Shown: positions 1 through 64,000 of the stretch, piece by piece | Position numbering within the stretch: the first letter of the stretch is position 1 | Layout: the number at the start of each line of letters is the position of its first letter | Translations under genes and position numbers: made by a program | Notes under the pieces: model-generated | What the model saw: only the letters and a program-made list of their open reading frames with translations | What the model was told of the DNA's origin: nothing | Database searches by the model: none | Source: a virus | Reading direction: 5' to 3' (one strand) | DNA: 64,000 bases | IMG/VR virus record: IMGVR_UViG_3300045988_171958 | Span: 160,001-224,000 of that record

Positions 1-23
1 AAACTCTTTAATATAGAATATTC

Positions 24-608
24 ATGGAAAAAGAAATGAATGCAAAAACCCTGGATGATCTTGTAAAAGATATTTTAAGAGAATATCCAGGGTTTGTTGT
101 TCCAGCTAGAGGATTCTGGCCAGAAAATGTGCCAATGATAGAGTATTCAAGAGAAAAAGATGAATACTCATGGGATTGTGACAATAGAAATTGCAAAGGT
201 GAAGTATTTGGAATTCCTGATAATAGATTCAAAACAACAGATTCTACATTGGGTCATACTACTTTAGGTGATTTGAAGTCTATTATAGATGAAGCAATAG
301 AAAAATATGGTTCAGATACAGAAGTAAAGTTTGATGAACATGAATACAAAGCATACAACTGCAATACTAATTACAATGTTAATGTAAATATCATTAAGAA
401 GAAGTATGAAAATAATGATGAGTATTACAAGCGCATTACTAAAGCTCTTGATGAATATAAAGAGAAAGTTAGAAAAGAAAAGCAGTTGAAGAAAGATATT
501 GCTGAATTGAGTTTGATGCTGAATACTGATACTTTACGTACTGCTAATATTGAGAATTCTGATTTATATACATTAGAAAAAATTCTATCAAAATTGAGAG
601 ATGAGTAG
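24..608 (+). CDS. hypothetical protein (194 aa)
   Basis: Long ORF in the + strand gene array; K/E-rich C-terminal tail; no motif recognised. Confidence 0.55.
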   Translation: MEKEMNAKTLDDLVKDILREYPGFVVPARGFWPENVPMIEYSREKDEYSWDCDNRNCKGEVFGIPDNRFKTTDSTLGHTTLGDLKSIIDEAIEKYGSDTEVKFDEHEYKAYNCNTNYNVNVNIIKKKYENNDEYYKRITKALDEYKEKVRKEKQLKKDIAELSLMLNTDTLRTANIENSDLYTLEKILSKLRDE

Positions 609-834
609 TAAGTTCAATAAATATATATTTTATATCGATTCAACTAGACAAACAGTAAACTTTGATTCATTGGATGAAGTCAATGAATATGTTTGTGATA
701 TGACCGGAGTATCAAAAGATCAAGTTGTCATTGTTGATGATGTTGAAGAGAAAGGTCATTCAAATGTATCGGTTAAAGATAAGTTTGGTGATCAGATGAG
801 AGTGGTAGGTTTTGTTTATGGTTCTAGATGGTAA
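601..834 (+). CDS. hypothetical protein (77 aa)
   Basis: ORF overlaps the upstream stop by 8 nt, typical of phage gene packing. Confidence 0.5.
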   Translation: MSSKFNKYIFYIDSTRQTVNFDSLDEVNEYVCDMTGVSKDQVVIVDDVEEKGHSNVSVKDKFGDQMRVVGFVYGSRW

Positions 835-840
835 ATTGTT

Positions 841-1179
841 ATGATTAGCTTAAATTTTCAGCAATTGGATGAAGAGACTATGGTTGCTCTTTATTCTATA
901 GAGTTTGATTCTGGTACTCTATTGAAGTCAATGTTGAATGATATTCAAGAGTTAGAGCAGAATGGAAAATGCCATAGTGTTGGTATTGTACAAATTTACA
1001 ATCACCATGAGTTGTATGATGAACCTATTGTAAAAGTAAAGTATGTAGGTGGTGTTATTTCTAATGATGAATGGAAGAAGATTCCTGTTTGTTTTCTCAA
1101 TAAACCAGTAGAATCGGCTTATATGTTTACCACTACAATAAAGGATGGTAATTATCATATTGCTATTACAGTTAAATAG
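841..1179 (+). CDS. hypothetical protein (112 aa)
   Basis: ORF tightly packed after the previous gene. Confidence 0.5.
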   Translation: MISLNFQQLDEETMVALYSIEFDSGTLLKSMLNDIQELEQNGKCHSVGIVQIYNHHELYDEPIVKVKYVGGVISNDEWKKIPVCFLNKPVESAYMFTTTIKDGNYHIAITVK

Positions 1180-1186
1180 GATTATT

Positions 1187-1771
1187 ATGGAGTTTAAGAA
1201 AGTAAAAGTTTCTAAGAGATGTAATGTTACCATAGAGGAAGATAGATTTGCAATTAATGATCTGGATGGTACAGAAAGATTGGTAGATGATGCTGATACT
1301 TATTATGCATTCAACAAAGCAGTATATTGGGCAGACAATCTCAGAAAGTTTGTTGCAAAAGAATTTGAAGATAAGTATATAACAAGCAATGGTATCAAGA
1401 AAGGTGATATGGTTGCTGTTTCATCCAACATGGAATATGATACCGAGACAAAAGAATTCAAGATAAGTAAGAATTCTCCTGTAAGTATTGGATATTATAT
1501 GGGGTTTGAAGTTACTGGATTTTCTTGGAATGATAAGGTTCCAAAGTTTGGTATCAATATTGATAAAAATTGGCATCGTGGTTGTCAAATCTTAGCTGGT
1601 GGTATAGATGCAGGAGTTGGATTCATTCCATTGGTTAAAGATCATGATACTGAAGAATTCCATATACCTGAAAACAATAAGTGGCTTCATACTACTATAA
1701 GATTGGCAACAGCAGAAGAAATAAAAGAGCATAAAGAAAAGCTAGATGAAATCAAAAAGGCTCTATCTTAA
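1187..1771 (+). CDS. hypothetical protein (194 aa; start moved to ATG 1187)
   Basis: The ORF track starts at 1145 inside the previous gene. ATG 1187 (MEFKKVKV...) follows the TAG stop at 1177-1179. Confidence 0.55.
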   Translation: MEFKKVKVSKRCNVTIEEDRFAINDLDGTERLVDDADTYYAFNKAVYWADNLRKFVAKEFEDKYITSNGIKKGDMVAVSSNMEYDTETKEFKISKNSPVSIGYYMGFEVTGFSWNDKVPKFGINIDKNWHRGCQILAGGIDAGVGFIPLVKDHDTEEFHIPENNKWLHTTIRLATAEEIKEHKEKLDEIKKALS

Positions 1772-1798
1772 ATTTTAATAATATTTAACATTTATATG

Positions 1799-1830
1799 TT
1801 TGAATAATACGTGGCATTTTTACTATTTTA
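1799..1830 (+). promoter_or_regulatory. Bacteroidota-type promoter candidate (TTTGAATAAT ... TACTATTTTA), spacing class 24
   Basis: TTTG at 1799-1802 and CTATTTTA at 1823-1830, upstream of the sigma factor ORF; resembles the repeated cassette but 2 nt longer. Confidence 0.45.
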
Positions 1831-1872
1831 ATTGTATGGAAATACATGTAAAAGTAAAAAGTGCCACGTATT
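1806..1872. repeat. 18/19-bp inverted repeat AATACGTGGCATTTTTAC / GTAAAAAGTGCCACGTATT with 30-nt spacer
   Basis: Arms at 1806-1823 and 1854-1872 (one extra G in the right arm). The right arm contains the GTG 1861 start of the sigma ORF. Confidence 0.7.
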
Positions 1873-3114
1873 AAAGTAACTATAAATAAAGCAAATACAA
1901 AGCGTATTGTTGACTTTGTCAAAACATTGAAAAAGAAATATCCTATATTTGGTCCTTGGATGGGTATAGAAGAAGATTATTTCCTTGCCGACTGGATTCA
2001 ATTGATGAAGGATGAAATCAGAGCTATAAGGGATTGTCATGAAAAGGATATTATTTGTACTTATATAGATGAGGCTTTACGAATAGCTCCATTTATTTCT
2101 AGAACAGATGCAACTACATTATATCTTGCAGCTAAGAAGAAAGCAAGAGCAAGTTTAGTAAAGCAATATACTGATAAGACCTTTGATAACAATATAGACA
2201 GATACTTCAATGAAGTAAAGAAGCAATATATAGAGCATCCTCAAAATGAATGTGATGATTTAGTATTTTGTGATGAGAACAGAGAAATATTCTTGAAGAA
2301 TAATTTGAAGTTAGTTGTAAACTGTGCTAAACGTTATCAGAATCTTGGTATGCCATTTGATGATTTGATTCAAGCTGGTAATGAAGGATTGATAGCAGCA
2401 TTTGACAGATTTGATACATCTAAAGCAAATTTGAGAAATTCTATCAAACAAAAGATAAAGTTGGAATGTGATGAGAATAGTCCTATATGTTATGAAAAGG
2501 CTAAGAATATAATAAAAGAAGGATTTACTTATGATAAGCTTCTTGATGAAACATTAAGTAAATTACCTGTTGATGGATTCAACAATACATCAGAATTCTA
2601 TTCTTGGGTCGATAAGAATGTAAAGACTGCAGTGTTTGCTTCTGTTGCATTTCAATGGATTCGTGCAAGCATATTAGTAGATATATCAAGACAAGGTCAG
2701 GTTGTAAGAGTACCTAATGCTGGTAAAGGAACAAAATTAGCTGATATAATAAGATTGGATGGAATCAATCCTTATACAGATGATTGTTATCATGACAATG
2801 ATATAAGCAAGATGGCTAATGATGAATTCATCATTGAAGACAATAAGTTAGATGAAGAAGAACGTATATCTAGTTTGAGAAATGCTATAGATGAATTGTT
2901 GGAACCATTGTCACCTACGGCAAAGAGGATGATGAAGAAACGATATGGTGTTGGTATGCCTTACAGTATGTCAGTATCAGAACTTGCAGAAAATGAAGGT
3001 GTTTCTCTATCAACAGTTAAGATGACTTTGAAAGATGCAACTGATAAGATATTAGAAAATATGACCCCAGAAAAGAAAGAAATCATCATGAATATGATGA
3101 ATGGTAATAACTAA
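1861..3114 (+). CDS. sigma-70 family RNA polymerase sigma factor (417 aa; start uncertain, GTG 1861)
   Basis: Region 2 [35 protein letters not shown]; region 2.4-like [19 protein letters not shown]; C-terminal region 4 [26 protein letters not shown]. Confidence 0.8.
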
Positions 3115-3129
3115 ATAATTCGGATAATT

Positions 3130-3711
3130 ATGTATTGGAAATTTTATAATTTATTTAAAATTGATTGGGAAAATCCATTAGAAATATGGGAGAAGTATGG
3201 AAGAAAATACTTCATAAAGCCAAAGATGAAATTTAGATTTTGGCAAAAGTACCATGGTGTAGATCCAATGAATATATTAGAAATATATGGAGTTGGATTA
3301 GGTTGGAAAAGCAAATATGGGATGCTCGAATATGAAGAAGACCCATATATAGAAATTACTTTGTTTAAACATATTTCTCTTCATATTGATTTTCTAGCAC
3401 CAAAATATAATGAAAAGAGAGATGGAGAGGTATTTGATGTTTGCTATTGGGAAGGCATTCTTTCCATGATGAACAATGTCAATAGCATAACAGGAGAACT
3501 AAAGAAGCCAGAAGAAGATGCATTATATGATTCGTATGTAGAAAATCAATGGTTTGGTTGCTATAATAAAGAAAAGGAAGAATATCCAGCACAAAAAACA
3601 ATTAGGCCATTCTTGAAACCATTAGGTAAGCATATATTGGATATAAAGATAAGAGAAGCACAAGTAAAAGAAGCAAGAGAAAATGGAACATTGAATCATA
3701 ATCATTGGTAA
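3130..3711 (+). CDS. hypothetical protein (193 aa)
   Basis: Long ORF, W/Y-rich; no motif recognised. Confidence 0.55.
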   Translation: MYWKFYNLFKIDWENPLEIWEKYGRKYFIKPKMKFRFWQKYHGVDPMNILEIYGVGLGWKSKYGMLEYEEDPYIEITLFKHISLHIDFLAPKYNEKRDGEVFDVCYWEGILSMMNNVNSITGELKKPEEDALYDSYVENQWFGCYNKEKEEYPAQKTIRPFLKPLGKHILDIKIREAQVKEARENGTLNHNHW

Positions 3712-3715
3712 AAAT

Positions 3716-3952
3716 CTACCGATAAATAAATGACAAACCATTCATGCCACCATCAACTTTTACTATTCTGTTCTTTTCTTTTACATATATGATACAGATA
3801 TTTGATGGTTGTTCAATTTTATATACTATTCCACTAGCATGAAAATTTGGAAATAGATCACATGAGGCTATCATTTCAACATTCTTTCCTAATATCATAG
3901 GTTGTAATGATGAAAGAGGTAGCCCTTGTATTTTTTTATAATTTTGATTCAT
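3716..3952 (-). CDS. hypothetical protein (78 aa), isolated minus-strand ORF
   Basis: Fills an otherwise 320-nt gap and has protein-like composition, but no terminator separates it from the convergent gene. Confidence 0.35.
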   Translation of the reverse strand: MNQNYKKIQGLPLSSLQPMILGKNVEMIASCDLFPNFHASGIVYKIEQPSNICIIYVKEKNRIVKVDGGMNGLSFIYR

Positions 3953-3956
3953 TTTA

Positions 3957-3990
3957 TTTGAAATTTCTGATATGTATTCTATATTTATTA
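3957..3990 (+). promoter_or_regulatory. repeated promoter cassette TTTGAAATTT-N12-TTCTATATTT
   Basis: TTTG at 3957 and CTAT at 3979 (offset 22), about 45 nt upstream of ATG 4033. Confidence 0.65.
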
Positions 3991-4032
3991 TGTATAAAAA
4001 TTAACGACATTGTAACATCAATTAAGAAATAA

Positions 4033-4320
4033 ATGGAAAAGACTTGGAAAGAACTATTAGGTTCTAGATGGGATAAGTTGTTGAAACTTAAAAGAGAATC
4101 AACAGATCCTTATGTAAAAGATTTCAGATGTCCAGAATGCAATACATTAGATACTAATCATGTAATTGGTTGGTGTGATAGTGGAGATATTGGATTGATG
4201 ATGATAAATGAATGTCCTAGATGTGGTACAAAATACCGTTTTCATGGTACTACTACAGGAAGATGGAATCTTGATTCATTTATTGGTGATTTGTATACTC
4301 AATTATCTGTACAGAAATAA
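4033..4320 (+). CDS. zinc-ribbon protein (95 aa)
   Basis: CPEC...CPRC cysteine pairs. Confidence 0.55.
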   Translation: MEKTWKELLGSRWDKLLKLKRESTDPYVKDFRCPECNTLDTNHVIGWCDSGDIGLMMINECPRCGTKYRFHGTTTGRWNLDSFIGDLYTQLSVQK

Positions 4321-4332
4321 AATTGTTTTAAG

Positions 4333-4842
4333 ATGAATAATAAATTATTACAATGGATTAGAGCAAATTTGCTTGGAATTTTTGGATGTATGTATCTTCC
4401 AAAGAAAGATGCAAAGAACAATTTGATAGTGTGTGACATATCATTTTTTGTTATCTATACAGTTGTTGCTATTACAACAGTAGTTTTCTTTACAACTATT
4501 ATCTGTCACAGTAACATACCTAGTCTAGAAAAGATGTGCGAAACAGAAAGATTCTGGTGGGCATTTTATCAATGTGCAAATATCTGTGTAATATTCTATT
4601 TTATTGTAAATATATTTAGATGGGTATTCAAGTCTGAAAACAGATATAACTATGAAGATATAACAGGAAATACAATAATTGAAAGCTTCTACTGTGCTCC
4701 ATTCATTTCTTATAGTAAGTTTACACAATATTATAATGAGAATGAAAGAAGAAACAGATCAAAGCAGAATGTATTGAATAAATGTGCAGAGGAAGATTTG
4801 CAATCAGATATTAATAAATTAATTCATAAATTAAGTAAATAA
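4333..4842 (+). CDS. membrane protein (169 aa)
   Basis: Several hydrophobic stretches (ISFFVIYTVVAITTVVFFTTII; ANICVIFYFIVNIF). Confidence 0.5.
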   Translation: MNNKLLQWIRANLLGIFGCMYLPKKDAKNNLIVCDISFFVIYTVVAITTVVFFTTIICHSNIPSLEKMCETERFWWAFYQCANICVIFYFIVNIFRWVFKSENRYNYEDITGNTIIESFYCAPFISYSKFTQYYNENERRNRSKQNVLNKCAEEDLQSDINKLIHKLSK

Positions 4843-4844
4843 AA

Positions 4845-5603
4845 ATGGAAATGGTAACAAATGTAATTTTAGGTGTTGTAATTGTAGTTGTAACTTTCTT
4901 GGTAGTATGTTATCTTAGCGGAAGAAAGAAAGCCAATTACAAGAAGAGTTCTGGTGAGAAGCTAGCATGTACTCTTCAGAAGAAGTTTTCACATTATATG
5001 GATGATTTGAATCGTAAGTTGCGAACACCAGAAGATATCCAGCAAGAGATGCTTGATGCATTGGATGATTACAAAGCTGCTAAGGTTGATGAAGTAAAGA
5101 AAGTAATTGTAAATCTTACAAATACAGAGACAAACATCAATAGCAATATCACTAAGCTACAGAATGCAAAGCAGAATATTGTATCATCTATCTTGAAGAT
5201 GAAGGAAAATCCTGAATCAGATCCTAATGTTGGTGGTCAGATGGTAATGCAAGTAGAACAGCTTGATAAGTCAATTGCTGCATCTCAGAAATCATTGGAT
5301 AATTTGAGGAATCAGGTAATGAGTGTCAATGCAACAATGGCTAAGCTTAGCAACAAGATTGAGATGAAGCGAGCAGAGGTACTTACATTGATTTCAACTT
5401 ATATTGCTAATTCATGTTCTAAGGCAGTTAAGTTTGATATTGACTTGAGTGATTTGATGGGTGACTATACTAATGAAATGACTGTAATGGAGCGAACAAG
5501 TAAGATTGATGAGATTGCAGAAGCTAAGGTAACTGATGTTCCTGATGATACTAATGTTCTTGCTCCACAGGAGTATATTGACAAGTACAAGAACTTCAAG
5601 TAA
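4845..5603 (+). CDS. N-terminally anchored coiled-coil protein (252 aa)
   Basis: N-terminal TM VILGVVIVVVTFLVVCYL, then long heptad-like polar sequence. Confidence 0.55.
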   Translation: MEMVTNVILGVVIVVVTFLVVCYLSGRKKANYKKSSGEKLACTLQKKFSHYMDDLNRKLRTPEDIQQEMLDALDDYKAAKVDEVKKVIVNLTNTETNINSNITKLQNAKQNIVSSILKMKENPESDPNVGGQMVMQVEQLDKSIAASQKSLDNLRNQVMSVNATMAKLSNKIEMKRAEVLTLISTYIANSCSKAVKFDIDLSDLMGDYTNEMTVMERTSKIDEIAEAKVTDVPDDTNVLAPQEYIDKYKNFK

Positions 5604-5617
5604 ATATTATATAGATT

Positions 5618-5926
5618 ATGAGATATATCAATAGAAAAGTAAACTGGAAAAATGAATATGGGTTTTCATTTGAATGCTATATTGGTGAAAAGAGTCATAT
5701 CACCCAGTTCATGGTAGAACATAAAATGTTCCCAGGAAATAGAATAGTTGCTTATACAGAGATGCGACCAATGAATAAAGGATGGAATTCTCCTAACTCA
5801 TTGGATATTAAAGTGACAATTTCTAATGGTGGACATGTTGTTGATCAGTTTGTTATTGACCAAGGTACATTTTGTAAAATTATGTCAAATGTTTATTATG
5901 ACAGAATTTCAAAATCATTGAATTGA
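5618..5926 (+). CDS. hypothetical protein (102 aa)
   Basis: ORF followed by a hairpin. Confidence 0.5.
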   Translation: MRYINRKVNWKNEYGFSFECYIGEKSHITQFMVEHKMFPGNRIVAYTEMRPMNKGWNSPNSLDIKVTISNGGHVVDQFVIDQGTFCKIMSNVYYDRISKSLN

Positions 5927-5930
5927 TACA

Positions 5931-5958
5931 ACAAAGGATGGTAATTACCATCCTTTGT
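5931..5958 (+). terminator. stem-loop ACAAAGGATGG-taatt-CCATCCTTTGT
   Basis: 11-12 bp stem just after stop 5926; weak T tract. Confidence 0.5.
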
Positions 5959-5970
5959 TCGTATAAATAA

Positions 5971-6000
5971 TTTGAAATTTTTCATTTTATTTCTATTTTA
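5971..6000 (+). promoter_or_regulatory. repeated promoter cassette TTTGAAATTT-N12-TTCTATTTTA
   Basis: TTTG at 5971, CTAT at 5993 (offset 22), upstream of ATG 6026. Confidence 0.65.
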
Positions 6001-6025
6001 ATAATGTACAAAAATTATTAATAAA

Positions 6026-6544
6026 ATGAGAAAATATTTAGTGAATTATCGCGAATTAAATCCTACAGTATGTACCTCTTATACTGAATATACAACTATC
6101 TATGAAACAGAAGGTATGATGACTCAAGAAGATGTTGAAGCTTTTGAAGAAGCTAAGACTAAAGAACGTGAAAGAATAGTTACAATGGTAAGTTTTCACG
6201 AACTTGGTTATGCTAAGCCAAAGAAAGAACCATTGCCACGATTAGTTGCATTCGTCTTATATGATACATTGTACAATGAAAAGGTACTTGTCTATACTAA
6301 TGAGACAGAAGTAGAAAAGTATTATGTAGATGAGAATACTGGTGATAAGTTCATTGTATTGATTGATCCTAAAACAGGTAAGAAACGTGAATACTATTGT
6401 GCAGAAAATGGTATCTTCTTTGGTAATGAAGATATTCATAAAGTATGTCCAATTAGTTGGTTGACAAAATATGAAAGATGGTACTTATTCAGTATGGAAT
6501 ATGAACATTACAAGCATACTAATACCTATGAACCACATGATTAA
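6026..6544 (+). CDS. hypothetical protein (172 aa)
   Basis: Long ORF downstream of a promoter cassette. Confidence 0.55.
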   Translation: MRKYLVNYRELNPTVCTSYTEYTTIYETEGMMTQEDVEAFEEAKTKERERIVTMVSFHELGYAKPKKEPLPRLVAFVLYDTLYNEKVLVYTNETEVEKYYVDENTGDKFIVLIDPKTGKKREYYCAENGIFFGNEDIHKVCPISWLTKYERWYLFSMEYEHYKHTNTYEPHD

Positions 6545-6572
6545 AATATAAAAATATATAAAGGAAGGAAAA

Positions 6573-7040
6573 ATGATCGAGAAAGAAAAATTCGATGAAT
6601 TGCAGAAAAGGCAAGATGATCTGCGATTAGAAAGAAATAAGTTAGCAGATGAACAACAGAAGATTCAGAAGCAGATTGATGAAATTGAAATTCAGAAATA
6701 TGATGTTGAACGTTTTGTTGGAAAGATCATAATTACAAAGAAGATGTTAGGTGCAGTATATGTTTCTACTAACTATATGATTGTTGATAGAGTAGAACGT
6801 TTGTATAATGGACCACGGTTTTATGGTAAGTCTATTGAAATCTGTTTTTCTAATTCTACTGCTATTGGTAACAGTATTTGTATGTATGAAAGATCAGAAT
6901 ATTCAGGTATTGCTTGGTCCGGAGTAGATGCTATAGATGATACTACTACACCAGAACAGTTGAAAGCAACTATCAATAAGCTTTTGAATGCATTTGATTA
7001 CGGGGATGAACTAAATAAATTGAAGACAAAACATGGGTGA
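6573..7040 (+). CDS. hypothetical protein with N-terminal coiled coil (155 aa)
   Basis: ORF; N-terminal heptad-like segment ELQKRQDDLRLERNKLADEQQKIQKQIDEIE. Confidence 0.55.
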   Translation: MIEKEKFDELQKRQDDLRLERNKLADEQQKIQKQIDEIEIQKYDVERFVGKIIITKKMLGAVYVSTNYMIVDRVERLYNGPRFYGKSIEICFSNSTAIGNSICMYERSEYSGIAWSGVDAIDDTTTPEQLKATINKLLNAFDYGDELNKLKTKHG

Positions 7041-7269
7041 TCCACAGTATTTTGACCAAAAAACATATTGGAGTATAAAATGGTATAATTTGATGATTGT
7101 CAATATTGTCATTTTATTGTTTTATTCTGTAATATTACCAATACCATATACAGCATATATTGTTCTGTTCTTTGTTGTAAGTTGGTTATTTTATGTAATT
7201 AAGTATCTCGAATTGAGAGAAGAGAAAAAGAAAGAGAAGAAAGATGAGTTGGAAAGCATTGATAAATAA
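7033..7269 (+). CDS. small membrane protein (78 aa)
   Basis: Two hydrophobic helices, K/E-rich tail. Confidence 0.45.
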   Translation: MGDPQYFDQKTYWSIKWYNLMIVNIVILLFYSVILPIPYTAYIVLFFVVSWLFYVIKYLELREEKKKEKKDELESIDK

Positions 7270-7510
7270 CAGAATTAAGAAAATTGACAGATGGTTATCA
7301 AATATTTTTGTATGGGTTCTCGCAATGACTGTCTTGTTTATATGGGCAACAAAAGTATTTATTGAATTCTTTCCATTCATTTTGATAATATCATTGCCAT
7401 TCTTGATTTTGTTTGATATTTGGATTGGATTCTTCTATATCTATTATATAGGAATATTCTTGTTATGTGGATATCGAGCATACTATGAATTGGATAATCA
7501 TCAAATTTGA
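7244..7510 (+). CDS. small membrane protein (88 aa)
   Basis: Hydrophobic helices; the stop codon lies inside a 38-bp perfect palindrome. Confidence 0.45.
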   Translation: MSWKALINNRIKKIDRWLSNIFVWVLAMTVLFIWATKVFIEFFPFILIISLPFLILFDIWIGFFYIYYIGIFLLCGYRAYYELDNHQI

Positions 7511-7524
7511 TGATTATCCAATTC
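7487..7524. terminator. 38-bp perfect palindrome (19-bp arms, no loop)
   Basis: GAATTGGATAATCATCAAA|TTTGATGATTATCCAATTC, encloses stop 7508-7510. Confidence 0.6.
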
Positions 7525-7564
7525 TTATAAATCTATTTTTACTTAAATCGATTTAAATAAAGGA

Positions 7565-7972
7565 ATGAAAAACTTAACGGAATACATAACAGAAGCAGGA
7601 TTTGATTCTAATGTTCAAAAGGCAAAAAATAGAGAAATTATCAATAAGTATTTTACTGATTTTACTATTTCTGCGGCATTTCCTATCAAGAGACAGAAGA
7701 ACTATAAGAAATATTTTGACTATATGTATCGTTGTGAAATTTCTAAGAAAGAAGAAATTGATAAATTCTATGATGCATTATGCAAAATGTATGATGAAAC
7801 TGGCCAAGAATATAAGCAAAATGATATTGATAGAAGAAAGGAAATTGACAAGAATCAATGGAATTCTAGCCTTGAATTGACTAAGGAACTTGCAAAGACT
7901 ATGGGTGTTCCAGTGGATAGCATGCCAGTCCAATCATTATCATTTAGTATACGAACAAATCCAGATTTTTAA
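7565..7972 (+). CDS. hypothetical protein with CTS-like N-terminus (135 aa)
   Basis: N-terminus MKNLTEYITE|A resembles the T4 capsid targeting sequence MKTYQEFIAE. Confidence 0.6.
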   Translation: MKNLTEYITEAGFDSNVQKAKNREIINKYFTDFTISAAFPIKRQKNYKKYFDYMYRCEISKKEEIDKFYDALCKMYDETGQEYKQNDIDRRKEIDKNQWNSSLELTKELAKTMGVPVDSMPVQSLSFSIRTNPDF

Positions 7973-7989
7973 ATAAAGAATTTGATATT

Positions 7990-8412
7990 ATGAAGAGCTT
8001 AACAAAATGCGTTGATGAAAGTTGTCAACAGATGACATCATATATGATAAATGAAGCCAAGACTAAAGGAGAGGTTTATAAATATGAAGAGGCTAAAGAT
8101 AATGATAATCCTTCAAAATTCAAAGATAGAATTCAGCTTATTGGACATGAAGGAAAATGGATGAGAGAAAACTTTGGCCCTATCTATATCGAAATGGTGA
8201 CAAATTTGGCTAGAAAGTCAAAAGATCAATTCCTTGCTGATTGCGATACTACAATCAAAGCTTATAACCAAAAAGCAAAATGGTGTGAGATACTCGCATG
8301 GGATCAAGATGAAAATGACTTTGTACAGTTTGCAGCAACTGGTAGAGGTACTGAAATGTGGCATCCTGACTTCATTGAAAATAATCAAGAATTTCATAGA
8401 CTATTCAGATAA
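7990..8412 (+). CDS. hypothetical protein with CTS-like N-terminus (140 aa)
   Basis: N-terminus MKSLTKCVDE|S. Confidence 0.6.
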   Translation: MKSLTKCVDESCQQMTSYMINEAKTKGEVYKYEEAKDNDNPSKFKDRIQLIGHEGKWMRENFGPIYIEMVTNLARKSKDQFLADCDTTIKAYNQKAKWCEILAWDQDENDFVQFAATGRGTEMWHPDFIENNQEFHRLFR

Positions 8413-8414
8413 CT

Positions 8415-9023
8415 ATGGAAAAGAAAGATTGTAATATTATGATTGGTAGATTTATGCCATTTCATAAAGGTCATGCTAGTGTACTTCAAGCTTTATATAA
8501 AGAAAACGGTTATCCTTGTGTAGTATGTTGTGTTACAAATACTAAATTTGATGCAAAGCATCCATTTTCAGACGATTTGATAGAAAAGGAATTTGATACT
8601 TGCTTGAAGGGTGAAGATTATTACCTCGATAAGATAATGATTAAGTCAGCTGCTATTGATAAAGTCGGTGAAGAATTAGCAAAGAAAGGCTATGGGGCTC
8701 ATTTATGGGGTTGTGGCACCGATAGAGAGAAGCAGTATCAAAGAATGGCTACTAACAAGAAGTACTTGACTGATTTTCCTGATGACTTTAAGTTATTTGT
8801 TGTAAAGAGAGATGAACAGTCATCTAATGTTGATGGTATATCAGCAACTAAAGTAAGACAAGCTATTAAAGATGATGATAAGGCTGCATTTGTAAAGATG
8901 ATGCCAGATGGTGCACAGAAATTGTTCAATGAGTTTAAAGAAGAACTTAGTAAAGTGAATGAAAGTAAATGTTGTCACCTCGGTGAATATATAAGTAATG
9001 AAAACTATTTTGATATCGAGTAA
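8415..9023 (+). CDS. cytidylyltransferase-fold nucleotidyltransferase, NMN adenylyltransferase-like (202 aa)
   Basis: GRFMPFHKGH (HxGH motif) and ISATKVRQAI (ISxTxxR motif). Confidence 0.7.
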   Translation: MEKKDCNIMIGRFMPFHKGHASVLQALYKENGYPCVVCCVTNTKFDAKHPFSDDLIEKEFDTCLKGEDYYLDKIMIKSAAIDKVGEELAKKGYGAHLWGCGTDREKQYQRMATNKKYLTDFPDDFKLFVVKRDEQSSNVDGISATKVRQAIKDDDKAAFVKMMPDGAQKLFNEFKEELSKVNESKCCHLGEYISNENYFDIE

Positions 9024-10129
9024 TGATTAATTTAAAACAATATGTAGAAATAGTGGAATCTATGTTTACAAAAGCTGATTGGGATAAGCATGATGGAAAG
9101 TATCAAAAGGGAATTGTATCAAAAATTTTATCAGGAGAACCTATATATTTAGGAAAAGATTCCAATGGTGATACTTGGGTTTGTAAAAATATAGATAAAG
9201 CTAAAGAACTTTTTAAGGATGTTGATTCGATGGATTCACCAGATGAGTTCAATAAAGCTATGTCTGAACTAGATGGGCCATTATGGACCAAGATATTTAA
9301 GGGTCAAGTTTCTGGGTATATGAAAGGTGTAGATAGTGGCAATGCAGGTAATAGATTTGAACAAGAATATTTAGACAGTATACATTCATATATCCCAAAA
9401 CTAGAAGAAATTACAGGTAAAAACCTAAATAATTATGAAGCTACTAGAGTTGGTGGAGATAATTTGAAAAGACCATTGCAATTTGAAGGTAATTTATTTA
9501 CTTTAGGATTAAGTCAAGGATGTAAAACAGTAGGTGATAGTGTTGCAGATATAAAATTGAAGAAAGGAAATGATACTATAAATTTAAGTTTGAAAAGAGG
9601 TAATTTAGTATCATTCATAAATACAGGTATATTGAAAATATTTACTGCTGCTTCTTTTGATAAATTTAAAGACAATGGAACTTATGATCCTGGAAAAGAT
9701 GCAGAATCAATTCTTGATGCATTTGGAATAGATAAGAATAAATTTGCCTATACATTTACTCATTATGATGGAAAAACTCCTGTAGACGATTTTAAGATTG
9801 ATAACACTGATATAATGAAGAAGAATAATGATTTTAAGAAATTTATGGATAGTGTTATTGGTTATGACTATATCATGGTGCATAAATTAGGTAAAGATAT
9901 ACATTATGTAGATTTGTCAACTAAAAAAGATAGAGATAATTTGATTTCTAATTTAAAAAGGTCTACTATATATTATGGAGGAAAACAAGGTAAAGGAAAA
10001 CGTGTAGATATTGAAATGGAATTTGAAAATATTACTATAAAATTTAATTTCAGAACAAAATTTGCTGGCAAAATATATCCTTCATATTTACAAGCAGATT
10101 ATAAAATAAATCCATCATTTTATAAATAA
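9023..10129 (+). CDS. hypothetical protein with CTS-like N-terminus (368 aa); possible nuclease
   Basis: N-terminus MINLKQYVEIVE|S. GDSVADIKLKK could be a D..(D/E)xK core, which is weak evidence. Confidence 0.6.
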   Translation: MINLKQYVEIVESMFTKADWDKHDGKYQKGIVSKILSGEPIYLGKDSNGDTWVCKNIDKAKELFKDVDSMDSPDEFNKAMSELDGPLWTKIFKGQVSGYMKGVDSGNAGNRFEQEYLDSIHSYIPKLEEITGKNLNNYEATRVGGDNLKRPLQFEGNLFTLGLSQGCKTVGDSVADIKLKKGNDTINLSLKRGNLVSFINTGILKIFTAASFDKFKDNGTYDPGKDAESILDAFGIDKNKFAYTFTHYDGKTPVDDFKIDNTDIMKKNNDFKKFMDSVIGYDYIMVHKLGKDIHYVDLSTKKDRDNLISNLKRSTIYYGGKQGKGKRVDIEMEFENITIKFNFRTKFAGKIYPSYLQADYKINPSFYK

Positions 10130-11350
10130 ATGTTAAATTTAACACAATATGTACAAATCTTTGAAGGAGGAATGAGTAATCACATGTCAAGACCTTATGA
10201 TTTCCCTGAACTTACCTTAAAAGATTTAAGAGAAATAGTATTGTCAGTATTTGGCTATTCTGATCCAGTCGAATTTACAGAGAAGTTAGATGGTACTAAT
10301 ATTCAGGCATCTATGAATAATCAGAATGAAGTGATATTCATAAGAAATAAAGGTGACTTGAATTCTGAACGCGGTGGCATGTCAGTAGAAGATATGGCTG
10401 AAAAATGGAAAGATAAACCAGGTGTACAAAAAACATTTGTTTCTGCTGGTAAGATATTAGAAAGAATATTCAAAAGAATAGGTAGTAATTTCTTCAATCC
10501 AGATCCTAATACTAGATTATTTGCAAATTGTGAATGTATTGTTGCTGGTAAAACAAATATCATGCCATATATTGATGATAGTGTTGATTTTCATAATATC
10601 TGGGTATACAAAAAAGAAGGTGATGAATGGAAAAAGGATAAAGTTACTAGAGATGGATTAGATACTATAGAAAAAGCTATAGATAAAGATGATAAGGCTC
10701 AGCTTACTCCTAAATTGATAATGAAGGTAAATGACCAATCAAGAAAAATAGCTACTAAATGGTGTGATGAACTAAACAAACTTTGGAAACAAGAAGGATT
10801 AGGTGAAGATGATACATTACAAACTTGGGAACAATCTAGATTTAAGAAGATTGCACCAGAATGGATGACTGATGAAGATGGAGCAATATTCAGAAGATGG
10901 TTCCTTATGGATAAGTCAGTAAATATGAGAATATTGAAAAAGACTTATAAAGATCATGTTGATGAATTAGCAGAACTTGATAAAAAAGGTTATAAGAAAT
11001 ATGTAAGTGATGTAATGGGACCTATTGATAAGATGTTCATCAATCTAGGTACTGATGCAATAAATATGATACAAGGACTTACTAATTCTATAACTGATGA
11101 GCAAGCAAAGAAAGTAAAGAATGAACTTATATCAGATTTGAATACAGTAATAGATAAAGTAAACAAATCTGATGATATGGAATTAAAAGCAAAGCTTGCA
11201 TTAGAATTGTCAAGATTAGGAGATATGAATACAAATATTCATGATACTGAAGGTATTGTGTTTACTTGGAAAGGTAGAATGATGAAACTTACATCAGGAT
11301 TTGGTCCTGCAAATCAAATAATTAATTTACAATATAAATTAAATAAATAA
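10130..11350 (+). CDS. ligase-superfamily nucleotidyltransferase (RNA-ligase-like) with CTS-like N-terminus (406 aa)
   Basis: N-terminus MLNLTQYVQIFE|G; FTEKLDGTNI (KxDG motif I); LFANCECIV (motif III-like); TEGIVFTWKGRMMKLT (EGxV / KxK-like). Motif spacing is atypical. Confidence 0.5.
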   Translation: MLNLTQYVQIFEGGMSNHMSRPYDFPELTLKDLREIVLSVFGYSDPVEFTEKLDGTNIQASMNNQNEVIFIRNKGDLNSERGGMSVEDMAEKWKDKPGVQKTFVSAGKILERIFKRIGSNFFNPDPNTRLFANCECIVAGKTNIMPYIDDSVDFHNIWVYKKEGDEWKKDKVTRDGLDTIEKAIDKDDKAQLTPKLIMKVNDQSRKIATKWCDELNKLWKQEGLGEDDTLQTWEQSRFKKIAPEWMTDEDGAIFRRWFLMDKSVNMRILKKTYKDHVDELAELDKKGYKKYVSDVMGPIDKMFINLGTDAINMIQGLTNSITDEQAKKVKNELISDLNTVIDKVNKSDDMELKAKLALELSRLGDMNTNIHDTEGIVFTWKGRMMKLTSGFGPANQIINLQYKLNK

Positions 11351-11358
11351 CTATTATA

Positions 11359-11390
11359 ATTGAAATTCTTTTTATCAATTATCTATTTTT
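11359..11390 (+). promoter_or_regulatory. weak promoter-like match (ATTGAAATTC ... ATCTATTTTT)
   Basis: Degenerate copy of the cassette, spacing 24, pointing into the inverted-repeat region. Confidence 0.3.
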
Positions 11391-11437
11391 ATATAAGATA
11401 TTAGATATGAACATCATGTTTCTTCAAAATTAGTTCA

Positions 11438-11684
11438 CCAATATCACTCTCATTTGAGATGATTTGATAGTAAATATTATAGTAAAGAATTAAATAATAT
11501 TCAGTAAGAAATTAATGGTGTTTACAAAATATATCACAGCGGTGACTTAAAAGCGTCAGAGTACACGATAATTGATTTGTAGCTATTTCATTATATCACT
11601 CTGACGCTTTTTTTAAAAGAAATAATGAATTAGTCATGAACAACTTAGCACTTATCAAATCATCTCAAATGAGAGTGATATTGG
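11438..11684. repeat. 32-bp perfect inverted repeat flanking a 183-bp segment
   Basis: Left arm 11438-11469 CCAATATCACTCTCATTTGAGATGATTTGATA; right arm 11653-11684 is its exact reverse complement. Confidence 0.9.
11548..11617 (+). terminator. 14-bp stem / 35-nt loop hairpin followed by a T7 run
   Basis: AAAAGCGTCAGAGT (11549-11562) pairs with ACTCTGACGCTTTT (11598-11611), then TTTTTTT. Confidence 0.6.
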
Positions 11685-11757
11685 GTGTTAGTTTTTGATA
11701 TATTCATGATTTCTCTTGGTCACTTATATTCTATAAAATATATTTGAAAGAGAATTT

Positions 11758-13251
11758 ATGGCTACAGGATTATGCTACACTCAGAGTGGTAATGTTAAGA
11801 GATATGAAACGGATCAATGGCATGGATTTGCAACTACAGGTAAACCAGTATTAAGTGCATATGGGTTACCTGTAAATAATTTCAATATGGTCACCTGGAT
11901 ATTTAATTCAAATTACCATAAAAATGATCCTGTTGTTTTAAATGATACTTATTTTAATTATAGTATGAATAAAACATTATTTACAATTACTAAAGAACCA
12001 TCATCTACAAGTTATAAATATGAAGTAAGTTATACTAATTTTATTGATGATAATTATATTAATGATCTTAAACAACATATTATTGATAATTTTAATATCC
12101 AAACAAAACAAAATATAGATGATTATAATTTGACATATTATAATCCAAATATACTTAGTACTTATGAAACGAGTTATTCAATAATTCAATCCACATATAT
12201 ATTTAATTCTATAAAAGTATATTATCATAATATAGGTAATTATATTAATGTTAATAAATCTTCCTTATTCAGTGATAATTTTAATGGGTTTATAATTTAC
12301 AAACCAAAGCCTTTAAAATTATTTAATATATCTAGTGTATTATTTTCACCAGTGGTTTATATTAATGATGATACAAATGAAAAAATTTTTAACAAGGAGA
12401 TACAAATACAAAGTTTATGGACATTACCAATTCCTAAATTTGATGTGATTTTTACTACTGAATATAATAATGAAACTTATAAATACACACATAAAGATTA
12501 TAAATTTTCAAATAATCCTCCATTCCAAGATTTAAATATAAAAGTTAGTGATAATAAGAAATTAGGAAACAGTTTTATGGTAACATTACCTCCAATAGTC
12601 ATAAATGAAGATAATGGCAAAACAATAGAATATAATGGAACTAATCTACCAAATTTGAAAAATTTTACTTCTAATTTGGATTCAATAACACTATCAAATG
12701 GTAAAATTCTTTGGGCTCAAACTAATTATATGTATGAGTTAGTAGTAAAAGGATCTTTCCAAAAATCATACGAAATAATTAAATATGATACAAATTATGT
12801 TTTACATCAAATAAACCCAATAAGTTATGTTCAATTATTTATTAAAGATTTACCTGATTATTATTTAATAAATGTTAACTATGAAAGAAATATTAATGAC
12901 CCAATAAATGCTAGTAATGTAAGTATAATTTGGAATGTTAAATCTTATAAAAATGGTAAAATTTTACAATCATATATACCAGGAGGAATAATAGATGATT
13001 TAAATTTTTCAATTGAATTTGATTTCTCTGTGATTAATTATTCATATAGAGAAAATGAGATAATTAATGAATCTTCAACTGAAGAAGGTAAATTTTCAGC
13101 AGATATAAATGTATCATATCCTTTAAATAATTTATATGATTTTACAAGTGATTTAGATTATGAAGGTAATGGATATGATTATGTAGCAAGTATTGAACAA
13201 TTTACATACCCAAACAAGAGTCATTCTGGTATAGAAATTAAATGGAAATAA
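11758..13251 (+). CDS. Asn/Tyr/Ile-rich protein (497 aa), function unknown
   Basis: Long uninterrupted ORF in the most AT-rich part of the window; followed by a bidirectional palindrome. Confidence 0.6.
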   Translation: MATGLCYTQSGNVKRYETDQWHGFATTGKPVLSAYGLPVNNFNMVTWIFNSNYHKNDPVVLNDTYFNYSMNKTLFTITKEPSSTSYKYEVSYTNFIDDNYINDLKQHIIDNFNIQTKQNIDDYNLTYYNPNILSTYETSYSIIQSTYIFNSIKVYYHNIGNYINVNKSSLFSDNFNGFIIYKPKPLKLFNISSVLFSPVVYINDDTNEKIFNKEIQIQSLWTLPIPKFDVIFTTEYNNETYKYTHKDYKFSNNPPFQDLNIKVSDNKKLGNSFMVTLPPIVINEDNGKTIEYNGTNLPNLKNFTSNLDSITLSNGKILWAQTNYMYELVVKGSFQKSYEIIKYDTNYVLHQINPISYVQLFIKDLPDYYLINVNYERNINDPINASNVSIIWNVKSYKNGKILQSYIPGGIIDDLNFSIEFDFSVINYSYRENEIINESSTEEGKFSADINVSYPLNNLYDFTSDLDYEGNGYDYVASIEQFTYPNKSHSGIEIKWK

Positions 13252-13266
13252 GATATTATAAATAAA

Positions 13267-13304
13267 ATAATGAAATTATGGGTCTAGACCCATAATTTCA
13301 TTAT
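13267..13304. terminator. 38-bp palindrome between convergent genes (bidirectional terminator candidate)
   Basis: AATGAAATTATGGGTCT|AGACCCATAATTTCATT, plus two flanking complementary bases on each side. Confidence 0.65.
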
Positions 13305-13370
13305 AATAATTCTAATATAAAATTAGATAAATTCTTCATTTAAATATTCAATTTATTTTATTTAAAAATA

Positions 13371-13919
13371 TTAATTAAAAGTCCATTGTAATTTTCCGTA
13401 CCTAATATAATTGCAAAGCACTTCTTGCAAATCATATTTTCTTTCTACACCTATCATGCAATATCTGTCATGGTCCATCAAGTCTTTAATATCCTTATCA
13501 TAATGTTCCATAGCTCTCTCATAAGCAAGACTGTCCTTCTCTAATCCACCATCCTTCCATCTTTGACGTAACTTACATAACCAATATTCTTTGATGTTCA
13601 GATTAGGCATCACATTTGTATAAATCAGATTTCTCTTTTCTAGTTCATCTCTAACTAATTGATGAGTACTGCACATTACATTGATACCTTGCATTACTAA
13701 ATCTTGTACATAATTTACATAGATTTCTACCCAATTGCTTGGTCTTCCATCATTTCCTTTCATCAAGCTAGTTTCCAAATCTATTATAGAAACCCATCGA
13801 CCATCTTCCATTTGAATGCTGTTACCTCCTATGCTTGTCTTTCCTATGGCAGGATATCCACAAAATATGTGACCTATAGGTTTATGTTCCATAATTTTAT
13901 TGTCTTTATTATCTTTCAT
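13371..13919 (-). CDS. P-loop NTPase / nucleotide-kinase-like protein (182 aa)
   Basis: Walker A-like GYPAIGKTS near the N-terminus. Confidence 0.55.
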   Translation of the reverse strand: MKDNKDNKIMEHKPIGHIFCGYPAIGKTSIGGNSIQMEDGRWVSIIDLETSLMKGNDGRPSNWVEIYVNYVQDLVMQGINVMCSTHQLVRDELEKRNLIYTNVMPNLNIKEYWLCKLRQRWKDGGLEKDSLAYERAMEHYDKDIKDLMDHDRYCMIGVERKYDLQEVLCNYIRYGKLQWTFN

Positions 13920-13922
13920 TTT

Positions 13923-14732
13923 TTAAACTTCATATAATTTCTTTATATATTTAGCAGGTATGTTATTCTTTACAAAATAACAATGATCTTCTTTATCATA
14001 CATGTGATCTCTCCAGATATCAAAGTTCACTGTATACAAGTCTACTAACAACACTACTGTATTTTCCCAATCTAAATGATTCTCATCATCTGATCCTTTT
14101 CTTGCTTGCTTAAACTCTCTTGCAAATTTCAATATACTTTCTTTACTTTCTTTTCCTTTTAATTGTATTCTAGAACTATATTTTCTATATCCATCCTTTC
14201 CATCATGACCTCTCATTCTGAGTCCAGTCTCCTTTATTTTTTCATAATTTTTCTTAGTAGTAACATGTATGAATTTGTTATTAAACAATTTCATTGTTTC
14301 ATTATTACATTTGTCAGGATATTCAGGTTCTAAAATAGTATATCCATTCCACATATCAGTCTTCACATAATTGAAGAATGTACATATATCTAAGAACTTA
14401 CTTGAATTAACATAATATAATTGTTTGTTGTTAAACTTTACACCTACCAATCCATGCTTGTTAGATCTATTGATAGTGCAAATCTCATATATATTGTCTT
14501 TATATTCTTTTTCTATATGATTCACCAAACTATCTACATCATGAGATTTTAATGTCTCATATAGATAAGAATTAAGTTCAAATGTATGATTAATGTATGA
14601 TTCTTGTATATCTTTTGGTATGTCTTCTATAGATTCACCAAAATAAGTAGCTAACTCATTCAATCTATTTTGGCAGAACAACTTATCGTGTAAGTTGTTC
14701 TGACTTTCTATATATTCTTTTAAACTTATCAT
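13923..14732 (-). CDS. hypothetical protein with CTS-like N-terminus (269 aa)
   Basis: N-terminus MISLKEYIE|S. Confidence 0.6.
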   Translation of the reverse strand: MISLKEYIESQNNLHDKLFCQNRLNELATYFGESIEDIPKDIQESYINHTFELNSYLYETLKSHDVDSLVNHIEKEYKDNIYEICTINRSNKHGLVGVKFNNKQLYYVNSSKFLDICTFFNYVKTDMWNGYTILEPEYPDKCNNETMKLFNNKFIHVTTKKNYEKIKETGLRMRGHDGKDGYRKYSSRIQLKGKESKESILKFAREFKQARKGSDDENHLDWENTVVLLVDLYTVNFDIWRDHMYDKEDHCYFVKNNIPAKYIKKLYEV

Positions 14733-14741
14733 TTATTATAT

Positions 14742-14781
14742 ATAAATTTTAATCTTCCGGTATAAATTTTAATCTTCCGGA
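14742..14781. repeat. about 20-bp tandem duplication (TATAAATTTTAATCTTCCGG x2) spanning the thyX stop
   Basis: Read directly: ...ATATAAATTTTAATCTTCCGG TATAAATTTTAATCTTCCGG ATAG... Confidence 0.85.
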
Positions 14782-15599
14782 TAGATCTTGACACCTTGCT
14801 CTTTGAACAACAAATATATCTTATTTGCTAAATCGTAAGCTAATGGGTGAGGTTTACCAGTAAGACCTTTCATGCGTAGATCAAAAAAATGTTCCCAATC
14901 TTTTGTAGTACCACTCATCACCAATTCCGTAGCTGTTGAATTAGGAAGTACAGTAGCTGCTTCTTGTGCATTGCAACCCATCTTACATAACTTAAGATAT
15001 GAATATTCTGCACGTTCCATCTGCTTTACCCATTCATCATATACCTCATTTGAAATCAAGAACTTTCCAAATGCTGGTTTCAAGAACTTAAGCTCATTAT
15101 CAAACTTATCTTTACCATAATTACAATAGCGAGATGACTCTTGGTTGAAACTGAATACACGATGGCGTTCAAACTCATTTGCAATCTGACGATTAGTTAT
15201 CATTCGTACAGTAATTCGTCTGATATGGTTTATTGGTTCATAAGCACACTGATACTTAAGTACATCTTCCATTTCGTTTTCAACAATTACTCTATAGTTA
15301 GTAGTAACATAACAATAATTGCCATCACTATTTGTTTCACTATATTTGTTGAATGAAAAGAACAATGCATCATCTCTCTTACTTCTTGGCAGCTTAAGAT
15401 AGATAGTACAATGTTCCAATGTTGACAAATGTTCTGAATCAATCATTCTAGACACGAACTTTTCTGCGCTACCTTCTGTTATGAGATTCAATGACTTATA
15501 GCAAGTTCTGCCTGCAATTTCTACAATCTTCTTACCTTCTTCAAGTGTTGCTTCACCTAAACTTAAAATCTCTGCCGTTTGGTTATCAATTACCTTCAT
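14769..15599 (-). CDS. thyX: flavin-dependent thymidylate synthase ThyX (276 aa)
   Basis: ThyX signature FERHRVFSFNQESSRY (RHRxxSxxxxSxR). Confidence 0.85.
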   Translation of the reverse strand: MKVIDNQTAEILSLGEATLEEGKKIVEIAGRTCYKSLNLITEGSAEKFVSRMIDSEHLSTLEHCTIYLKLPRSKRDDALFFSFNKYSETNSDGNYCYVTTNYRVIVENEMEDVLKYQCAYEPINHIRRITVRMITNRQIANEFERHRVFSFNQESSRYCNYGKDKFDNELKFLKPAFGKFLISNEVYDEWVKQMERAEYSYLKLCKMGCNAQEAATVLPNSTATELVMSGTTKDWEHFFDLRMKGLTGKPHPLAYDLANKIYLLFKEQGVKIYPED

Positions 15600-15621
15600 A
15601 TTGTTATTTTATTAATATTGT

Positions 15622-16557
15622 TTAAAACAAATCAAATTCCTCTTGTTTCTCTACTTTGGTTTCTGATTCTTCTTTCTCTTTCAATTTTCTCATGCTTCTT
15701 TCTAGCTTATCTTTCTTATAAGCAAACTCAAATACTCTGTTTAAGAAATTCTCATCATATTTGAATGCTGGCATATATGCTTTATAGATTTCACCTTTGT
15801 TCTTACCAAGAACTGCATCTGTATTCTCATATTCTGCTTTAGGTAAATTCACTATCATACATTGAACATGACTAGCTTCTGTACCTTCTGGTAAGTAATT
15901 CTGCAACAATGCTTCTTTATAGTTGAATACTTGCATAGTATAAGTATACCAATCAAGATTAGGGAGTGTTTGAGCAGGTCCAAGCAATGTTGGTGTCCAT
16001 TTGTTCCCTTTAGTTGATATGCATTCATTTGACTTCCAATCTATAATGATCCAAGTATCGGTACGTTTGTTATAGAATAATGCATCCAATCTACCTCTCA
16101 CATAGAAATCATTATCATTGATAGTAATTCTATTCCAAACTTCTATTTCTCTACCAACAAATTCAACATCGCCAGACTTCATGATTCTTTCATAGAACTG
16201 GTCAAATGCCTTGATATGTGCCTTCATTCTTTCATCAGCATCAACATCATTATCAAGCATGAATTCTTCTATAATGTTTTCATCTCCTTCTAGCTTGCAT
16301 TCAGTATAAGCATCTAATTTCTTTCCATAAGTTCTAGAAACATTAGCTTTCTGTTCCCACAAGTCTAATATCTCTTTATATGACAATCCAGTCCATTTGC
16401 AGTTTATAGATTTACCTTTTTCTTCACATTTCTTCACTATACCTTCTTGGTCAAACTTAGGACTGATATACCCATTTACTGCACTAATTGTAACATACGG
16501 AATATTCTTATCTACAAACTTATTATCTAGATTTCTTAACTTTTCTATCATGTTCAT
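15622..16557 (-). CDS. PD-(D/E)XK family nuclease (RecB/Cas4-like exonuclease fold, 311 aa)
   Basis: RGRLDALFY...WIIIDWKSNE (D ... D/ExK arrangement). Confidence 0.6.
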   Translation of the reverse strand: MNMIEKLRNLDNKFVDKNIPYVTISAVNGYISPKFDQEGIVKKCEEKGKSINCKWTGLSYKEILDLWEQKANVSRTYGKKLDAYTECKLEGDENIIEEFMLDNDVDADERMKAHIKAFDQFYERIMKSGDVEFVGREIEVWNRITINDNDFYVRGRLDALFYNKRTDTWIIIDWKSNECISTKGNKWTPTLLGPAQTLPNLDWYTYTMQVFNYKEALLQNYLPEGTEASHVQCMIVNLPKAEYENTDAVLGKNKGEIYKAYMPAFKYDENFLNRVFEFAYKKDKLERSMRKLKEKEESETKVEKQEEFDLF

Positions 16558-16637
16558 TTATACTTTAAGGATTAAATATTATCTATAAAATAGAATATAA
16601 ATAGTATTGATTTCAACAAAAATATAGATGAAAATAT

Positions 16638-16670
16638 TTTGAAATTTCAGAATATTGTTCTATATTTTAA
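16638..16670 (+). promoter_or_regulatory. repeated promoter cassette TTTGAAATTT-N12-TTCTATATTT
   Basis: TTTG at 16638, CTAT at 16660 (offset 22). Confidence 0.65.
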
Positions 16671-16684
16671 ATGTTAAAATTATA

Positions 16685-16864
16685 ATGAATATGAAAGAAA
16701 TAATAGTTTACATATTAGTTTTCCTGATATTCAACTCTGTGGTTTATTCCACTAAGGTGATATTCAATTATGGAACTGATAAAGGTGCTGAACCTATGGG
16801 TAATATACTTAGTATTATCTACTTGATGGTAGTTATTGTTATTTTCTTGATTTGGATTCTTTAA
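16685..16864 (+). CDS. small membrane protein (59 aa from ATG 16685)
   Basis: MNMKEIIVYILVFLIFNSVV... has two hydrophobic helices. The track start 16655 is a non-ATG codon inside the promoter. Confidence 0.45.
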   Translation: MNMKEIIVYILVFLIFNSVVYSTKVIFNYGTDKGAEPMGNILSIIYLMVVIVIFLIWIL

Positions 16865-16876
16865 ATTATATAAAAT

Positions 16877-17299
16877 ATGTATTACGATAAACTTTGGAAC
16901 ATTACTCCTGAAGAGAATACTCTTCCATCAAAACTAGATATCAACTGTTTGTGTGGTTTTGAACCTAAGATGGATATAGTCAATATCACTCAGTTGTATT
17001 TCTTCAGAGAATATCATAATGAAGTAAGATGGACTTGCAAGTCTATAAGAATCATTAAGATGGTAGGTCAAACATTTAAGATTACACTTAATTCTTATGG
17101 AAGTGTATATAAAGTAGAAGTATTCAATAGAGCAACTGGATGGGTAGAAATACTTAGCAAATATGATTTACCGGAAGATGTTGATACAGAACCAGACCCA
17201 ACAAGATATGATGGCGATAGTATCAAGTCTAAGTTTGCTGTTATCTTTGATGATATTGAGAAGATGTTCATTAGAATGATTGTTAATTTGTATAATTAA
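16877..17299 (+). CDS. hypothetical protein (140 aa)
   Basis: ORF in the + strand array. Confidence 0.55.
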   Translation: MYYDKLWNITPEENTLPSKLDINCLCGFEPKMDIVNITQLYFFREYHNEVRWTCKSIRIIKMVGQTFKITLNSYGSVYKVEVFNRATGWVEILSKYDLPEDVDTEPDPTRYDGDSIKSKFAVIFDDIEKMFIRMIVNLYN

Positions 17300-17308
17300 A
17301 ATATTTTT

Positions 17309-17824
17309 ATGCTTATGTTGAGAAAGACAAAACCTAGTTTGCTGTACAGATTGTTATCTGGTAAAGAATCTTATGATACAGAATGCTATTATAAGAAGAT
17401 GAATGACTTGATAGAACATGACTTAGACCAGTTTGAGTTCTATGATGAGCTTGCAGAAAAAGAAAATGAGTATACTGATGCTCCATTACTATACAAAGTA
17501 GTAGTCAAAGGCAAGCATACTTCTACTTGGAGAGTTTATTTCTTAGGTGAAGATTATCCAGTTGTAGTTTATCCACTCAATGAAGGCGGAATTATCATGA
17601 TTAATCAATTGTATGGTGGATGTTGCCTTCATAAGAATGGAATGGAACCATCAGAACGTAGCAGATTCTATATCAAATATGATAGCATGCCATTCATTAG
17701 CTACCATTCTTCTAAATGGAAACAGAAATACGATAAGTATATTACAGATTGGCTTACTGAACATCTTGAAGATGGATATTCTGATAGTAACTGTTCAAAA
17801 GAATATATTGCTAAACTTAAATAG
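17309..17824 (+). CDS. hypothetical protein (171 aa)
   Basis: ORF in the + strand array. Confidence 0.55.
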   Translation: MLMLRKTKPSLLYRLLSGKESYDTECYYKKMNDLIEHDLDQFEFYDELAEKENEYTDAPLLYKVVVKGKHTSTWRVYFLGEDYPVVVYPLNEGGIIMINQLYGGCCLHKNGMEPSERSRFYIKYDSMPFISYHSSKWKQKYDKYITDWLTEHLEDGYSDSNCSKEYIAKLK

Positions 17825-17839
17825 AAATTGAATTAATTT

Positions 17840-19885
17840 ATGAATACAGAAATATTCCCAAATATTAATCGTGAACCTGATCCATCTTATGATATGTCAA
17901 AAGATGTTGATATTCTCGTAATGAAATATAGAGATTATCACAATTTGACAGATGATGAAGCTAAGTTTCTTCTTGATAAAGCAAAAGATGCTTATTACAA
18001 TACTGGCAAGGAAATCCTTAATGATAACGAATACGATAATCTTGAGAAGTCATTAGGTCAGGAAAACAAGACTTATGTTGGTTCAAAACATTCTGACAAC
18101 TATACCGTAAAGCACCCATTTATGATGGGTAGCTTATCTAAAGTACAGATTCATGAGAAGGCCGATGGCAGTATTGATTGGACTACTTACTTGAATTCTA
18201 TCTTCAGTTATATATACAATGGTAAAGAGAAAGTATGTAAGGTAATTGTTACACCAAAGTATGATGGTTGTTCATTTGAAATTCATATTACAAAGAAGTC
18301 AGATGGTACTTTAGATATAACATATTCCGGTCGTGGTGATGGTGAATATGGTAAAGATATTTCTAATCAGATTAAGCCTATCTTTGATTGCAAAGGTGGT
18401 TTCTTTAATTTTGTAATGGAAAAATCTGGTAATGCTTCTGAGGTAACATTACGAGGTGAAGTACTTATAGACAAATCAACATTCAAGCAGAGATTTGCAG
18501 ATAAGTTTGCAAATACTAGAGCTTTTGTTGCTGGTATGCTCAATAGAATTGATAAGGATGTTCATGAATATGTATATCTGTTCCCTATTATCTATGATTA
18601 CAGAATAAAAGAGAATGGTGAATGGAAAGATCTTGATTGGACTCGCCTCCTTACTGATAACCCATTTGAATACAATACATTCTTCCCAAGCTTCTATGAT
18701 GAAGGTATTGAACTGAATACTGTAGATGACTTGATTCGTATATATAAGAAGTATGAAGAGTACAGAAACATGTCAGAATATTCTCAGGATGGTATTGTCA
18801 TCAAACCAGTAGAATCAGAAAGACAGAACAATTTGACTGAACGTCGACCTGCAGATTGTGTTGCCATCAAGTACATTCCTATGACTGAACCAACAACAGT
18901 AATTGATATCGAATGGAATCTTGGTAAGTCAGGTGAATATATTCCTACTATTGTTACTAACCCTGTATATATGGATGGTAAGAAAATTACAAGAGCATCA
19001 GCATTCAATGCAGGTTATCTAATGGATAGAAAAATCAGTGTTGGTACTAAGGTTGTTCTTTCATTAGCTGGTGATATTATTCCTTACATATACAAAGTTT
19101 ATGATTACACAAACTTTGATCCTGCTAAATTAGGAAAAAGCTTCCCATCATCAGATAGTTATATAGATGGAATTCATGTAATGGCTTCTAAGATTGATAA
19201 TGAATTTGAATTGTTGAATTCTGCATTGAGTTTCAAGATTCCTGGATTTGGAACATCAACAGTACAAGATTTCATCAAATGGAAGAAGAAGGATTGTGAA
19301 CCAGATGAATTCTTTGGTATTGAAGCAAAAGAAATGCCATGGAATATTCTTCTATGTACACCAACAGAAATTGAGAATGCTATAGGTGGCAAGACAGGTT
19401 CTAATGTAAATAAAGCATATACCAAGTTGCTTAAGAACATTAAATTAAAAGATATCATACTATCTTGCAATTTCAGATTATGTGGTGATAAAGTTGCTCA
19501 GCAAATAGAGAATAAGTTGATTGGATTGCCTTATGACTTTACAAGTATGTCACATATTGCTTATGATTGGGCTGATGATAAGGAATCATCAAACTGGAAG
19601 AGATTCAAAGAGATTCTTGATTTCAATGGATGGTCATTAGATTCTTTCAAGTTATCTGGGAAAGAGTTAGCAGACACTAAGAAAGAAAATGACAAGATTC
19701 CTGTAATACTTACTGGTGAACCAAATAATTATTCTAGCAAAGCAGAATTCTTGAAGTGCCATCCAGAATATCGAATGACTGGTTCTTGGAAAGAGGTAAA
19801 GATTGTATTCACTAATTCATTGGAATCAAATACTGGTAAGATGAAGCGCGCCAGAGAGAAAGGAGTAGAAATACGACTTTATTAG
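17840..19885 (+). CDS. ligA: NAD+-dependent DNA ligase (LigA family, 681 aa)
   Basis: N-terminal Ia-like AKDAYYNTGKEILNDNEYDNLEKSL; adenylation motif VTPKYDGCSFEI (KxDG); length and C-terminal BRCT-like tail. Confidence 0.85.
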   Translation: MNTEIFPNINREPDPSYDMSKDVDILVMKYRDYHNLTDDEAKFLLDKAKDAYYNTGKEILNDNEYDNLEKSLGQENKTYVGSKHSDNYTVKHPFMMGSLSKVQIHEKADGSIDWTTYLNSIFSYIYNGKEKVCKVIVTPKYDGCSFEIHITKKSDGTLDITYSGRGDGEYGKDISNQIKPIFDCKGGFFNFVMEKSGNASEVTLRGEVLIDKSTFKQRFADKFANTRAFVAGMLNRIDKDVHEYVYLFPIIYDYRIKENGEWKDLDWTRLLTDNPFEYNTFFPSFYDEGIELNTVDDLIRIYKKYEEYRNMSEYSQDGIVIKPVESERQNNLTERRPADCVAIKYIPMTEPTTVIDIEWNLGKSGEYIPTIVTNPVYMDGKKITRASAFNAGYLMDRKISVGTKVVLSLAGDIIPYIYKVYDYTNFDPAKLGKSFPSSDSYIDGIHVMASKIDNEFELLNSALSFKIPGFGTSTVQDFIKWKKKDCEPDEFFGIEAKEMPWNILLCTPTEIENAIGGKTGSNVNKAYTKLLKNIKLKDIILSCNFRLCGDKVAQQIENKLIGLPYDFTSMSHIAYDWADDKESSNWKRFKEILDFNGWSLDSFKLSGKELADTKKENDKIPVILTGEPNNYSSKAEFLKCHPEYRMTGSWKEVKIVFTNSLESNTGKMKRAREKGVEIRLY

Positions 19886-19926
19886 GCTAAAGAAAAGAAT
19901 ATCGAAATTAAATTGTATTAGAGAAA

Positions 19927-20229
19927 ATGGTAAACTATTTATTGATAAGTGAAAACTACAACAAAGCAGAATGTGATGAACATACATTACCTGGAGAATT
20001 CTTGCTTAAGCAACTTGATAATTTTCCATTGATAGTAGATGCATCTCCAACTAAACTAGCTTGCATTAAAGAATATATCAGGTTGCATTTGAACGATGAT
20101 GTGAGATATGTTATCTATCAGGATAAGAGATGTTCATGCTCTTGTTGTTGCCTTCCATCAAGAATAAATGATTTTGAAAAGTCCATAAAGAAGATAACAG
20201 CTATAGTTTATGAAAAACTTGATTTATAA
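19927..20229 (+). CDS. hypothetical Cys-rich protein (100 aa)
   Basis: ORF; CSCSCCC cluster. Confidence 0.5.
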   Translation: MVNYLLISENYNKAECDEHTLPGEFLLKQLDNFPLIVDASPTKLACIKEYIRLHLNDDVRYVIYQDKRCSCSCCCLPSRINDFEKSIKKITAIVYEKLDL

Positions 20230-20476
20230 AAGAAAATATCGACCTATAACAGGAAAATCATCTATGGAATCTAGAATACAGTTATTTGCTTTTCAGTTGA
20301 TAGCTGTACTAGATTCTGGAGATTGGTCTACTGGTAGAAACATGTTCAATACTATAATAAAAGAGGAGTTAGCAAAGTTGAATGACTTTGATTTAGTAGA
20401 AGTATTGTATGTTGACAATATTGTTATTGATGTACATGGTAAAGTAGGTATAGGTATATATGAAGTTTCAATTTAA
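20210..20476 (+). CDS. hypothetical protein (88 aa)
   Basis: ORF overlaps the upstream gene by 20 nt. Confidence 0.45.
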   Translation: MKNLIYKRKYRPITGKSSMESRIQLFAFQLIAVLDSGDWSTGRNMFNTIIKEELAKLNDFDLVEVLYVDNIVIDVHGKVGIGIYEVSI

Positions 20477-20487
20477 CATTTATTAAT

Positions 20488-20817
20488 ATGTGGAAGACAG
20501 TATTTGAATGCTCAGATGGAATAGAAAGACCTAACTTTGCATTAGACACATTTATCGTAAAGGGTGGTATAGAAAAGGGAGAAGCTTATAATTTATTTAT
20601 TTGCTCTAGAAATAGGATTACGGATAATTATGATAGTGATTTGTATGATGACTTGAGAGATAGAGACATAACATTCAGAATTTCCATCATGCAAACAGAA
20701 ACAATTGTATATAGTGATAGAGTAAGCTATAGTACTAAATGTTTGAATCCATTGAAAGATGGTATCAATACTTTTGATGACTTTAAAACAATAAAAATTG
20801 AAGAAAAAGTTAAATAA
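20488..20817 (+). CDS. hypothetical protein (109 aa)
   Basis: ORF. Confidence 0.5.
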   Translation: MWKTVFECSDGIERPNFALDTFIVKGGIEKGEAYNLFICSRNRITDNYDSDLYDDLRDRDITFRISIMQTETIVYSDRVSYSTKCLNPLKDGINTFDDFKTIKIEEKVK

Positions 20818-20819
20818 AT

Positions 20820-20850
20820 TTTGAAATTTTCTAAATAGTTTCTATCTTAT
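20820..20850 (+). promoter_or_regulatory. repeated promoter cassette TTTGAAATTT-N12-TTCTATCTTA
   Basis: TTTG at 20820, CTAT at 20842 (offset 22). Confidence 0.6.
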
Positions 20851-20884
20851 TCATGTCAAACAAATGTTTAATATTTAAAATATT

Positions 20885-21169
20885 ATGATTATGAACAATA
20901 TGAATAAGTCAGTAGCAGCATCAGTAAACAACTCAGTAATGAACAACTCTTCTAACTTCAAGGAGTTCAACTTGGATGAAGCAAAGAAAGGTGCTAAGTT
21001 GGTAACACGAGATGGGAGAAAAGTAAAATTCGTTTGTGTTAGTCGTGATAAGATTTTAGCAACAGTCTTCGGTAAAGTTTCATACGAAGACCGCCAATAT
21101 AAATTCAATTTGGATGGTTCTCGTTATAAGAACCTCATTCACAACTTGGATTTGATGATTGCTGCCTAG
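20885..21169 (+). CDS. hypothetical protein (94 aa)
   Basis: + strand ORF preferred over the antisense ORF 20875..21108 because of the promoter upstream. Confidence 0.5.
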   Translation: MIMNNMNKSVAASVNNSVMNNSSNFKEFNLDEAKKGAKLVTRDGRKVKFVCVSRDKILATVFGKVSYEDRQYKFNLDGSRYKNLIHNLDLMIAA

Positions 21170-21229
21170 CTTCAGCTGTACTGAAGCATAAAGTACTAAG
21201 GCAATCAACTGGGAGAAATTTTTCATCAT

Positions 21230-21260
21230 TTTGAAATTTTTCTCCCCTTTTCTAAATTAA
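21230..21260 (+). promoter_or_regulatory. promoter cassette variant TTTGAAATTT-N12-TCTAAATTAA inside an imperfect stem-loop
   Basis: TTTG at 21230, CTAA at 21252 (offset 22). GGGAGAAATTT...AAATTTTTCTCCC hairpin spans about 21211-21246. Confidence 0.5.
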
Positions 21261-21272
21261 TTCTGATAAAAT

Positions 21273-22496
21273 TTGAAAGAAATGAGAAATCCAAGATTAT
21301 ATTTTACAATTGAATTAGGAATATTTTATCCTTATCGAGGTCAAAATTCTGTATTGGATGTAAAATTTCGTGGAAACACGAAATTGATTGAAGAAAATAA
21401 AAAAGGATATACTAAGAAGCAAATAGACTTCATAGACAGAAACAAAAATAAATCAGTAATATATTATACTGATAAATATATTTTTGATTCCAAGAAGTTT
21501 ACTTTTGTTTTTCAAGGAATTCCTAATATTGCTTCTGATGATGATCTGAATGATTTGTTCAGTAAGAAATGTCAGTTTGATCCAACTATGGATTATGATA
21601 TTAATGATGAACAAACAGAAGTTGTAACAACAAAGGTAGAAGATGGAACAGTAAAGAAGATTATAAAGTCAGAAAATTTTATTGATTCATTACCAGATTG
21701 CCCAGATGTGGAAAATACTGGTTTCTATGTTGAAAACAAGAACTGGAAATATCTTGTAAGAAACATAATGAGAAAAAAACCAACATTATTAATTGGACCT
21801 ACCGGTACTGGTAAGACAGAATTGATATTGATGGCTTGTAAGCAACTTGGAATTAATTGTGAAGTACATGATATGGGTGCTATGCAAGATCCATTAACTG
21901 ATTTGCTTGGATGCCACCGTATTAAAGATGGTAGTTCTACTTTTGATTATGCAAAGTTTGTTGATGATGTTCAGAAACCAGGTGTAATATTGCTTGATGA
22001 GCTTTCAAGAGCCCCATTGATGACAAACAATATTCTGTTTCCTTGTCTAGATTCTCGTAGAGAACTACCATTAGCAATTGCAGATTCTGAAGGCCCACGT
22101 TCTGTAAAAGTACATCCAGATTGTGTATTCATTGCTACTGCTAACATTGGTTCTGAATATAGTGGTACACAAGAAATTGATGCTGCTTTAATGAACAGAT
22201 TCTTACCATTGAAAGTGGATTATATGCCTGCTAGAAATGAGATAGAAGTATTGAAGAACAGATGTAAGATATCAGAAGATGATGCTACTATCATTGTAAA
22301 GTTTGCAAATGCAATGAGACAAGAAAATAAGAAAGGTGTCGTGAATTTTCCTGTTTCTACAAGAGAGAATATTGCTATTGGGGAAATGATTGCTGATGGA
22401 TTTGATATCGTGGATGCAGTAAATTTTGTAGTTTGCAATAAATTCAATGATGATGATGTCAAACCAGTAAAGCAGCTTATGATGACACTTTCTTAA
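21273..22496 (+). CDS. AAA+ ATPase, MoxR/CobS-like (407 aa; start TTG 21273 or ATG 21282)
   Basis: Walker A LLIGPTGTGKTE, Walker B VILLDELSRA. Confidence 0.8.
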   Translation: MKEMRNPRLYFTIELGIFYPYRGQNSVLDVKFRGNTKLIEENKKGYTKKQIDFIDRNKNKSVIYYTDKYIFDSKKFTFVFQGIPNIASDDDLNDLFSKKCQFDPTMDYDINDEQTEVVTTKVEDGTVKKIIKSENFIDSLPDCPDVENTGFYVENKNWKYLVRNIMRKKPTLLIGPTGTGKTELILMACKQLGINCEVHDMGAMQDPLTDLLGCHRIKDGSSTFDYAKFVDDVQKPGVILLDELSRAPLMTNNILFPCLDSRRELPLAIADSEGPRSVKVHPDCVFIATANIGSEYSGTQEIDAALMNRFLPLKVDYMPARNEIEVLKNRCKISEDDATIIVKFANAMRQENKKGVVNFPVSTRENIAIGEMIADGFDIVDAVNFVVCNKFNDDDVKPVKQLMMTLS

Positions 22497-22559
22497 ATGA
22501 GTACATATATGCTTTAATTTATTAAATTATCTAAATATTATTTAAAGGAGTTTGTAAGT

Positions 22560-22910
22560 ATGGCATTACCAATTTTATCAAAATTAAAGAAAGAAGTTAG
22601 TCTTAATAAGTCCAACCACGATGTCGGCCAAGTATTGGTATCTTTTGATGCATCAGATTCTACAAAGTGTCTTATCATAAGTAGAAAGAAGTACTTTCTT
22701 GATAAGGGTGGACCTAACAATATTTGCCAATGGAAAGTATTGAAGGAAATCACTGCATTATCGGATATTGGAAAGTGTGTATGTATTTCAATGGACACAG
22801 CATTTGAGATAGTGAAGACAGAGATAGTAGACTGGAAAGAGTTTGATGATCCAAGGTATATAAATATTGATGAGTCAGAGTTTCCGTGTCCATATAAATA
22901 TCAACTCTAG
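22560..22910 (+). CDS. hypothetical protein (116 aa)
   Basis: ORF; rare SD-like AAAGGAG upstream. Confidence 0.55.
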   Translation: MALPILSKLKKEVSLNKSNHDVGQVLVSFDASDSTKCLIISRKKYFLDKGGPNNICQWKVLKEITALSDIGKCVCISMDTAFEIVKTEIVDWKEFDDPRYINIDESEFPCPYKYQL

Positions 22911-22970
22911 CGAGTTGAGATCAAGTTAATCAACTTTAATGAGTTGAGATTAGAATGAATTAAAAACATT

Positions 22971-23050
22971 CACACAGGGACGTTAAAATTGTCTTAGCTG
23001 ATAGAATATACTGAATCATAATTATCCGCTCCCTGTGTGACCCAGGCGCC
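22971..23050 (-). ncRNA. GC-box hairpin element, copy A (inverted orientation)
   Basis: Reverse complement of GCGCCTGGGTCACACAGGGAGCGG at 23026-23049; 10-bp stem 23031-23040 / 22971-22980. Confidence 0.6.
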
Positions 23051-23075
23051 ACCCTGGAGAATATTATAAGAGCTT

Positions 23076-23339
23076 ATGAAAAAGTTAATTTATGTATTTA
23101 GAGGTTACCTTATATGCTATGGTATTATAGGTAACATATACAAGACCAAATGGAGAGATACAAATCCAAATAAGAATTATGTAGATCCATTGTTTTGGAT
23201 GAAGTATCATTATACAGATGAATTGTGGTCACCACATGCATTCTATGGAAGACTTGGGAAGTATACAAGTACTAAATTATTTACTTATGAGTATGTAGGA
23301 AGATGGTTTGTTGATAGTAGTATAGAAGATTGGAATTAA
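23076..23339 (+). CDS. hypothetical protein (87 aa)
   Basis: ORF. Confidence 0.5.
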   Translation: MKKLIYVFRGYLICYGIIGNIYKTKWRDTNPNKNYVDPLFWMKYHYTDELWSPHAFYGRLGKYTSTKLFTYEYVGRWFVDSSIEDWN

Positions 23340-23343
23340 TATT

Positions 23344-23820
23344 ATGGCACAGAATTTTAAAAATTACAAAGCATTTGATTATGATATAAAGACTAGGAAG
23401 AAGATGAACGATGTAGATATGACTTATGTTCCTAGATTCTTGCTAGTAAGTGTAATAGAAGATAAAACTTATGAATATATAGAGAAAGAAAAGAAGTTGT
23501 ATGTAAGATGGTATACTGACAAAATGATTCCTATTGATAGAATTCATGAAATTATCTGTACAATACCAACTAAGATAGTGCTTAAGACACCTATTGGCAA
23601 TGGATTAGAAATCGATACTGTATTTGCAGGGAAAACAAAAAGGATTGGTTATGATACAGATAATGCTTATGAAACTATTGAAGTAGGTCAATCTGCAGCT
23701 CATATATATAACCAATTGTACAGAAATTGTTCTAATCGCCCATATACACCTTATGGTGGTTTAGCAGATTCAGAAGAAGAAAAAACAGATAAAAACGAAA
23801 AAGACTATGATTTGTTGTAA
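23344..23820 (+). CDS. hypothetical protein (158 aa)
   Basis: ORF. Confidence 0.55.
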   Translation: MAQNFKNYKAFDYDIKTRKKMNDVDMTYVPRFLLVSVIEDKTYEYIEKEKKLYVRWYTDKMIPIDRIHEIICTIPTKIVLKTPIGNGLEIDTVFAGKTKRIGYDTDNAYETIEVGQSAAHIYNQLYRNCSNRPYTPYGGLADSEEEKTDKNEKDYDLL

Positions 23821-24397
23821 AGAAAAGCTTAAGTATGTTTTGCATTATGTAAGAAAAACTTTTAAAGATTATTCAGTTCAATATAAGATATTTGACTTCT
23901 TTGGACTTTTATCTTTGATTTTGAGAAACGTTGCAGAAAGTTATTCACATCTTTTATATTCTTATAAGCACCATGTATGCTTCAAGAAAGTAGAAGCTTA
24001 CTTGCGAGGCAAAGTAATCCATAAGTATCATGATGTTGATAAGATTGTAATGTATGCATTGTTTCCATGGTTAGGAGTTGAATGCATCAATCATATTCAT
24101 ACATTATGGCAGGATCATCATCCATGCTATAAGGATCTAGATGATAATAAAGCTTACAAACCTAAAGATGAAGTAGAATGGACAGAAGCAGTAGTAGATT
24201 GGGAATGTGCTAGATTCACTAAACCAGATAAGCCATTGAATGCTTATGATACATATCTCAAATATTACTATACATCAGAATATACTGGCATCATCGTAAA
24301 TACATTAATATCATTAGGTTTGCTAAGTGTAAAGACTACAGATGCTGGTGTTGTATATGAAGTTACAGATAAGATGGATGATTTCAAATGGAAATAA
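23807..24397 (+). CDS. hypothetical protein (196 aa)
   Basis: ORF; His/Cys/Trp-rich. Confidence 0.55.
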   Translation: MICCKEKLKYVLHYVRKTFKDYSVQYKIFDFFGLLSLILRNVAESYSHLLYSYKHHVCFKKVEAYLRGKVIHKYHDVDKIVMYALFPWLGVECINHIHTLWQDHHPCYKDLDDNKAYKPKDEVEWTEAVVDWECARFTKPDKPLNAYDTYLKYYYTSEYTGIIVNTLISLGLLSVKTTDAGVVYEVTDKMDDFKWK

Positions 24398-24454
24398 ATG
24401 TTCAATTGATTGTCAATGTTCAATATGATTGAACACTTTATTTCTATTGAACAA
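24397..24454. promoter_or_regulatory. array of four TGTTCAAT / ATTGAACA sites (two direct, two inverted)
   Basis: AATGTTCAAT at 24397 and 24415; ATTGAACA at 24428 and 24446; 18-bp spacing within each pair. Confidence 0.5.
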
Positions 24455-24483
24455 TATTTTTAATCAATATATATCGATTAAAA

Positions 24484-24753
24484 ATGAAATCATTATTAGA
24501 ATCAATCACAACGGTTAATGAATCGGGGTTTGATGGAGTTATTGACAATATCAAAGCTTTGTTCTGTTATGATCAGCTTAGCAATATAGAAAAGGATGAG
24601 GTTGCAGAACTATTCAAACCTTATGGCGATGGTGAAATATATGGGACTATCATGAAATTTTCAAAAAATACTGATCTTTCAAGATCAGCTAAATCACAAT
24701 TTAATAAATCAATGAGGATGTGTAAGGATATATATGAAGCATTGAAATCTTAA
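24484..24753 (+). CDS. hypothetical protein with CTS-like N-terminus (89 aa)
   Basis: N-terminus MKSLLESITTVNE|S. Confidence 0.55.
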   Translation: MKSLLESITTVNESGFDGVIDNIKALFCYDQLSNIEKDEVAELFKPYGDGEIYGTIMKFSKNTDLSRSAKSQFNKSMRMCKDIYEALKS

Positions 24754-24764
24754 ATAAAATATTG

Positions 24765-24796
24765 AATGGAACTCTTATATAAGAGTTCCATTTTTT
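24765..24796 (+). terminator. intrinsic terminator
   Basis: 12-bp stem AATGGAACTCTT-atat-AAGAGTTCCATT followed by TTTT. Confidence 0.75.
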
Positions 24797-24879
24797 GATT
24801 GTTAACATTGAACTTGACAAACTTAATTAACTATATTAGATAAAGTATAAGATAAAGTATAATAAACAAATTTAAAACT

Positions 24880-26439
24880 ATGATAATTGACAGATTTTGG
24901 TTAAGAAAGAATCAGACGTATTATATTTTCTATTTGGATGAAAATGGTAACAGAAAATGCTATTCAAAACAAATGCATCATTGGAAAACTTATGAGTACA
25001 ATCCAAATGGAAAGAAGTATACATGGGATGGTAAGAAATGTGATGTGGTATTCAAAGATGCATCTAAGTATCAACCGAATGAATTTGATCAGCTGGAATT
25101 CTTGTATAATTTGCCAGAAGATATCTATAAGGAAGTAATGGCAATGAGATTTCCACGAATCTACTTTTCTGATATAGAGACTGAAATTTCGGATGAATTT
25201 CCAGAACCAGAAAAGGCGGAACAAAGAATTCAGTTGATAAGTCTTGTTGGTCCAGATTTGTCAGTAATGGTATTAGGTATCAAACCATTGAATTCTGATG
25301 AACAAGAAGAATTGAAGGAAAGATACCTTAAATATATAGAAGATAATGATTTTGCAAAAAACCTAATAAAGAAAAAAGGTTTTACACCAAAAGTATATTA
25401 TCAATATTTTGAAACTGAGGAATCAATGATTGAACATTGGTTCACTAGAATAATGCCAAAGATTGGTTGTTTAGCTGGATGGAACTATTATAGATTTGAC
25501 TGGAATTATATTTGGAATAGAACAGTAAAGTTGTTTGGAAAGTTCAAAGCAATGCAATTGATGAGATCTGCCAGTGTTGTTGGAGAAATCAATAAGATTT
25601 CTTGGTCAGAGATGGATGGTACAAAATATAGTATTCCAGCACCACAAGGTTGCATGATATGGGATTATATGGAGCTCATCAAATCTTATGAATATTCAAT
25701 GAGACCTTATGAGTCATATTCATTGGATTGGGTTGGTAGTCATGGTGTTAATGCTCATAAAGTAAAATATGAAGGAACAATGAAGGAATGTTATGAAAAT
25801 GATTTCCCATTGTTTGTTTACTATAATGCTATCGACTCTTGTTTGAATGCTTTGATTCATTATCGTTTCAAATGTATTGAAAGTCCATGTTCTATGGCAA
25901 CAGTAACAGGAATTCCAGCTCAGAAAGCATTAGGTCAGGTGGCTTTGACCACAGCAAATCTGTTCAGATGTTTTTATGATGAAGATCGACATGTTGTATG
26001 GGATTATGATGCTGTTGAAAGAACAAAAGTAAATTATGAAGGTGCTTTTTGTGGATGTGTTCCTGGTCGTTGGGAATATAGTGTATGTGATGACTTTGCT
26101 TCACTTTATCCATCAGTGGTTCGAACTTGCAACATATCAATGGAATCCATTATTACAAATAAAGTAGGTCCAGATAGTCTTGGAAGATATACAGAAATTC
26201 CATGGACAGAAGAAGAGCTTGATAAATTCAGAAAAGACCCTAATTATTTCGTGTCATTGCAAGGAACTGTATACAGAAATGACAAAGAATTCATGTTCGC
26301 TAAAATGCAAAGAATTCAAAAGGAGCGTCGAGATCACTTCAAATATCTCAATTGGTCATTACAAGGCCCAGTAATGATGGAAGTTGATCGACTTATAAAG
26401 ATAAGAGAAAAGGAAAGTAAATGTCAAAAGAATGGATAG
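24880..26439 (+). CDS. family B DNA polymerase, N-terminal part only (exonuclease domain through motif A; 519 aa)
   Basis: Exo I FSDIETE, Exo II GWNYYRFDWNY, Exo III YYNAIDSCL, Pol motif A DDFASLYPS. No KxxxNSxYG or YGDTDS motif before the stop. Confidence 0.85.
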   Translation: MIIDRFWLRKNQTYYIFYLDENGNRKCYSKQMHHWKTYEYNPNGKKYTWDGKKCDVVFKDASKYQPNEFDQLEFLYNLPEDIYKEVMAMRFPRIYFSDIETEISDEFPEPEKAEQRIQLISLVGPDLSVMVLGIKPLNSDEQEELKERYLKYIEDNDFAKNLIKKKGFTPKVYYQYFETEESMIEHWFTRIMPKIGCLAGWNYYRFDWNYIWNRTVKLFGKFKAMQLMRSASVVGEINKISWSEMDGTKYSIPAPQGCMIWDYMELIKSYEYSMRPYESYSLDWVGSHGVNAHKVKYEGTMKECYENDFPLFVYYNAIDSCLNALIHYRFKCIESPCSMATVTGIPAQKALGQVALTTANLFRCFYDEDRHVVWDYDAVERTKVNYEGAFCGCVPGRWEYSVCDDFASLYPSVVRTCNISMESIITNKVGPDSLGRYTEIPWTEEELDKFRKDPNYFVSLQGTVYRNDKEFMFAKMQRIQKERRDHFKYLNWSLQGPVMMEVDRLIKIREKESKCQKNG

Positions 26440-27458
26440 ATAATATATTGCTAAAGTTATTAGGTGATCACAATGGCCATCTAATAACTTCTTATTCTCA
26501 TAAATTTAAAATTGGAAAATATCCTAGGATATCTGAATATTTAAAAAATAGATTTGAAGAATTCATAACATATAGTGAAACTTATGCAAGAATTAAATTA
26601 AAAGTAGAAACTCACCCAGTATGCAAATATTGTGGAAAACCAACAAAATATGGTGGGTGGAAGCTTTTAAAGAAAACTGGTTTATTATATGGGAAATTTT
26701 GCTCTGCAAAATGTGCAAACATATATAATATTGATAAAGTAAAAGAAACGTGTAAGAAAAAATATGGAACCATTTCTGTTTCTCAAACCAAATGGTTTAG
26801 AAAACAAGTTGAGGAAACATCTTTAAAGAAATACGGTGCTAAATGTATTTTATCAAATACAGAAATAAGAGAAAAAATAAAAAATACTTGTAAAAGAAAA
26901 TATGGTGTTGAATATATTTCTCAATCTAAAATTATAATAGATAAAGTTAAAAATTCTTTACTATCTAAATATGGGGTTAAATGTGGTTATAATAAACCAG
27001 ATGTGATGGAAAGAATGAAATCTAAAGAATCACAATTAAAAAGAACTGAAGCTTTAAAAAGAAATAAAAGTTATGTAAAGTCGATTCCAGAAGAAAAATT
27101 AAATGATTTATTAGTAGAAAAATATGGTAAAGATGACATTGAAAGACAATTCATATCTAAAGAATATCCTTGGCATTGTGACTTCTACATTAAATCTTTA
27201 GATACATTTATAGAATTGCAAGGTATGTGGACACATGGTGGACATCCATACAACTTAAATTCAATAAAGGATCAAGTAAAATTACAACGGTGGCAATCAA
27301 AAGCCGACAATGGTTCAAGATTTTACAAGGGTGCAATAAAAGTTTGGACACAATTTGATGTGAATAAAAGAGAAACCGCTATCAAAAACAATTTGAAGTA
27401 TATAGAAGTGTTCGATAGTAGGAATTTTGAAATTCTTTACAATTTGTCTATATTATAG
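26421..27458 (+). mobile_element. free-standing homing-endonuclease-like gene, family copy 1 (345 aa)
   Basis: Zn ribbon CKYCGK..CSAKC; four tandem ~23-aa xxKKYGxxxxSQ repeats; C-terminal YPWHCDFYI...FIELQGMWTHGGH (Vsr/EDxHD-like core). Overlaps the polB fragment by 19 nt. Confidence 0.7.
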
Positions 27459-27484
27459 ATGTTCAAATCATAAATTCTTAGAAT

Positions 27485-27829
27485 ATGAAAAGAGTAAGTA
27501 GAAATTTACAATCAGTTATCAAGTCGGATGTAAAACCAGTATTTGGTGGTACTATGTATACAGTAAACTATATTCTCAATGAGAAAGATAATACAGTACA
27601 TAGAAACATCTTATGTCTTGTAGAAGTATTGCCTGCTAAGAAAGATGATAAGCCTATTGCAAGTTGTACACCACACAATATGAAATTCTTCAAAATAAAA
27701 GAGAATGGAGAACCAGAACAGCTCTATCTTTGGAGTTGGGAATTCATGACAGATGAATTTAAGAAGAATTACAATTATGTGAACAATACAATAAATAGAT
27801 TATATAAGAAAGGAAAGATAAATGTTTAA
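27485..27829 (+). CDS. hypothetical protein (114 aa)
   Basis: ORF; no polymerase motifs. Confidence 0.5.
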   Translation: MKRVSRNLQSVIKSDVKPVFGGTMYTVNYILNEKDNTVHRNILCLVEVLPAKKDDKPIASCTPHNMKFFKIKENGEPEQLYLWSWEFMTDEFKKNYNYVNNTINRLYKKGKINV

Positions 27830-28115
27830 GGTAACAGAAATGGATCATTTTCACGATTGGTTGAAGAATGAACTTGATGCAATGATAGACCAAAATGTTT
27901 CTATTAAAGTTCCTGAATTAATACCATCTCCAAGAGGATTTGGTGCTAGTATAGAACGAGTAGAACATATTGGTAAAGTATTGAATTCAAGAGTAACATT
28001 AGTAGCACCTAAGAATGTCAAATATCCAGTATATAAATGTGAATTGAGAATTCACAATAAAGATGGTAAGAAAGAATGGCTTACTTTGAATGATGCTTAT
28101 CTTAAGGTATTGTAA
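27822..28115 (+). CDS. hypothetical protein (97 aa)
   Basis: ORF. Confidence 0.5.
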   Translation: MFKVTEMDHFHDWLKNELDAMIDQNVSIKVPELIPSPRGFGASIERVEHIGKVLNSRVTLVAPKNVKYPVYKCELRIHNKDGKKEWLTLNDAYLKVL

Positions 28116-28120
28116 ATTAT

Positions 28121-30004
28121 ATGGCAAAGACAATAGAACAAAAATATAAAGAATTATCAGAACAACAGCATGTGATCCTTCGCCCAAATATGTATGTAGG
28201 GTCTATTAAACCAGAACTTTCTACTCAGTTTGTTTTTGATTATAAAGAACAGATGATGGTACAGAAAGAAGTAGAATATGTTCCGGGTATTTTAAAGCTT
28301 ATTGATGAGGTTATATCAAATTCATGTGATGAATATCGTAGACCTGATAATCTTGGCCTTACTAATGTTTCTGTTACTGTAATGAAAGATAATACTATAG
28401 TAATAGAAGATAATGGTGGAATTCCTGTTGTTAAGCATAAAGATGCTGGCGTGATGCTTCCAAGATTTATTTTTGGTAGACTTCGTACTTCTTCTAATTA
28501 TAATGATGATGAAGATAGAGCAGGCCTTGGACAAAATGGAATTGGAGCTAGTTTGACAGCTATTTTTTCATCATATTTTGGTGTAATGACTGATGATGGA
28601 AAGAAGCGATGGCTCGGTAACTGGAAAAACAATATGTCTGAATTCTACGATGAGGAAATAGAAAAATCTTCTAAGAAGAATCATGGAACTAGGATTACAT
28701 TTCATCTTGACTTTTCTAGATTTGAAGGTATAGATAAGTTTGACAGAACATTCAAGGATATCATATTGACACGTTGTATCAATGCTGCAGCTGCTAATCC
28801 TGGATTGAAGGTAACATATAAAGATGTTGATGTATGTGGTGAATATAAGTTTGACAATTTCAAAGACTATATTGACTTATATAGAAACTATGTTACTTTG
28901 AAGGATTGTATAGAGATGAAAGATGAACATAAGCATGTCTATGTATATCCTGATGGAGCTATCAATATTGGATTTGTCAATGGAGGTATTTGCAATAAAG
29001 GTACTCATGTTAAAGCATTGCACCAAATCATCAATACTACTGTATGTGATTTTCTTAAGAAGAAAGATAAGATTGATTTGCTTCCACGACAAGTTGATGG
29101 CAACTATAGTATGTTTTGCGACTTGACTATTTCTAATCCATCTTATGATTCTCAGACTAAGGAATGCTTGACCACCCCTGTAGAGAAATTCTATAAAGAT
29201 GAAAATGTTAAGTTTGAGCTTCCAAACAAATTTCTTGATTCTGTTGTAAAGTCTGAAATCATAGATAATGTAAGAGATTGGTATAAGAAGAAATGTGAAG
29301 CAGAAGACCAACGTACTCTTCGTAAACTCAATAAAGAAGCAAGCAAAGGTCTTCGTCGTTCTGATAAGTATGTGACTTGTTCATCAAAAAAGAAACAAGG
29401 TAAGCAGCTTTGGATTTATGAAGGTGATTCTGCCGCAAGAGGTCTTCGTATTGGTAGAGATCCAGAAACCCAAGCTGGTTATGTAATGAGAGGTGTACCA
29501 CCTAACTCATTGGATATGTCGCCATTGCAGATTATGAAGAATGATGTGTTCAATGATATCATTACTATTTTAGGTCTTAAGTTTGGTGATGACTTCAATA
29601 TCAATGATTTGAAATTCGATAAGATTGTAATATCTACTGATGCAGATATTGATGGAGATAAGATTGCAGCATTGTTGCTTCTCCTTTTTTCTAGATGGCC
29701 AATTCTTTTTGAGAAGGGTATAGTATGCAGAAGCATTACTCCTATCATTATTGCAAAGAAAGGTAAAGAAGTAAAGAAGTATTATAGTCAAGAAGAATTT
29801 GATAAAGATGCAAGAAAGCTTAAAGGATATATGATTAAATACGTCAAAGGTCTTTCCGGTCTTGATGCATCTGAAACAAAGGAATCAATGAGAAACCCTA
29901 TCTTCATGCATTTCAAGATTGATGATTTGACAAAGTCAATGTTCAAGAAATGGTTTGGTAAGAATAGTAATGATCGAAAAGAAATGATGGGAGATTTAGT
30001 ATGA
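28121..30004 (+). CDS. type II DNA topoisomerase large subunit (GyrB/ParE-like; T4 gp39(+gp60)-like, 627 aa)
   Basis: GHKL motifs EVISNSCDE, EDNGGIP, GQNGIGAS; Toprim EGDSAA and STDADIDGDKI. Confidence 0.9.
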   Translation: MAKTIEQKYKELSEQQHVILRPNMYVGSIKPELSTQFVFDYKEQMMVQKEVEYVPGILKLIDEVISNSCDEYRRPDNLGLTNVSVTVMKDNTIVIEDNGGIPVVKHKDAGVMLPRFIFGRLRTSSNYNDDEDRAGLGQNGIGASLTAIFSSYFGVMTDDGKKRWLGNWKNNMSEFYDEEIEKSSKKNHGTRITFHLDFSRFEGIDKFDRTFKDIILTRCINAAAANPGLKVTYKDVDVCGEYKFDNFKDYIDLYRNYVTLKDCIEMKDEHKHVYVYPDGAINIGFVNGGICNKGTHVKALHQIINTTVCDFLKKKDKIDLLPRQVDGNYSMFCDLTISNPSYDSQTKECLTTPVEKFYKDENVKFELPNKFLDSVVKSEIIDNVRDWYKKKCEAEDQRTLRKLNKEASKGLRRSDKYVTCSSKKKQGKQLWIYEGDSAARGLRIGRDPETQAGYVMRGVPPNSLDMSPLQIMKNDVFNDIITILGLKFGDDFNINDLKFDKIVISTDADIDGDKIAALLLLLFSRWPILFEKGIVCRSITPIIIAKKGKEVKKYYSQEEFDKDARKLKGYMIKYVKGLSGLDASETKESMRNPIFMHFKIDDLTKSMFKKWFGKNSNDRKEMMGDLV

Positions 30005-31038
30005 CAGATATTGAAATAATAAATGCATATAAAGATAAAACTAAAATTTATTTTGTAGGTATGAAAGAAGAAATTAAATCATATCTACAAAATAGATTTA
30101 ATGATAGTGATTCTATAAAAGAAAGTTTTTATAGAGTTATGAATAAAATATATGATAGACCAACATGTAAATATTGTAATGGACATGTTAAATTTGTTTG
30201 GAAAGAAAAAAGATTTTTAAAATATTGTTGTTTATCATGTAAAATGAAAGTTGAATCTCCATTTAAAAGAAAAGAAATACAAAATAAAATAAAAGAAAGA
30301 AATATTGAAAAATATGGAGTAGACAATGTTTTCAAATTAAAAGAATTCCATGATAAATCTAAACAAACAAAATTAGATAGATATGGGGATGAAAATTATA
30401 ATAATAAGGAAAAATTTAAAGAAACATGTTTAAAGAAATATGGTGTAAATGCTCCATCACAAAATAAAGAAATAAGAAGAAAACAAATTGAAACTTCAAT
30501 AAAAAGATATGGGGGTGTATTCCATAAAGAAGAAGTTTCTAAAACAATTAAAAGAAAATACGGGGTTGATTGGTTTGTATATTCAGATAAATTAAAAGAA
30601 AAGGCAAATAGTGATGAAGCCCATTATAAAGCATATATTACTAAGAAGAAAAATAAATCTTTTGGACCTCAATCAAAAATGGAAAATATTTGTTATTTAT
30701 ATCTTAGTTTATATTATCCAGATATAATAAGACAATATAGAGATAATAAAAGATATCCATATAATTGTGATTTTTATATACCATGTTTAGATATGTTTGT
30801 TGAATTTCAAGGATATTATACACATGGTACACATCCTTATAATAAAAATTCTATTAAAGATCAAGTAATATTAGAAAGATTTAAGTCAAAATATAAAGAT
30901 TGGAAGAAACTTCCACAAATTATATCAACATGGACAATTAAAGATGTAGAAAAAAGAAATTTTGCTAAACAAAATAATTTGAATTATAAGGAATTTTTTA
31001 CTATTGATGAATTAAAAGATTGGTTAGAAAATGGATAA
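30001..31038 (+). mobile_element. homing-endonuclease-like gene, family copy 2 (345 aa)
   Basis: Same architecture: CKYCNG..CLSC, about five (K/R)YG repeats, YPYNCDFYIP..FVEFQGYYTHGTH. Start overlaps the upstream stop (ATGA) and its stop overlaps the next start. Confidence 0.7.
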
Positions 31039-32437
31039 GAAAAATAAAGATAAAGTAATAATTAAAAAAAATATAGATAAAAATGTTACAGAGTTTCTTA
31101 ATGTTGATTATCTAAATTACAGTTTATATACCATATCTTCAAGGGCTATTCCTTCTATATGTGATGGGTTTAAACCAGGAGCAAGAAAGATTGTACATGC
31201 AATGTTTGAAGGATCATTAAAAAATGGTGCAACAACAAAATTACTTGCACTTGTTGGAGATACAATGAAAATATCTCTTTTTGCCCATGGAGATCAAAGT
31301 CTTATTGGTAGTATATGTACATTGGCTAAAGCTTTTTATAACTTTTATAACCCACTAGAAATCGAAGGCCAAGGAGGATATCTTCGTAGTCCAGAAGCTG
31401 GAGCACCTCGATATCTATATATAAGAAAGTCAAAGTATGCAGACTTAGTATACAAGACAGATTATGATTTGCTGAAGTATGTATTTGAAGAAGGTGATTA
31501 TGTTGAACCAGAACATTACCTTCCTATTGTGCCAACAGTTCTTTCTAATACAACTATGGGTATTGCTAATGGATATTCTTTCCATAGCAATGCTTGGAAT
31601 CCAGTAGATGTGCTTGATTGTTGTTTAGAGATTCTCAAAAGTAAGAAAGGTGTAGAAAAGTTTAAGACAGTTGTAAGACCTTATTTGAGGGATATCCCAC
31701 AAGACAATTGGAAGTTAGAATCTGGTCAGTGGTATTGCTATGGTGAATGGAAGACAAATCAAGCAAAAGATCTGATGACAATCACTAATTTGCCATCTGA
31801 TACTACTTATGTTGAATTTGAAAAATTGCTGAATAGACTTTGTGACAAACAAGAAATCAAAGACTATAAAGACTTGTCAGAAGATGGCAATGTACATTAT
31901 GAAGTACAATTCTTCAAAGGTCAACTTGCAAAAGAAATCAAATCAGATAGGTCAGGTAAGAGATTAGCTAATAAGTTCAAGCTCATTAAGAAACTTCCAG
32001 AAGATTTGCTTTGGTTGCTTGATGAGAATGGTAAGCTCAAATATTTCAAAGACAGATATGAAGTTATCAGATATTTTGTAAATTGGAGATTGTCTGTTTA
32101 TGTTGAGAGAAAGAAGAAGCTTGTAAAGATACTTGAAGAGAAATACAAGAACAATTCGGAATTGGTAAAGTTCATTGAACTTGTATGTAAAGGTAAGCTT
32201 AAGATTCGTAACAGAAGTAAGGTTGATATCAAACCAGATATGGATGCACAACACTTACCAATGGCATTGTTAGCAACACCTATGTCAAAAGTAACTATAG
32301 AAGAAAGAGATGAACTTTTGAAGCAGAATGAGGAAATTAAAAAGCAACTTGAATACATTAAGAATACAACAGAAAAGCAGATGTATATAAATGACTTGCA
32401 GTCATTGAAGCAATCCTTGTTAAAGGATTTTAAATGA
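31031..32437 (+). CDS. type II DNA topoisomerase cleavage subunit (GyrA/ParC-like; T4 gp52-like, 468 aa)
   Basis: SSRAIPSICDGFKPGARKIVHA (GyrA N-terminal signature) and GAPRYLY (catalytic Tyr context). Confidence 0.8.
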   Translation: MDKKNKDKVIIKKNIDKNVTEFLNVDYLNYSLYTISSRAIPSICDGFKPGARKIVHAMFEGSLKNGATTKLLALVGDTMKISLFAHGDQSLIGSICTLAKAFYNFYNPLEIEGQGGYLRSPEAGAPRYLYIRKSKYADLVYKTDYDLLKYVFEEGDYVEPEHYLPIVPTVLSNTTMGIANGYSFHSNAWNPVDVLDCCLEILKSKKGVEKFKTVVRPYLRDIPQDNWKLESGQWYCYGEWKTNQAKDLMTITNLPSDTTYVEFEKLLNRLCDKQEIKDYKDLSEDGNVHYEVQFFKGQLAKEIKSDRSGKRLANKFKLIKKLPEDLLWLLDENGKLKYFKDRYEVIRYFVNWRLSVYVERKKKLVKILEEKYKNNSELVKFIELVCKGKLKIRNRSKVDIKPDMDAQHLPMALLATPMSKVTIEERDELLKQNEEIKKQLEYIKNTTEKQMYINDLQSLKQSLLKDFK

Positions 32438-32500
32438 TTCAAGTTTATATCAATGACTTGCAGTCATTACGTAAATCAATTTTATTGGATATAAGATAAG
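32385..32500. repeat. degenerate tandem duplication of the last ~15 codons of the gp52-like gene
   Basis: TATATAAATGACTTGCAGTCATTGAAG (32385) vs TATATCAATGACTTGCAGTCATTACG (32446). The second copy would read YINDLQSLRKSILLD vs the genuine YINDLQSLKQSLLKD. Confidence 0.8.
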
Positions 32501-32513
32501 GTTCATCCTGGAA

Positions 32514-32592
32514 GCGCCTGGGTCACACAGGGAGCGGAAAAATACTTAGAAGTATAAATTATAACCTAAGAAAAATTTCCACTCCCTGTGTG
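32514..32592 (+). ncRNA. GC-box hairpin element, copy B
   Basis: GCGCCTGGGTCACACAGGGAGCGG at 32514-32537; 11-bp perfect stem CACACAGGGAG (32524-32534) / CTCCCTGTGTG (32582-32592); inner GGAAA/TTTCC and CTTAG/CTAAG pairs. Confidence 0.65.
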
Positions 32593-32660
32593 CATAACTT
32601 TAGTTCTTGAACAGAACTGAAAGAGATGTTCATTATTTTATGGAAATTTTTTAAATTCAT

Positions 32661-32690
32661 TTTGAAATTTTTAGAATTGATACTATTTTA
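32661..32690 (+). promoter_or_regulatory. repeated promoter cassette TTTGAAATTT-N12-TACTATTTTA + conserved leader
   Basis: TTTG at 32661, CTAT at 32683 (offset 22). Leader TATCTGAACAAAATAAT matches the cassettes at 53561 and 54639. Confidence 0.65.
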
Positions 32691-32707
32691 TATCTGAACA
32701 AAATAAT

Positions 32708-32971
32708 ATGATTATGAGATTTATAATTTATAAGAACAGTAGAAAATATTCAAATATCAAATTTACAGATATTGATGAATGCAAGGAATTCATTAAGTTC
32801 AATGGAGACCATGATGAAGCAGCATCAAAAGGATGGTACTTTGATTTTTATGAATATCCTTCTGGTAAGTTTGTAACACGTCTTGTAGTAGAAGATACTG
32901 ATAAAGGTCTTGTATTTACGGAGAATTGCCCAGAAAAGACACCAAGAAACAGAAGATTCAATAATAAATAA
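32708..32971 (+). CDS. hypothetical protein (87 aa)
   Basis: ORF after a promoter cassette. Confidence 0.5.
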   Translation: MIMRFIIYKNSRKYSNIKFTDIDECKEFIKFNGDHDEAASKGWYFDFYEYPSGKFVTRLVVEDTDKGLVFTENCPEKTPRNRRFNNK

Positions 32972-32980
32972 ACATATATT

Positions 32981-33364
32981 ATGACTAATTATTTCAATTT
33001 TGATATCAGTAAAGAAGCTTCAGTTTTTACTACAGCATTCTATATTGTTGGATATAGTGACTATCTGAAGAAATTGATGATGGATGATCCTAATGTTCTT
33101 CCTAATTATTCATCACTTCCGGTATATGTTCAAGATTTGGATATGGTAAACAATAAGCTTGAATTGAAATATCCTGCTTATTATATTACAGTCGAATGTA
33201 ATATGATTAATCGAGAAGAAGATGAAGAGTTCATTGTAAAATGTTGGCCAGTTATGGATAATGTTGGAATTCTGACAACACAAGGAAAGTCAACAAACAT
33301 GAACTTTAATGAATACAAGACATTCATATCAATGTTTGAAACAGATACTGATTATATTAGTTAA
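32981..33364 (+). CDS. hypothetical protein (127 aa)
   Basis: ORF. Confidence 0.5.
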   Translation: MTNYFNFDISKEASVFTTAFYIVGYSDYLKKLMMDDPNVLPNYSSLPVYVQDLDMVNNKLELKYPAYYITVECNMINREEDEEFIVKCWPVMDNVGILTTQGKSTNMNFNEYKTFISMFETDTDYIS

Positions 33365-33379
33365 TTTAAAATTATAGAC

Positions 33380-34306
33380 ATGAAAAATAATATTCTTACA
33401 CCTATCAAATGGACTGGCTGCAAACGTACACAAGCAGATAGGATTATCAAACAGATGCCTAATGACATTACTTCTTATTGTGAATTATTTCTTGGTTCTG
33501 GAGCGGTAATGCTTAAGTTGTTGAATGACTTTCCTGAAAAACTAGCAAATTGCAAACATGTAATTTGTTCTGATACTAATGCTGATTTAATTATGATGTG
33601 GAAGCTCATTAAAGACAATCCAAATAAGTTAATTGACTTCTATACTAAAGAATGGAAAGAAAGAAATACATATCTTGGAAAACTTCAACCAGAGAATAAT
33701 GAAGGTGAAATGGTCAATCATCGTAATACACATTATTATGCTCTTCGTGATAAGTACAATACACATTATCTTAAAGGAACAGAAGATGGTGCAATGGAAT
33801 TGATGACATTGCTTGCATTTAATTTTAATGGACTAGTTCGTTATGGCAAGAAAGGATTTAATGCAGCTTGTATGCCTGTTGTTCCTGGAATGCACCCAGA
33901 TAACAAGAAAGAAATCATTATGAAGTGTAATGAATTGACTAAGAAATATAATGTCCAATTTGAAAATGCTTCTTATGACTCATTATATATTCCAATGAAT
34001 TCTACTATTTATTTGGATCCTCCTTATAAGATGTTCCTTAATGAAAATGCTTCTGGTATTTATAATTCTGATGAATTTAACCTTAAAAATTTCTATAATT
34101 GGTGTAATGAAACATCAAAGGATTGCAATATGCTAGTTAGTTTTGATGGTGGTACTGCAGGGGATGAAGGTTTTCCAGAATGTAATGGTTGGACAAAAAT
34201 TACTAATGATACTGGAACTAGCAAATTCAGACGTCAAATGTCTAAGACAAGAGAACCTAACAAGGTATTGAAAACAAAAGAATCATTATACGTTAAATTA
34301 AAATAA
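33380..34306 (+). CDS. DNA N6-adenine methyltransferase (Dam / D12 class, 308 aa)
   Basis: N-terminal IKWTGCKR and FLGSGAV (AdoMet site); catalytic IYLDPPY. Confidence 0.8.
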   Translation: MKNNILTPIKWTGCKRTQADRIIKQMPNDITSYCELFLGSGAVMLKLLNDFPEKLANCKHVICSDTNADLIMMWKLIKDNPNKLIDFYTKEWKERNTYLGKLQPENNEGEMVNHRNTHYYALRDKYNTHYLKGTEDGAMELMTLLAFNFNGLVRYGKKGFNAACMPVVPGMHPDNKKEIIMKCNELTKKYNVQFENASYDSLYIPMNSTIYLDPPYKMFLNENASGIYNSDEFNLKNFYNWCNETSKDCNMLVSFDGGTAGDEGFPECNGWTKITNDTGTSKFRRQMSKTREPNKVLKTKESLYVKLK

Positions 34307-34314
34307 CTTAAGTC

Positions 34315-34836
34315 ATGACAGAAACTAGAAGATTAGAATATGATATTGTATACATGAACATGGCTTCATGTTTGAAGGATTTGAGTTTTGCGACAAGAAG
34401 TAAGGTTGGTTGTATTATTGTAAGTTCTGATGATCAGATTATTGCACAAGGATACAATGGTATGCCAAAGGGATTTCCAAATGAATGTGAACATCTTGAT
34501 GAAAATGGCAATCTTGTAACAAATGATGAAGTATTGCATGCTGAATCTAATGCCATTGCTAAATGTGCTAAGTGTTCTGAAGGTCAATGTAAAGGTGCCA
34601 CAGCTTATGTTTCATTGAGCCCTTGCTTGCAGTGTTCAAAGCTTATTATTCAATCTGGTATTAAGAGAGTTGTGTTTAGAGAAGAGTATCGAGATGTTAC
34701 TCCATTGATATTCTTATTGAAAGGTGGTATCGAAGTACAGATGCTTGATACTTTACATAAGAAGTTGATTGAATATACTTTTGACAAGGAAGTAGGAACT
34801 TTATATAAAGACTATTATGCATATTTAACTGTTTAA
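34315..34836 (+). CDS. dCMP deaminase (173 aa)
   Basis: Zinc-binding HAESNAI ... SPCLQCSKLI (HAE / PCxxC). Confidence 0.85.
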   Translation: MTETRRLEYDIVYMNMASCLKDLSFATRSKVGCIIVSSDDQIIAQGYNGMPKGFPNECEHLDENGNLVTNDEVLHAESNAIAKCAKCSEGQCKGATAYVSLSPCLQCSKLIIQSGIKRVVFREEYRDVTPLIFLLKGGIEVQMLDTLHKKLIEYTFDKEVGTLYKDYYAYLTV

Positions 34837-34847
34837 TTTAATTATCT

Positions 34848-35492
34848 ATGTTCAATAAAGAAAAGAGTATACCAGAAGAGCAATTGCATTGTCCATATAT
34901 CAGCAATTATGGTTTTGTAATTGATTATACATTTGCAAGCAGATTATTTCATTTCTTGGCTAGAATGTATAAGGATGCTGCTACATTACCTCCTGGATAT
35001 GAAGAAGAATATGAATATCTTCTTAAGAGTGCAAGTAAGTTGAAAATATGGCAAATGGGAGTACCAAGTAAATTGAATGAAAATTATTTCAATAACTTGA
35101 AGTCTATCAAGATTGATCCAAACTTAATTAAGTACCTTTCAAATATCAATTGTCCTAATGCATTTGATGTTGATAAGTATTTGAACAAACCATCAGATGA
35201 TGATAAAACGGTACAACACAGATATGACCAAGCCTATATTGCTGTAAATGAGAATGGAGAGTATCGTGTTTTTGAAGGATATCCATATCGTCATACAGAA
35301 AAAGTATTTGTTGAAGATACTACTAAATGGGAAGAAGACTATTATGGTAAAGAACATCATCCTTATGTATGGAATGGAAAATTCAACAAATATTGGTCTT
35401 CTGCTAGTGGTAGAGGTGCTTATGTAAATAAAGAATGTTTACCAGCAGTTTATCAGAATATGAGTTGGGATGATGATCCTAAAGCTATGTAA
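34848..35492 (+). CDS. hypothetical protein (214 aa)
   Basis: ORF. Confidence 0.55.
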   Translation: MFNKEKSIPEEQLHCPYISNYGFVIDYTFASRLFHFLARMYKDAATLPPGYEEEYEYLLKSASKLKIWQMGVPSKLNENYFNNLKSIKIDPNLIKYLSNINCPNAFDVDKYLNKPSDDDKTVQHRYDQAYIAVNENGEYRVFEGYPYRHTEKVFVEDTTKWEEDYYGKEHHPYVWNGKFNKYWSSASGRGAYVNKECLPAVYQNMSWDDDPKAM

Positions 35493-35495
35493 ATT

Positions 35496-35801
35496 ATGAA
35501 ATATCTTAAACTAGAAATAGGTAATGATCCATTTGATGAACCAAAACGAGTACTTACTTTTGGTAAGTTTAAAGGACACACTATAAAGGAAGTGTATGAT
35601 TACAACACATCAAGAAACAAGAATGGCTATCTTGAATGGTGCCTAGCTAATATTGATGGTTTCAAAGATGAGTTGAATGAAACAGAACTTGAAATAGCAG
35701 AATCAGATTACTTCCGAGGAGTTTCTGGTTATGGAAGAGATGATTGGGAAAGTCCTAGTCCTTGGTTTGGTCCAGAAGATGGATATATTTGTTGCATGTA
35801 A
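35496..35801 (+). CDS. hypothetical protein (101 aa), DUF3820-like (weak)
   Basis: FGKFKGHTIKEV...YLEWCL resembles the exodeoxyribonuclease X C-terminal-type motif (from memory). Confidence 0.45.
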   Translation: MKYLKLEIGNDPFDEPKRVLTFGKFKGHTIKEVYDYNTSRNKNGYLEWCLANIDGFKDELNETELEIAESDYFRGVSGYGRDDWESPSPWFGPEDGYICCM

Positions 35802-35832
35802 AATAAATAAGTTAATATTAATAAAATCCACT

Positions 35833-36474
35833 ATGAATCTTACAATTGCAATAACCGTCTTAAATGACAATACTCACAAGCTGATAGGTCCTTACAATGG
35901 ATGCCCTATACTTTATGTGAGAGATGAAGACAATCCTGATAAGAAGCAAGGTCTACGTACTGATGAGTTTTTCAACTATTTATATAAGAATGGATGTTTC
36001 AAAGAAGTAGAAGATTATATAGGAACAAAATTCTATTTGTCTTGGTTCAATATTATTGATGGACAAGAATTTACTGAATCTGATACTTGTACTTTACAAG
36101 ATATTTTTCCTTTATATATAGAAGGTTTTCCACAAAATTTTCATTATATAGAGGAATTAGATGAAGATCCTAGAGCGTTCTTAGTTTGGAACATCCTTCG
36201 TGACTGTTTCAATTACATATATAAAGCAAACTTTGATGAGATGATATCAGGAGTAGATATTGGATATCGTGGAAGTGTCAATACTAATAATACTAACGAG
36301 TTTGTCAATGTATATAGAAAAGTAAAGGAGAGGTTTGGAGCAAATGTTTCTAAAGAGAAATTCATTCAATCGATACAAGAAAGATTACAGAAAAGAGAAA
36401 AATGGAATCTGACAGAGAAGAATATCAATGGTGTTGTAAATATCTTACGTAACATATTAGAAAACGAACAATAA
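35833..36474 (+). CDS. hypothetical protein, paralog of 55386..55979 (213 aa from ATG 35833)
   Basis: MNLTIAITVLND..GPYNGCPILYVRDEDNPD.. aligns with MNLTTAISIVND..GPHKGCPVLYIKDEDDPD.. The track start 35731 overlaps the upstream gene. Confidence 0.65.
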   Translation: MNLTIAITVLNDNTHKLIGPYNGCPILYVRDEDNPDKKQGLRTDEFFNYLYKNGCFKEVEDYIGTKFYLSWFNIIDGQEFTESDTCTLQDIFPLYIEGFPQNFHYIEELDEDPRAFLVWNILRDCFNYIYKANFDEMISGVDIGYRGSVNTNNTNEFVNVYRKVKERFGANVSKEKFIQSIQERLQKREKWNLTEKNINGVVNILRNILENEQ

Positions 36475-36481
36475 AACAATT

Positions 36482-36515
36482 AAGGGGAATTTTGAACTTT
36501 TGTTTGAAATTCCCT
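36482..36515 (+). terminator. imperfect stem-loop AAGGGGAATTT...AAATTCCCTT overlapping the next -33 box
   Basis: 10-11 bp stem after stop 36474; no clear T run. Confidence 0.45.
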
Positions 36516-36533
36516 TGGTTTGTACTATATTTA
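36503..36533 (+). promoter_or_regulatory. repeated promoter cassette TTTGAAATTC-N12-TACTATATTT
   Basis: TTTG at 36503, CTAT at 36525 (offset 22). Confidence 0.6.
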
Positions 36534-36568
36534 GATTGTTAATTAATGAACATTAAATATAGTATTTT

Positions 36569-38422
36569 ATGCCATATATTCTCAAACATACAAAATGGTT
36601 TTCTAACCGCCCTACTTATACTATCAATAAGTTTGGCATAAATCCATCTTCAAAGTTCATATATAAAGAAATGGAAATTGAAGCTTATAAGACTTCACCG
36701 GCATTGATGTCACAAGCTTTACTTTATGTTTCCAACCAAGTAACAGAAAATTCTGCACAGTTAGTTGCTAAGAAAAATTCTGATTCTTCTTATACAGATG
36801 GCAAACATATTGTTGTTGGTATGAATCCAATGAAGGAACATAAAGATGCTTATGATGGTATGGATATTGAAATGGGATTAGCTTGTCATGAAGCATGCCA
36901 TTGTGCTTTTACTGATTTCAAAAATTATGATTTGAAAATGGTAAAATATCCTATTGCTCATTGGCTTCATAATGTATATGAGGATGAATGCATTGAAGAA
37001 ATGTTAGGTATCAAAAAACCACAATGGATGTATTTTTTGAACCATGTATTGTCACATTACTTTTCTGAAGATAAATTCATCAATTCTATAAAGAAACTTG
37101 TTCTTTCTAACAGTAAGATAGATATTGTACAGTTTATGATATTGTATATGATTAGAAATTCAGAACTTTCAAATAGATTTCCTAAAGAATGGATTGATGA
37201 ATTTGGTCCAATGTTAGATGAGATATATGAAAAGGTTATTGTAAAAATTGAAGATCCAAATCAATTCAAATATACTCCTACAAAAAATACTGTTGTTGCA
37301 TGTCTTGATACTATAGAAATAATCAAGAAATATGTAAAGTTAGATGATCTCAATTCAAGATTATCTAAGCCAAATCTTGGTATGATAGGAAATTCTTCAA
37401 CTGAAGGTAATCCAAATCAGGATAAGAATTGTGGTCAAAATGGATTGTTTTCTCCTAATACAAGTGAAGGAAGAAATAAATCAAAGAATGCAATATCACA
37501 AAAATTCAACAATGCAAAAAATTCAGTAAATCAAGAAAATGATGCTCTTGGTAAATGTGATACTAATAAACCAGATAAATTATTTAATGGAGCAAAAGAA
37601 GAAATAGGAGCAGTAAAACCAAATAGTTCTGATGCCATTGCTTATAAGAAGATGATTTCTAAGTTATCAGAAGAAATAAAGATTGCTAAGAAAATAATCA
37701 TTCCTAACAATAAGAAAATTGAATTAGAAGATGATAAATTTCATAGAAATGGACAACTTATATCATCTCATCTTGTACAGGCGATTCAAGGAGTAAACTG
37801 TGTATATCATAGAAAGGTTATAAAGAAATCAGAAAGTCCAGATCCTAAATATGCATTTGTAATATCAATAGATGAATCTGGATCAATGAATTTTCCTCAA
37901 AATGGTGAATATTCTGCTAGAAATGTCGCATCAAAACTTGCTTGTATTTTTTATGAAGCAATGAAAAATTATGAGGGAATTGATTTGTATATTTATGGAC
38001 ATGGTGAAAATATTGTAAAATACATTACACCTAAAGATAAGAATCCTTATAAGTTAGGAAATCGATTATATCAGATGTCTCAAAATGATGCTAAGTCTTA
38101 TGATACTATATTGAAAGATGTAAAATTGCAGACAAATAAGAAAATACTCTTTTTGAATATTACTGATAGTTTATATTTGAGTAGTAAAACATCATTAATT
38201 AGAGTTATTGATAATTGGAAGGCACAAAATGTATTATTTGGACTACTTTGTATCAATTCATCAGATTATGAGTATCAAAATAATGAAAAGGAATATAAAG
38301 CAATCAATAACCAGTTATATGGGGATAATTGGGTAGGTGTATCTGATACAAAATCAGGAATGAAAGAAGCATTGATTAAATTTTCTAATATTATTAGAAA
38401 AAATTATGATAAGCTTAAATAA
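36569..38422 (+). CDS. von Willebrand A domain protein (CobT-like partner of the MoxR/CobS ATPase, 617 aa)
   Basis: MIDAS-like FVISIDESGSM near the C-terminal third; His/Cys-rich HEACHCAF metal-site-like segment. Confidence 0.65.
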   Translation: MPYILKHTKWFSNRPTYTINKFGINPSSKFIYKEMEIEAYKTSPALMSQALLYVSNQVTENSAQLVAKKNSDSSYTDGKHIVVGMNPMKEHKDAYDGMDIEMGLACHEACHCAFTDFKNYDLKMVKYPIAHWLHNVYEDECIEEMLGIKKPQWMYFLNHVLSHYFSEDKFINSIKKLVLSNSKIDIVQFMILYMIRNSELSNRFPKEWIDEFGPMLDEIYEKVIVKIEDPNQFKYTPTKNTVVACLDTIEIIKKYVKLDDLNSRLSKPNLGMIGNSSTEGNPNQDKNCGQNGLFSPNTSEGRNKSKNAISQKFNNAKNSVNQENDALGKCDTNKPDKLFNGAKEEIGAVKPNSSDAIAYKKMISKLSEEIKIAKKIIIPNNKKIELEDDKFHRNGQLISSHLVQAIQGVNCVYHRKVIKKSESPDPKYAFVISIDESGSMNFPQNGEYSARNVASKLACIFYEAMKNYEGIDLYIYGHGENIVKYITPKDKNPYKLGNRLYQMSQNDAKSYDTILKDVKLQTNKKILFLNITDSLYLSSKTSLIRVIDNWKAQNVLFGLLCINSSDYEYQNNEKEYKAINNQLYGDNWVGVSDTKSGMKEALIKFSNIIRKNYDKLK

Positions 38423-38441
38423 ACCAAGAGTCCCCTGTTAA

Positions 38442-38515
38442 GCGCCTGGGTCACACAGGAAACGGAAAATGGTCGAGATGATAAATTATATCTCTCGACC
38501 ATTTTTATTGTTTCA
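38442..38515 (+). ncRNA. GC-box element copy C fused to an intrinsic terminator
   Basis: GCGCCTGGGTCACACAGGAAACGG at 38442-38465, then 13-bp stem AAAATGGTCGAGA / TCTCGACCATTTT (38466-38505) and a T-rich tail. Confidence 0.65.
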
Positions 38516-38527
38516 GGATTGATTTTC

Positions 38528-39211
38528 CTAGTTGCTAGCTTCACCAGTGCTCATGTCCTCGTCCCAGAAGTCACTTCTAAATGTAACTGCTAATTTTGCA
38601 GGTTCATTATCAGTATAGTTCAATGTATCAAGACCAGTAACACTTGTAATCATTGTGTCATGGAATACATAGGCTCTGTAAATTGTACCATCTCTATTAG
38701 CTTCCGCAATTCTCATTACATCAGCAACATAGTCAGCCTTCAATGTACGAGTACCATCAGCAAGGTCATAACCAAGTTTTTCCCAAGCCTTGAAGATACG
38801 GAGCAACCAAGCATCTGACTTAGAACGGATGTTCAAATTAAAGTTCACTGTAACTTCAGCATAAGTGTTATCCAATGTTGGGTTTAAGAAGCTCACATCA
38901 ACACCGAAGAATTTCTGTGAACCAGCTTGTACTGTCTTCTGCAATGCATCCAAACCAGCAACATCAGTAACTTGTTCTGTCATAGTAGCGGCATCAGCAC
39001 CAAACATACCTTGCAACTGTGTAGGAAGTGTGAATGATACTTCAAACACAGCACGGTTCATTGGATCATGACGATTAGCACCAGCCTTAGTATTCATCAA
39101 ATGAGGAAGATGTGTCTTGCCATCATGGCCACGAGAAGCAAAATCACCTGTAGTTGCAGGAACTGATCCACCCCAATAAATGTTAGGCTTATTTTCTGTT
39201 ATTTTCTGCAT
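38528..39211 (-). CDS. tail tube protein (T4 gp19-like, 227 aa)
   Basis: Lies directly downstream of the sheath gene. NRAVFEVSFTLP and C-terminal KLAVTFRSDFWDE parallel T4 gp19 NLFQVEISYLG / TFEVTLALDYWE. Confidence 0.7.
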   Translation of the reverse strand: MQKITENKPNIYWGGSVPATTGDFASRGHDGKTHLPHLMNTKAGANRHDPMNRAVFEVSFTLPTQLQGMFGADAATMTEQVTDVAGLDALQKTVQAGSQKFFGVDVSFLNPTLDNTYAEVTVNFNLNIRSKSDAWLLRIFKAWEKLGYDLADGTRTLKADYVADVMRIAEANRDGTIYRAYVFHDTMITSVTGLDTLNYTDNEPAKLAVTFRSDFWDEDMSTGEASN

Positions 39212-39252
39212 AAAACTTTCTTATATATAAGATTTGTTATTTTCCTTAGAAT

Positions 39253-39276
39253 GAGGAAGTCCTTAAGGACTTCCTC
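39253..39276 (-). terminator. 10-bp stem-loop GAGGAAGTCC-ttaa-GGACTTCCTC between sheath and tube genes
   Basis: Perfect stem, no strong T run; could be an attenuator or RNA-stability element. Confidence 0.45.
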
Positions 39277-39284
39277 AATGTATT

Positions 39285-42200
39285 TTATTCTCCAAGAATA
39301 GTAGAATTCATCTGACCTGTACGATACAGAGTCAACTCATGTACCATCTTACCCATACCACGACCTGGTTCAATATGAGTAGACAAGATAGCCATCTCAT
39401 TATCAATAATATCAGGTGTGTTGTTAGAGTCATCCATGACATTCAAGTAAGCTTGAATACCACCATTAGCTTGAACTCTAGCACAGATAGAATCAGCACG
39501 ATCCTTAATCTTATTACGTACGGTTTGGTTGTTGAACTCCCATTGATAAGACTGAAGAATCTTCTCAACTTCATCCATGATGTAGATAACCAACTCACGA
39601 ACGTTAACAGAACTCAATGCTGACTTAGGTGTCTGCTTAGCAGTTTGGTTAGCATTGATGAATGTACCGAAGCTTGGGCGGTATACCATACAATTTACAC
39701 CAAAAGGTTCAATTATGTTGAGTTCATCACCACTATAATTGTAATCAGGACCAACAAGACCAGATACTGACATTGCACCATAGTTAGGACCAGCTACAAT
39801 TTCATAAGGAAGACGAGAATTGTACTTCTCCATGAACAAGTTAGATACAAGACCTGCAGATGGAACAACAGAATCAATAGTACCATCAGAAAGCTTCAAT
39901 GGAGTATAGAAAGCTGCAAAGCTAGCACCTTCATCATTTGATGGAAGAGAGAATGCTGTTGTATGAGCTTTCTTCTTATTGAATCCATCAACTACATATT
40001 GTACATTGAATACTCCCTTAGCATCAGTAAATGAACTGTATGGACACTTTACAAATGTCTTAACAGAAGGGAAGTTCAGAATAGCGAATGCATTTTGCTT
40101 CTGCTTAGCGAGATAAGAAAGTACCTTCTTAGCACCTGCATCAACATAAGTTTCGAAACCATCGATAACATATCTGAAGTCAATTTCTGACTTATTCAAA
40201 AGACCTGTACGAAGACCTTTGTATTCAGTCAAAGCTGATAACTGGAAGTTCTGCCATTCAAGCTTAGCACGTTGACCAACTCCATCTGGCTTTGGATGTT
40301 CGTAAGTATAACCCTTCAAGTATACAGGTTCCATAGTACCAATTTCTTGGTTCAAACCATTTTCAATACGAACAAGATACTTACCATAAGTTGTTGCATT
40401 TTGTGCGGCTTTCTTGATCCACTCATTAGTATTAGCTACCAATGTAGAATAACCAACTAAGTAATGACCAGTCTTTTTTGTACCATTTTCAGTATATTCT
40501 GCTGTAGTACTGTTATAAGCTGTCTTTTCAGAAGTAGAAAGCTTACCGTAATCTTCTACAGAAATTGGCTTAATCTTTTGATATTCAGCATTAGTATACA
40601 TAACTACTTCCTGACCAAAGTCAAATGTTGGATTAGTATACATTGCAACATAATATCCGATTTTATCAGTACCATCATGTTTCAAAGTAATGGTATTTGC
40701 AGTGATTTTGTTAGTATTATCTACCTTCAAATCAGGATTAGCAAAACCATCTACATAGAAAGTACCGTCATTTGTTAGAACTTCAATAGGTTTCTTAAGA
40801 CCATCTGCAGTAGCATTCAATTGTTTGATATCATCATAAATGAATGTATAAGAATCAAGTTCTACATATTTATAGTCTGCTTTTACATCACCAGTTTTAG
40901 TAGAATCAGGAAGAGCTTTATATGCTGCACCTGTTATATTGTCTTTACTTGGATCTGTTGTTGCAATCTTATGATAATGATAGTTCTTAGTACACATGTT
41001 ACGTGCATTAGCACTCAACAACATGTATTCTACACCGGTAACTTGCTTAGAAAATACGATAGCAGAAGATTTGAATCCATCTTTATTCTTTGCTACTTCA
41101 TAAGCTTCAGCAGTCAAAGTTCTAGGTCCTACATGGTTGTAAGAAACTGCCCAATTCTTAGGATTGTAGAGCTTCTGTTCTTCTGTATCAAGCAACTTGT
41201 ATTCACCATTAGAAATAGTTACGTCCTTGTCAGATTTGCTAGCACCTTCATAAGTAGCGATATTACCAGTGAACTTAATAGAGTATGTTTTAGGATTACC
41301 ATATTCATCAGTGATAGTTTCTGCTTCTTGAACATAACAAAGGTCATAATAACCGTTAATAACTTCATCAGAATAGTCACCATCACCATCCATATCAATC
41401 TTACCATCTACTGCTAAGAACTGATCACCCTTCTGAAGCATAGCAAGAATAGTAGTATCAGCTGTAGCAGGAGCAGTCAAATGATATGTATGTACAGCAT
41501 CTTCATCTTCTTCATCATATACATCAGCTGACAATGTCCAGTGTTCATTCAATGGAATGAATGTTACAGATGGGCCATATACATTCCAAGAAGCATACTT
41601 GTTAGTTGTATCAATCAATGTATCTGGGTTCAAATATTCTGTCTTTGTAGTAATGTAAACATCTTCGATGTTACACTTAACAACTTCAGAACTCAAGATT
41701 ACCATAGCGTCATTTGTACTATCCAAATCTCTAGAAAGAGAAGTAATCACTCTCTTAGGACCATCAACATTCTCAGGTTTATTATAAGCGTCCGTCGATG
41801 TGTAAACTGTACCAAGACCTGACTCAAATGAAACATAAGTAGTTTCACCATCAACTGTCTTCTTGTAAGCAGCACCAAGTTCATAAAGAACATAGTTTAC
41901 GTTTGGCTTATCAACCATACTTAAATCAATAGTGATACGTTGAGTTGAACCAACAGCACCAAGAATAATGCCTTTATCGGTCCAAGACTGAACATACATA
42001 TTACCACTGATCTTCTTGGTTTTCTTATAAGAAAGAGGATGCTTGATAGTATCTTCATCTGACCAGATGTTTGTACGGAAATGTGTCTTAGCAGAAACAA
42101 CTGGAGCACCAACATTACCAAGAAGTGATGTTAAAGCAGTACCCTTCCAAAGTCTGTCGATACAAACAATGCTAGTACCATACTGCTTGTAAATCTTAGC

Positions 42201-43256
42201 ACGATTGTGACCAACATCAGAACCATCACTTTCAACATGAGTATTGTCATAAGGAGTAGAATCCGAAGTAGAGATCCAACGAGCACCTGACATGTCGATG
42301 TTAGCAGTACCATATTCATAAAGCATATCTTCATTGAAGCTCATCATCATGTGGTGTGCATCAGAATCAAGATTGAATATGATATCAAGAGAAGCATAGT
42401 TGCCATTCTTATCCTTGAAATATGGGATCAAACAGCCCACATAATGACCAATAGCACCACTTGTCTCATCTTCAAAAAGATAATCAAGGGTATCATTGTA
42501 ATCACCAAAGCTGTCCTTTACATATTGACGAAGCTTCAACTTACCATTTTTATCTACAATAAAGTAATTCTTTAAAGTTTCAGAAGCAAGAACTTGATCA
42601 GCAGTAAACTTACCACTGAATACATAAACCTCAGCAAAGAATGCTGACATAAGTTCATTTTCATAACCTTCGAGGAATTCAGGAACAGCTTCACCTGCAT
42701 CCTTATACCAATCACTTACTGTAACATTATAAGAACTTACTTTGCTACCACTGGCCTTACGAATGAAGAAAGTACCAGAATTAGCTTTTACATCGGTAGT
42801 AGCGATATTAATATATTCTGATCCACGTACTTCATTAAGCTTTTCTGGGTCTAATGACCAGAAACGAGTAGTATCGTAAACATCTGCCACAGGAATCTGT
42901 ACTGTATCAATAGTATCCTTCGCATTGAAGTTAGTATTGATTTGAGCACCTGTAACATTTTCTGTATCAAACTTCTTCAAGTTCAAACAAAGAATAGGAG
43001 ATACACTCAACATCTGTAAAGCAGTACGGTGGAAGAAATTACCACGACGCTCTTGTGTCTTGTTGATATTACCGTACATTGCGATAAAATCAGCAGCACT
43101 TTGGATATAAGTAGGAATGTTGAATGGACCCTTATCAGAATATCCAACAAGTAAACGAAGAACATTTGTATCCTGGTTCAATACAGTTGACCTGTCAAAG
43201 ACAATTCTGTACAGCCCAGCCGCTTTTATATTTTGCAAATAAACTGGTATTGCCAT
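39285..43256 (-). CDS. contractile tail sheath protein (T4 gp18-like, 1323 aa)
   Basis: C-terminus VNVRELVIY...WEFNNQTVRN...GGIQAYLNVMDDSNNTPDIIDNE...IEPGRG parallels T4 gp18 INVRRLFNM..FELNNAFTR..GGIYEYRVVCDTTNNTPSVIDRNE..IQPARS. Confidence 0.88.
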   Translation of the reverse strand: MAIPVYLQNIKAAGLYRIVFDRSTVLNQDTNVLRLLVGYSDKGPFNIPTYIQSAADFIAMYGNINKTQERRGNFFHRTALQMLSVSPILCLNLKKFDTENVTGAQINTNFNAKDTIDTVQIPVADVYDTTRFWSLDPEKLNEVRGSEYINIATTDVKANSGTFFIRKASGSKVSSYNVTVSDWYKDAGEAVPEFLEGYENELMSAFFAEVYVFSGKFTADQVLASETLKNYFIVDKNGKLKLRQYVKDSFGDYNDTLDYLFEDETSGAIGHYVGCLIPYFKDKNGNYASLDIIFNLDSDAHHMMMSFNEDMLYEYGTANIDMSGARWISTSDSTPYDNTHVESDGSDVGHNRAKIYKQYGTSIVCIDRLWKGTALTSLLGNVGAPVVSAKTHFRTNIWSDEDTIKHPLSYKKTKKISGNMYVQSWTDKGIILGAVGSTQRITIDLSMVDKPNVNYVLYELGAAYKKTVDGETTYVSFESGLGTVYTSTDAYNKPENVDGPKRVITSLSRDLDSTNDAMVILSSEVVKCNIEDVYITTKTEYLNPDTLIDTTNKYASWNVYGPSVTFIPLNEHWTLSADVYDEEDEDAVHTYHLTAPATADTTILAMLQKGDQFLAVDGKIDMDGDGDYSDEVINGYYDLCYVQEAETITDEYGNPKTYSIKFTGNIATYEGASKSDKDVTISNGEYKLLDTEEQKLYNPKNWAVSYNHVGPRTLTAEAYEVAKNKDGFKSSAIVFSKQVTGVEYMLLSANARNMCTKNYHYHKIATTDPSKDNITGAAYKALPDSTKTGDVKADYKYVELDSYTFIYDDIKQLNATADGLKKPIEVLTNDGTFYVDGFANPDLKVDNTNKITANTITLKHDGTDKIGYYVAMYTNPTFDFGQEVVMYTNAEYQKIKPISVEDYGKLSTSEKTAYNSTTAEYTENGTKKTGHYLVGYSTLVANTNEWIKKAAQNATTYGKYLVRIENGLNQEIGTMEPVYLKGYTYEHPKPDGVGQRAKLEWQNFQLSALTEYKGLRTGLLNKSEIDFRYVIDGFETYVDAGAKKVLSYLAKQKQNAFAILNFPSVKTFVKCPYSSFTDAKGVFNVQYVVDGFNKKKAHTTAFSLPSNDEGASFAAFYTPLKLSDGTIDSVVPSAGLVSNLFMEKYNSRLPYEIVAGPNYGAMSVSGLVGPDYNYSGDELNIIEPFGVNCMVYRPSFGTFINANQTAKQTPKSALSSVNVRELVIYIMDEVEKILQSYQWEFNNQTVRNKIKDRADSICARVQANGGIQAYLNVMDDSNNTPDIIDNEMAILSTHIEPGRGMGKMVHELTLYRTGQMNSTILGE

Positions 43257-43330
43257 GTAAATTATTTATGTTTTTATAAAAATAATGTATAAGTACTATT
43301 TTTAATTATAAATCTATATAATGCTTATAA

Positions 43331-44488
43331 ATGAAAACAAATCATGATAAAATTATAGTAAAAATTATTTGTGGACAAAATAAAGGAAATATTTCAAGAT
43401 TTAAAATATCTAAAATAAAAGATAATTATCCAAATATATTAAATTATATAAAAACTAGATATAAAGATAGTAATTCAATAAATGAAACTATTAATAGAAT
43501 GAAATTTGGTGGTCCAGAAATAGTACCAAAATGTCCAGTTTGTGGAAAACCAACAATTTATAAATATAAAAATATATATACATTATATTGTTCTCATGAA
43601 TGTGCTTATAAATCTAAAGAAGTATATGAAAAGAAAAAACAAACTTCATTAAAACATTATGGAGTATCTCACCCAATGAGATCAAAAGAAATAAAAGAAA
43701 AAGTAAAAAATACTAATATTGAAATTTATGGTGCAAAAACATTTGCTGAATCAAAACTTGGTAAAAAATATTTTGAGGAAAATAAAGAATTATTAGTTAA
43801 AAAAACAGAAGAAGGTATATTTAAAAAATATGGTGTTAAAAGTTATCAACAATCAAAAGAATATCAAAATAAAAAAGATGAAATATTAAAAAAAAGAAAA
43901 GAAACAAATTTAAAAAGATTTGGAGAAACTTCTTATTCAAAAACCAATGAATGGAAACAATCTTTTCAAAATAAAAAGCAAGAGATGTTGGAAAAAATGA
44001 AAGAAACATGCCTTAAAAAATATGGAAGAGAATGGTATTTTCAAACAGAAGATTCTAAACAAAAAAATTATATTACACAAAAGAAAAATGGTACATTTGG
44101 AAAATCTAAACCTGAAGTTGAACTTAAAAATTTTCTATTAAATTATTTTCCTGATTTAATATATCAATATAAATCAAAAGAATATCCATGGAAATGTGAT
44201 TATTATATTCCTACATATAAACTTTTTATAGAATTACAAGGTTCTTGGTGTCATGGAAATAAACCTTATGATCCAAATGATGAAGAATGCATTGAATTAG
44301 TTAATTTATGGAAATCAAAGCCAAATGGATTTTATAAAAGAGCATTATATGGATATACAATAGCTGATGTTAAAAAACGTAATTGGGTAAAAACTCATAA
44401 ATTAAATTTTATTGAAATTTTTGATTATTCTGATTTTAATAAAATTCTTAATAATATTAATACATATATCAAAATGCATCAAATGTAA
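43331..44488 (+). mobile_element. homing-endonuclease-like gene, family copy 3 (385 aa), opposite strand to the structural genes
   Basis: CPVCGKP..CSHEC, multiple (K/H/I)YG repeats, YPWKCDYYIP..FIELQGSWCHGN. Confidence 0.7.
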
Positions 44489-44516
44489 ATATTTAAACTA
44501 TTTTGGAATATATACA

Positions 44517-44548
44517 AAAAGAGAGATTCCTTAAGGAATCTCTCTTTT
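44517..44548. terminator. bidirectional intrinsic terminator
   Basis: AAAAGAGAGATTCC-ttaa-GGAATCTCTCTTTT between convergent genes. Confidence 0.75.
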
Positions 44549-44566
44549 CTATGTTTACATTTACCA

Positions 44567-46387
44567 TTAGAGCAAACCGAAGTCAGATGAAACAGTAAAT
44601 GTGTAATAACTTTTCTCTGGGAAGAAACCGATATCAGCAATAGCGTAACGGCTATTTACAAGCATCTTAGGTGCCATCGTGCCTTCCGCAATGAGCTGCA
44701 TTTGGTCCGCAAGGATATAAGGCATAAATACTACACCTGGTTCGTTACCAGAACCCTTACGACCAACACAAATACGAGTATCGTTCCAATCCATGTAAGG
44801 ATCTACATAAACCTGAAGACCTGCAATAGTACCAGCTTTGTAGAGGTTAGCAGTTACAGACTGTGTGAATGTATTCTGCATTGGAGCAACTACATACTGA
44901 GCGCAATCTTGAAGTGCTGTAACAACTTGAGTATTTGTAACAACCCAGTTAGCTGGACCACGTCTATTAGTTACCTGAATGAGGTTAGATGCTGCAAGTA
45001 CACGAGAAGCGATACGACGTTGACGAGTATGAAGGTTTTCAGCAGATGTGTTAACTTCTGAGTTCTTGATAGTACCCCAAGTAGCACGAAGATCGTTACC
45101 GAAGATATCTTTGTACTCCTTGATATTCATAGGAAGGTTAGCGAAGTCCTTATCAGCTGTACCCATGTAGAGGTTCAAGTCAACACCTTGATAGTTCTTC
45201 AAGTTCAATGCATTAGTAACACCAAGACGGAATACATGCTCAAGAATACGAGCGTTGATAGACTGGGTGATTTCGTTCTGCATTGCTTCCATAATCTTAG
45301 AAACAGCATTAACGCCGTACAATGGAAGATCCTGAAGTTGCTGACGAGTTACAGCACCTGTTACTTCATAACTACCTACTGTAATCCACTTAGAGAATAG
45401 ACGAAGACCGATAGTGTTACCAGTACCAGTTTCATTCTCAGCACGTGTCATAGGTTCCTTCTTACCAGTAGCGAAGTTAGCAAAACCATCGATGAAGTCA
45501 ACCATTGTCTGAGCGAAGTCAACCTGTACGGCTTTCTTTTCATCATCTGTAAAGTCAGCAATCATATCTGCAGTATCTGCAGTAAATACCGTCAAACCAT
45601 TAGCACCAGTACCAGTAAATGCCTCATTGATAGAGATATCCGTATCATCCTTCTTTGAATCGATAACCTGTACAAGAAGACCACCATCCATACGACCGAA
45701 GCCCTTGAAAATACCTCTTACAGTACCAGCAGCAGTTGTAAATACAAGCTGTGCATCTTCCTTCATTTCAGCATGCTTACGAAGCTTAGCAATTGCAGTA
45801 CCAGGGAGCAATACCTTGAAGTACATTGGCTTGTTCTCACGACCAGCACCAACACCATCAAGACCAGCAATTTCATTTCTACGACCCATCTTACCACCAG
45901 CATAAGGGAAGTCCATATAACTCAAGAGAGCCCAAGGACCCTTAGTAGGAATAGTTGGAACAAGCTCAAGACCAATAGTCATCAAAGCTACGTTCAAAGC
46001 CATAGGAAGTGTAGAAACTGGAATATCACCACTACCAGGAGTCTGATTGAAGAATGCACCTGGATTGATACCAGCTGTAGAACTACCACGACCATCAGCA
46101 CCGTGAGGACCACTAGGAGCGGCAATATTACCCATACCAAGAGTATTAGCTGGAGTAGCATACATAGGACCAACACCAGGACCACCACCAGGAGCACCAG
46201 CTGGAACTGTAACAGGGCTAACACCAGCAGGAGTAGCTACTGCATGAGCACCAAGGTTAGCTTCAAACATTGCGTGTGTTTGGGCATAATCAGATACCCA
46301 ATTCAACTTTTCATTATCTTCAACATGGAACTGCTCAGTAAGCATCTTAGTCCACATTGCTTTGTTCTGATTTTCTGTAATCAACAT
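44567..46387 (-). CDS. major capsid protein (T4 gp23-like, 606 aa)
   Basis: Blocks parallel to T4 gp23: TRQQLQDLPLYGVNAVSKIMEAMQNEI, GPANWVVTNTQVVTALQD, AGLQVYVDPYMDWNDTRICVGRKG..GVVFMPYI. Confidence 0.88.
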   Translation of the reverse strand: MLITENQNKAMWTKMLTEQFHVEDNEKLNWVSDYAQTHAMFEANLGAHAVATPAGVSPVTVPAGAPGGGPGVGPMYATPANTLGMGNIAAPSGPHGADGRGSSTAGINPGAFFNQTPGSGDIPVSTLPMALNVALMTIGLELVPTIPTKGPWALLSYMDFPYAGGKMGRRNEIAGLDGVGAGRENKPMYFKVLLPGTAIAKLRKHAEMKEDAQLVFTTAAGTVRGIFKGFGRMDGGLLVQVIDSKKDDTDISINEAFTGTGANGLTVFTADTADMIADFTDDEKKAVQVDFAQTMVDFIDGFANFATGKKEPMTRAENETGTGNTIGLRLFSKWITVGSYEVTGAVTRQQLQDLPLYGVNAVSKIMEAMQNEITQSINARILEHVFRLGVTNALNLKNYQGVDLNLYMGTADKDFANLPMNIKEYKDIFGNDLRATWGTIKNSEVNTSAENLHTRQRRIASRVLAASNLIQVTNRRGPANWVVTNTQVVTALQDCAQYVVAPMQNTFTQSVTANLYKAGTIAGLQVYVDPYMDWNDTRICVGRKGSGNEPGVVFMPYILADQMQLIAEGTMAPKMLVNSRYAIADIGFFPEKSYYTFTVSSDFGLL

Positions 46388-46473
46388 GTTTATTACTAGA
46401 AATATGATTTTGTTATAATTCTTTTTCTTTTAGAATTTAGTAAAAATAAATTGTTCCTCCACCTTTTAGACAT

Positions 46474-48051
46474 TTAACGTAAAGCCATCATCTGAGCAGC
46501 GATACTAGACATATAGCTATCTACAGGGTTTTGGTTATGATTCTCGTTGATATTCTGTACTGGCTTCTCATTGAAATCAATACCAGCCCAGAAGCTTTCC
46601 ATTACACCAGTCTTAGTAAAGTCATAAGCACGAGACTGTAGAGCTATTTCATCCTTCTTTTGCTCGCTCAATCCTTCGAACATTGGACGGTACTCATTTG
46701 GCATGTTTACAATAGCATAGCAAGTTGCATACTTACCAAGATTCTTCTCTTGCTGTTCCTTCAACATCTGAATCTCATTTTCTTTAGAACCTTGACCACT
46801 TTCAAGCATCTCAAGCATTCTATCGATATTGTCGAACTTGTCATTAGACTTAGATTCGATATATTCAGAAACATTCTCATTAATCTTGTTACTCAATTCT
46901 TTACCAAATTGCTCAGTAATCCAATTCTGTAGTTCATCAGAGTAATTTTCAACAATCCACTTCTGAACCTCAGGAGAATACTGCTCTACAATCCACTTCT
47001 GAACCTCAGATGAATAATTTTCAACAATCCACTTCTGAACCTCAGGTGAATACTGCTCTACAATCCACTTCTGAACCTCAGGAGAATAATGTTCTGTTAC
47101 CCACTTCTGAACTTCTGGAGAATATTGCTCTACTACCCACTTCTGTACTTCAGGAGCAAACTGTTCACATACCCAATTCTGAACAACTGGAGCAAACTCT
47201 TCACTTACCCATTTCTGTACACCATTTGCCATTTCTTGGCTAAATTCAGGTTTGAATTCTTCCTTAATCCAAGATTCAATAGCATCATAGTTAGTAGGCT
47301 TGAATTCAGAAACTTGTTCAGTAAGAGCTTGGATTTGCTCATCCTTTTCGTTGATAGATTCCTTAGCTACATGGAGTTCTGCCTCAAGGCTTTCTACCTT
47401 TTCACTAAGCTTATCAACTGCTTCTTTCAAGTCTTTCATATTTGTTTTATCTTTGTCTTTATCTTTGTTCTTATCTGGATCATCATTCTTGTCGTCTTCT
47501 CCTTCAAGAATTACTGCACACATGGATTCATTCAATGATTCAAACTTCTGATTTTCATCTAGATGTAGACTTGCTTGTGAGAAACCAGGTGTACCAACCA
47601 AGTCATAAGTCTTAAGCATAGTAAGTGTTACATTACCAGATTCATCGATAGAACCAAGAGCACGAGAACTGATATACAAAGGTACACCAGCTTCTACAAT
47701 AGCCTTAGCATTACGACCCTTCTCAGTATCAAGCAGTACAACAGTACCAGTAATAGTACCATCTTCATGCATCTGAACACTTTCGATCTTATGGCTTACA
47801 TTGTTTAAGTTTATGTTCATTGAATTTGGATGTTCAAGTTCACCAAGACAACCTTCTGTTGCTATTGTCTTTTGCAAACTTTCTACCATCTGACCATAAT
47901 TCTCCTTACTATATATTCGATTGTTTCCATTCTTAATACCACAAACACCGAATACACCAGAAAGGCGAATTTCATTGTTGTCAAGAGACTCCTTAACCTT
48001 CATTGCAGTTATGTTGCCAAGTGTCTCATATACTAGACATTTCTTTGCCAT
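46474..48051 (-). CDS. prohead protease (T4 gp21-like) fused to an acidic / coiled-coil / tandem-repeat scaffold-like C-terminal region (525 aa)
   Basis: NNRIYSKENY...CLGELEHPNS...ISSRALGS parallels T4 gp21 NKRLYPKRIL..ALGELNHPP..VSSRGLGS. C-terminal half carries nine 12-aa repeats. Confidence 0.85.
   Translation of the reverse strand: MAKKCLVYETLGNITAMKVKESLDNNEIRLSGVFGVCGIKNGNNRIYSKENYGQMVESLQKTIATEGCLGELEHPNSMNINLNNVSHKIESVQMHEDGTITGTVVLLDTEKGRNAKAIVEAGVPLYISSRALGSIDESGNVTLTMLKTYDLVGTPGFSQASLHLDENQKFESLNESMCAVILEGEDDKNDDPDKNKDKDKDKTNMKDLKEAVDKLSEKVESLEAELHVAKESINEKDEQIQALTEQVSEFKPTNYDAIESWIKEEFKPEFSQEMANGVQKWVSEEFAPVVQNWVCEQFAPEVQKWVVEQYSPEVQKWVTEHYSPEVQKWIVEQYSPEVQKWIVENYSSEVQKWIVEQYSPEVQKWIVENYSDELQNWITEQFGKELSNKINENVSEYIESKSNDKFDNIDRMLEMLESGQGSKENEIQMLKEQQEKNLGKYATCYAIVNMPNEYRPMFEGLSEQKKDEIALQSRAYDFTKTGVMESFWAGIDFNEKPVQNINENHNQNPVDSYMSSIAAQMMALR
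46921..47244. repeat. nine tandem 36-bp repeats inside the protease-scaffold gene
   Basis: Units start at 46921, 46957, 46993, 47029, 47065, 47101, 47137, 47173 and 47209 (CCACTTCTGAACCTCAGG...). They encode EVQKWIVEQYSP-type repeats. Confidence 0.9.
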
Positions 48052-48173
48052 TTCGTATTTGATAGGATAAATTTTGACCTATATATTAAATTAGGTTAAT
48101 GTTACTTTTAAAAATAACAGAAGAAAGTAAAGCCTCTATCAAATTACATTTAATTAATAATAAAACAAAATAA

Positions 48174-48203
48174 AAAAGGACAGTAGTTAACTACTGTCCT
48201 TTT
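48174..48203 (-). terminator. intrinsic terminator (minus strand)
   Basis: 13-bp stem AAAAGGACAGTAG-ttaa-CTACTGTCCTTTT with a T run on the minus strand. Confidence 0.7.
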
Positions 48204-48205
48204 GT

Positions 48206-48487
48206 TTAGAATTTAGGAATAGAAATTTTAGGCATAGATGGAGCTGACATCTTAGGCATACTAGGCATCTTAGGCATCATGCCATTGTATCTCTTATCCT
48301 GATCTTTCTGTTCTTTTTCTTCTTTCTTTTGGATATCTTTTATGTTAGCAAGATACTCTTCATATATCCAATAAGGCATTCTAAGTATTTCACTAGGTTG
48401 TATGTGATATTCCCTACAAATAAATAAACTATTTCTTACCGAATTTACGACGCTTACTTTGTATATGGAATAGACCGCTGACTCCAT
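48206..48487 (-). CDS. small K/E-rich protein with C-terminal MPK repeats (93 aa, or 57 aa from ATG 48379)
   Basis: The first 59 nt overlap the upstream gene. Internal ATG at 48379 gives MPYWIYEEY...MPKMPSMPKMSAPSMPKISIPKF. Confidence 0.4.
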   Translation of the reverse strand: MESAVYSIYKVSVVNSVRNSLFICREYHIQPSEILRMPYWIYEEYLANIKDIQKKEEKEQKDQDKRYNGMMPKMPSMPKMSAPSMPKISIPKF

Positions 48488-49565
48488 TGGGAAATCTGAT
48501 ATCTGAAGTTACCTCCTCTCCACAGCTTGGGCATTTAGTAAGTAATTTAGTCTTAGGAGTAACAATAATATTCTTAAGAACTTCATCCATGAATTCAAAC
48601 TGATCAATAGAAAGAGAATCAAATGCAGTCTTAAGCTGTTTCATCTGTCTCTTACTGATTTCATCATCCTTAGAAATCTTAGGTGTCATCCAAGAAACAA
48701 AACGAATAAATACTGGATCTATCTTTGCATTTCTGTTTTCTTGGAGCTTACGAATCATCCAAGCCTTGATGTTTGCATCCTTTTCCAAAGTTGGTACATA
48801 CAAAGTAATAGGATCACCTTCTACTTCATATTCTGATGGATCAATAGCCCAAGTACGAGAAGTCTGGTCATAATATGAAATTACTTCTTCATCTGGCATA
48901 TCATACATCAATGCATCAGAAGTCAAGTTGAATTCTACTGGAGTTTCACACTCAGGACAATCTTCATAATATGAAATATTTGACTCACCATCTTGGAATG
49001 TGTATTCTCTTACAAGAAGTAAGAAGAAGAATCTGTCCCAAGAGCAGATGTTGTGCCATGGAATAGGACGATCTGTGCTATCCTTAATCTGCAAACAAGT
49101 CTTCAATACCTCATTAAATACTTCATCGATACTATTGCCATTCTGATCATCAATCATAGACCAGTTACGAATAGCTTCTACTGTTGCTGGACGAATATAG
49201 AATGACCAATCTGATGGATAGAAAATATCACGTTCACCTAACAATGTTCTATCAACTGGGAGCCATCCTTCACGAACTCTTGTAGTATCTCCAATTTTCT
49301 GACCAATTCTTGAAAGATTCTGTGATTTGATGAATTCTTTATCACGTTCTCTCTCTTCATTTGACATAGCACCAGGAAGTCTGTTCAACTTCTTTCCTAT
49401 CATTTGAGTAGCCATATTAGTAGAAGGAGCTTCTTCAGCTACATCATATACTTCTTGCTGTACTCCTCCATCTGCTTCAATATTCAAATCATTACCAAGA
49501 TCACCAATTTGTGAAGCTAATGTTTGTTCTGTTTCTTCTTGTGTTTGTTTTCTACGTATTGCCAT
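48429..49565 (-). CDS. zinc-ribbon protein, function unknown (378 aa)
   Basis: CPECETP and CPSCGEE pairs; sits between the gp46-like gene and the head genes. Confidence 0.6.
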   Translation of the reverse strand: MAIRRKQTQEETEQTLASQIGDLGNDLNIEADGGVQQEVYDVAEEAPSTNMATQMIGKKLNRLPGAMSNEERERDKEFIKSQNLSRIGQKIGDTTRVREGWLPVDRTLLGERDIFYPSDWSFYIRPATVEAIRNWSMIDDQNGNSIDEVFNEVLKTCLQIKDSTDRPIPWHNICSWDRFFFLLLVREYTFQDGESNISYYEDCPECETPVEFNLTSDALMYDMPDEEVISYYDQTSRTWAIDPSEYEVEGDPITLYVPTLEKDANIKAWMIRKLQENRNAKIDPVFIRFVSWMTPKISKDDEISKRQMKQLKTAFDSLSIDQFEFMDEVLKNIIVTPKTKLLTKCPSCGEEVTSDIRFPNGVSGLFHIQSKRRKFGKK

Positions 49566-49624
49566 ATTTATTAATCAAATTTGATTTTATTTCCTCACTT
49601 AAAAAATAAAGTTATTTTGTTTAG

Positions 49625-51334
49625 TTAAAAGACTTGTTCATATTCGGATGCATGTACTATTACTTGACCCGTACATAAACTTTTCTTAATGTTTTCTTTA
49701 TTGATTTTCTTATTCTTTACACTTACTCTTATCTTATGGTCAAATCTGTCATCAGGCATAGGACCATGATTGATAATTATGATAGTTCTGTTGTTTGCCA
49801 TAGAAGTTTGAAGCATTTCCAACATCATATCTTTCATATTGTCATCCATATTTGAAAAGAGTTCATCAAGTCCTATTATATTAAAATTAACATTTGCAAT
49901 AACATTCTGAAGAATTCCAAATATAATACAAATATCTAAGGTCTTCTTCTGACCAGTTGATAAGTCTTTATATGAAATTTCTTTTTCATTATTATCAATG
50001 AATATGTGGCACTTGAATTCCTGGTCAAACTTGACAGAATAGTTTTGTTCAAGCTTATTGAGATACTTAGATATTGAATTGTTGATATGAGGTATCATAG
50101 AATCAAGCAACTTGTATCGTAATGACTTAGTGAACAATTCTGACAAATCATTCCATTCACCTTGTTCTAATTCATTATCTAATGATTCTTGTTGTAATCT
50201 CTCTAACTTGTCTTTAGCTTCTGATATCAAATTATCAAAATTATCTTTCATTAACTTAAGATTAGAATTGTAAGTTGATACTTTAGTATCAATAGAATGG
50301 ATTTCAGATTTGATATCAGAAATCAATGTATCATATTTCTTGTTTACTATATCTATCTTATCATTTATAGATAGAATTTCTTTAGATACTTCTTCTATCT
50401 TATCATTCCAATCATGCCAAACTTTAGCATAATCATTCATTTTATTGAGATATTCATCTATTTTTGATTTCTCAATATCATGACCACATGTAGGACATTT
50501 ACCTGATTTGAATTTCTCATACATCTGTTTCTGTTGCTTTCCTAAAGTAGCTGCTTCTGTACGCTTATCAACAAATTCAGATTTCTTTTTCTCTAATTCT
50601 CTTTTTTGCTCTACTATTGTATCAACTTTTTGCTTATGTTCTTCTTTTACAGATTTTCCTTGTTCAATCAAGTCATTTCTTCGCTTGTCCAATCCTGTTA
50701 TATCTATTGATGTAGCAAGTTTCTGTTGCTGATTTTCTTTCTTCTTTTTTAAAGATTCTATCTGATTAGAAGTTTCTTGTATCAATGCTTGCAATTCTGT
50801 TCCTCTTTTTGCAACATCTCTTCTTTCTTCAACTACTTCATCATTATAAGTAGTAAAAGTCTTAAAACCAAATACATCATCCAAAAAGCATTTTGTTTGA
50901 AATGGGTTCATGCTTGCTAATGACATAAACTGGTTGAACGATATGATGCACATTCTTTCTATTGCAATTCTTGGTACATCATAATATTCTTCTAGGATTT
51001 TCTGATAATCATTCTTAGATGGTGCTTGCAAATCCTTTCCGTCTATTTTTGCTACCATTTCAGAATAACAAGATCTAGAAATATAAATATCATGCTTTCC
51101 AGAAGTAAGCCATAATTCAACTTTATAGTCTTTAGTATTCCAAGCAATCAAATTTGGGTTCTTATGATCTTTTATGGTACCATAAAGACCAAATAGAATA
51201 GAATTTAATAGCATGGTTTTTCCACTTCCAATAGGACCAGAAAGCTTAATCATTCCCTTTAATTCATTAAAATTAAATTCATGAACCCCATATAAAGATC
51301 CAAAATTTTTTATTCTTATTTTATTTATTATCAT
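49625..51334 (-). CDS. Rad50/SbcC-like recombination ATPase (T4 gp46-like, 569 aa)
   Basis: Walker A GPIGSGKT, central coiled coil with CPTCGH zinc hook, signature LSTGQKK, Walker B IIGLDELF. Confidence 0.85.
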   Translation of the reverse strand: MIINKIRIKNFGSLYGVHEFNFNELKGMIKLSGPIGSGKTMLLNSILFGLYGTIKDHKNPNLIAWNTKDYKVELWLTSGKHDIYISRSCYSEMVAKIDGKDLQAPSKNDYQKILEEYYDVPRIAIERMCIISFNQFMSLASMNPFQTKCFLDDVFGFKTFTTYNDEVVEERRDVAKRGTELQALIQETSNQIESLKKKKENQQQKLATSIDITGLDKRRNDLIEQGKSVKEEHKQKVDTIVEQKRELEKKKSEFVDKRTEAATLGKQQKQMYEKFKSGKCPTCGHDIEKSKIDEYLNKMNDYAKVWHDWNDKIEEVSKEILSINDKIDIVNKKYDTLISDIKSEIHSIDTKVSTYNSNLKLMKDNFDNLISEAKDKLERLQQESLDNELEQGEWNDLSELFTKSLRYKLLDSMIPHINNSISKYLNKLEQNYSVKFDQEFKCHIFIDNNEKEISYKDLSTGQKKTLDICIIFGILQNVIANVNFNIIGLDELFSNMDDNMKDMMLEMLQTSMANNRTIIIINHGPMPDDRFDHKIRVSVKNKKINKENIKKSLCTGQVIVHASEYEQVF

Positions 51335-52427
51335 GATTAATAAAATGTTTTACTTCATCTAAATTAAAAAATTCAATGTAATTCAAATGATTTATTTTTG
51401 CAACTTTTCTTTTATATGGATCTCTTTCTGTCCATATTTGTATTGCATTCTTATATAGAATTTTATTTTCATTTTCATATTTATATTTCCATTTATTAAC
51501 AATGTTACTATCTTCTTCCGATTCAGGATTATAAATATGGTCGCCATGTGTCCAATATCCATTGAATTCAATAAACAAATCTTCACTAGGAATATAAAAG
51601 TCACAATTAAATGGATATCGATTACTATTATATTGTCTTATTACATCCTTATATTTTAATTTTAATAATTCAAAACATTTATCTTCTTTTTTAGATCTTT
51701 TATAAGATCCATTTTTTATTTTAGTTTGAATTATTTTATTTTGTACTTCCGGATCAGATAATTTAATTCTTAAATTTTCTCTTGCTTTAGGACATTGATT
51801 ATAATATTCATATCCGTATTTAATTAAATTGGTTTGTTTAGTTTTTTCTTTACATTTTTCAGATGATAAAGATATTTGGGCTTTTTTCCTTATATCTTCA
51901 TCACAAAAGAAATTTGCATAGCCATATTTTCTAAGTCTTGTTTCTTCTGATTTCTTTTGAATTTCTTTGGAAGAAAGAACACATTTTACTCCATATTTTT
52001 TTAAACAAGTATTTTCTTTTTTATTTTTGATTTCTTTTAATTGGAATGGATTTTCTGTACCATATTTATTCTGCCAAGTCATTTTCATCTTGGTAATTAT
52101 ACCTGGTATACCTTTACCATATTTTTTTAACCTTGTTTCTGCAATATGAATACCAACTAAATTAGATTTTTTCTTACAATCATTAGAACAATATGTCAAA
52201 TATACTAATCCAGGATGTCCATTAAATTTACAATTTTTACCACATACTGGGCACTTTGGAATTTCTTCTATATTATATTTTATTCTATATACAGTTTCTT
52301 TATAAGAGTTAAATTCTTTAAATCTATTCTTTAAATATTTTTTAACTTCATCTGTAAAAGATTTCTTATTTAATTTTAATCTTTTTTTAAAAAATTCATT
52401 AATTATATATTCATCATTGATTTCCAT
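51321..52427 (-). mobile_element. homing-endonuclease-like gene, family copy 4 (368 aa)
   Basis: CPVCGKN..CSNDC, KYG repeats, YPFNCDFYIP..FIEFNGYWTHGDH; overlaps the gp46-like start by 14 nt. Confidence 0.7.
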
Positions 52428-52459
52428 GTAGTATATATTCTAATATAGATGTTTTACAT

Positions 52460-53488
52460 TTAAAAATAATCCTTTTTAATTAATTTGTTCTTCACTATTT
52501 CATACTTACTATATAGATTCTTTGGAATGTTGCTATCAATATATTTCTTTATATCTTGGTTCATATCAATTCCAACTTCATCATCATTTATCATCATCTT
52601 ATCTATTGCTACTACTCTTATAGATATTCCAGGATTATTCAGTTTCAGTTCTTTTACTTTCTCAATGTATTTTGCTTTATTGATTAAGTCTTTATCAATG
52701 TATAGCTGAACAAAGCAATTATCAAAATTAGTAAGATTAAAGATTTCTTCATTAAAATATCTGTAAAACTGATAAGTTTCTTCATTTTCAAACTTACGTA
52801 CTATTTCTGTACCTCGTAACAAATATACATATCTCTTGTCATTTACATCATTGAAGTTCAATGGTAATGCTGCACCAAGATTATAAAGCTTATGTTCTTC
52901 ATCTGTCCATGGTGTATGAATGTGTCCACTATATACTGGACTTCCATTCATATTCTTTATCATATCTATATCCCAAGTACATAAATCAGAATGACAGAAT
53001 ATTCTCTTTATAGATTCTCCTTTAAAGTGTTCTATTGTTTGTCCAAACAATTCTTTATCTTCTGTAAAGAACCAAGGCAAATATAAGTCACCATCATTAT
53101 CAAGATATGGGGTTTCAGTATAGAAGTGTACATTATCATGTTCTTTCATGAATTCAGAACCAAAAACCATTTCATAAGCATTGTAATGCATATCTTCTTT
53201 CTTAGGAGAATAGTAGTCATGATTACCAGCAAGAAAATTGAAACTCTTTACAGGATTTCTTTCTATCATTTCTCTTACCATGTCTTTTACTTTGATGCCA
53301 ACTAAAGTGTTTATAGAATATCTTACATCAAACAAGTCACCTAGGAAAATTACTTTCTGCACACCATTTGATATTATCAAACTCTCAATTTCTACAAAAT
53401 AATTTTCCATTTCTTCAAGCCATTGTACAGAATTTGTCTTGGTTCCAAAATGGAAATCACCTATCACTAAAGTATCTTTTTCGTTCAT
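52460..53488 (-). CDS. Mre11/SbcD-like nuclease (T4 gp47-like, 342 aa)
   Basis: Phosphoesterase motifs VIGDFHFG, FLGDLFD, AGNHD, SGHIH. Confidence 0.85.
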   Translation of the reverse strand: MNEKDTLVIGDFHFGTKTNSVQWLEEMENYFVEIESLIISNGVQKVIFLGDLFDVRYSINTLVGIKVKDMVREMIERNPVKSFNFLAGNHDYYSPKKEDMHYNAYEMVFGSEFMKEHDNVHFYTETPYLDNDGDLYLPWFFTEDKELFGQTIEHFKGESIKRIFCHSDLCTWDIDMIKNMNGSPVYSGHIHTPWTDEEHKLYNLGAALPLNFNDVNDKRYVYLLRGTEIVRKFENEETYQFYRYFNEEIFNLTNFDNCFVQLYIDKDLINKAKYIEKVKELKLNNPGISIRVVAIDKMMINDDEVGIDMNQDIKKYIDSNIPKNLYSKYEIVKNKLIKKDYF

Positions 53489-53510
53489 AAAATAATGTTT
53501 ATACTAAATT

Positions 53511-53541
53511 AAAATAGAAATAAAATAATTGCAATTTCAAA
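53511..53541 (-). promoter_or_regulatory. minus-strand promoter TTTGAAATTG ... TTCTATTTT (spacing class 24)
   Basis: Reverse complement of 53531-53541 and 53511-53519; divergent from the + strand cassette at 53561. Confidence 0.5.
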
Positions 53542-53560
53542 ATATTTTATTTGTATTTAT

Positions 53561-53590
53561 TTTGAAATTTATTTTGTTTATTCTATATTT
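53561..53590 (+). promoter_or_regulatory. repeated promoter cassette TTTGAAATTT-N12-TTCTATATTT + conserved leader
   Basis: TTTG at 53561, CTAT at 53583 (offset 22); leader TATCCGAACAAAATAAA. Confidence 0.7.
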
Positions 53591-53617
53591 TATCCGAACA
53601 AAATAAATATTAAAATT

Positions 53618-54133
53618 ATGGATATGAATACAAACAAGATTTATGATGATGCTCCAATGATGGATATGGTTAAATTTAACCAAGTAGAAGGTATTGATTT
53701 GAACCTCATAGATGGAGAAAAATTGAATTTTTACTATACATTATCACAAGTTATTTGGGTTACTGAAATACATCTTACAGAAAATAATGAAATAGCATAT
53801 AACTACATCTGTCCTTATGTTGTTGTAAAAGTCAACAACAAGTATTTTCTTAGAAATCGTACTAATGCATATACTTATGCTCATTATGATGTAAAATTTA
53901 AAGAATATGAGTTTGAAAATATAATGGGTAACTTTGCTCTTCCAGTTAATGTACATGCTTCTACTTCTTATGAATATATAAACAGATATAGGCATGAAGA
54001 GTACAAGAAGTTAGTACTTCAGAAAGAAGAAAACAAGTCAACTAACAAATTTGAATTTACTTTAAAGCAAGCTAAAGAAGCTCTTGCAGAAAAATATGGA
54101 TATAATATAGAAAATATTTGTATTAAGCTATAA
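53618..54133 (+). CDS. hypothetical protein (171 aa)
   Basis: ORF after a promoter cassette. Confidence 0.55.
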   Translation: MDMNTNKIYDDAPMMDMVKFNQVEGIDLNLIDGEKLNFYYTLSQVIWVTEIHLTENNEIAYNYICPYVVVKVNNKYFLRNRTNAYTYAHYDVKFKEYEFENIMGNFALPVNVHASTSYEYINRYRHEEYKKLVLQKEENKSTNKFEFTLKQAKEALAEKYGYNIENICIKL

Positions 54134-54138
54134 TATAT

Positions 54139-54264
54139 ATGGATATATCAAAAGTAAGAAGAGAAGGACATTACTATATATTCAGTGTACAAGAAGTACA
54201 GGATATCATTAGTAAAGCTTTAGAAATTGATCCAAGATTAGTAGTTATTGAAACAAAATATTGA
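54139..54264 (+). CDS. possible small ORF (41 aa, below the ORF-track cutoff)
   Basis: ATG 54139 ... TGA 54262-54264 (MDISKVRREGHYYIFSVQEVQDIISKALEIDPRLVVIETKY) fills a gap. Confidence 0.3.
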   Translation: MDISKVRREGHYYIFSVQEVQDIISKALEIDPRLVVIETKY

Positions 54265-54278
54265 AGCAAAATATTGGA

Positions 54279-54635
54279 ATGAAAACAGATTATAAATTTA
54301 GTGAACTAGTAAAGATGATAAAGAAGCATTATGTTGATTCTTTATCAAATGATGTTCTTGATATGCAACAAGAAATTGAAAGATTGGGAACTGAAGTAAT
54401 GGACTTGAAGTCAAGAAATGAATCATTGAAGAAAACTATTGAGAATGACAAATTCAATGTCGAGAATGATCCTTCTTATATATTAGGAAAAGCAGTTGCA
54501 AAGTATGTGAAAGATACAATCAAGACTGATGTAATGAAGAATTTGAATGTTGAAGTAGATTCTGAATGGGACCCTTATTCTGGCCAACGAGACCATAATC
54601 ATACAACAGAAATTTCTTGGAATGAAGATGAATAA
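54279..54635 (+). CDS. hypothetical coiled-coil protein (118 aa from ATG 54279; track start 54261 is TTG)
   Basis: ORF. Confidence 0.5.
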   Translation: MKTDYKFSELVKMIKKHYVDSLSNDVLDMQQEIERLGTEVMDLKSRNESLKKTIENDKFNVENDPSYILGKAVAKYVKDTIKTDVMKNLNVEVDSEWDPYSGQRDHNHTTEISWNEDE

Positions 54636-54638
54636 AAT

Positions 54639-54668
54639 TTTGAAATTTTATAATTTTATTCTATATTT
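54639..54668 (+). promoter_or_regulatory. repeated promoter cassette TTTGAAATTT-N12-TTCTATATTT + conserved leader
   Basis: TTTG at 54639, CTAT at 54661 (offset 22); leader TATTCGAACAAAAATAAA, near-identical to the 53561 copy. Confidence 0.7.
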
Positions 54669-54691
54669 TATTCGAACAAAAATAAAATGAT

Positions 54692-55366
54692 ATGACATAT
54701 ACGGTAACATTATCAAGTACATTAGCTAAGTTATCAACTCTTAAGGAAAAGAGCAAGTACACTAGATATCTTATGGATCTCTACTGTACTGAAGAAGAAA
54801 CTATTCATAATGCATTATCTGGCTTATTCAAGACAAAGGTATTGTTTCAGAAGAAGTACAACATCTTATGGGTTGTGAATATTTCTGCTAAGAATAACAG
54901 AATTGTTACAGATAATATCATCCCTATATTTGTAAGTAAGGTAAAGTATGGATATCGAATGACACCTATCTATTATCCTTTCCTAAAGGATATGTATCGT
55001 GTTAAGGATGCAAAGTATATGGCTTATGTAATTGGTAAGCATGGTATTGCTGATTTTACTTTGACTGATGAGAATGATTTTCCTGTATTTGAAGAAAATG
55101 ACAATCTTGATAATGCAATAATCTTTACTCAGTATGAAGATGCTATTAAGTACAGAAGCTTGTTCATTGAATATACAAAGGAAAAGAAGAAGAAAACTGA
55201 TGAACGACATGCAAATGGTATCTTCACTATTGATGAAATTGCAAAGAAGCTTGGAATTTCACCAACCGATTTGAAGATCATTAATGATGAAGATGATGAT
55301 TACATGTATTATGAAGGTACTAGACCGGAAGATTTTGGTGAACTTGGGGATGGTTATATGATTTAA
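54692..55366 (+). CDS. hypothetical protein (224 aa)
   Basis: ORF. Confidence 0.55.
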   Translation: MTYTVTLSSTLAKLSTLKEKSKYTRYLMDLYCTEEETIHNALSGLFKTKVLFQKKYNILWVVNISAKNNRIVTDNIIPIFVSKVKYGYRMTPIYYPFLKDMYRVKDAKYMAYVIGKHGIADFTLTDENDFPVFEENDNLDNAIIFTQYEDAIKYRSLFIEYTKEKKKKTDERHANGIFTIDEIAKKLGISPTDLKIINDEDDDYMYYEGTRPEDFGELGDGYMI

Positions 55367-55385
55367 TTTTATTTAATTTAGAAAT

Positions 55386-55979
55386 ATGAATTTAACAACA
55401 GCTATATCAATTGTAAATGATGGTGTGCTTGTTGGTCCACATAAAGGTTGTCCAGTCTTATATATTAAAGATGAGGATGATCCAGACCAGTTTCAAGCAC
55501 TGAATACAAAAGAATTCTATGAATATCTTAAGAAACAGAGAATATTCAGAGATGTATCAAGTTATTGCAGAACTGCATTCTACCTATCTTGGTTCTATAT
55601 AGATGATAATGGAGAAGTAAAGACAGATAGTGCATCAATAACATTGCAAGAAGCTTATCCATTATCTAAATTGCAATATGATGATACAGTTCATGATATG
55701 TATGTTTGGAATATTCTTAGGAATGGGTTGAAATATATTTGGACAGCAAGTTTTCCAGATGAAGAGTTTCCTATGGAATATTCTGGTGACTTACATGATG
55801 ACTTGCAACAGATATACGGAGTATACGAGAAAGTACAGAGCAAGTTTGGTGAGAAGCTTGATAAGTCTACATTTATTCAAGCTGTAAACAGTAAGTTGCA
55901 AAAGCGTGAGGTATATGACTTTACAGAAGAGAATATTGAATACGTAATAGATTATTTAAGAAACATTTTAGAAAAGTAA
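55386..55979 (+). CDS. hypothetical protein, paralog of 35833..36474 (197 aa)
   Basis: Shared blocks GCPVLYIKDEDDPD, FYLSWF, VWNILRN, FIQAVNSKLQKRE, LRNILE. Confidence 0.65.
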   Translation: MNLTTAISIVNDGVLVGPHKGCPVLYIKDEDDPDQFQALNTKEFYEYLKKQRIFRDVSSYCRTAFYLSWFYIDDNGEVKTDSASITLQEAYPLSKLQYDDTVHDMYVWNILRNGLKYIWTASFPDEEFPMEYSGDLHDDLQQIYGVYEKVQSKFGEKLDKSTFIQAVNSKLQKREVYDFTEENIEYVIDYLRNILEK

Positions 55980-55983
55980 AATT

Positions 55984-56655
55984 ATGGTAGCTTATAAGAA
56001 ATTTACAAAAGCAGAAAGAGAAGGTGTAGTTCGTGCAATGACTAAAAATGTTGTTGAGAAAGAATACAAACCAATCATGTCTAATGTGGAAAATGAACTT
56101 ACATCATTATTCATGAAGGATATTCCAAATGAAGTATTTGAGTTTGAAAAGAAGTATCCTCACCTTATTGATAAGGGTGATGTGTCATTATATGGATATG
56201 ATTTCTTGACAAAAGAAGATAAAGAAAAGTATGATGTTTGGAGTAGATGGAATCATACTTATCCTTGCTTCCATGTAAATAATATTTACAACAAGATGAT
56301 TGATGGTGTTAGTATTCATGGTTTTCATCTTGATGATACTTTAGTAAAATACATTAAGAAGAATGCACCAGAGATTGCAGAGAAAATCAAAGCAATTACT
56401 ATAAAGAGATTAGACTTGCAAGATTGGTCTGATAAGCTTTCTTGTACATTAGGCGCCATTACAACTATCAACAAATTGAAGGAAGAGTTTCCTGAAGCTT
56501 ATACTATCTATGTGAAGATATATGGTGAACCTGGTTCACCTTGCAAAAGTGTAAAAGATGACAAGGGTAACGAGACTTCTATGTGTGACAATATTGAGAA
56601 GTTGCGAGCAGAGTATAACAAGGTAGTAGATAGTAAGGAAGTAGAAAAGAAGTAA
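55984..56655 (+). CDS. hypothetical protein (223 aa)
   Basis: ORF. Confidence 0.55.
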   Translation: MVAYKKFTKAEREGVVRAMTKNVVEKEYKPIMSNVENELTSLFMKDIPNEVFEFEKKYPHLIDKGDVSLYGYDFLTKEDKEKYDVWSRWNHTYPCFHVNNIYNKMIDGVSIHGFHLDDTLVKYIKKNAPEIAEKIKAITIKRLDLQDWSDKLSCTLGAITTINKLKEEFPEAYTIYVKIYGEPGSPCKSVKDDKGNETSMCDNIEKLRAEYNKVVDSKEVEKK

Positions 56656-56665
56656 TTTATATATT

Positions 56666-57283
56666 ATGAAGAAATATAATTTGAAGTTTGAATTTTGGAA
56701 TATCAATGTTGATCCTATTAAAGAAAAGGAAGCTAACAAGATTATTTGGATTCTTTCACAAACCAGACATGTAAAAGATATTTCATTTGCCAATTATGGT
56801 GAGATGACATTTGACCTTGCTGATGATAAGCATTGGAATCCTATTGTAGAAGATTTGATGGTATTCAACAGAAGAAAGTCAAATTGTATGGTATTTGATA
56901 TCCATCTTACTAAAGGAATTGATTATTATGATAAGCTTTTCTTGTATCATAGCAACAACAAGAGAATTGGAAATTGGGGATATGTTTTATACAATACCAA
57001 GACAGGAAAATCAAAGCACACATATTTCATTTATGATGATTTGAATGACTTGATTGGACATATCAACAAAGCATTGAATTCAATGATGAGAAAAGACAAT
57101 TTCAGTATGGCACATTATGAGTCAAGGGGAAAAATTGTTGGTCTAGATAAGTCTGATTATACTAACTGGTTGACCGGGCATCTTAGTGTCAATGATTGGT
57201 GTCGTAAGGAATATGCCGATCTTCCTAAGATCTTTGTTGACAAGTTGGTTTATCGAAACAATAAGAAATTCATTGAAATGTAA
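56666..57283 (+). CDS. hypothetical protein (205 aa)
   Basis: ORF. Confidence 0.55.
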   Translation: MKKYNLKFEFWNINVDPIKEKEANKIIWILSQTRHVKDISFANYGEMTFDLADDKHWNPIVEDLMVFNRRKSNCMVFDIHLTKGIDYYDKLFLYHSNNKRIGNWGYVLYNTKTGKSKHTYFIYDDLNDLIGHINKALNSMMRKDNFSMAHYESRGKIVGLDKSDYTNWLTGHLSVNDWCRKEYADLPKIFVDKLVYRNNKKFIEM

Positions 57284-57315
57284 ATTATGTAAAATATTAG
57301 TTCAATAAAATAATA

Positions 57316-57555
57316 ATGGGTAAAGTAAATGAAGAATCCTCTACTGGTGGGATGGGAATTCCTAATCCTCTTAGTATTAAATATGAGGATGAAGAATATG
57401 TAAAAGAAGTTGCAAAATCATTATTTGCTAATGCTACTCTATCCGAAATTGATAGTAATGGTAATATTGTTAATTTAGGTGATGGAAAAGTTAAAGCAAT
57501 AGCAGATAGGTGTGTAAAATACGCTAGAATGTTATTAAAGTCATTAAATTCATGA
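57316..57555 (+). CDS. hypothetical protein (79 aa)
   Basis: + strand ORF preferred over antisense 57297..57575 because of the ATGA overlap with the next gene. Confidence 0.45.
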   Translation: MGKVNEESSTGGMGIPNPLSIKYEDEEYVKEVAKSLFANATLSEIDSNGNIVNLGDGKVKAIADRCVKYARMLLKSLNS

Positions 57556-57917
57556 AAAATAAAAAATTGATTCATGTGATATTTCTAAATATCTACTTAG
57601 TAATATTGTGTTTTGTATATACATCATGTATTACATCAAATGTACCTATTGAAACAACATATCATACTCAAGTAGTTTATGAATATTATGACTATTGGTA
57701 CAAATATCATAAACCATATTATCCCCCAATTCCAAAGAGACCAGTTTATGTTTGTCCTCCACCAAGAGATCCTTACCATCCTATTTGGATTCAACACCCA
57801 TCATATAAACCAAGACCTAATTGGTTTGGTAATATGCGAAAGGATGTGAAAGTACCTAGTAGAGTAGACGGTAGACCTATTTATCCAAAGAATAAAAATT
57901 TTGGTGGTAGACGATGA
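57552..57917 (+). CDS. Pro/Tyr-rich protein with N-terminal signal/anchor, possibly a lipoprotein (121 aa)
   Basis: LIHVIFLNIYLVILCFVYTSC hydrophobic N-terminus ending in Cys; YYPPIPKRPVYVCPPPRDPYHP. Confidence 0.5.
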   Translation: MKNKKLIHVIFLNIYLVILCFVYTSCITSNVPIETTYHTQVVYEYYDYWYKYHKPYYPPIPKRPVYVCPPPRDPYHPIWIQHPSYKPRPNWFGNMRKDVKVPSRVDGRPIYPKNKNFGGRR

Positions 57918-58013
57918 ACTTTTTAATAGAAATATTCTATTATTAATCTTGAAACGATATTAATATTCGTTTCATAATAACATAATTTAATAACAATATA
58001 AATTTAAAAGAAA

Positions 58014-58175
58014 ATGAAAAAGATTTTGGTAGTATTTGCCGCTATTGTGGCAATTAGTTTTGCTTCTTGTGGCAATTCAACTAAGTCAACTGCATCTGTA
58101 AATGACTCAGATACAGTAGTTGTTGACACTGCTGCAGATTCTGTAACAGTTGACTCAGCCGTTGTAGCAAAGTAG
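58014..58175 (+). CDS. small putative lipoprotein (53 aa, below the ORF-track cutoff)
   Basis: MKKILVVFAAIVAISFASC|GNST: classic signal peptide plus lipobox-like Cys; followed by a strong terminator. Confidence 0.5.
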   Translation: MKKILVVFAAIVAISFASCGNSTKSTASVNDSDTVVVDTAADSVTVDSAVVAK

Positions 58176-58206
58176 AATCAGTTTAACTAATTCAATTTAA
58201 ACACAG

Positions 58207-58236
58207 ATGCAGGATTCAAAAGATCCTGCATTTTTT
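58207..58236 (+). terminator. intrinsic terminator
   Basis: ATGCAGGAT-loop-ATCCTGCAT followed by TTTTTT. Confidence 0.75.
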
Positions 58237-58237
58237 G

Positions 58238-58268
58238 TTTGAAATTTATCTAAAGTTTACTATATTTA
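58238..58268 (+). promoter_or_regulatory. repeated promoter cassette TTTGAAATTT-N12-TTACTATATTT
   Basis: TTTG at 58238, CTAT at 58260 (offset 22). Confidence 0.65.
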
Positions 58269-58303
58269 TAAAGTACAAACAAATAAATTAAATGTAGTAG
58301 ACT

Positions 58304-59374
58304 ATGTCGAATAAGAAATCTATAATGACCCTTGTGGTCGACGGTAACTGGTTGTTGATGTCTCGTCTTTCTATTCTTAGAATGAGAATTAAAGATGAAG
58401 ATACTTTGGTTAAAGAAGTAAAGTTGATGATGATTAAGTCAATCAACAAGTTGCTTCGAGATATTCCACAGATTGATAATGTGATTTTTGTTGCAGATGG
58501 TGGATCATGGAGAAATAAGATAAGTATTCCAGAATTCTTGAAGAAAGATCATATTACTTATAAAGGTAACAGAGAAAAAGATAAAGATCTTGATTGGGAC
58601 AAAATTTTCAAGGGATATGACGAGTTTATTGATATATTGAAAGAAACTGGAGTATGTGTTTCTAGAGAGAAAGGTGTAGAAGGAGATGATTGGTGTGCTT
58701 ATTGGAGTAAGTTATTGAATAGTAAAAATACTAATTGCCTTATCTGGTCAGCTGATAGAGATTTGACTCAATTAGTTAAGATTGATTCAAAATCTAAATG
58801 CTTTACTGCTTGTTGGAAAAAGGATGCTATTGTAATTGAATCTGTTGACCATACATCAGATAATGAAATGGATTTCTTCTTCAATAGTTATGATTCAAAT
58901 GAGAATCAGAAATTGTTAGAAACTCTTTGTATGAAAGCAAAGAAAGTTGAAGAAATTCATCCTATGGATATTGTAATAGATAAGACTATTAGAGGAGATC
59001 TTGGTGATAATATTTTACCAGTAGTTTACAAAAAGGCTAAGAATCCAAATTCTGACAAGATATTCAGAGTAAGCAACAAGGAATTAGATTTGTCTATTGA
59101 TATTACAAATGTTGATGAAGTGAAGGCTTATTTCGAAGATTTGTTGAATAAGAAAACATGGAAAGATAAAGCCATGTCAACATTAGATGAGATAATTGAA
59201 CACTTCTTTTACAATGAAAGATTAGTATGGTTGGATCCAATTCAATATCCTAATGAAATTCTCGAAAAGATGACAAAATATTCTATTCCTGTCATTAATA
59301 AGGATTTGAGTTTAGCAGAGCAGAAAATCCAAGCAGAAAAGAATGACGTTTATGATGTTCTTGAAGAAATTTAA
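58304..59374 (+). CDS. T4 RNase H-like 5'-3' exonuclease / flap endonuclease (356 aa)
   Basis: LVVDGNWL, VIFVADGGSWR, VEGDDWCAYW, IWSADRDLTQL and IRGDLGDNILPV parallel T4 rnh CLIDFSQI, VLCIDNAKSGYWRR, YEADDHIAV, ISSDGDFTQL and ILKGDKKDNV. Confidence 0.88.
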   Translation: MSNKKSIMTLVVDGNWLLMSRLSILRMRIKDEDTLVKEVKLMMIKSINKLLRDIPQIDNVIFVADGGSWRNKISIPEFLKKDHITYKGNREKDKDLDWDKIFKGYDEFIDILKETGVCVSREKGVEGDDWCAYWSKLLNSKNTNCLIWSADRDLTQLVKIDSKSKCFTACWKKDAIVIESVDHTSDNEMDFFFNSYDSNENQKLLETLCMKAKKVEEIHPMDIVIDKTIRGDLGDNILPVVYKKAKNPNSDKIFRVSNKELDLSIDITNVDEVKAYFEDLLNKKTWKDKAMSTLDEIIEHFFYNERLVWLDPIQYPNEILEKMTKYSIPVINKDLSLAEQKIQAEKNDVYDVLEEI

Positions 59375-59391
59375 GAAAAATTTAAATAAAT

Positions 59392-59421
59392 TTTGAAATT
59401 TTAAGAATTGGTTCTATATTT
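59392..59421 (+). promoter_or_regulatory. repeated promoter cassette TTTGAAATTT-N12-GTTCTATATTT
   Basis: TTTG at 59392, CTAT at 59414 (offset 22). An 11-bp stem AATTGGTTCTA/TAGAACCAATT (59406-59451) encloses the -7 box. Confidence 0.6.
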
Positions 59422-59467
59422 AGTATGTTAAATATTAAATGTAGAACCAATTTAAGTAATAAGTATT

Positions 59468-59848
59468 ATGATTATGGTAAATATGGATAATTTGAAAAAG
59501 GTAAAGAATTCAGTAATGAATATGATTAATGTTGAATTAATGAAAGAAAATCGTCTTTCTGATGTTTCTTCAATTAACATTAAGATTAAGTTTGAATGTA
59601 GTGATGTTTGTTCTCTTTATCCATTAACTTGGCTAGAAGATCCGTATGATGAATTTATTATTGAACATTTTATCAACAGAGTACCAGAAAAATATCGTTA
59701 TCATCTTATTGGGTTTAAGCTTGAAGATTTCAATACTTGGTGGCCAGTTTTCGATGATGATGAATTAAATCAGAAGTTTGTTGATGAAACTAATGATTAC
59801 ATCAATAAGAAAGCTGAAATGTTAGATAAATGGAATATGTATGATTAA
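59468..59848 (+). CDS. hypothetical protein (126 aa)
   Basis: ORF. Confidence 0.5.
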   Translation: MIMVNMDNLKKVKNSVMNMINVELMKENRLSDVSSINIKIKFECSDVCSLYPLTWLEDPYDEFIIEHFINRVPEKYRYHLIGFKLEDFNTWWPVFDDDELNQKFVDETNDYINKKAEMLDKWNMYD

Positions 59849-59859
59849 GATTTATAATT

Positions 59860-60255
59860 ATGATGACAGATAGATTAAATCAACCTTTGAATATTTATGA
59901 CTTAGTATTGATTTCTCATCCTAAGACTTCTGTATTGCTCAGATGTATGGTTGTAAAGATTATGACAAAGACAGTAAAAGTTGTTGTACTTCCAGAGTCT
60001 GAATTAGAAAATGAAACTGCTCAATATTGTCAGAAAACTATGGCTGATGTAGGTGATGGTAAATGGCATGGAAATGTATATAAGTCAAAAATTGGTTTCA
60101 ATAGAAAACCTGAAGAAGTTATAAAGATTGGTCATACTGAAGTTCCTTGTGATTTATCTGAAACAGAAGAAGCAGTAGCTACAGAACTTGTGGATGTTAA
60201 GATTGGTGATCCTAACCTTTGGGTTAACAGAAAGAATTTGAATTATCACATTTAA
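59860..60255 (+). CDS. hypothetical protein (131 aa), tandem paralog of the next gene
   Basis: LNIYDLVLISH...VVKI...EEVIKIGH vs VRIGDIVLVAH...KVINI...EQVIKISD. Confidence 0.5.
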   Translation: MMTDRLNQPLNIYDLVLISHPKTSVLLRCMVVKIMTKTVKVVVLPESELENETAQYCQKTMADVGDGKWHGNVYKSKIGFNRKPEEVIKIGHTEVPCDLSETEEAVATELVDVKIGDPNLWVNRKNLNYHI

Positions 60256-60269
60256 ATAATTTTTAAAAT

Positions 60270-60494
60270 ATGGAAACATTAGTTACAACAGATATTACTA
60301 ATAAAGAAGTAAGAATTGGTGATATAGTATTAGTTGCACACACAGATAGCAATAATCTTTTTCATGCTAAAGTAATTAACATTAGACCTAAGAGAATGAA
60401 ATGTATGATTTTTGATGCACCTAAGAGTTATCGTTATATGAATGATACAGTTGTTCAGAGATTACCAGAACAAGTAATTAAAATATCAGATTAA
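60270..60494 (+). CDS. hypothetical protein (74 aa)
   Basis: ORF; similar to the N-terminal domain of the previous gene. Confidence 0.5.
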   Translation: METLVTTDITNKEVRIGDIVLVAHTDSNNLFHAKVINIRPKRMKCMIFDAPKSYRYMNDTVVQRLPEQVIKISD

Positions 60495-60500
60495 GAGACT

Positions 60501-61172
60501 ATGAAAGTAATATACGATGAATTATACCCTGATGAGTTTTTCAATTATGGAGGTATTGTAACAGTAGGTAGTTTCAATTTTGAAATCAAGAATATTGTTG
60601 AATGGAAGAAAAGTACTAATGCTCCTAATTGGACATTCGACTATATCAATACTGTAAAAGGTGGTGATGCATGCATTGGTATCATGCACTTCAAGTTTGA
60701 TGATGAAAATGGCTGGTTCAAATATACAGGTAATCTTCCAAAACTTGAACCTAAAGATCCTTATGGTATCAATAATGTAAACTTTTCATTGATTAGTCAA
60801 GACCATCCAAAATGGGATAAGTTTACAAAACAGAGATTAGAGTGTGGATTTGATGATTCTGAAATATGGAATCTTGACCTTACTATTGCAAAGTTCGTCC
60901 TTCCACGTGTTGAAAGATTGAAAAAAACTTTTGCTGGGTACCCTGCATTTTTAAAGAGTGAAGATGAATGGAAAGCTATTCTTGAAAAGATGTGTAAGGC
61001 ATTTCGTTTGTATATTAATTGTGACAATGATTGTATCGAAAATGTAAGAACAATAAAAATGTTACATGAAAGTGATGATCCAAAAAAATTAATGGATATT
61101 TTGAAAGATCATGAAGATTATGAAGAAGGAATGAATCTCTTTTTCAAATATTGGAAATGGCTTGGTGATTAG
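60501..61172 (+). CDS. hypothetical protein (223 aa)
   Basis: ORF. Confidence 0.55.
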   Translation: MKVIYDELYPDEFFNYGGIVTVGSFNFEIKNIVEWKKSTNAPNWTFDYINTVKGGDACIGIMHFKFDDENGWFKYTGNLPKLEPKDPYGINNVNFSLISQDHPKWDKFTKQRLECGFDDSEIWNLDLTIAKFVLPRVERLKKTFAGYPAFLKSEDEWKAILEKMCKAFRLYINCDNDCIENVRTIKMLHESDDPKKLMDILKDHEDYEEGMNLFFKYWKWLGD

Positions 61173-61189
61173 TTAGATTCTCTAGGATG

Positions 61190-61268
61190 GCGCCTGGGTC
61201 ACACAGGGAGCGGATAATTATGATTCAGTATATTCTATCAGTTGAGATAATTTTAACGTTTCCTAGTG
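61190..61268 (+). ncRNA. GC-box hairpin element, copy D
   Basis: GCGCCTGGGTCACACAGGGAGCGG at 61190-61213. The first ~54 nt are identical to the reverse complement of copy A; the distal arm is degenerate (TTTCCTAGTG 61259-61268). Confidence 0.6.
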
Positions 61269-61281
61269 AATTTTACAAAAA

Positions 61282-61305
61282 GAGCTCTGACTTAAGTCAG
61301 AGCTC
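61282..61305. terminator. bidirectional stem-loop GAGCTCTGAC-ttaa-GTCAGAGCTC
   Basis: 10-bp perfect stem between convergent genes, A/T tracts on both sides. Confidence 0.6.
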
Positions 61306-61313
61306 ATATTGTT

Positions 61314-61589
61314 TTAAATAAACAGTACTTCATTGTAATAATCTGGATCCAAGTTGTTCTTGACATATTCCTTTGCATCCAAAAGAGATTGTGATTCATT
61401 TACACAGCCATCTCCAGCTTGTAATGTAATATCACCATTTTCGGTAAGTTCAAGATCAACATTAAAATTCTCTTTCAAAAAAGAACTTGTTTTAATTATG
61501 CTAGAATCATAATTTACTACTCTCTTTACGAAGTCTTTACATTCTTTAGTTTCAAATACTTTATCATTCTTAAATTCCATTTTAAACAT
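61314..61589 (-). CDS. hypothetical protein (91 aa)
   Basis: ORF. Confidence 0.5.
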   Translation of the reverse strand: MFKMEFKNDKVFETKECKDFVKRVVNYDSSIIKTSSFLKENFNVDLELTENGDITLQAGDGCVNESQSLLDAKEYVKNNLDPDYYNEVLFI

Positions 61590-61600
61590 TAAACATTAAT

Positions 61601-62389
61601 TTATATTCCAAAATCAGGATCCATCGTTGTATCAGTTGTACCATCAGTGTCAGGATTAGTTGGTTCTTGAATAACTGGTTCCTTCAACTTATATGTTTCA
61701 GTCAATACTTTCTTAAGATAAGAAATTACCTTTTCTGGTGTATAGTAATTCTGATATAAGTAGATAGCTATATCCTCAATGTGTACACCAAAAATATCAA
61801 TAAGCATCTGTAACTGATTCAATGGTGCATTCTTTATTGTCAATGTCGAACCACAAGTTACTTCAGGTACAGGATTTACTTTACTGAATACATCAGTTAC
61901 CATATTCATGTGCTTCTTCTCAACATCTACTGGACACTCAGGACGTGGCTTAGGTGGACACGGTGGTACTGGATGATGAGGTGGACGTGGTGGCATTGGC
62001 TTATCATGGCATCCACAATCAAATGGAGGTGGTGGCAATGGATGATGATGGTGTGGTGGTTGACACTCACCAGGACCTGGATTGTAAGGAGGTACTGGTA
62101 CTGGATTATTTCCATCAGCCTTACCAATAATGTTTCCATTTGAATCATAGATATCATCAGAAATCTGATAGAATTCTGTACTGAATTCGTTCATATCAAT
62201 CATGCGACCATCAGAAAGCATTACTGACATTCCATTTTCTGCAATGATGCAATCTCTTACTTGTACTTCAGCACCAGTCTTCTTAGATATCCAAGTACCC
62301 TTTATTTCTGGTGCACCAGGACCACCTGGCATGTCCATACAAAAACCACCACCACCCATAGGTGAATAGTTATTTGGCATATTATTCAT
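61601..62389 (-). CDS. protein with central Pro/His/Cys-rich low-complexity segment (262 aa)
   Basis: PPHHHHPLPPPPFDCGCHDKPMPPRPPHHPVPPCPPKPRPECP flanked by ordinary sequence. Confidence 0.6.
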   Translation of the reverse strand: MNNMPNNYSPMGGGGFCMDMPGGPGAPEIKGTWISKKTGAEVQVRDCIIAENGMSVMLSDGRMIDMNEFSTEFYQISDDIYDSNGNIIGKADGNNPVPVPPYNPGPGECQPPHHHHPLPPPPFDCGCHDKPMPPRPPHHPVPPCPPKPRPECPVDVEKKHMNMVTDVFSKVNPVPEVTCGSTLTIKNAPLNQLQMLIDIFGVHIEDIAIYLYQNYYTPEKVISYLKKVLTETYKLKEPVIQEPTNPDTDGTTDTTMDPDFGI

Positions 62390-62419
62390 TTATTTATAAA
62401 TACATGTATTTTTACAATA

Positions 62420-62451
62420 AAATATAGAAATTCATTATTATTTATTACAAA
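62420..62451 (-). promoter_or_regulatory. minus-strand promoter TTTGTAATAA ... TTTCTATATTT (spacing class 24)
   Basis: Reverse complement of 62448-62451 (TTTG) and 62420-62430 (TTTCTATATTT), upstream of ATG 62389. Confidence 0.5.
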
Positions 62452-62485
62452 TTATTTAACTTAAATAATGTTAATTAAAGTTAAA

Positions 62486-63022
62486 TTAATTGTATTCTTT
62501 TAATATTTCTTTTCTACCTTCGAAATCAGACTTAAGATATTTAGAAATACAATTTGCTATAGTAGTATAATCATCTTCTTTTCCAAAATAAAGCATATTG
62601 TATTGTTTAGAAGACTTCATAAAGTCATTCACTTCATGCATCATTCTCTTATCCTTTATAACAGAAGAATCTATCCAACAAATAGTAATTCCTTTAATAT
62701 ATCTACTTGACACACTATTGAACATATCAAATGTCATTGGTATTATATCGGAATTAGACATTTCTTCCTTTGTTATACCTTCAGATATTTGGTTGTCATC
62801 AGTATGTACACATAATAATGCATTGTTTTTGAATGCTAAATATAAGTCATCATTATCCATATAGTATTTCCATTCCTTTATATCTGAATCCTTTTTTAGG
62901 ATATCAGTACTGAAAGTTCTGGCCACTTTGATTTCTTCATTCAAAGTGTTCAAAGTAGCCAGAACATCTACTTTTTTCTGATTGTCATAAGTTACAACAA
63001 TTATCTTATTTTGATTGTCCAT
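62486..63022 (-). CDS. hypothetical protein (178 aa)
   Basis: ORF. Confidence 0.55.
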   Translation of the reverse strand: MDNQNKIIVVTYDNQKKVDVLATLNTLNEEIKVARTFSTDILKKDSDIKEWKYYMDNDDLYLAFKNNALLCVHTDDNQISEGITKEEMSNSDIIPMTFDMFNSVSSRYIKGITICWIDSSVIKDKRMMHEVNDFMKSSKQYNMLYFGKEDDYTTIANCISKYLKSDFEGRKEILKEYN

Positions 63023-63030
63023 TTGTATAA

Positions 63031-64000
63031 CTAACTTTCTTTTGATTTTCTTACAAATTTTATAACTGCATATTGATTTTCTCCATCTGGTTGCTTATTA
63101 GGAGTTATCCTCCAAGTCTCTGTTATCTCGGAAGCAACTTTCTTAGCTTCTGTAGTTTGATGTACTCTATATCTCTTTGTAGTATTATTGTCAGAAATAT
63201 TTTCAAGTATAGATTCAAAATATGTAGAACGTTGTCCATCAGGGTGATCTTCACCATATTTCAATGCTGTACATCCTACCCAGTATTTAAGACCAGATGT
63301 ATTTTGCCAATCGACGAGATTTTCGTAATATGAAGTTACATTATAGAATCTTTCATTAATATCATCAAACTTATAATTGAATTCAATTCCTCTTCCAGAA
63401 ATATTACCATCATCTGTTGTTGACCAAGTAGTAAATGTATATTTTACTGATTTTTTAAAAGTATATGTACCTTTAAGCTTGATAATTAATTCTTCTTGGT
63501 CTTCATTTGATATCTTAATGTTTCCTTCTATAGATTCTTTAAAAGACTTCAACATATCTTTTGTAACATTCCATTCTAGTTTATAAACATTAGTATTATT
63601 AGTTTGTACCATTGTAAATGTATACTTAGCTAATTTAGAGTATTTATCTATTGATAACTTTGGATGACAAGATTCTATTTGATACGTTTTACCTTCAGTT
63701 GTTGCTTTCTCATCATATACCCATTCATTACCGACTATCTTATATTCTTTATTGTAAATCTTATCATAACAAATAACATATATGTTTTCCAATCCATCAG
63801 TTTGTAAACCTACATAATTATCATTATCTAATTTACCAGTAGTATTAGACCAATCTACTGTATACAATCTGTATATTTTATTCAGCATTTCCTCAAGATC
63901 GGTTTTATTATAAGATGTTCCATTAGCATCTCTACAAAGTTCACAAACTCTTACACGTAACTTACCAGATGGTTTGTTTGCATCAGTAGCTGGTTCTTTA
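63031..64000 (-). CDS. hypothetical protein, 5' end probably outside the window
   Basis: The reading frame stays open from ATG 63888 to the window edge (...KEPATDANKPSGKLRVRVCELCRDANG...EEMLNKIYRLY). Confidence 0.5.
   Translation of the reverse strand, partial: KEPATDANKPSGKLRVRVCELCRDANGTSYNKTDLEEMLNKIYRLYTVDWSNTTGKLDNDNYVGLQTDGLENIYVICYDKIYNKEYKIVGNEWVYDEKATTEGKTYQIESCHPKLSIDKYSKLAKYTFTMVQTNNTNVYKLEWNVTKDMLKSFKESIEGNIKISNEDQEELIIKLKGTYTFKKSVKYTFTTWSTTDDGNISGRGIEFNYKFDDINERFYNVTSYYENLVDWQNTSGLKYWVGCTALKYGEDHPDGQRSTYFESILENISDNNTTKRYRVHQTTEAKKVASEITETWRITPNKQPDGENQYAVIKFVRKSKES

Follow-up and report, generated by a model that had tools for sequence, protein, structure and literature searches.

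Six of the 81 genes in the window (the whole 64,000-nucleotide stretch of DNA analysed here, from an uncultured large phage) begin with a shared leader, M-x-[NS]-L-x-[EQK]-[YCS]-[IV]...E, which is objectively similar to the capsid-targeting sequence (CTS) of T4 and co-occurs with a bona fide Peptidase S77 prohead protease. The shared N-terminus is provisionally identified as a T4-type CTS, with a probability of roughly 0.65, and the six proteins carrying it are probably, by analogy with T4, packed with the DNA in the head and delivered into the host. A first-pass annotation of the same DNA had proposed at least six proteins with this leader; all six are present where it placed them, and their number is far above chance.

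The strict leader motif has no occurrence inside the proteins of the window (19,869 residues scanned), and a looser form occurs internally at a frequency of 4.5e-4. A PSSM trained on 15 leaders, all from outside the window, places the six at ranks 1, 2, 3, 5, 6 and 7 among 833 Met starts, with scores of 7.1–15.2 against a mean of -10.3 (sd 5.7), more than 3 sd apart from the remaining 827 starts; no additional leader gene was found by this PSSM over the 833 Met starts of the window. Leu4 is invariant in the six leaders, position 8 is I or V in 6/6, and position 7 is Tyr in four and Cys or Ser in the other two. The (I/V/L)-x-E ending described earlier for all of them holds, as [IV]-x-E, in five, but not in the gene at 13923–14732 (minus strand), which ends in Y-I-E and whose Glu is variable in orthologs. 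Similarity among the cargo proteins is confined to the leader, synonymous codons differ among the leaders, and the 45 nt upstream of the leader genes are unrelated among themselves; conservation is at the peptide level and not at the DNA level, and selection is on the peptide. Two leader genes adjoin or overlap the stop of the preceding gene and thus have no intergenic promoter ahead of them; late-promoter-like boxes were defined only after the data had been inspected.

Cargo gene 1 (7565..7972, plus strand; 135 aa; PSSM rank 2/833) has the leader MKNLTEYITE (nt 7565–7594) with a predicted cleavage at E10|A11, matches no Pfam, PHROG or NCBIfam family, and is conserved in three relatives (L003, L046 and L248). 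Cargo gene 2 (7990..8412, plus strand; 140 aa; rank 6/833), likewise without a family match in Pfam, PHROG or NCBIfam, has the leader MKSLTKCVDE (nt 7990–8019; predicted cleavage E10|S11), where Cys replaces the aromatic residue at position 7; its ortholog in L001 and L003 begins MKSLTKCIDE. The neighbouring gene (8415..9023, plus strand; 202 aa) is leaderless and is assigned by family matches to NMNAT/cytidylyltransferase-like nucleotidyltransferases with a HIGH motif. It opens a three-gene module that also occurs in T4-like cyanophages (S-RSM4, S-RIM32), in which two cargo genes sit and the third member has no leader.

Cargo gene 3 (9023..10129, plus strand; 368 aa; phrog_8438; rank 3/833) carries the leader MINLKQYVEIVE (nt 9023–9058) with stacked candidate sites, YVE9 and IVE12|S. 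Its AF2 model (pLDDT 83.6) weakly resembles the PD-(D/E)xK nuclease fold, the Foldseek matches being Hjc/RecU (prob ~0.8, E 0.04–0.09, low TM-scores), and the invariant residues are E113, D176 and S189-x-K191, with Ser where D/E is expected in D...(D/E)xK; the earlier suggestion of a possible nuclease thus gains a fold match, but a weak one. Cargo gene 4 (10130..11350, plus strand; 406 aa; related to Pfam DUF6267; rank 5/833), with the leader MLNLTQYVQIFE (nt 10130–10165; predicted cleavage E12|G13), has invariant K52-x-D54-G55 and E374-G375, and from these residues looks like a protein of the ligase-like nucleotidyltransferase superfamily. This superfamily had been named in the first-pass annotation; the conserved KxDG agrees with it, but the match to Pfam RNA_ligase (19.8 bits) falls short of its cut-off (27). 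Homologs match DUF6267 at 2e-125, no PDB match is obtained by sequence, and orthologs in L002 and L003 (58% identity) retain the leader.

Cargo gene 5 (13923..14732, minus strand; 269 aa; rank 1/833) belongs to a phage-specific family and has the leader MISLKEYIE (nt 14706–14732), where the predicted cleavage site (E9|S10) is non-canonical because P3 is Tyr; its AF2 model (pLDDT 70.9) has no PDB match and matches only uncharacterised phage proteins in BFVD. Cargo gene 6 (24484..24753, plus strand; 89 aa; rank 7/833) has a longer leader, MKSLLESITTVNE (nt 24484–24522; predicted cleavage E13|S14), and is assigned to no known family. The cargo thus comprises a 40-kDa nuclease-like, a 45-kDa ligase-like and a 31-kDa familyless protein and three small ones of 9–15 kDa, and their predicted mature forms, with pI values of 5.3–8.6, are not basic. 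In the AF2 models of the 269-aa and 368-aa proteins residues 1–14 form a short low-confidence helix off the fold, which fits the expectation for a tag.

The gp21 homolog reported earlier at 46474..48051 (minus strand) is borne out, as its 525-aa product matches Pfam Peptidase_S77 (PF03420; 42.7 bits, cut-off 27), phrog_207 (1.5e-40) and T4 gp21 (BLASTP E 2e-8). The protease domain (residues ~1–180; nt ~47512–48051) contains H74 and S128, which align with His85 (GELNHP) and Ser140 (VSSRGLGS) of T4 gp21 and which we take to be the catalytic His and Ser of the S77 family; both proteins also carry an N-terminal L-[IV]-x-E-T. The domain is followed by an acidic/lysine-rich linker (residues ~185–203), an invariant internal Met205 (nt 47439, minus strand) and a scaffold-like C-terminal half with ~10 tandem 12-aa repeats, xPEVQKW[IV]xE[QN][YF] (residues ~258–385; nt 46897–47280, minus strand), an architecture kept, with its repeats, in the proteases of 16 distinct relatives. 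The putative internal start of the scaffold, MKDLKEAVDK, resembles a leader; a PSSM of the scaffold repeats fails to single out the leaders. The gp23-type major capsid protein (MCP; 44567..46387, minus strand; 606 aa; Pfam Gp23 2e-30) shares ~35% identity with LR756500 and PAU, and the relatives include Lak phages. Its N-terminal ~42 residues (nt 46262–46387) precede a variable Gly/Pro-rich linker and contain putative cleavage sites for the protease (MLITE|N, KMLTE|QF and HAMFE|A, the last HEIHE|S in relatives), which are conserved in an alignment of nine relatives.

Across relatives, orthologs down to 40% identity keep M1, L4 and an aromatic position 7. As residues 4 and 7 of the T4 CTS mediate targeting, and residues 8 and 10 processing, with L/I-x-E as the gp21 cleavage motif (PMC9026906), the conservation matches T4 genetics. 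In the 269-aa cargo, M1, L4 and Y7 are invariant in eight orthologs down to 42% identity and the leader Glu is variable; in the 368-aa family L4, [YF]7 and [IVL]8 are retained and E12 shows no change across 18 sequences, the remaining leader drifting. The leader is modular and is carried by unrelated cargo: with the leader removed, 100 leader proteins group into 47 cargo clusters, and the cargo repertoire differs among L001, L002, L003 and the window, the leader being kept and the flanking genes being nearly identical. In L001 (~97% identical) a 464-aa leaderless gene stands in place of the 269-aa cargo gene. Three leader genes lie immediately upstream of the protease-MCP pair in L113, and AT-rich relatives with a 71% identical protease contain tandem arrays of 5–9 leader genes; such arrays are seen in L012, L035 and L076. 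Leaderless homologs of leader proteins also occur, among them the cyanophage homologs of the 368-aa cargo.

In viral contigs the back-translated leader matches 31 families at the ORF start and 4 at internal positions, the corresponding figures for cellular genomes being 22 and 39. In IMG/VR, 59 of 98 leader loci lie within a few kb of a gene whose product is homologous to a T4 core protein or to a protein of the window, and in about 50 of these 59 the homologues are T4 core genes. Some cellular protein families, such as a 246-aa family of Campylobacter concisus, also start with the 10-residue motif, and the motif alone is therefore no proof of packaging. The largest leader family is phrog_14802, which has no member in the window and whose genes stand in a structural module beside gp4, gp17 and gp18 homologs. 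It includes CBB_210, which starts MNKLQKILTE and was detected in virions by MS (13 peptides, 60.5% coverage), with no N-terminal processing reported, as well as PA5oct gp282, also detected in virions by MS; the PA5oct virion homolog starts MKSFRDYYDA, without the Glu.

In a T4-type scheme, the cargo would be made with a leader of ~9–13 residues, M-x-[NS]-L-x-[EQ]-[Y]-[IV]-x-(x-x)-E, in which Leu4 and the position-7 aromatic would bind the assembling prohead core, putatively the scaffold portion of the fusion protein, before the MCP shell closes round the core and encloses the cargo. The gp21-type serine protease (H74/S128), once activated, would free the leader by cutting [IV]-x-E after its Glu, and would also digest its own repeat-rich scaffold and trim the MCP propeptide. 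Mature cargo would stay alongside the DNA in the head and enter the host at infection. Core binding, cleavage after Glu, retention and injection are thus the steps that we infer for the cargo, and an early takeover or counter-defence role of the delivered proteins is a matter of speculation.

The leader may instead target the prohead core in proteins that are assembly or structural parts rather than injected effectors, some of them perhaps uncleaved, a reading considered rather unlikely. The virion family phrog_14802, conserved and encoded in a structural module, speaks for it. The Glu is absent in some orthologs (of the 269-aa cargo and in PA5oct), and Asp at position 10 of the T4 CTS blocks processing and leaves targeting unaffected (PMC9026906); the leader-like internal start of the scaffold points the same way. 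However, assembly factors are not typically dispensable or exchanged between near-identical relatives, as the non-core cargo genes of the window are, two of the window cargo proteins resemble nucleic-acid enzymes, and the CTS-bearing internal proteins (IPs) and Alt of T4 are injected (PMC3012670, PMC5694885).

It is less probable still that the N-terminal motif has a function unrelated to the capsid. It might be a feature of translation initiation or of the mRNA, a helix for oligomerisation or membrane association, or a tag recognised by a protease or chaperone of the host or the phage. Besides the cellular families that begin with the same motif, the cyanophages speak for this possibility: their ligase-like homologs have a partial echo of the leader (MAN[IV]xQL) without a cleavage site, and their version of the three-gene module, without a clear leader, lies among replication and nucleotide-metabolism genes, so that an intracellular role is also compatible with these proteins. 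The variable synonymous codons argue that the leader is not an mRNA signal, and a capsid-unrelated function accounts poorly for the agreement with the T4 CTS by position and by PSSM, the strong tie of viral leader matches to ORF starts and T4-type contigs, the leader genes adjoining the protease-MCP pair, and the presence of a leader-format family in virions. A composition accident, which a genome of ~30% GC would favour through its K, N, I, L, Y and E codons, or a functionless remnant of ancestry or recombination, is hardly credible, being effectively refuted by the motif counts, the PSSM separation from other Met starts, the conservation of key positions in orthologs at 40–58% identity and the unrelatedness of the cargo outside the leader.

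The preferred reading, a T4-type CTS, can be compared with several known packaging systems. The T4 internal-protein leader is MKTYQEFIAE (PMC8442874), as is also read directly from the N-termini of ipIII and ipII in NC_000866, and it shares with the window leaders (e.g. MKNLTEYITE) a length of ~10 residues from Met1, the pattern M-K-x-[hydrophobic]4-x-E6-[aromatic]7-[I/V]8-x-E10 (K2 in 3/6 window leaders) and a small residue following the Glu. The PSSM of the clade leaders ranks T4 IPIII, IPII and IPI at 10, 11 and 12 of 299 T4 ORFs, within the top 4%, for which a chance of ~5e-5 was calculated here. T4 and the window genome both encode an S77 protease and a gp23-type MCP, and in both phages the leader-bearing proteins are unrelated and dispensable, and related phages differ in which of them they carry, the internal-protein loci of T-even phages being modular with exchanged cargo (PMC3012670). 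T4 IPI also has a longer leader, MKTFKEFTSTTTPV..., as does cargo gene 6. The analogy with the T4 CTS drawn in the first-pass annotation is hence supported by sequence, key positions, PSSM, protease and modularity.

Several features differ from T4. Position 4 of the window consensus is Leu (Tyr/Phe in T4) and position 3 Asn/Ser (Thr in T4), and several window leaders are 12–13 residues long with a second [IV]-x-E. The window cargo includes large enzyme-like proteins (40–45 kDa) and is non-basic, whereas T4 internal proteins are highly basic (PMC8442874), and the window protease and its scaffold, with tandem 12-aa repeats, form one polypeptide, whereas gp21 and gp22 of T4 are separate. The lineage of the window phage is distant from T4.

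The phiKZ-like giant phages (phiKZ gp175, 201phi2-1, SPN3US gp245) resemble the proposed scheme in possessing a gp21-related protease that cuts after Glu, and their propeptides are thought to direct proteins into the prohead, many proteins being packaged and ejected (PMC5694885, PMC9026906). These propeptides are mostly >100 residues with the cleavage motif S/A/G-x-E, and a short leader common to several proteins is not known from these phages (PMC5694885); a long propeptide of this type does not describe the window leaders, which are 9–13 aa, are shared across cargo and have I/V at P3. The N-terminal signal of P1 DarB is sufficient for capsid loading and delivers anti-restriction proteins, and is >9 and up to 30 residues long, with no consensus among the Dar proteins (PMC9024508); it is N-terminal like the window leaders, but lacks gp21-type cleavage and has no sequence relationship to them. 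The leader format of the window recurs in phrog_14802 of Rak2-like and PA5oct-like jumbo phages (CBB_210, 121Q gp557, PA5oct gp282), with the N-termini MNKLQKILTE, MNRLQQILTE and MKDLNTILTE, and MKSLKQYITE in marine relatives, although it marks there a single conserved structural-module family and in the window variable cargo. If the T4-type reading is true, the window leaders add a further case, from a distant lineage, to the capsid-targeting system of T4.

Six proteins of the window share an N-terminal leader of about 9-13 residues (M-x-[NS]-L-x-[EQK]-[YCS]-[IV], ending in Glu), which the first-pass annotation had likened to the T4 capsid targeting sequence (CTS), and all six N-termini were found as written there among the 81 non-overlapping ORFs of at least 50 aa (window GC about 30%). 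With a slash at the predicted cleavage site, they are MKNLTEYITE/A (7565, +; 135 aa), MKSLTKCVDE/S (7990, +; 140 aa), MINLKQYVEIVE/S (9023, +; 368 aa), MLNLTQYVQIFE/G (10130, +; 406 aa), MISLKEYIE/S (13923-14732, -; 269 aa) and MKSLLESITTVNE/S (24484, +; 89 aa). A position-specific scoring matrix (PSSM) over residues 2-8, built from 15 leaders, none in the window, was applied to the 833 Met codons of the window with at least 30 codons after them; the six leaders stand out at ranks 1, 2, 3, 5, 6 and 7, with scores of 7.1-15.2 against a mean of -10.3 (sd 5.7), and the window contains no seventh member. In both AF2 models of cargo (269 aa and 368 aa), the leader is a short low-confidence helix apart from the fold. 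These sequence-level claims are firmly supported. The best explanation, with a probability of roughly two in three, is a T4-type capsid-targeting leader that would be removed by the gp21-type prohead protease, in which case the six proteins would be packaged into the head and probably injected; it is in this sense that we infer packaging, cleavage and injection.

The conservation of the leader lies in the peptide, for which orthologs provide the strongest evidence. Neither a common promoter nor recombination of a DNA cassette can account for the common N-terminus, since the upstream 45 nt are unrelated between leader genes, synonymous codons differ from leader to leader, and no gap separates two of the leader genes from the stop codon ahead of them, which they abut or overlap. 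In T4, amber-suppression genetics identified residues 4 and 7 of the CTS as those for targeting, and residues 8 and 10 as those for processing; L/I-x-E is the gp21 motif, and an Asp in CTS position 10 blocks cleavage, not targeting (PMC9026906). The main rival is prohead targeting by the leader but without injection or without cleavage, in favour of which stands the absence of the Glu from some orthologs. The 8 orthologs of the 269-aa protein, with identities as low as 42%, all keep M1, L4 and Y7, other leader positions drift and the Glu is sometimes lost; among 18 orthologs of the 368-aa protein (down to 27% identity), L4, [YF]7 and [IVL]8 are kept and E12, just before the conserved body, is invariant. 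Some leaders of the latter family are extended by a second [IL]-x-E, e.g. MKRLNTFINESLINE/VF.

For comparison, the whole T4 genome (NC_000866) was fetched and N-termini were read from it, giving MKTYQEFIAEASVV for ipIII, MKTYQEFIAEARVG for ipII, MKTFKEFTSTTTPV for ipI, MAKINELLRES for gp24 and MELITELFDG for the alt duplicate (alt.-1). With a PSSM derived solely from 12 leaders of the window phage's clade, the internal proteins IPIII, IPII and IPI came 10th, 11th and 12th of 299 T4 ORFs. The calculated probability that three named proteins would all rank 12th or better by chance is about 5e-5; the leaders are therefore measurably CTS-like, not merely by eye. The top T4 match was gp61.1, a 54-aa hypothetical protein (18966-19130, -) which starts MKTFKEFIKE (MKTFKEFIKEDMVAGD), very close to the CTS of IPI and IPIII, and which, judging from this N-terminus, might be an unrecognised packaged protein of T4. 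The basic charge of mature T4 internal proteins was not seen in the predicted mature proteins of the window. A likeness to the T4 Alt N-terminus, as read from alt.-1 (MELITE...), was observed in the major capsid protein (MCP) of the window (44567-46387, -; MLITEN) and in a 227-aa protein (38528-39211, -; MQKITEN), which adjoins a sheath-like gene, matches no family and is possibly the tail tube protein; CBB_211 (MSLLEEMFDG) and 121Q gp558 (MSILNEMLDY) likewise resemble it.

A leader function unrelated to the capsid is a less likely alternative, on which the distribution of the motif bears. Back-translated to the DNA pattern ATGNNNARYTTANNNSARTAYRTNNNNGAA, the leader was scanned against IMG/VR viral contigs, yielding 98 loci (31 families at ORF starts, 4 internal to an ORF), and against 596 Gb of cellular genomes, yielding at least 120 matches; among the matches listed, 22 cellular families lie at ORF starts, several of them in binned phage contigs, and 39 are internal. 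The same motif starts a Campylobacter concisus family and a Saccharibacteria family, so it is not unique to phages and a single match is no proof of packaging. At 59 of the 98 viral loci, a T4 core or window protein has a homologue within a few kb, about 50 of these being T4 core genes (gp4, gp17, gp18, gp20, uvsX, gp5/6/25). Of the leader families, phrog_14802 ('virion structural protein' by annotation) is the largest, and its homologs align from residue 1 in the cultured jumbo phages CBB (CBB_210, MNKLQKILTE/L), 121Q (gp557, MNRLQQILTE/K) and Vibrio phage 2.275.O (MKDLNTILTE/S). CBB_210 was detected in virions by mass spectrometry (13 peptides, 60.5% coverage; PMC5259590), and the record of PA5oct gp282, with a degenerate N-terminus (MKSFRDYYDA), is flagged ESI-MS/MS; virion detection of this family lends indirect support to a capsid-targeting leader. 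Neither the CBB paper (PMC5259590) nor the other literature searched describes a CTS-like leader in these jumbo phages, and the searched literature describes no leaders of such kind outside T-even, P1 and phiKZ-like phages. Chance resemblance is excluded, as the strict motif [NS]L.[EQK][YCS][IV] has 0 internal occurrences in the 19,869 residues of the window proteome, and a looser form recurs internally at a frequency of 4.5e-4, from which about 0.04 N-terminal matches are expected by chance.

The protease that would remove the leader had been recognised in the first-pass annotation as a clear gp21 homolog, and this assignment holds. The 525-aa protein (46474-48051, -) has a Peptidase_S77 match that exceeds the curated cut-off and a full-length match to phrog_207, and BLASTP aligns its first 138 residues with T4 gp21 (E 2e-8), where H74 and S128 align with the T4 motifs GELNHP and VSSRGLGS; both proteins have an N-terminal L-[IV]-x-E-T. 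As a single sequence against PDB, the protease found nothing. In 16 of 16 distinct relatives, the protease polypeptide continues into an acidic/lysine-rich linker and a scaffold-like C-terminal half with 6-10 tandem 12-aa repeats (APEVQNW[IV]xEE[FY]), of which the window protein has about 10 (xPEVQKW[IV]xE[QN][YF]; nt 46897-47280). Since each repeat contains [IV]-x-E, the repeats are plausible self-digestion sites. An internal Met205 (MKDLKEAVDKL..., nt 47439), invariant and located after the acidic linker, is leader-like by PSSM (rank 4), which suggests, by analogy, a nested in-frame scaffold start or gene. Nested scaffold starts are known from lambda C/Nu3 and herpesvirus (HSV) UL26/UL26.5. 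T4 gp22 starts MLKEQLIAE/A, echoing the end of the T4 CTS (EFIAE/A). The leader was also considered as a mimic of one scaffold repeat (E-V-Q-N-W-I-T-E vs N-L-T-E-Y-I-T-E) and this was rejected, as a PSSM from 142 repeats did not single the leaders out; the best leader reached about the 95th percentile of the null, leaving a loose [aromatic]-[IV]-x-E likeness alone.

The MCP is of gp23 type (606 aa; Pfam 2e-30), and its N-terminus contains conserved [ILM]-x-E sites (ITE5, LTE18 and MFE/IHE at 42) followed by a variable Gly/Pro-rich linker, an arrangement that would fit gp23-style processing. It is 28-39% identical to MCPs of the uncultured 462-kb phage LR756500, Sphingomonas phage PAU, Chryseobacterium MA9V, Tenacibaculum pT24/PTm1 and Lak phages; no GenBank phage has DNA-level similarity to the window, and the close relatives are IMG/VR contigs of 219-283 kb. 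Between the MCP gene and a 1323-aa sheath-like gene lies a Cys-rich, Lys-rich 385-aa gene (43331-44488, +), the counterpart of which in relatives (L106-L110, 7850-9100) is a different gene of 333-408 aa on either strand, or absent; from this pattern it appears to behave like a mobile insertion, possibly a homing endonuclease.

Cargo turns over between relatives with almost identical flanking genes. When the first 14 residues were removed, 100 leader-bearing proteins fell into 47 clusters. Compared with the window, the close relative L001 has no 269-aa gene and carries an additional one of 177 aa (MKSLIEYIQE/K), L002 and L003 have a 184-aa gene (MIGLSQY[VI]NE/S), and in L003 a 516-aa gene (MQSLENYVYIFE/G) occupies the slot of the 368-aa gene; L002 encodes a leaderless distant homolog of this 516-aa protein, and the cyanophage homologs of the 368-aa protein are also leaderless. 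In a 410-kb contig (L113), whose MCP is 58% identical, the protease-MCP pair has three leader genes immediately upstream of it. AT-rich relatives (GC 0.20-0.27) contain tandem arrays of 5-9 consecutive leader genes (L012 3220-5909; L035 461-5206; L076 1057-3764 and 12325-13701; L049 20-2485), whose leader is extended (M-x-x-[LI]-x-x-Y-I-[IL]-E-K-L-H-L-N-K) and whose proteins differ downstream of it; the protease of one such array-bearing relative is 71% identical to that of the window.

Two of the window's cargo proteins resemble nucleic-acid enzymes. The 406-aa protein has invariant K-x-D-G and E-G motifs with a sub-threshold RNA_ligase match, and its cyanophage and IMG homologs are Pfam DUF6267; a PDB sequence search with the ligase-family profile gave nothing meaningful. 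The 368-aa protein (model pLDDT 83.6) has invariant E113, D176 and S189-x-K191, and its best fold matches, which are weak, are Hjc/RecU resolvases. These two genes, ligase-like and PD-(D/E)xK-like, form with a leaderless NMNAT/cytidylyltransferase-like gene (8415-9023) a three-gene module (8415-11350, +), which is also present in other gene order in the T4-like cyanophages S-RSM4 and S-RIM32 (L104 2213-5120; L105 2180-5177) and has a possible function in nucleic-acid repair or modification. On other viral contigs the leader was observed on a 409-aa DUF6267 ligase-like protein (L070, L071; MLNLKEYIREEK...) and on a 213-aa polynucleotide-kinase/HAD-phosphatase-like protein (L035 2203-2844; phrog_415), which hints from sequence that RNA or DNA end-repair enzymes may be recurrent cargo. 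No known family was found for the 269-, 135-, 140- and 89-aa proteins, and NCBIfam and Pfam gave no matches to further cargo from relatives. A motif-based guess that the 269-aa protein is a Tpt1/ADP-ribosyltransferase-like enzyme, analogous to Alt, was not supported, its AF2 model (pLDDT 71) having no significant match in PDB and matching only uncharacterised phage proteins in BFVD.

T4-late-like TATA boxes precede 3 of the 6 leader genes and 2 of the 5 structural genes, where about 2.4 would be expected among all 81 genes; this signal is suggestive only, because the motif was defined after inspection of the same data. Sigma-70 promoter and terminator scans around the leader cluster gave matches no commoner than in shuffles. 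A separate promoter-like motif, TTTGAAATTT-N12-22-TCTATATTTTA, lies upstream of 12 of 81 genes (4033, 6026, 15622(-), 16685, 27485, 32708, 36569, 52460(-), 53618, 54692, 58304 and 59468), with no leader or structural gene among them, and probably marks a class of early or middle promoters in the phage. The lowest-GC stretch of the window (24%) holds a 497-aa ORF (11758-13251, +) rich in Asn, Tyr and Ile, without a family match and with versions of 549 and 567 aa in relatives; a hairpin terminator with a 17-bp stem (13267-13304) lies 3' of it.

Proteins that enter the cell together with the phage DNA act ahead of all phage gene expression, and those of T4 include the anti-restriction inhibitor IPI* and Alt, a modifier of host RNA polymerase. 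More tentatively than the capsid-targeting reading itself, and with the odds somewhat against it, the T4 CTS may not be peculiar to T-even phages, and may instead be an ancient, sequence-recognisable 'zip code' across the T4 superfamily (T4, Rak2-like jumbo phages, marine T4-likes and PAU/Lak megaphage relatives). It would then be possible to read the injected proteome of uncultured huge phages straight from genomes, and this clade would have large, fast-turning-over arsenals, in arrays of up to about 9 genes, including pre-packaged nuclease-like, ligase-like and polynucleotide-kinase-like enzymes that would act before any phage gene is expressed. First-strike effector candidates could then be listed from metagenomic genomes alone, and following their rapid turnover among relatives could give a measure of arms races with host defences. 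Foreign proteins could also be loaded into capsids of non-model phages by borrowing the leader, an approach already taken with T4. The T-even internal proteins are diverse and share only a conserved CTS (PMC3012670), and the modular cargo of the window's clade parallels them on a larger scale. What is notable beyond the known T4-type system is how broadly the leader is distributed phylogenetically, how large the cargo arrays are and that cargo is enzyme-like.

Follow-up and report, generated by a model that had tools for sequence, protein, structure and literature searches.

What does a perfect 32-bp inverted repeat do in the leader of a phage gene? The repeat lies in a 64,000-nt stretch of viral DNA (hereafter the window) that belongs to a gut phage of 294 kb whose core genes are T4-like (GCA_902729945.1), and an earlier note on this stretch had offered three readings: a switch like the Bacteroides invertible promoters that flips a terminator or a promoter, a small RNA of ~200 nt, and a replication origin or large cruciform. 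Our analysis indicates that the layout is most likely a DNA-inversion switch of a kind not described for phages. The source is probably a lytic jumbo phage, and its host likely belongs to the Bacteroidota because of the TTTG...TAnnTTT promoter architecture, the small number of genes with a Shine-Dalgarno sequence and the fact that relatives of its capsid infect Bacteroidota. Such phages were found in human and pig samples, and this phage is carried by the sequencing runs ERR866585, SRR11236194, SRR11236253, SRR12874580 and ERR6175987; we found no nucleotide relatives among GenBank phages and no mention of the assembly accession in the literature. GC skew in the window tracks the coding strand and does not switch at the element.

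Every element that the earlier note listed is present in the sequence. The two arms are complementary at 32 of 32 positions with 183 nt between them, giving a unit of 247 bp (the invertible unit of ~250 bp discussed below), and the right arm ends 73 nt before ATG 11758, which opens an ORF of 497 aa. The parts of the locus, with related loci denoted by L numbers, are:

11351–11437, no strand: flank A, the left spacer; its plus strand carries P_A and its minus strand is a decayed copy of the flank-B leader without a usable start
11357–11392, plus strand: promoter-like site P_A (TAATTGAAATTC-N-TCTATTTTTAT), a motif match that points through the left arm toward ATG 11758
11438–11469, no strand: left arm (IR-L) of the inner 32-bp inverted repeat, a proposed recombination arm
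11470–11652, no strand: invertible inner segment of 183 bp, in the majority ("standard") orientation in the window and reversed in L012, L027 and L060
11653–11684, no strand: right arm (IR-R) of the inner inverted repeat, which pairs with IR-L
11685–11757, plus strand: flank B, the leader, with the purine-rich, ribosome-site-like GAAAGAGA at 11746–11753 before the ATG
11758–11775, plus strand: constant gene start, ATG plus five codons (MATGLC), inside the outer invertible unit in relatives
11776–11808, plus strand: codons 7–17 (YTQSGNVKRYE), equivalent to the relatives' outer inverted-repeat arm
11758–13251, plus strand: hypervariable cassette ORF of 497 aa, Asn/Tyr-rich, 21–24% GC, with no known domain
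13253–13318, no strand: palindromic terminator between the cassette ORF and converging minus-strand genes

The left arm reads CCAATATCACTCTCATTTGAGATGATTTGATA. By a rough estimate, a perfect pair of 32-mers has a chance expectation of ~1e-9, and a scan of all 64 kb for spaced inverted repeats (22 nt or more, arms within 1.5 kb) returned this pair and three local palindromes, leaving it as the sole spaced repeat. The 10-mer ATATCACTCT indeed occurs three times, as had been noted (0.44 expected; one of 100 shuffles reaches three). We treat this as a coincidence because two of the three copies are the arms themselves and because the sharing vanishes in relatives with different arms. A shared 9–10-mer (AGAGTGATA / ATATCACTCT) was also considered as a common recombinase core and rejected, being neither enriched nor retained in other arm variants.

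We then asked where transcription of the gene would start. The earlier note had described a weak promoter-like match at 11359–11390; the match is real and stronger than judged there, since it conforms to a recurrent promoter motif, TTTGAAATTT-N11-TCTATATTT, found upstream of ~13 genes in the window, and scores 15.3 bits with a weight matrix built from 12 window promoters. P_A is the sole matrix match in the switch region in all seven relatives whose scanned region included it, always directed from flank A to flank B, and no match reaching 6 bits was found on either strand of the inner segment or flank B. By motif, P_A is placed outside the invertible segment, and it is likely the promoter of the gene. 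The earlier reading had missed this likely role of P_A, as well as an outer inverted repeat in the relatives that is described below. Two other candidates were discarded: a flank-B promoter (TTGGTC-17-TATATT, or cTTG-N20-TATATTTG), which is absent in L023, L027 and L028 and has no promoter-matrix match, and a T4-style late promoter, TATAAATA, which showed no pattern upstream of structural genes.

The position of P_A bears on the idea of an invertible promoter of the fimS or Bacteroides type, which would sit inside the segment, point leftward (OFF) in the window and turn the gene ON upon flipping. A good sigma-70-like site with an extended -10 is present on the minus strand (TTTAAA-16-TGaTATAAT, 11617..11590), and it faces the ATG in L012. 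However, we rejected this site as a promoter for its lack of conservation: the spacer is 14 nt in L023, where the -10 also carries a deletion, and 13 nt in L027. Moreover, the phage matrix gives no match within the segment in any lineage, whichever strand is scanned, whereas P_A is conserved outside it, and we hold an invertible promoter to be unlikely. Because P_A lies outside the segment, the part of the earlier proposal in which a terminator or leader element is flipped fits better than the part in which a promoter is flipped.

What the segment itself carries is a conserved hairpin with conserved surroundings:

11470–11490, no strand: AT-rich, hypervariable stretch next to the inner end of the left arm, with indels in the alignment
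11500–11535, plus strand: conserved block 1, TTCAGTAAGAAATTAATGGTGTTTACAAAATATATC, from the alignment
11515–11550, plus strand: short upstream ORF whose stop codon overlaps the foot of the hairpin, read from the sequence
11549–11614, plus strand: conserved hairpin with a 14-bp stem (11549–11562 / 11598–11611) and a structured 35-nt loop, then T7 at 11608–11614
11577–11591, plus strand: loop core TTGTAGCTATTTCAT, which contains the 12-nt TAGCTATTTCAT
11619–11646, plus strand: conserved block 2, GAAATAATGAATTAGTCATGAACAACTT, from the alignment

The 14-bp stem and 35-nt loop are as first described, but the unit ends at 11614 and not at 11617. Judged from its sequence, the hairpin followed by T7 is terminator-like on the plus strand; a consensus terminator scan did not call it because its loop exceeds 8 nt. 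No ORF of at least 20 aa lies inside the segment, only the short upstream ORF, whose length and frame vary in L023, L027 and L028. The length of the segment ranges from 183 to 206 bp across loci, and it is more conserved than the flanking genes (91% vs 82–86%, loci of the L023 lineage against their neighbours). The best-conserved sequence of the whole element is the 12-nt TAGCTATTTCAT in the loop; all eight aligned sequences share it without change, the distant L027 and L028 among them, and L060 and L098 have it too. The stem shows compensatory changes at three pairs, and its three G-U wobbles all fall on the U-tract strand, which folds 0.9–5.1 kcal/mol better than its complement in L023, L027 and L028. 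Loci of the window lineage have U7 or UUUCUUU on one strand and UUU(U)AAG on the other, and the L027 hairpin has UCUUUC on one strand and none on the other. The polarity is not uniform, however, as the opposite strand has an equal or better U tract in L023, L060 and L028 (UUUUGUUGU, UUUUAUAU).

A promoter followed by a terminator-like hairpin is the right order for a small RNA gene, in which P_A would drive an RNA of ~215 nt ending at U7 and the hairpin loop or the left-arm segment would act on a target; the invariant loop core TAGCTATTTCAT would fit such a function. Yet the window holds no complementary target (neither a second copy nor a complement of the loop core was found in its 64 kb), and Rfam 15 gave no match at gathering thresholds, the best permissive match reaching 20.8 bits against a threshold of 47. 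In addition, the element always accompanies the cassette gene, and in the three lineages with a reversed segment the RNA from P_A would be the antisense version. We therefore regard a dedicated small RNA gene as very unlikely. An RNA of about the size that the earlier note had proposed is compatible with the locus as a by-product of transcription from P_A, but the suggested pairing in trans with the right arm finds no independent support.

The earlier note had called for a comparison with homologous loci in related phages, and 15 related assemblies turned out to share the repeat layout. All but two of them have a repeat of exactly 32 nt, with eight arm sequences among the complete pairs; an exact length of 32 nt, with no extension outward or inward, was seen in 11 of the 12 loci measured and in L027, and the arms of L060 and L098 are likewise perfect over 32 nt. 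Lineages sharing these fixed boundaries are as distant as 74–75% nucleotide identity in the flanking genes. Neither the window nor any relative has more than one copy of the element, and in the close relative L032 the whole gene module is absent, not merely the 247-bp element. In L028 the arms are degenerate and the locus looks decayed, with a left cassette without a called ORF and a gene of just 183 aa. L002, L006 and 11 metagenome loci with a single match were set aside as chance matches, and a search with a loop-plus-stem pattern, which proved too loose, led to 166 loci being checked, of which only L060 and L098 were real.

The two arms have changed together. When G-U is included, 100% of the aligned arm cells pair, and 15 of the 32 pairs changed on both sides, a degree of co-variation that none of 500 shuffles reaches. 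Watson-Crick pairing holds in 222 of 224 cells, transversion pairs (AU to UA, CG to AU) included, and the only two mismatches, in L005/L013 and in L008, are both U-G on the P_A-sense strand. Pairing of this kind could also be selected in RNA. If so, the arms would form a 32-bp duplex in the leader transcript from P_A, serving as an RNase III processing site or a stability site, and the inversions would be incidental. Both arms would be transcribed from P_A, the leader has a predicted fold of -101.5 kcal/mol (z = -9.6), and both mismatches are U-G on the P_A-sense strand. However, RNA stems tolerate wobbles and bulges, which contrasts with the near-complete Watson-Crick pairing, and the arm boundaries are nucleotide-exact across very different sequences. 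Furthermore, the right arm would rarely be transcribed if the inner hairpin terminates efficiently, and the outer repeat and the start-less cassettes described below would be left unexplained. We consider an RNA element unlikely on these grounds and favour recombination arms.

Recombination between the arms predicts that the segment is found in both orientations. Three assemblies, L012, L027 and L060, indeed carry the inner segment reversed, with flanks A and B as in the others. These three belong to different arm lineages, and for L012 and L060 the standard orientation occurs in close relatives. Aligning L060 with L023 gave a plus/minus/plus pattern in which the alignments overlap at the arms. 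The tally of 12 standard to 3 inverted assemblies documents both orientations between assemblies and not within one sample, and fixed evolutionary inversions would look identical. A mis-assembled orientation is possible if k was 32 or less (L027 has SPAdes-style naming; the assemblers of L012 and L060 are unstated), and Logan contigs, built with k=31, break at the arms and are uninformative on orientation. In L003, flank A is present on both sides and the repeat extends outward from each arm without interruption, across flank A and into the cassette start, an arrangement that hints at mixed junctions.

The same arrangement in L003 could suggest a passive origin, as could the homology of flank A, when reverse-complemented, to flank B in the alignment. 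The arms would then be the best-kept remnant of a longer inverted repeat left by diverging paralogous gene starts and maintained by gene conversion, the inversions would be neutral and no regulation would be involved. Neutral conversion tracts should erode from their ends, though, and the boundaries are fixed at 32 nt in distant lineages; the inner segment is also the more conserved part relative to the flanking genes, and decay is confined to L028. To us, a passive relic appears distinctly improbable. Could the repeat instead mark a replication origin, a cruciform or a MITE whose terminal repeats are the 32-bp arms? Its length, its perfect match and its place in AT-rich intergenic DNA speak for such readings. 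Against them, GC skew follows the coding strand without a switch at the element, iterons are lacking, and the element goes together with a single accessory gene module. A MITE is further contradicted by the single copy in the window and its relatives, by the lack of a clean target-site duplication and by the empty locus of L032, which lacks the module and not 247 bp alone. The origin reading of the earlier note is thus unsupported, and we give this whole group of explanations almost no credence.

The relatives revealed a second inverted repeat around the first. Outer inverted repeats of 32–42 nt, perfect or near-perfect, are located in codons 7–17 of L001, L012, L023 and L027, and paired copies of the codon 7–17 motif are also found in L008, L014 and L018. 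In most relatives, the outer repeat encloses the promoter, the leader and the start codon and sits between two diverging cassettes without a usable start, one of which adjoins flank A. A cassette that is fused to the ATG in L013 recurs in silent form in L018, with 93.6% amino acid identity over 544 aligned positions, and all four combinations of inner and outer states were observed. The window has one copy of the codon 7–17 site and no second cassette; because the site is single-copy, an outer inversion is impossible there. The cassette proteins, of eight or nine types, had no matches in Pfam, PHROG or the PDB and are not recognisable as fibres, and an AlphaFold model computed from a four-sequence alignment was unusable (pLDDT 28), which leaves the surface-protein-like label of the earlier note a conjecture.

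With slightly better than even confidence, we propose that the inner repeat forms the arms of an invertible leader segment of ~250 bp in which a terminator-like hairpin is flipped while the promoter stays outside. According to this working model, the 32-bp arms would serve as recombination arms in the 5' leader of a hypervariable accessory gene, and transcription from P_A would have to pass through both arms and the 183-bp segment between them before reaching ATG 11758. In the orientation of the window, the hairpin followed by U7 would stop or attenuate transcripts from P_A, leaving a short RNA of ~215 nt and little expression of the gene. After a flip, just UUUUAAG would follow the stem, so that read-through to the gene is expected and this orientation would be ON. 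If the standard orientation is OFF, then 12 of the 15 assemblies are OFF, which we count against our own explanation. In most relatives, the inner switch would be nested in the second inversion, whose arms are codons 7–17 and which would turn P_A, the leader, and the ATG plus five codons toward either of the two diverging cassettes. The genome of the window would have lost, or never had, the second cassette, leaving only an inner switch of the on/off type. The Bacteroides-like invertible switch of the earlier note is the favoured one of its readings, supported in part by the flipped segment in three lineages and by the co-evolving arms.

Flipping of the segment would presumably be frequent within a population and would call for a catalyst. 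As had been noted before, no recombinase gene is visible in the window (no Ser or Tyr recombinase domain in a Pfam search of all ORFs of at least 70 aa), and precomputed Pfam matches placed none within 3–10 kb of the switch in L023, L024, L027, L028, L029 or L039. As a bolder and still doubtful extension, we speculate that a nested two-tier inversion is native to huge phages with a T4-like core that probably infect gut Bacteroidota, with the inner tier setting expression and the outer tier choosing the cassette, giving phase and antigenic variation. The 32-bp arms and the invariant loop would then be the sites of a recombinase of a type so far not tied to such sites, encoded by the phage or hijacked from the host, or the arms would be substrates of the phage's own homologous recombination. 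If this nested reading is true, the phage's own phase and antigenic variation of a host-interaction protein would mirror the phase-variable surfaces of its hosts. If switching is frequent, phage populations could spread their risk in a host-interaction function, much as their gut hosts do through capsules, which would bear on the coexistence of phages and hosts in the gut and on host-range prediction. The locus is also a clean test case: with the arms, the flanks and the two kinds of junction established, inversions should be callable directly from reads.

To our knowledge, textbook accounts of programmed inversion in phages are confined to the tail-fibre segments of Mu, P1 and p15B. Inversion switches in metagenomic viral genomes are still "poorly understood" according to a 2026 survey (PMC13501310). 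The present layout differs: the inner element is non-coding and lies in a leader, and around it a promoter and start are flipped between whole-gene cassettes; the carriers are large, probably lytic gut phages, and the target is a fast-evolving, mosaic protein family without known relatives.

Close in layout is cwpV of C. difficile, where 21-bp repeats enclose 195 bp and end 57 bp before the ATG, with the promoter upstream and no promoter or ORF inside (PMC2784873, Emerson et al. 2009). Like cwpV and the related flgB switch, our locus has a short leader segment within inverted repeats (195 bp there, 183–206 bp here), a promoter upstream and outside the segment (here by motif) and a similar distance to the ATG (57 bp and 73 bp). 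There is no promoter of the phage type inside, although a non-conserved sigma-70-like site and a short upstream ORF are present; in both cases, the proposed read-out is an orientation-dependent hairpin with a U tract and the recombinase gene is not adjacent. The repeats of cwpV are imperfect 21-mers, whereas ours are perfect 32-mers, and its terminator forms at the junction of arm and segment, whereas the hairpin here lies wholly within the segment and is of ambiguous polarity in some lineages. Finally, cwpV is bacterial and depends on RecV, in contrast to a probably lytic jumbo phage in which no recombinase was found and in which the switch is nested in a second inversion.

The invertible promoters and gene shufflons of Bacteroidales (Mpi/Tsr) span a region of ~200 bp with repeats of 20–30 bp upstream of variable genes. 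Size and placement are similar here, and the host phylum is likely the same, but our promoter lies outside the segment and the locus has no invertase gene next to it. Nor is there a resemblance between the arms and the Mpi consensus, ARACGTWCGT.

Among phages, the Mu G/Gin, P1 C/Cin and p15B Min systems (cited in PMC13501310) flip variable coding segments at the 3' end while promoter and N-terminus stay fixed, and have an adjacent serine invertase and 26-bp dyad sites. They share with our locus a phage-borne inversion that chooses between versions of a variable protein. Here, however, the outer flip moves the promoter, the start and five codons between fixed whole-gene cassettes, the inner segment is non-coding rather than an alternative 3' segment, and no Resolvase-domain protein that could represent an adjacent serine invertase was found in the window or in the neighbouring genes of the relatives, nor are 26-bp dyad sites seen. 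The outer tier can be compared with vsa of Mycoplasma pulmonis, with its 34-bp vrs sites in the 5' coding region, and with the promoter inversion of sap in Campylobacter fetus. In L001, L008, L012, L014, L018, L023 and L027, the outer repeat likewise lies in a conserved 5' coding region, and a single promoter and start serves one of two opposed genes that have no promoter or usable start of their own. The phage version differs from these bacterial systems in having only two cassettes per locus (one in the window) and in carrying an additional leader inversion nested within the outer one.

The repeat unit is a real, non-random and conserved feature. As the earlier note had reported, its arms are complementary at 32/32 positions with 183 nt between them, the inner segment holds a hairpin followed by a T run, and a 497-aa ORF starts at ATG 11758, 73 nt downstream of the right arm. 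No other long spaced inverted repeat occurs in the 64-kb window.

11438-11469, no strand: left arm, complementary to the right arm
11549-11562 and 11598-11611, + strand: hairpin stem, 14 bp with a 35-nt loop
11608-11614, + strand: T7 run
11653-11684, no strand: right arm, complementary to the left arm

A 10-mer does occur three times as noted, but the arms account for two of these occurrences and in relatives the sharing vanishes, so we gave it no weight.

Homologous loci, whose comparison had been proposed as a check, were sought by exact and degenerate pattern scans and protein-anchored look-ups and were recovered in 15 further assemblies from human gut, pig gut and other metagenomes (L001, L003/L020, L004, L005/L013, L008, L012, L014, L018, L023, L024, L027, L028, L039, L060 and L098), most of them with an exact 32-nt repeat. 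Their common plan runs, from left to right: a left spacer (flank A), left arm, inner segment (227 bp in L028, otherwise 183-206 bp), right arm, a leader with a ribosome-site-like stretch (flank B), ATG plus five codons (MA[T/S]G[L/I]C in the window lineage), codons 7-17 (consensus YTQSGxxK[R/K]YE) and a highly variable ORF, the cassette. The close relative L032 (284-kb contig) lacks the entire switch-plus-cassette module (L032 5858-5891 versus window 11351-13370) and carries at the site a 108-aa gene, 32 nt and then the ligase-like gene. Since the module is absent as a whole, it is an accessory indel.

The inner repeat measures exactly 32 nt in 11 of the 12 measured loci and in L027, with no pairing one base further out or in; the arms of L060 and L098 are perfect over 32 nt. 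Complete arm pairs comprised eight distinct arm sequences, some of which match the window's only in the last few bases. We aligned seven arm variants (224 cells) and compared them with 500 shuffles and shifted registers. Pairing was kept in 224/224 cells, 15 of the 32 pairs had changed on both sides, transversions included, and the covariation was approached by none of the shuffles and by no shifted register. The arms have thus co-evolved. Their constant extent, together with a conserved segment-side end (TAYCnAWT), suggests a protein footprint. In L028, only the inner 23 nt of the arms still match, no ORF is called in the left cassette and the gene spans merely 183 aa. That the unit is a neutral relic of a longer repeat seems improbable to us.

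BLAST of the window parts placed flank A on the plus, the inner segment on the minus and flank B on the plus strand in L012, L027 and L060. The locus of L060 aligned to that of L023 as plus/minus/plus with overlaps at the arms (flanking genes 82-86% identical), and L012 shares about 94% identity with L004, a locus in standard orientation. Counted between assemblies, 12 loci are standard, three inverted and one, L003, ambiguous. Because the inverted loci belong to three different arm lineages, inversion has, judging from the assembled sequences, occurred at least three times. An assembler working at k ≤32 can mis-orient a segment between 32-bp repeats; among the inverted loci, the naming of the record points to an assembler for L027 only (SPAdes-style). 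L003 (283-776; also L020 1-170) carries flank A at either end of the inner segment. Its inverted repeat therefore continues from the arms, without a break, across flank A and into the beginning of the cassette, and both cassettes lack a start codon. Either gene conversion between the two arms produced this locus, or the assembly fused two inversion states that were present in one sample. Overall, the unit is very probably a recombining, invertible element, with the arms as the presumed recombination sites. Pfam searches of window ORFs of at least 70 aa found no Ser/Tyr recombinase domain, in line with the earlier note; the phage's own recombination system may act on the perfect repeats.

The window is identical in sequence to part of NCBI GCA_902729945.1 (contig CACVDK010000001.1, 293,853 bp) and encodes a Gp23-type capsid protein, prohead protease, topoisomerase II, family B DNA polymerase, NAD ligase, ThyX, a sigma-like factor and a Dam methylase; it contains no tRNA and no Rfam family. 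The closest relatives of the capsid (28-39% aa identity) are from uncultured huge phages, Sphingomonas phage PAU, Prevotella phages and jumbo phages of Chryseobacterium and Tenacibaculum. Four paralogous DUF7487 ORFs of 345-385 aa (26421-27458, 30001-31038, 43331-44488 and 51321-52427) adjoin or separate polymerase, topoisomerase and Rad50-like genes. In L020, the copy at the polymerase shares just 37% identity and is found on the opposite side of that ORF, which suggests that they are mobile, homing-type genes. Perfect or near-perfect local palindromes were seen at gene ends (7484-7527 and 13253-13318); the latter lies between converging genes, is flanked on either side by T runs and probably terminates transcription in both directions.

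Shine-Dalgarno sites are present at few window genes. A promoter-like motif, TTTGAAATTT-N11-TCTATATTT, recurs upstream of about 13 genes; described alternatively as ATTTTGAAATTT-N10-TTCTATATTTTA, it is sharply defined and precedes about 13 non-structural genes, and it is absent before the capsid, protease and large structural ORFs of the window.

3955, 5969, 16636, 20818, 21228, 27424, 32659, 36501, 53559, 54637, 58236 and 59390: promoter-motif matches
53543, - strand: promoter-motif match
16653 (- strand) and 7410: weaker promoter-motif matches

Its -33/-7 layout is that of Bacteroidota promoters, and the TTTG...TAnnTTT arrangement points to a host from that phylum. The same switch occurs in L098 (CALFLM010000088.1), a 99-kb contig binned in a Romboutsia-labelled MAG; the promoters, which resemble those of Bacteroidota, and the relatives of the capsid make it probable that a low-GC phage contig was mis-binned there.

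Scanning with a weight matrix derived from 12 promoters of the window gave a single site in the switch region, P_A in flank A, for all seven relatives in which the scan extended over it (15.3 bits at window 11357-11392, 19.0 in L023, 17.0 in L027), always directed from flank A through the segment toward the ATG. No match of at least 6 bits lay inside the segment or flank B on either strand. The transcript of the cassette gene most likely has to cross the invertible segment. A promoter within the segment is distinctly unlikely: a sigma-70-like extended -10 site on its minus strand was dropped as not conserved. A purely RNA-level long stem (RNase III-type site) is the strongest rival and is compatible with a switch, as both arms would be transcribed from P_A and both single arm mismatches are wobbles, U-G on the + strand. 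We nevertheless consider it unlikely in view of the near-absolute Watson-Crick identity of the arms, their boundaries exact to the nucleotide and the three independent inversions.

No part of the element is better conserved than the hairpin, which is under selection: its loop core TAGCTATTTCAT is unchanged as far out as L027 and L028, three stem pairs carry compensatory changes, and the three wobbles all fall on the U-tract strand, which folds better in distant relatives. Tails in the window lineage read U7 or UUUCUUU on this strand versus UUU(U)AAG on the opposite one, which has no U tract in L027; the opposite tail is equal or better in L023, L060 and L028. Terminator polarity is plausible in this case, but lineages do not follow it as a rule. 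A short upstream ORF (MVFTKYITAVT, 11515-11550) has a stop codon that overlaps the first stem bases, and a ribosome terminating there could mask the stem; the nucleotide block is conserved, the ORF's length and frame are not (six codons in L023, three in L027 and L028). We lean towards the unit being a regulatory switch in the leader. A flip would alter what becomes of transcripts from P_A: with the segment oriented as in the window they would be terminated or attenuated, and with it reversed they would read through, a read-out in which we have low confidence. A small RNA is very improbable, and an origin or MITE scarcely credible.

A second, diverging cassette abuts flank A in L001, L008, L012, L014, L018, L023 and L027. 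It starts at the same YTQSG codons, which hence constitute an outer inverted repeat of 32-42 nt. Read in reverse, flank A is a decayed copy of flank B without a usable start; in L008 it reads ATG ACA GTC ATT ATT TAA directly before the TAC codon. The outer repeat brackets promoter and start between cassettes that have no usable start. One cassette, whose two versions have 93.6% aa identity over 544 aligned positions, is joined to the ATG in L013 and is silent in L018, and all four combinations of inner and outer state were observed across assemblies. The outer flip would pick which cassette is expressed. The window and L005/L013 have no second cassette, flank A following the stop codon of the ligase-like gene, and the window genome would retain the inner switch only. 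Orientation of the A-to-B unit varies relative to conserved neighbours: the ligase-like gene adjoins flank A in the window, L001, L018 and L024, and flank B in L008, L023 and L028. On its ligase-like side, the module of both L008 and L018 directly adjoins a block matching window 16877-19885 (compare window 10130-16900). A larger rearrangement has therefore turned the ligase-like gene, together with the switch, the cassettes and, presumably, ThyX, around with respect to the NAD-ligase block.

Both nested repeats are about 32 nt long (outer repeat: window 11776-11808 and its partners), and their right-hand arms start with TAY (TACAC..., TAYCnAWT), which may reflect a shared site requirement or may be a coincidence of Tyr-Thr codons. 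The cassette ORF (11758-13251) has a GC content of 21-24% versus 28-33% in its neighbours and a GC skew near zero versus +0.27 in neighbouring + strand genes. Cassettes are also of mosaic make-up: in the L024 gene, an unrelated N-terminal half precedes a C-terminal stretch of 136 aa that shares 90% identity with residues 362-497 of the window ORF.

Our literature search found no published description of this locus, and viral inversion switches are treated as largely unexplored in a 2026 paper (PMC13501310). It does not belong to the Mu/P1/Min family, as no coding 3' segments flip here and no serine invertase is adjacent. The inner element resembles Bacteroidales invertible regions, and the outer layer of the relatives would work like the vsa and sap expression-site inversions. 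Closest in working appears to be the C. difficile cwpV switch, which has 21-bp repeats, 195 bp between them, 57 bp to the ATG and an upstream promoter, with neither promoter nor ORF inside the segment (PMC2784873); P_A likewise lies upstream of the invertible segment and outside it. The locus is a variant, not previously described, of a known type of inversion system.

Follow-up and report, generated by a model that had tools for sequence, protein, structure and literature searches.

Four putative free-standing homing endonuclease genes with tandem KYG repeats and a Vsr-like nuclease domain in a phage genome

Four genes of one family between conserved genes

The window analyzed here is a 64,000-nucleotide stretch of the genome of a large, AT-rich phage (IMG/VR record IMGVR_UViG_3300045988_171958, positions 160,001 to 224,000). 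It contains four ORFs, here called HEG1 to HEG4, which an earlier note made from the sequence alone had described as paralogs; the coordinates given there agree exactly with the ORF list.

26421..27458, + strand: HEG1, 345 aa, the gene flagged in the earlier note
30001..31038, + strand: HEG2, 345 aa, between the genes for the large and medium subunits of topoisomerase II
43331..44488, + strand: HEG3, 385 aa, in inverted orientation between the genes for the major capsid protein and the tail sheath
51321..52427, - strand: HEG4, 368 aa, between a gp47-like (Mre11-type) and a gp46-like (Rad50-type) gene

All four are intergenic, between conserved genes, and the flanking genes are complete ORFs. 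HEG1 starts after an N-terminal DNA polymerase fragment, whose 3' end it overlaps by 19 nt; in relatives that lack HEG1, its position is taken by an intergenic spacer of ~100 bp with a hairpin. HEG2 overlaps both of its topoisomerase neighbors (by 4 nt and 8 nt), and HEG4 overlaps the start of gp46 by 14 nt. HEG3 and the capsid gene have a bidirectional terminator hairpin (44516-44549) in common. An Rfam search of the whole window returned 0 families at the gathering threshold, and no tRNAs were found either. An association with introns or inteins was rejected on the basis of the 0 Rfam matches and the complete flanking ORFs.

When each gene was used as a tblastn query against the 64-kb window, the four matched one another at 31-37% identity with E values from 1e-37 to 1e-51, which bears out their paralogy; no fifth paralog was found in the window by this search. 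The GC content of the four genes is 21.2-26.8%, compared with a mean of 31.7% for the 53 other ORFs, and their lysine content is 15.9-18.2% versus 9.9%. They rank as the top four of the 57 ORFs in lysine content and are among the five ORFs of lowest GC in the window, in agreement with the earlier description of genes more AT- and Lys-rich than their neighbors. The low-GC ORF at 11758-13251 lies outside the HEG family and has no Pfam or PHROG match.

Domain architecture and the nuclease core

The four-way alignment revealed an architecture common to all four proteins: a helical N-terminal box, a C4 zinc ribbon, an array of KYG repeats, and a C-terminal nuclease. The motifs previously pointed out in these genes (a YLKNRF...S..E..YRI box, a CxxC...C..C ribbon, and a YPxxCD(F/Y)YIP...F(I/V)E(L/F)(Q/N)G.W.HG core) are all visible in this alignment. 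The segments of HEG1 are as follows.

26421..26615, + strand: N-terminal helical box, aa 1-65, YLKNRF..S.E..RI
26622..26714, + strand: C4 zinc ribbon, C68, C71, C94, and C98, with the YacG / FCS-like pattern CxxCGK...CSxxC
26715..27080, + strand: array of four KYG units (Pfam DUF7487), anchored at aa 114, 137, 160, and 183
27081..27455, + strand: Vsr-like (EDxHD) nuclease domain, S221-x-x-E224, D254, E265, H272, D313, and K316

The KYG anchors of HEG1 are spaced exactly 23 aa apart. Across the four proteins the canonical spacing is 23 aa, with variants of 17-36, and each protein has 4-5 clear units; the period of about 23 aa proposed before was right, while the count of "4-6" units was slightly generous. 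The Pfam check of the repeat unit that the earlier note had asked for led to DUF7487 (PF24308). The four proteins score 61.4, 56.6, 46.1, and 45.5 bits against this family, whose gathering threshold is 27 bits, and an idealized array of five copies of the 23-aa consensus scores 132 bits. A profile search of public data yielded 28,322 cluster representatives at 50% identity, from sources that include jumbo phages, Lak megaphages, and giant eukaryotic viruses; members of this wider family have between 2 and 12 KYG repeats. In long members, of up to 1127 aa, a search for additional catalytic domains attached to the array turned up nothing but further DUF7487.

In the per-position entropy of 415 units, Y2, G3, K16, and T20 are fixed and the other positions vary broadly; no isolated hypervariable residue pair was found. 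TRF detected no 69-nt period in the DNA, and the KYG repeats are therefore old and diverged. Recent duplication of repeats at the DNA level was ruled out on the same evidence. Whole-protein Foldseek searches against the PDB returned no analogue for the repeat region, and our literature search on the DUF7487 group found no publication, with no solved structure or experimental member of the DNA-binding half. The Pfam and NCBIfam scans of the four proteins produced only DUF7487, weak zinc-ribbon matches, and, for HEG3, a sub-threshold match to Vsr; the NCBIfam scan gave nothing above noise.

In the C-terminal domain, S245, E248, D276, H294, D336, and K339 (HEG4 numbering) are invariant among 58-69 family sequences, and E287 is conserved in at least 90% of them. 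The catalytic residues are retained in all four window copies. In the hhalign register with E. coli Vsr, E248 corresponds to E25, D276 to D51, E287 to F62, N289 to H64, and H294 to H69. The composite EDxHD motif is defined by residues equivalent to E25, D51, H69, and D97 of Vsr. The profile of the C-terminal domain matched the Hef-like proteins of phages PA5oct (hhalign E value 1.9e-6, probability 90%) and Proteus SJ_PmiM (3.1e-6, 88%), and a tblastn search with the nuclease domain matched the PA5oct protein at an E value of 2e-4. Judged by these profile and sequence matches, the C-terminal nuclease is homologous to the phage Hef-like endonucleases, and Hef-type enzymes have been placed in the EDxHD family (Taylor et al. 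2011, PMC3239194). Two PHROGs annotated as homing endonuclease (3339 and 12131) also match the HEG proteins.

The AF2 model of the domain (pLDDT 93.3, pTM 0.81) has the order alpha-beta-beta-beta-alpha-alpha-beta-alpha. In a Foldseek search of this model against the PDB, the Vsr-DNA complex 1cw0_A ranked first at a level that is not significant (E value 0.29, probability 0.77, TM score 0.43-0.48); 1vsr scored 0.92, and 3R3P was absent from the list. The E value of the Vsr match was 0.71 with the whole protein and 0.29 with the domain only. Searches of the PDB chain sequences with a single protein and with a 58-sequence profile HMM found neither Vsr nor 3R3P at E values up to 10 and gave only sub-threshold matches: the CD.YIP...IE motif matched the phage exonuclease 3k93, and the zinc ribbon matched YacG. 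The earlier proposal that the core resembles Vsr-like / EDxHD nucleases is borne out by the series E...D...E/N...H...D, kept in exact Vsr register, and by the Hef-like hhalign matches (E values from 2e-6 to 3e-6). These data support a nuclease core of the Vsr-like / EDxHD type (Hef-type, PD-(D/E)xK-derived). In the Pfam check of the nuclease end, which had likewise been proposed, HEG3 alone among the four proteins matches Vsr (PF03852), and its 16.9 bits fall below the cutoff of 27.

Vsr itself is a nicking mismatch-repair enzyme. This activity of the fold relative, together with two JGI annotations that label homologues 'G:T-mismatch repair endonuclease', would fit proteins that act as site-specific DNA-binding regulators or as Vsr-like strand-specific nickases, without double-strand breaks and without homing. 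We consider this very unlikely. No dcm-like partner or cytosine methyltransferase is found nearby, the Pfam Vsr match is under threshold, and a repair enzyme would not be expected to be present at an intergenic site in some genomes and absent from it in others, or to have the recoded flanks described below; moreover, I-Bth0305I, the EDxHD enzyme that has been characterized, is dimeric and cuts its DNA target beside the intron insertion site (PMC3239194). A Vsr mismatch-repair endonuclease proper was rejected as well, given the low score of HEG3, the lack of a nearby cytosine methyltransferase, and the dispensability of the genes in relatives.

Distribution among relatives and recoded flanks

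We compared the window with 8-9 related contigs whose flanking proteins are 90-99% identical, and scored eight intergenic sites. At every one of the eight, some genomes carry a gene of the family and others have none. HEG4 is found in the window and in contigs L001, L002, and L008, and is missing from L003, L004, L005, and L007, although the proteins on either side are 94-99% identical; the HEG4 sequence is 98-100% identical across the four contigs that carry it. HEG1 and HEG2 are missing from L010-L015. Four further sites, empty in the window, carry other members of the family in relatives. At least 12 HEG lineages are present, none more than 54% identical to another, and the capsid|sheath site is home to three to four of them, inserted in both orientations. 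A HEG4 orthologue (69% identical) occupies the HEG4 site in a phage with 67% identity in gp47, and has the GKTM(L/I)LN variant too.

A HEG remnant of ~35 aa lies between the topoisomerase genes of the distant relative L016, and cycles of HEG decay are well known. Both observations would suit the idea that the genes are decaying relics, once mobile and now inactive pseudo-enzymes. For the window this is extremely improbable: its four copies are full length and keep every invariant residue of the family, and the near identity of HEG4 in four contigs also speaks against decay.

At some sites, alleles with and without a HEG also differ in a flanking gene. The following tracts were found in the window.

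51185..51334, - strand: HEG4-linked recoding of the first ~150 nt of gp46 (5' end), including codons just past Walker A
31031..31150, + strand: HEG2-linked recoding of the first ~120 nt of the topoisomerase medium subunit gene (5' end)
26356..26373, + strand: 18-nt variant patch upstream of HEG1, at the 3' end of the polymerase fragment

Over nt 1-150 of gp46, the HEG-carrying and HEG-less alleles are 66-87% identical, compared with 94-98% among the HEG-less alleles. For nt 1-120 of the topoisomerase medium subunit gene, the corresponding values are 35-75% and 91-100%, and the tract changes the motif ATVGD to YTISS. Both genes lie downstream of their HEG, and the recoding is confined to occupied alleles. 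The upstream flanks of the HEG2 and HEG4 sites show no excess divergence. The HEG1 patch has 61% identity in its 30-nt window to three HEG-less alleles; since HEG-less L012 and L015 have the patch too, its candidacy as an immunity patch is weak. Tracts are clear at two sites in the window (HEG2 and HEG4) and ambiguous at HEG1; at the capsid|sheath site (HEG3), the comparison covered the intergenic spacers on both sides, read against HEG-less L005. Further recoded tracts occur in relatives at sites B, C, and G, and the side differs among the relatives' sites, being upstream at some and downstream at others. The o23807|polN site of L009 showed no recoded tract.

We infer that the gp46 and topoisomerase tracts are cleavage-immune or co-converted tracts that mark the likely target regions. 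The HEG4 target would then lie at nt ~100-150 of gp46, around GGGAGTGGCAAAACAAGCCTGCTGGAAGC, and the HEG2 target at nt ~80-125 of the topoisomerase medium subunit gene, around TATTCACTCGCAACAGTAGGGGATCGTGC. Alternatively, the tracts could be recombination boundaries that have no bearing on self-immunity.

The PHROG matches, the sporadic presence at intergenic sites, and the recoded tracts beside occupied alleles agree with the original view of these ORFs as homing-endonuclease-like. Most likely, each of the four is a free-standing homing endonuclease gene, and together they represent one diversified family, in which the repeat half would bind DNA and the Vsr-like half would cut it. The basic N-terminal half, with its helical box, C4 zinc ribbon, and array of 23-residue helix-loop KYG units, would grip an extended stretch of DNA, and the C-terminal Vsr-like domain would cut it, presumably through both strands. 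When a phage that carries the HEG and one that lacks it co-infect a cell, the enzyme would cleave the HEG-less allele in or near the conserved neighbor gene. Recombinational repair off the HEG-carrying genome would then copy the HEG together with the adjacent recoded tract, and this tract would protect the carrier from its own enzyme.

The same genes could be seen as domesticated nucleases that benefit the phage by excluding co-infecting relatives, by degrading host or competitor DNA, or by defining recombination boundaries ('HEG islands' with cargo genes). Such a role would be in keeping with the bracketing of o114-o97-topoL by HEG1 and HEG2, which resembles the HEG islands of Barth et al. 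(PMC10055350). It would also fit the intact catalytic residues in all four, the tight packing with essential genes through overlapping start and stop codons, and the retention of an orthologue at the same site across ~67% flank divergence. However, close relatives without each gene exist and appear intact; therefore, none of the four genes is essential. The sporadic distribution, the many lineages, and the linked recoded tracts form a signature of selfish homing, and in T4, marker exclusion itself arises as a by-product of homing. We regard domestication as unlikely and favor selfish homing.

Related systems and the KYG array

The EDxHD prototype is I-Bth0305I (PDB 3R3P; Taylor et al. 2011, PMC3239194). 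Like it, the window proteins are bipartite, with an N-terminal DNA-binding region and a C-terminal Vsr-like catalytic domain, and are phage-borne and selfish in character. They also have in common with it the E, the D, an acidic residue at the position of Vsr F62, Asn at that of Vsr H64, the H, and the D. Unlike the window genes, I-Bth0305I sits in a recA group I intron and binds through two NUMOD2 / HTH motifs, whereas the window genes are free-standing and carry a zinc ribbon and a KYG (DUF7487) array. Pfam and NCBIfam detected no NUMOD2 / HTH region in the window HEGs. This region is a feature of the prototype and is not family-wide; Hef-like members differ too.

The Hef and Hef-like genes of T4-related and jumbo phages, for example those of Proteus phage SJ_PmiM (SJ_13) and PA5oct (EST35_0312), are also free-standing and lie between or inside conserved replication genes, the PA5oct gene splitting the DNA polymerase. 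The Proteus protein has the same PKCxCGKP...CSxKC zinc ribbon and a single TCMDKYG unit. In the Hef-like proteins, however, the nuclease is in the middle and is followed by an extra C-terminal domain of ~200 aa; in the window family the nuclease is the last domain. The KYG units number zero or one in the Hef-like proteins and 4-5 in the window family, and PA5oct has a different Cys/His repeat.

The seg and mob genes of T4 (GIY-YIG, HNH; intronless homing) are likewise intergenic and sporadic, with a target in the neighbor gene and co-converted or recoded flanks, and there too one HEG type can displace another at the same site; their catalytic fold and DNA-binding modules are unrelated to those of the window HEGs. 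I-TevI (a zinc finger, a NUMOD3 minor-groove helix, and an HTH) is comparable in that several small modules, a zinc finger and short Lys-rich helices among them, follow one another over an extended DNA site. By eye, the KYG unit motif S-E-E-I-K-E-K-I-K resembles the I-TevI segment HSDITKSKISEK, and a BFVD protein annotated as NUMOD3 was a weak structural match (E value 7.5e-4). Pfam did not detect NUMOD3 in the HEG proteins or in the idealized repeat (for the latter, among the 25 of 35 families listed), and hhalign against I-TevI gave E values of 0.09-0.11 with an alignment away from the NUMOD3 helix. The kinship to NUMOD3 / I-TevI suggested by eye (SEEIKEKIK and SDITKSKIS) is unsupported by the Pfam families listed or by hhalign, and was dropped.

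The region of zinc ribbon plus repeats has a net charge of +19 to +24, in keeping with the proposed DNA binding by the KYG repeats. HEG1 and the gene at the same site in L009 are ~93% identical in the nuclease domain and ~25-30% identical in their N-terminal halves, and the L009 gene has two repeats fewer. The repeat array is swapped on its own, apart from the nuclease domain. Between orthologues that occupy one site, the repeats are the most variable part.

TALE and BurrH proteins also have tandem helical repeats of fixed length and variable copy number, fused or fusable to a nuclease. TALE repeats, however, are 33-35 aa long and near-identical, with a hypervariable pair, whereas KYG units are 23 aa long and degenerate at most positions. 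The earlier suggestion of a modular DNA-binding array that encodes specificity is sustained as far as the charge, the repeat number of 2-12, and the array swaps are concerned; the degeneracy of the repeats and the differences between same-site orthologues, which fall mostly in the repeats, count against the part on specificity. The evidence leans against a simple TALE-like code of one repeat at a time, and we do not favor it. It is quite unlikely that the KYG units form a new modular DNA-reading array, each unit on a fixed DNA step, with a variable face (proposed positions 5-9, 11-12, 19, and 23) giving readable specificity. If this were true, repeat number and order would set the target, arrays would be swappable onto a compact Vsr-like nuclease, and the result would be a TALE-like programmable scaffold with a unit about two-thirds the size of a TALE repeat.

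Free-standing Vsr-like / EDxHD homing endonuclease genes of phages are an established kind and not a new principle. In the present genes, the DNA-binding half of zinc ribbon and DUF7487 is uncharacterized, yet its family is huge, with 28,322 clusters at 50% identity. The exchange between array and nuclease indicates that the two halves are evolutionarily separable, a property that engineering needs. The phage population provides natural pairs of occupied and empty alleles (at least 8 sites and at least 12 enzyme lineages), and concrete candidate targets can therefore be specified. Homing by these genes would also account for the local mosaicism in the essential genes gp46 and topoisomerase.

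Four genes of one architecture

The window is part of the genome of an AT-rich, jumbo myovirus-like phage whose core genes are of T4 type; its capsid protein was closest to those of uncultured megaphages, Sphingomonas phage PAU, and jumbo phages of Bacteroidota. ORF lists, tblastn, and a four-way alignment bore out the earlier description of four homing-endonuclease-like genes (HEGs) that share one architecture:

HEG1: 26421-27458, plus strand, 345 aa
HEG2: 30001-31038, plus strand, 345 aa
HEG3: 43331-44488, plus strand, 385 aa
HEG4: 51321-52427, minus strand, 368 aa

In tblastn searches against the window, each protein retrieved the other three (31-37% identity, E 1e-37 to 1e-51); no further match rose above noise. 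The alignment revealed that all four contain the box YLKNRF..S.E..RI, four cysteines (CxxC...C(x2-3)C), tandem units ending in K-Y-G, and the core YPxxCD(F/Y)YIP....F(I/V)E(L/F)(Q/N)G.W.HG. The KYG anchors have a canonical spacing of 23 aa (in HEG1 at aa 114, 137, 160, and 183), with variants of 17-36 aa. The tandem repeats were thus as described; their number, given earlier as four to six, is four to five clear units per protein. TRF found no 69-nt DNA period in the HEG repeats, which argues that the repeats are ancient.

The four genes are also more AT- and Lys-rich than their neighbors, as had been claimed: among 57 window ORFs they rank as the top four in Lys content (15.9-18.2% versus a mean of 9.9%) and are four of the five lowest in GC (21.2-26.8% versus a mean of 31.7%). 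Outside the HEGs, GC content dips furthest (22.8%) at the 497-aa ORF at 11758-13251. This ORF matched nothing in Pfam or PHROGs and does not belong to the KYG family; it is perhaps a further gene of foreign or mobile origin.

Elsewhere in the window, a 36-nt unit encoding a 12-aa repeat (EQYSPEVQKWIV-like) occurs 6-7 times in tandem at 46918-47217, within the prohead protease/scaffold gene (46474-48051, minus strand), and the tail-sheath-like ORF (39285-43256) has the unusual length of 1323 aa. At 14741-14780, a 20-nt sequence is perfectly duplicated in tandem (TATAAATTTTAATCTTCCGG x2). This duplication covers the short gap separating two minus-strand ORFs, reaches into the 3' end of ORF 14769-15599, and could have a regulatory role.

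Family assignment and the nuclease domain

Pfam recognized the repeat region alone, as DUF7487 (PF24308; 45-61 bits versus a cutoff of 27), a family of which no mention was found in the literature searched. Sub-threshold Pfam matches were to YacG/zinc-ribbon families and, for HEG3, to Vsr (16.9 bits). An NCBIfam scan of the HEG proteins returned nothing. In PHROGs, phrog_3339 takes in all four HEGs and phrog_12131 three of them; both are annotated as homing endonuclease.

A word-indexed search returned 1,089 homologues at E<=1e-5, nearly all without a name, two being named Vsr by JGI. An exhaustive profile search returned, at E<=1e-3, 28,322 sequences that each represent a cluster at 50% identity; at E<=1e-30 there were 7,680. 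Using tblastn, 5-10 copies were found in each Prevotella Lak megaphage, and copies in other jumbo phages too. Structural neighbors in BFVD include proteins of Klosneuvirus, Marseillevirus, and an iridovirus. Longer family members simply have more DUF7487.

In an alignment of the HEG proteins with 54 metagenomic homologues (HEG4 numbering), P57, C59, C62, C80, S245, E248, Y271, D276, Y278, H294, D336, and K339 were invariant, and C84, E287, and others were at least 90% conserved. The whole-protein AlphaFold2 model calculated from this alignment was confident (mean pLDDT 90.8), with a pTM of 0.55, as one would expect if the modeled domains were flexibly linked. Each 23-aa unit was modeled as one ~15-residue helix ending at the Tyr, after which come the Gly and a short loop that includes a 3-10 turn. 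The C-terminal 139 residues, modeled alone on a second family alignment (pLDDT 93.3, pTM 0.81), have the order alpha-beta-beta-beta-alpha-alpha-beta-alpha, which in the model is a PD-(D/E)xK-type core.

In Foldseek searches against the PDB, the Vsr-DNA complex 1cw0_A ranked first with both the whole protein (E 0.71, not significant; prob 0.60) and the domain alone (E 0.29, not significant; prob 0.77), at a TM of ~0.45 in each case. Other weak matches were likewise to PD-(D/E)xK nucleases (VRR_NUC, RecE, Hjc, and influenza PA-N). The nuclease-domain profile matched two proteins annotated as Hef-like homing endonucleases: EST35_0312, which splits the DNA polymerase of phage PA5oct (E 1.9e-6, prob 90%), and SJ_13 of Proteus phage SJ_PmiM (E 3.1e-6, prob 88%). 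A single E. coli Vsr sequence was matched weakly (E 0.13), and in exactly the catalytic register: E248/E25, D276/D51, E287/F62, N289/H64, and H294/H69. An HMM search of PDB sequences found no direct match to 3R3P.

The EDxHD family is defined by Vsr-equivalent residues, and Hef-type phage endonucleases have been placed in it (Taylor et al. 2011, PMC3239194); the same paper notes an acidic residue conserved at the Vsr F62 position and, in I-Bth0305I, Asn in place of H64. Since the HEG proteins fit all of these features, we filed the nuclease domain under the Vsr-like/EDxHD-Hef superfamily, with a weak fold-level link to solved structures. The catalytic register, the Hef-like profile matches, and conservation of E248, D276, E287, H294, and D336 support the Vsr-like/EDxHD core that the earlier note had suggested. 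SJ_13 (L021 580-1959), from a T4-type phage, has the same PKCxCGKP...CSxKC zinc ribbon as the KYG family and a single TCMDKYG unit upstream of the nuclease core; this suggests, at the sequence level, that classical Hef proteins and the KYG family have more than the catalytic domain in common.

Occupied sites, empty sites, and recoded tracts

Related contigs came from three sources: the contig encoding a 98%-identical HEG4 (L001, L002), and IMG/VR searches with gp46 (L003-L008) or the topoisomerase large subunit (L009-L016) as query. The proteins flanking the compared sites are 90-99% identical.

Occupancy of sites, named by their flanking genes, in the window and related contigs
gp47/gp46: HEG4 in the window, L001, L002, and L008; empty in L003, L004, L005, and L007
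gp46/baseplate gene: occupied in L004 only; empty in all others
orf93/prohead protease: occupied in L001, L002, and L008; empty in the window and four others
capsid/sheath: HEG3 in the window, other lineages in L001 and L003, another on the opposite strand in L007; empty in L005
o23807/polN (N-terminal polymerase fragment): occupied in L009 only; empty in all others
polN/o114: HEG1 in the window, a 50%-identical gene in L009; empty in six others
o97/topoL (topoisomerase large subunit): occupied in L012 and L015; empty in all others
topoL/topoM (medium subunit): HEG2 in the window, a 37-39%-identical gene in L009; empty in six others

This small sample contains at least 12 HEG lineages, no two more than 54% identical; the capsid/sheath lineages of L001 and L003 are only 35-39% identical to any window HEG. 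From one genome to another, same-site copies are 98-100% identical. Rfam returned neither an intron nor any other family for the window, and the HEGs are therefore considered free-standing.

Two more distant relatives differ at these sites. L016 (49% identical) retains between topoL and topoM (11205-11309) a ~35-aa remnant, 71% identical to the HEG2 C-terminus, which by its sequence would be a decayed HEG copy. L006 (gp46 78% identical) has at gp47/gp46 (~5255-6000) an unrelated ~250-aa ORF and no KYG nuclease gene, which marks the site as a hot spot where genes of more than one kind insert.

At gp47/gp46, the upstream sequences of occupied and empty alleles stay almost identical until 13 nt short of the divergence point. 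In the first ~150 nt of gp46, identity per 30-nt window is 66-87% between occupied and empty alleles, whereas empty alleles are 94-98% identical to one another. The first 47 codons differ by 12-13 non-synonymous and 14-26 synonymous changes, including GKT-SLLEA to GKT-MLLNS directly after Walker A, and are followed by near identity. A HEG4 orthologue of 69% identity occupies this site in a phage with a gp47 of only 67% identity; the adjacent gp46 has the same GKTM(I/L)LN variant as the HEG4-linked allele.

At topoL/topoM, no excess divergence between occupied and empty alleles was found in the upstream gene. Over its first ~120 nt, the medium-subunit gene of the HEG2 allele is 35-75% identical to empty alleles, which are 91-100% identical to one another; the strongest difference (nt 91-120, ATVGD to YTISS) immediately precedes the conserved RAIPSICDGFKPG motif, and the gene is altered at the same spot beside the unrelated lineage in L009. 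Comparable tracts adjoin family members at three further sites in relatives, upstream of the HEG at gp46/baseplate gene and orf93/protease, and downstream at o97/topoL.

In place of the spacer that separates the capsid terminator from the sheath gene, the window has HEG3; HEG1 replaces a ~100-bp hairpin-containing spacer. The only patch linked to HEG1 is one of 18 nt in the 3' end of the polymerase, and two HEG-less genomes have it as well. The adjacent family-B DNA polymerase ORF (24880-26439, 519 aa) contains the exonuclease domain and motif A region only, and PHROG 2062, a ~500-position DNA polymerase profile, matches just this fragment. The ORF has the same end point, followed by a hairpin, in relatives without HEG1, and the C-terminal half is not adjacent; the split is therefore independent of HEG1. 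HEG1 and HEG2 (26421-31038) bracket o114, o97, and the topoisomerase large subunit gene, an arrangement resembling the HEG islands with cargo genes of ICP1 phages (PMC10055350).

The PHROG annotation, the presence and absence among relatives, and the linked tracts support the earlier reading of these genes as homing-endonuclease-like. This pattern matches the intronless homing of T4 seg/mob genes and that of nuclease genes at boundaries of exchange (PMC10055350). The target would lie in the conserved neighboring gene, with the carrier allele recoded, and we infer that the recoded tracts are immunity determinants.

Repeat array and proposed DNA recognition

Each of 124 family members has 2 to 12 KYG anchors, most often 5, a number that rises with protein length (r = 0.79). 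Successive anchors lie 23 aa apart in 415 cases and 19 aa apart in 93. In the 23-aa consensus (K-Y-G-V-E-N-P-L-Q-S-E-E-I-K-E-K-I-K-Q-T-C-L-E), Y2, G3, K16, and T20 are almost fixed, K1, V4, K14, K18, and L22 are moderately conserved, and the rest are variable. The zinc-ribbon-plus-repeat segment has a net charge of +19 to +24, versus +4 to +7 for the nuclease domain; judged by composition, this fits nucleic-acid binding. A kinship of the KYG unit to NUMOD3, suggested by eye, found no support in a Pfam scan of an idealized repeat (among the families listed) or in hhalign to I-TevI; one NUMOD3-annotated viral protein was a weak structural neighbor in BFVD.

HEG1 and its counterpart at polN/o114 (L009 7442-8338) are ~93% identical over the last ~125 residues, the nuclease, and ~25-30% identical over the putative DNA-binding N-terminal halves, the L009 gene having two fewer repeats. 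The L001 and L003 genes at capsid/sheath are mosaic the other way round. These opposite mosaics indicate that array and nuclease are exchanged as modules.

The earlier note had proposed a modular array whose repeats encode specificity. Variable repeat number and array swapping favor a modular array; a simple TALE-like, per-repeat code is argued against by units that are degenerate and have no isolated hypervariable pair, by two different arrays at one site, and by the same-site HEG4 orthologue, in which the repeats are least conserved (60%, versus 82-83% for box and zinc ribbon and 67% for the nuclease). A distributed, low-information mode that reads backbone or shape seems more likely. I-TevI is similar to I-Bth0305I in how it reads DNA. 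I-Bth0305I exemplifies such a mode, with a ~60-bp footprint and evenly spread specificity (PMC3239194).

The evidence supports HEG1-4 as free-standing homing endonuclease genes with a Vsr-like (EDxHD/Hef-type) nuclease. Elements of this kind are known, and the finding is therefore not categorically new; the family already bears the label of putative homing endonuclease in databases. New relative to characterized systems is the putative DNA-binding architecture of a very large family, a zinc ribbon plus a variable KYG array, and the natural pairs of occupied and empty alleles provide concrete, testable target predictions.
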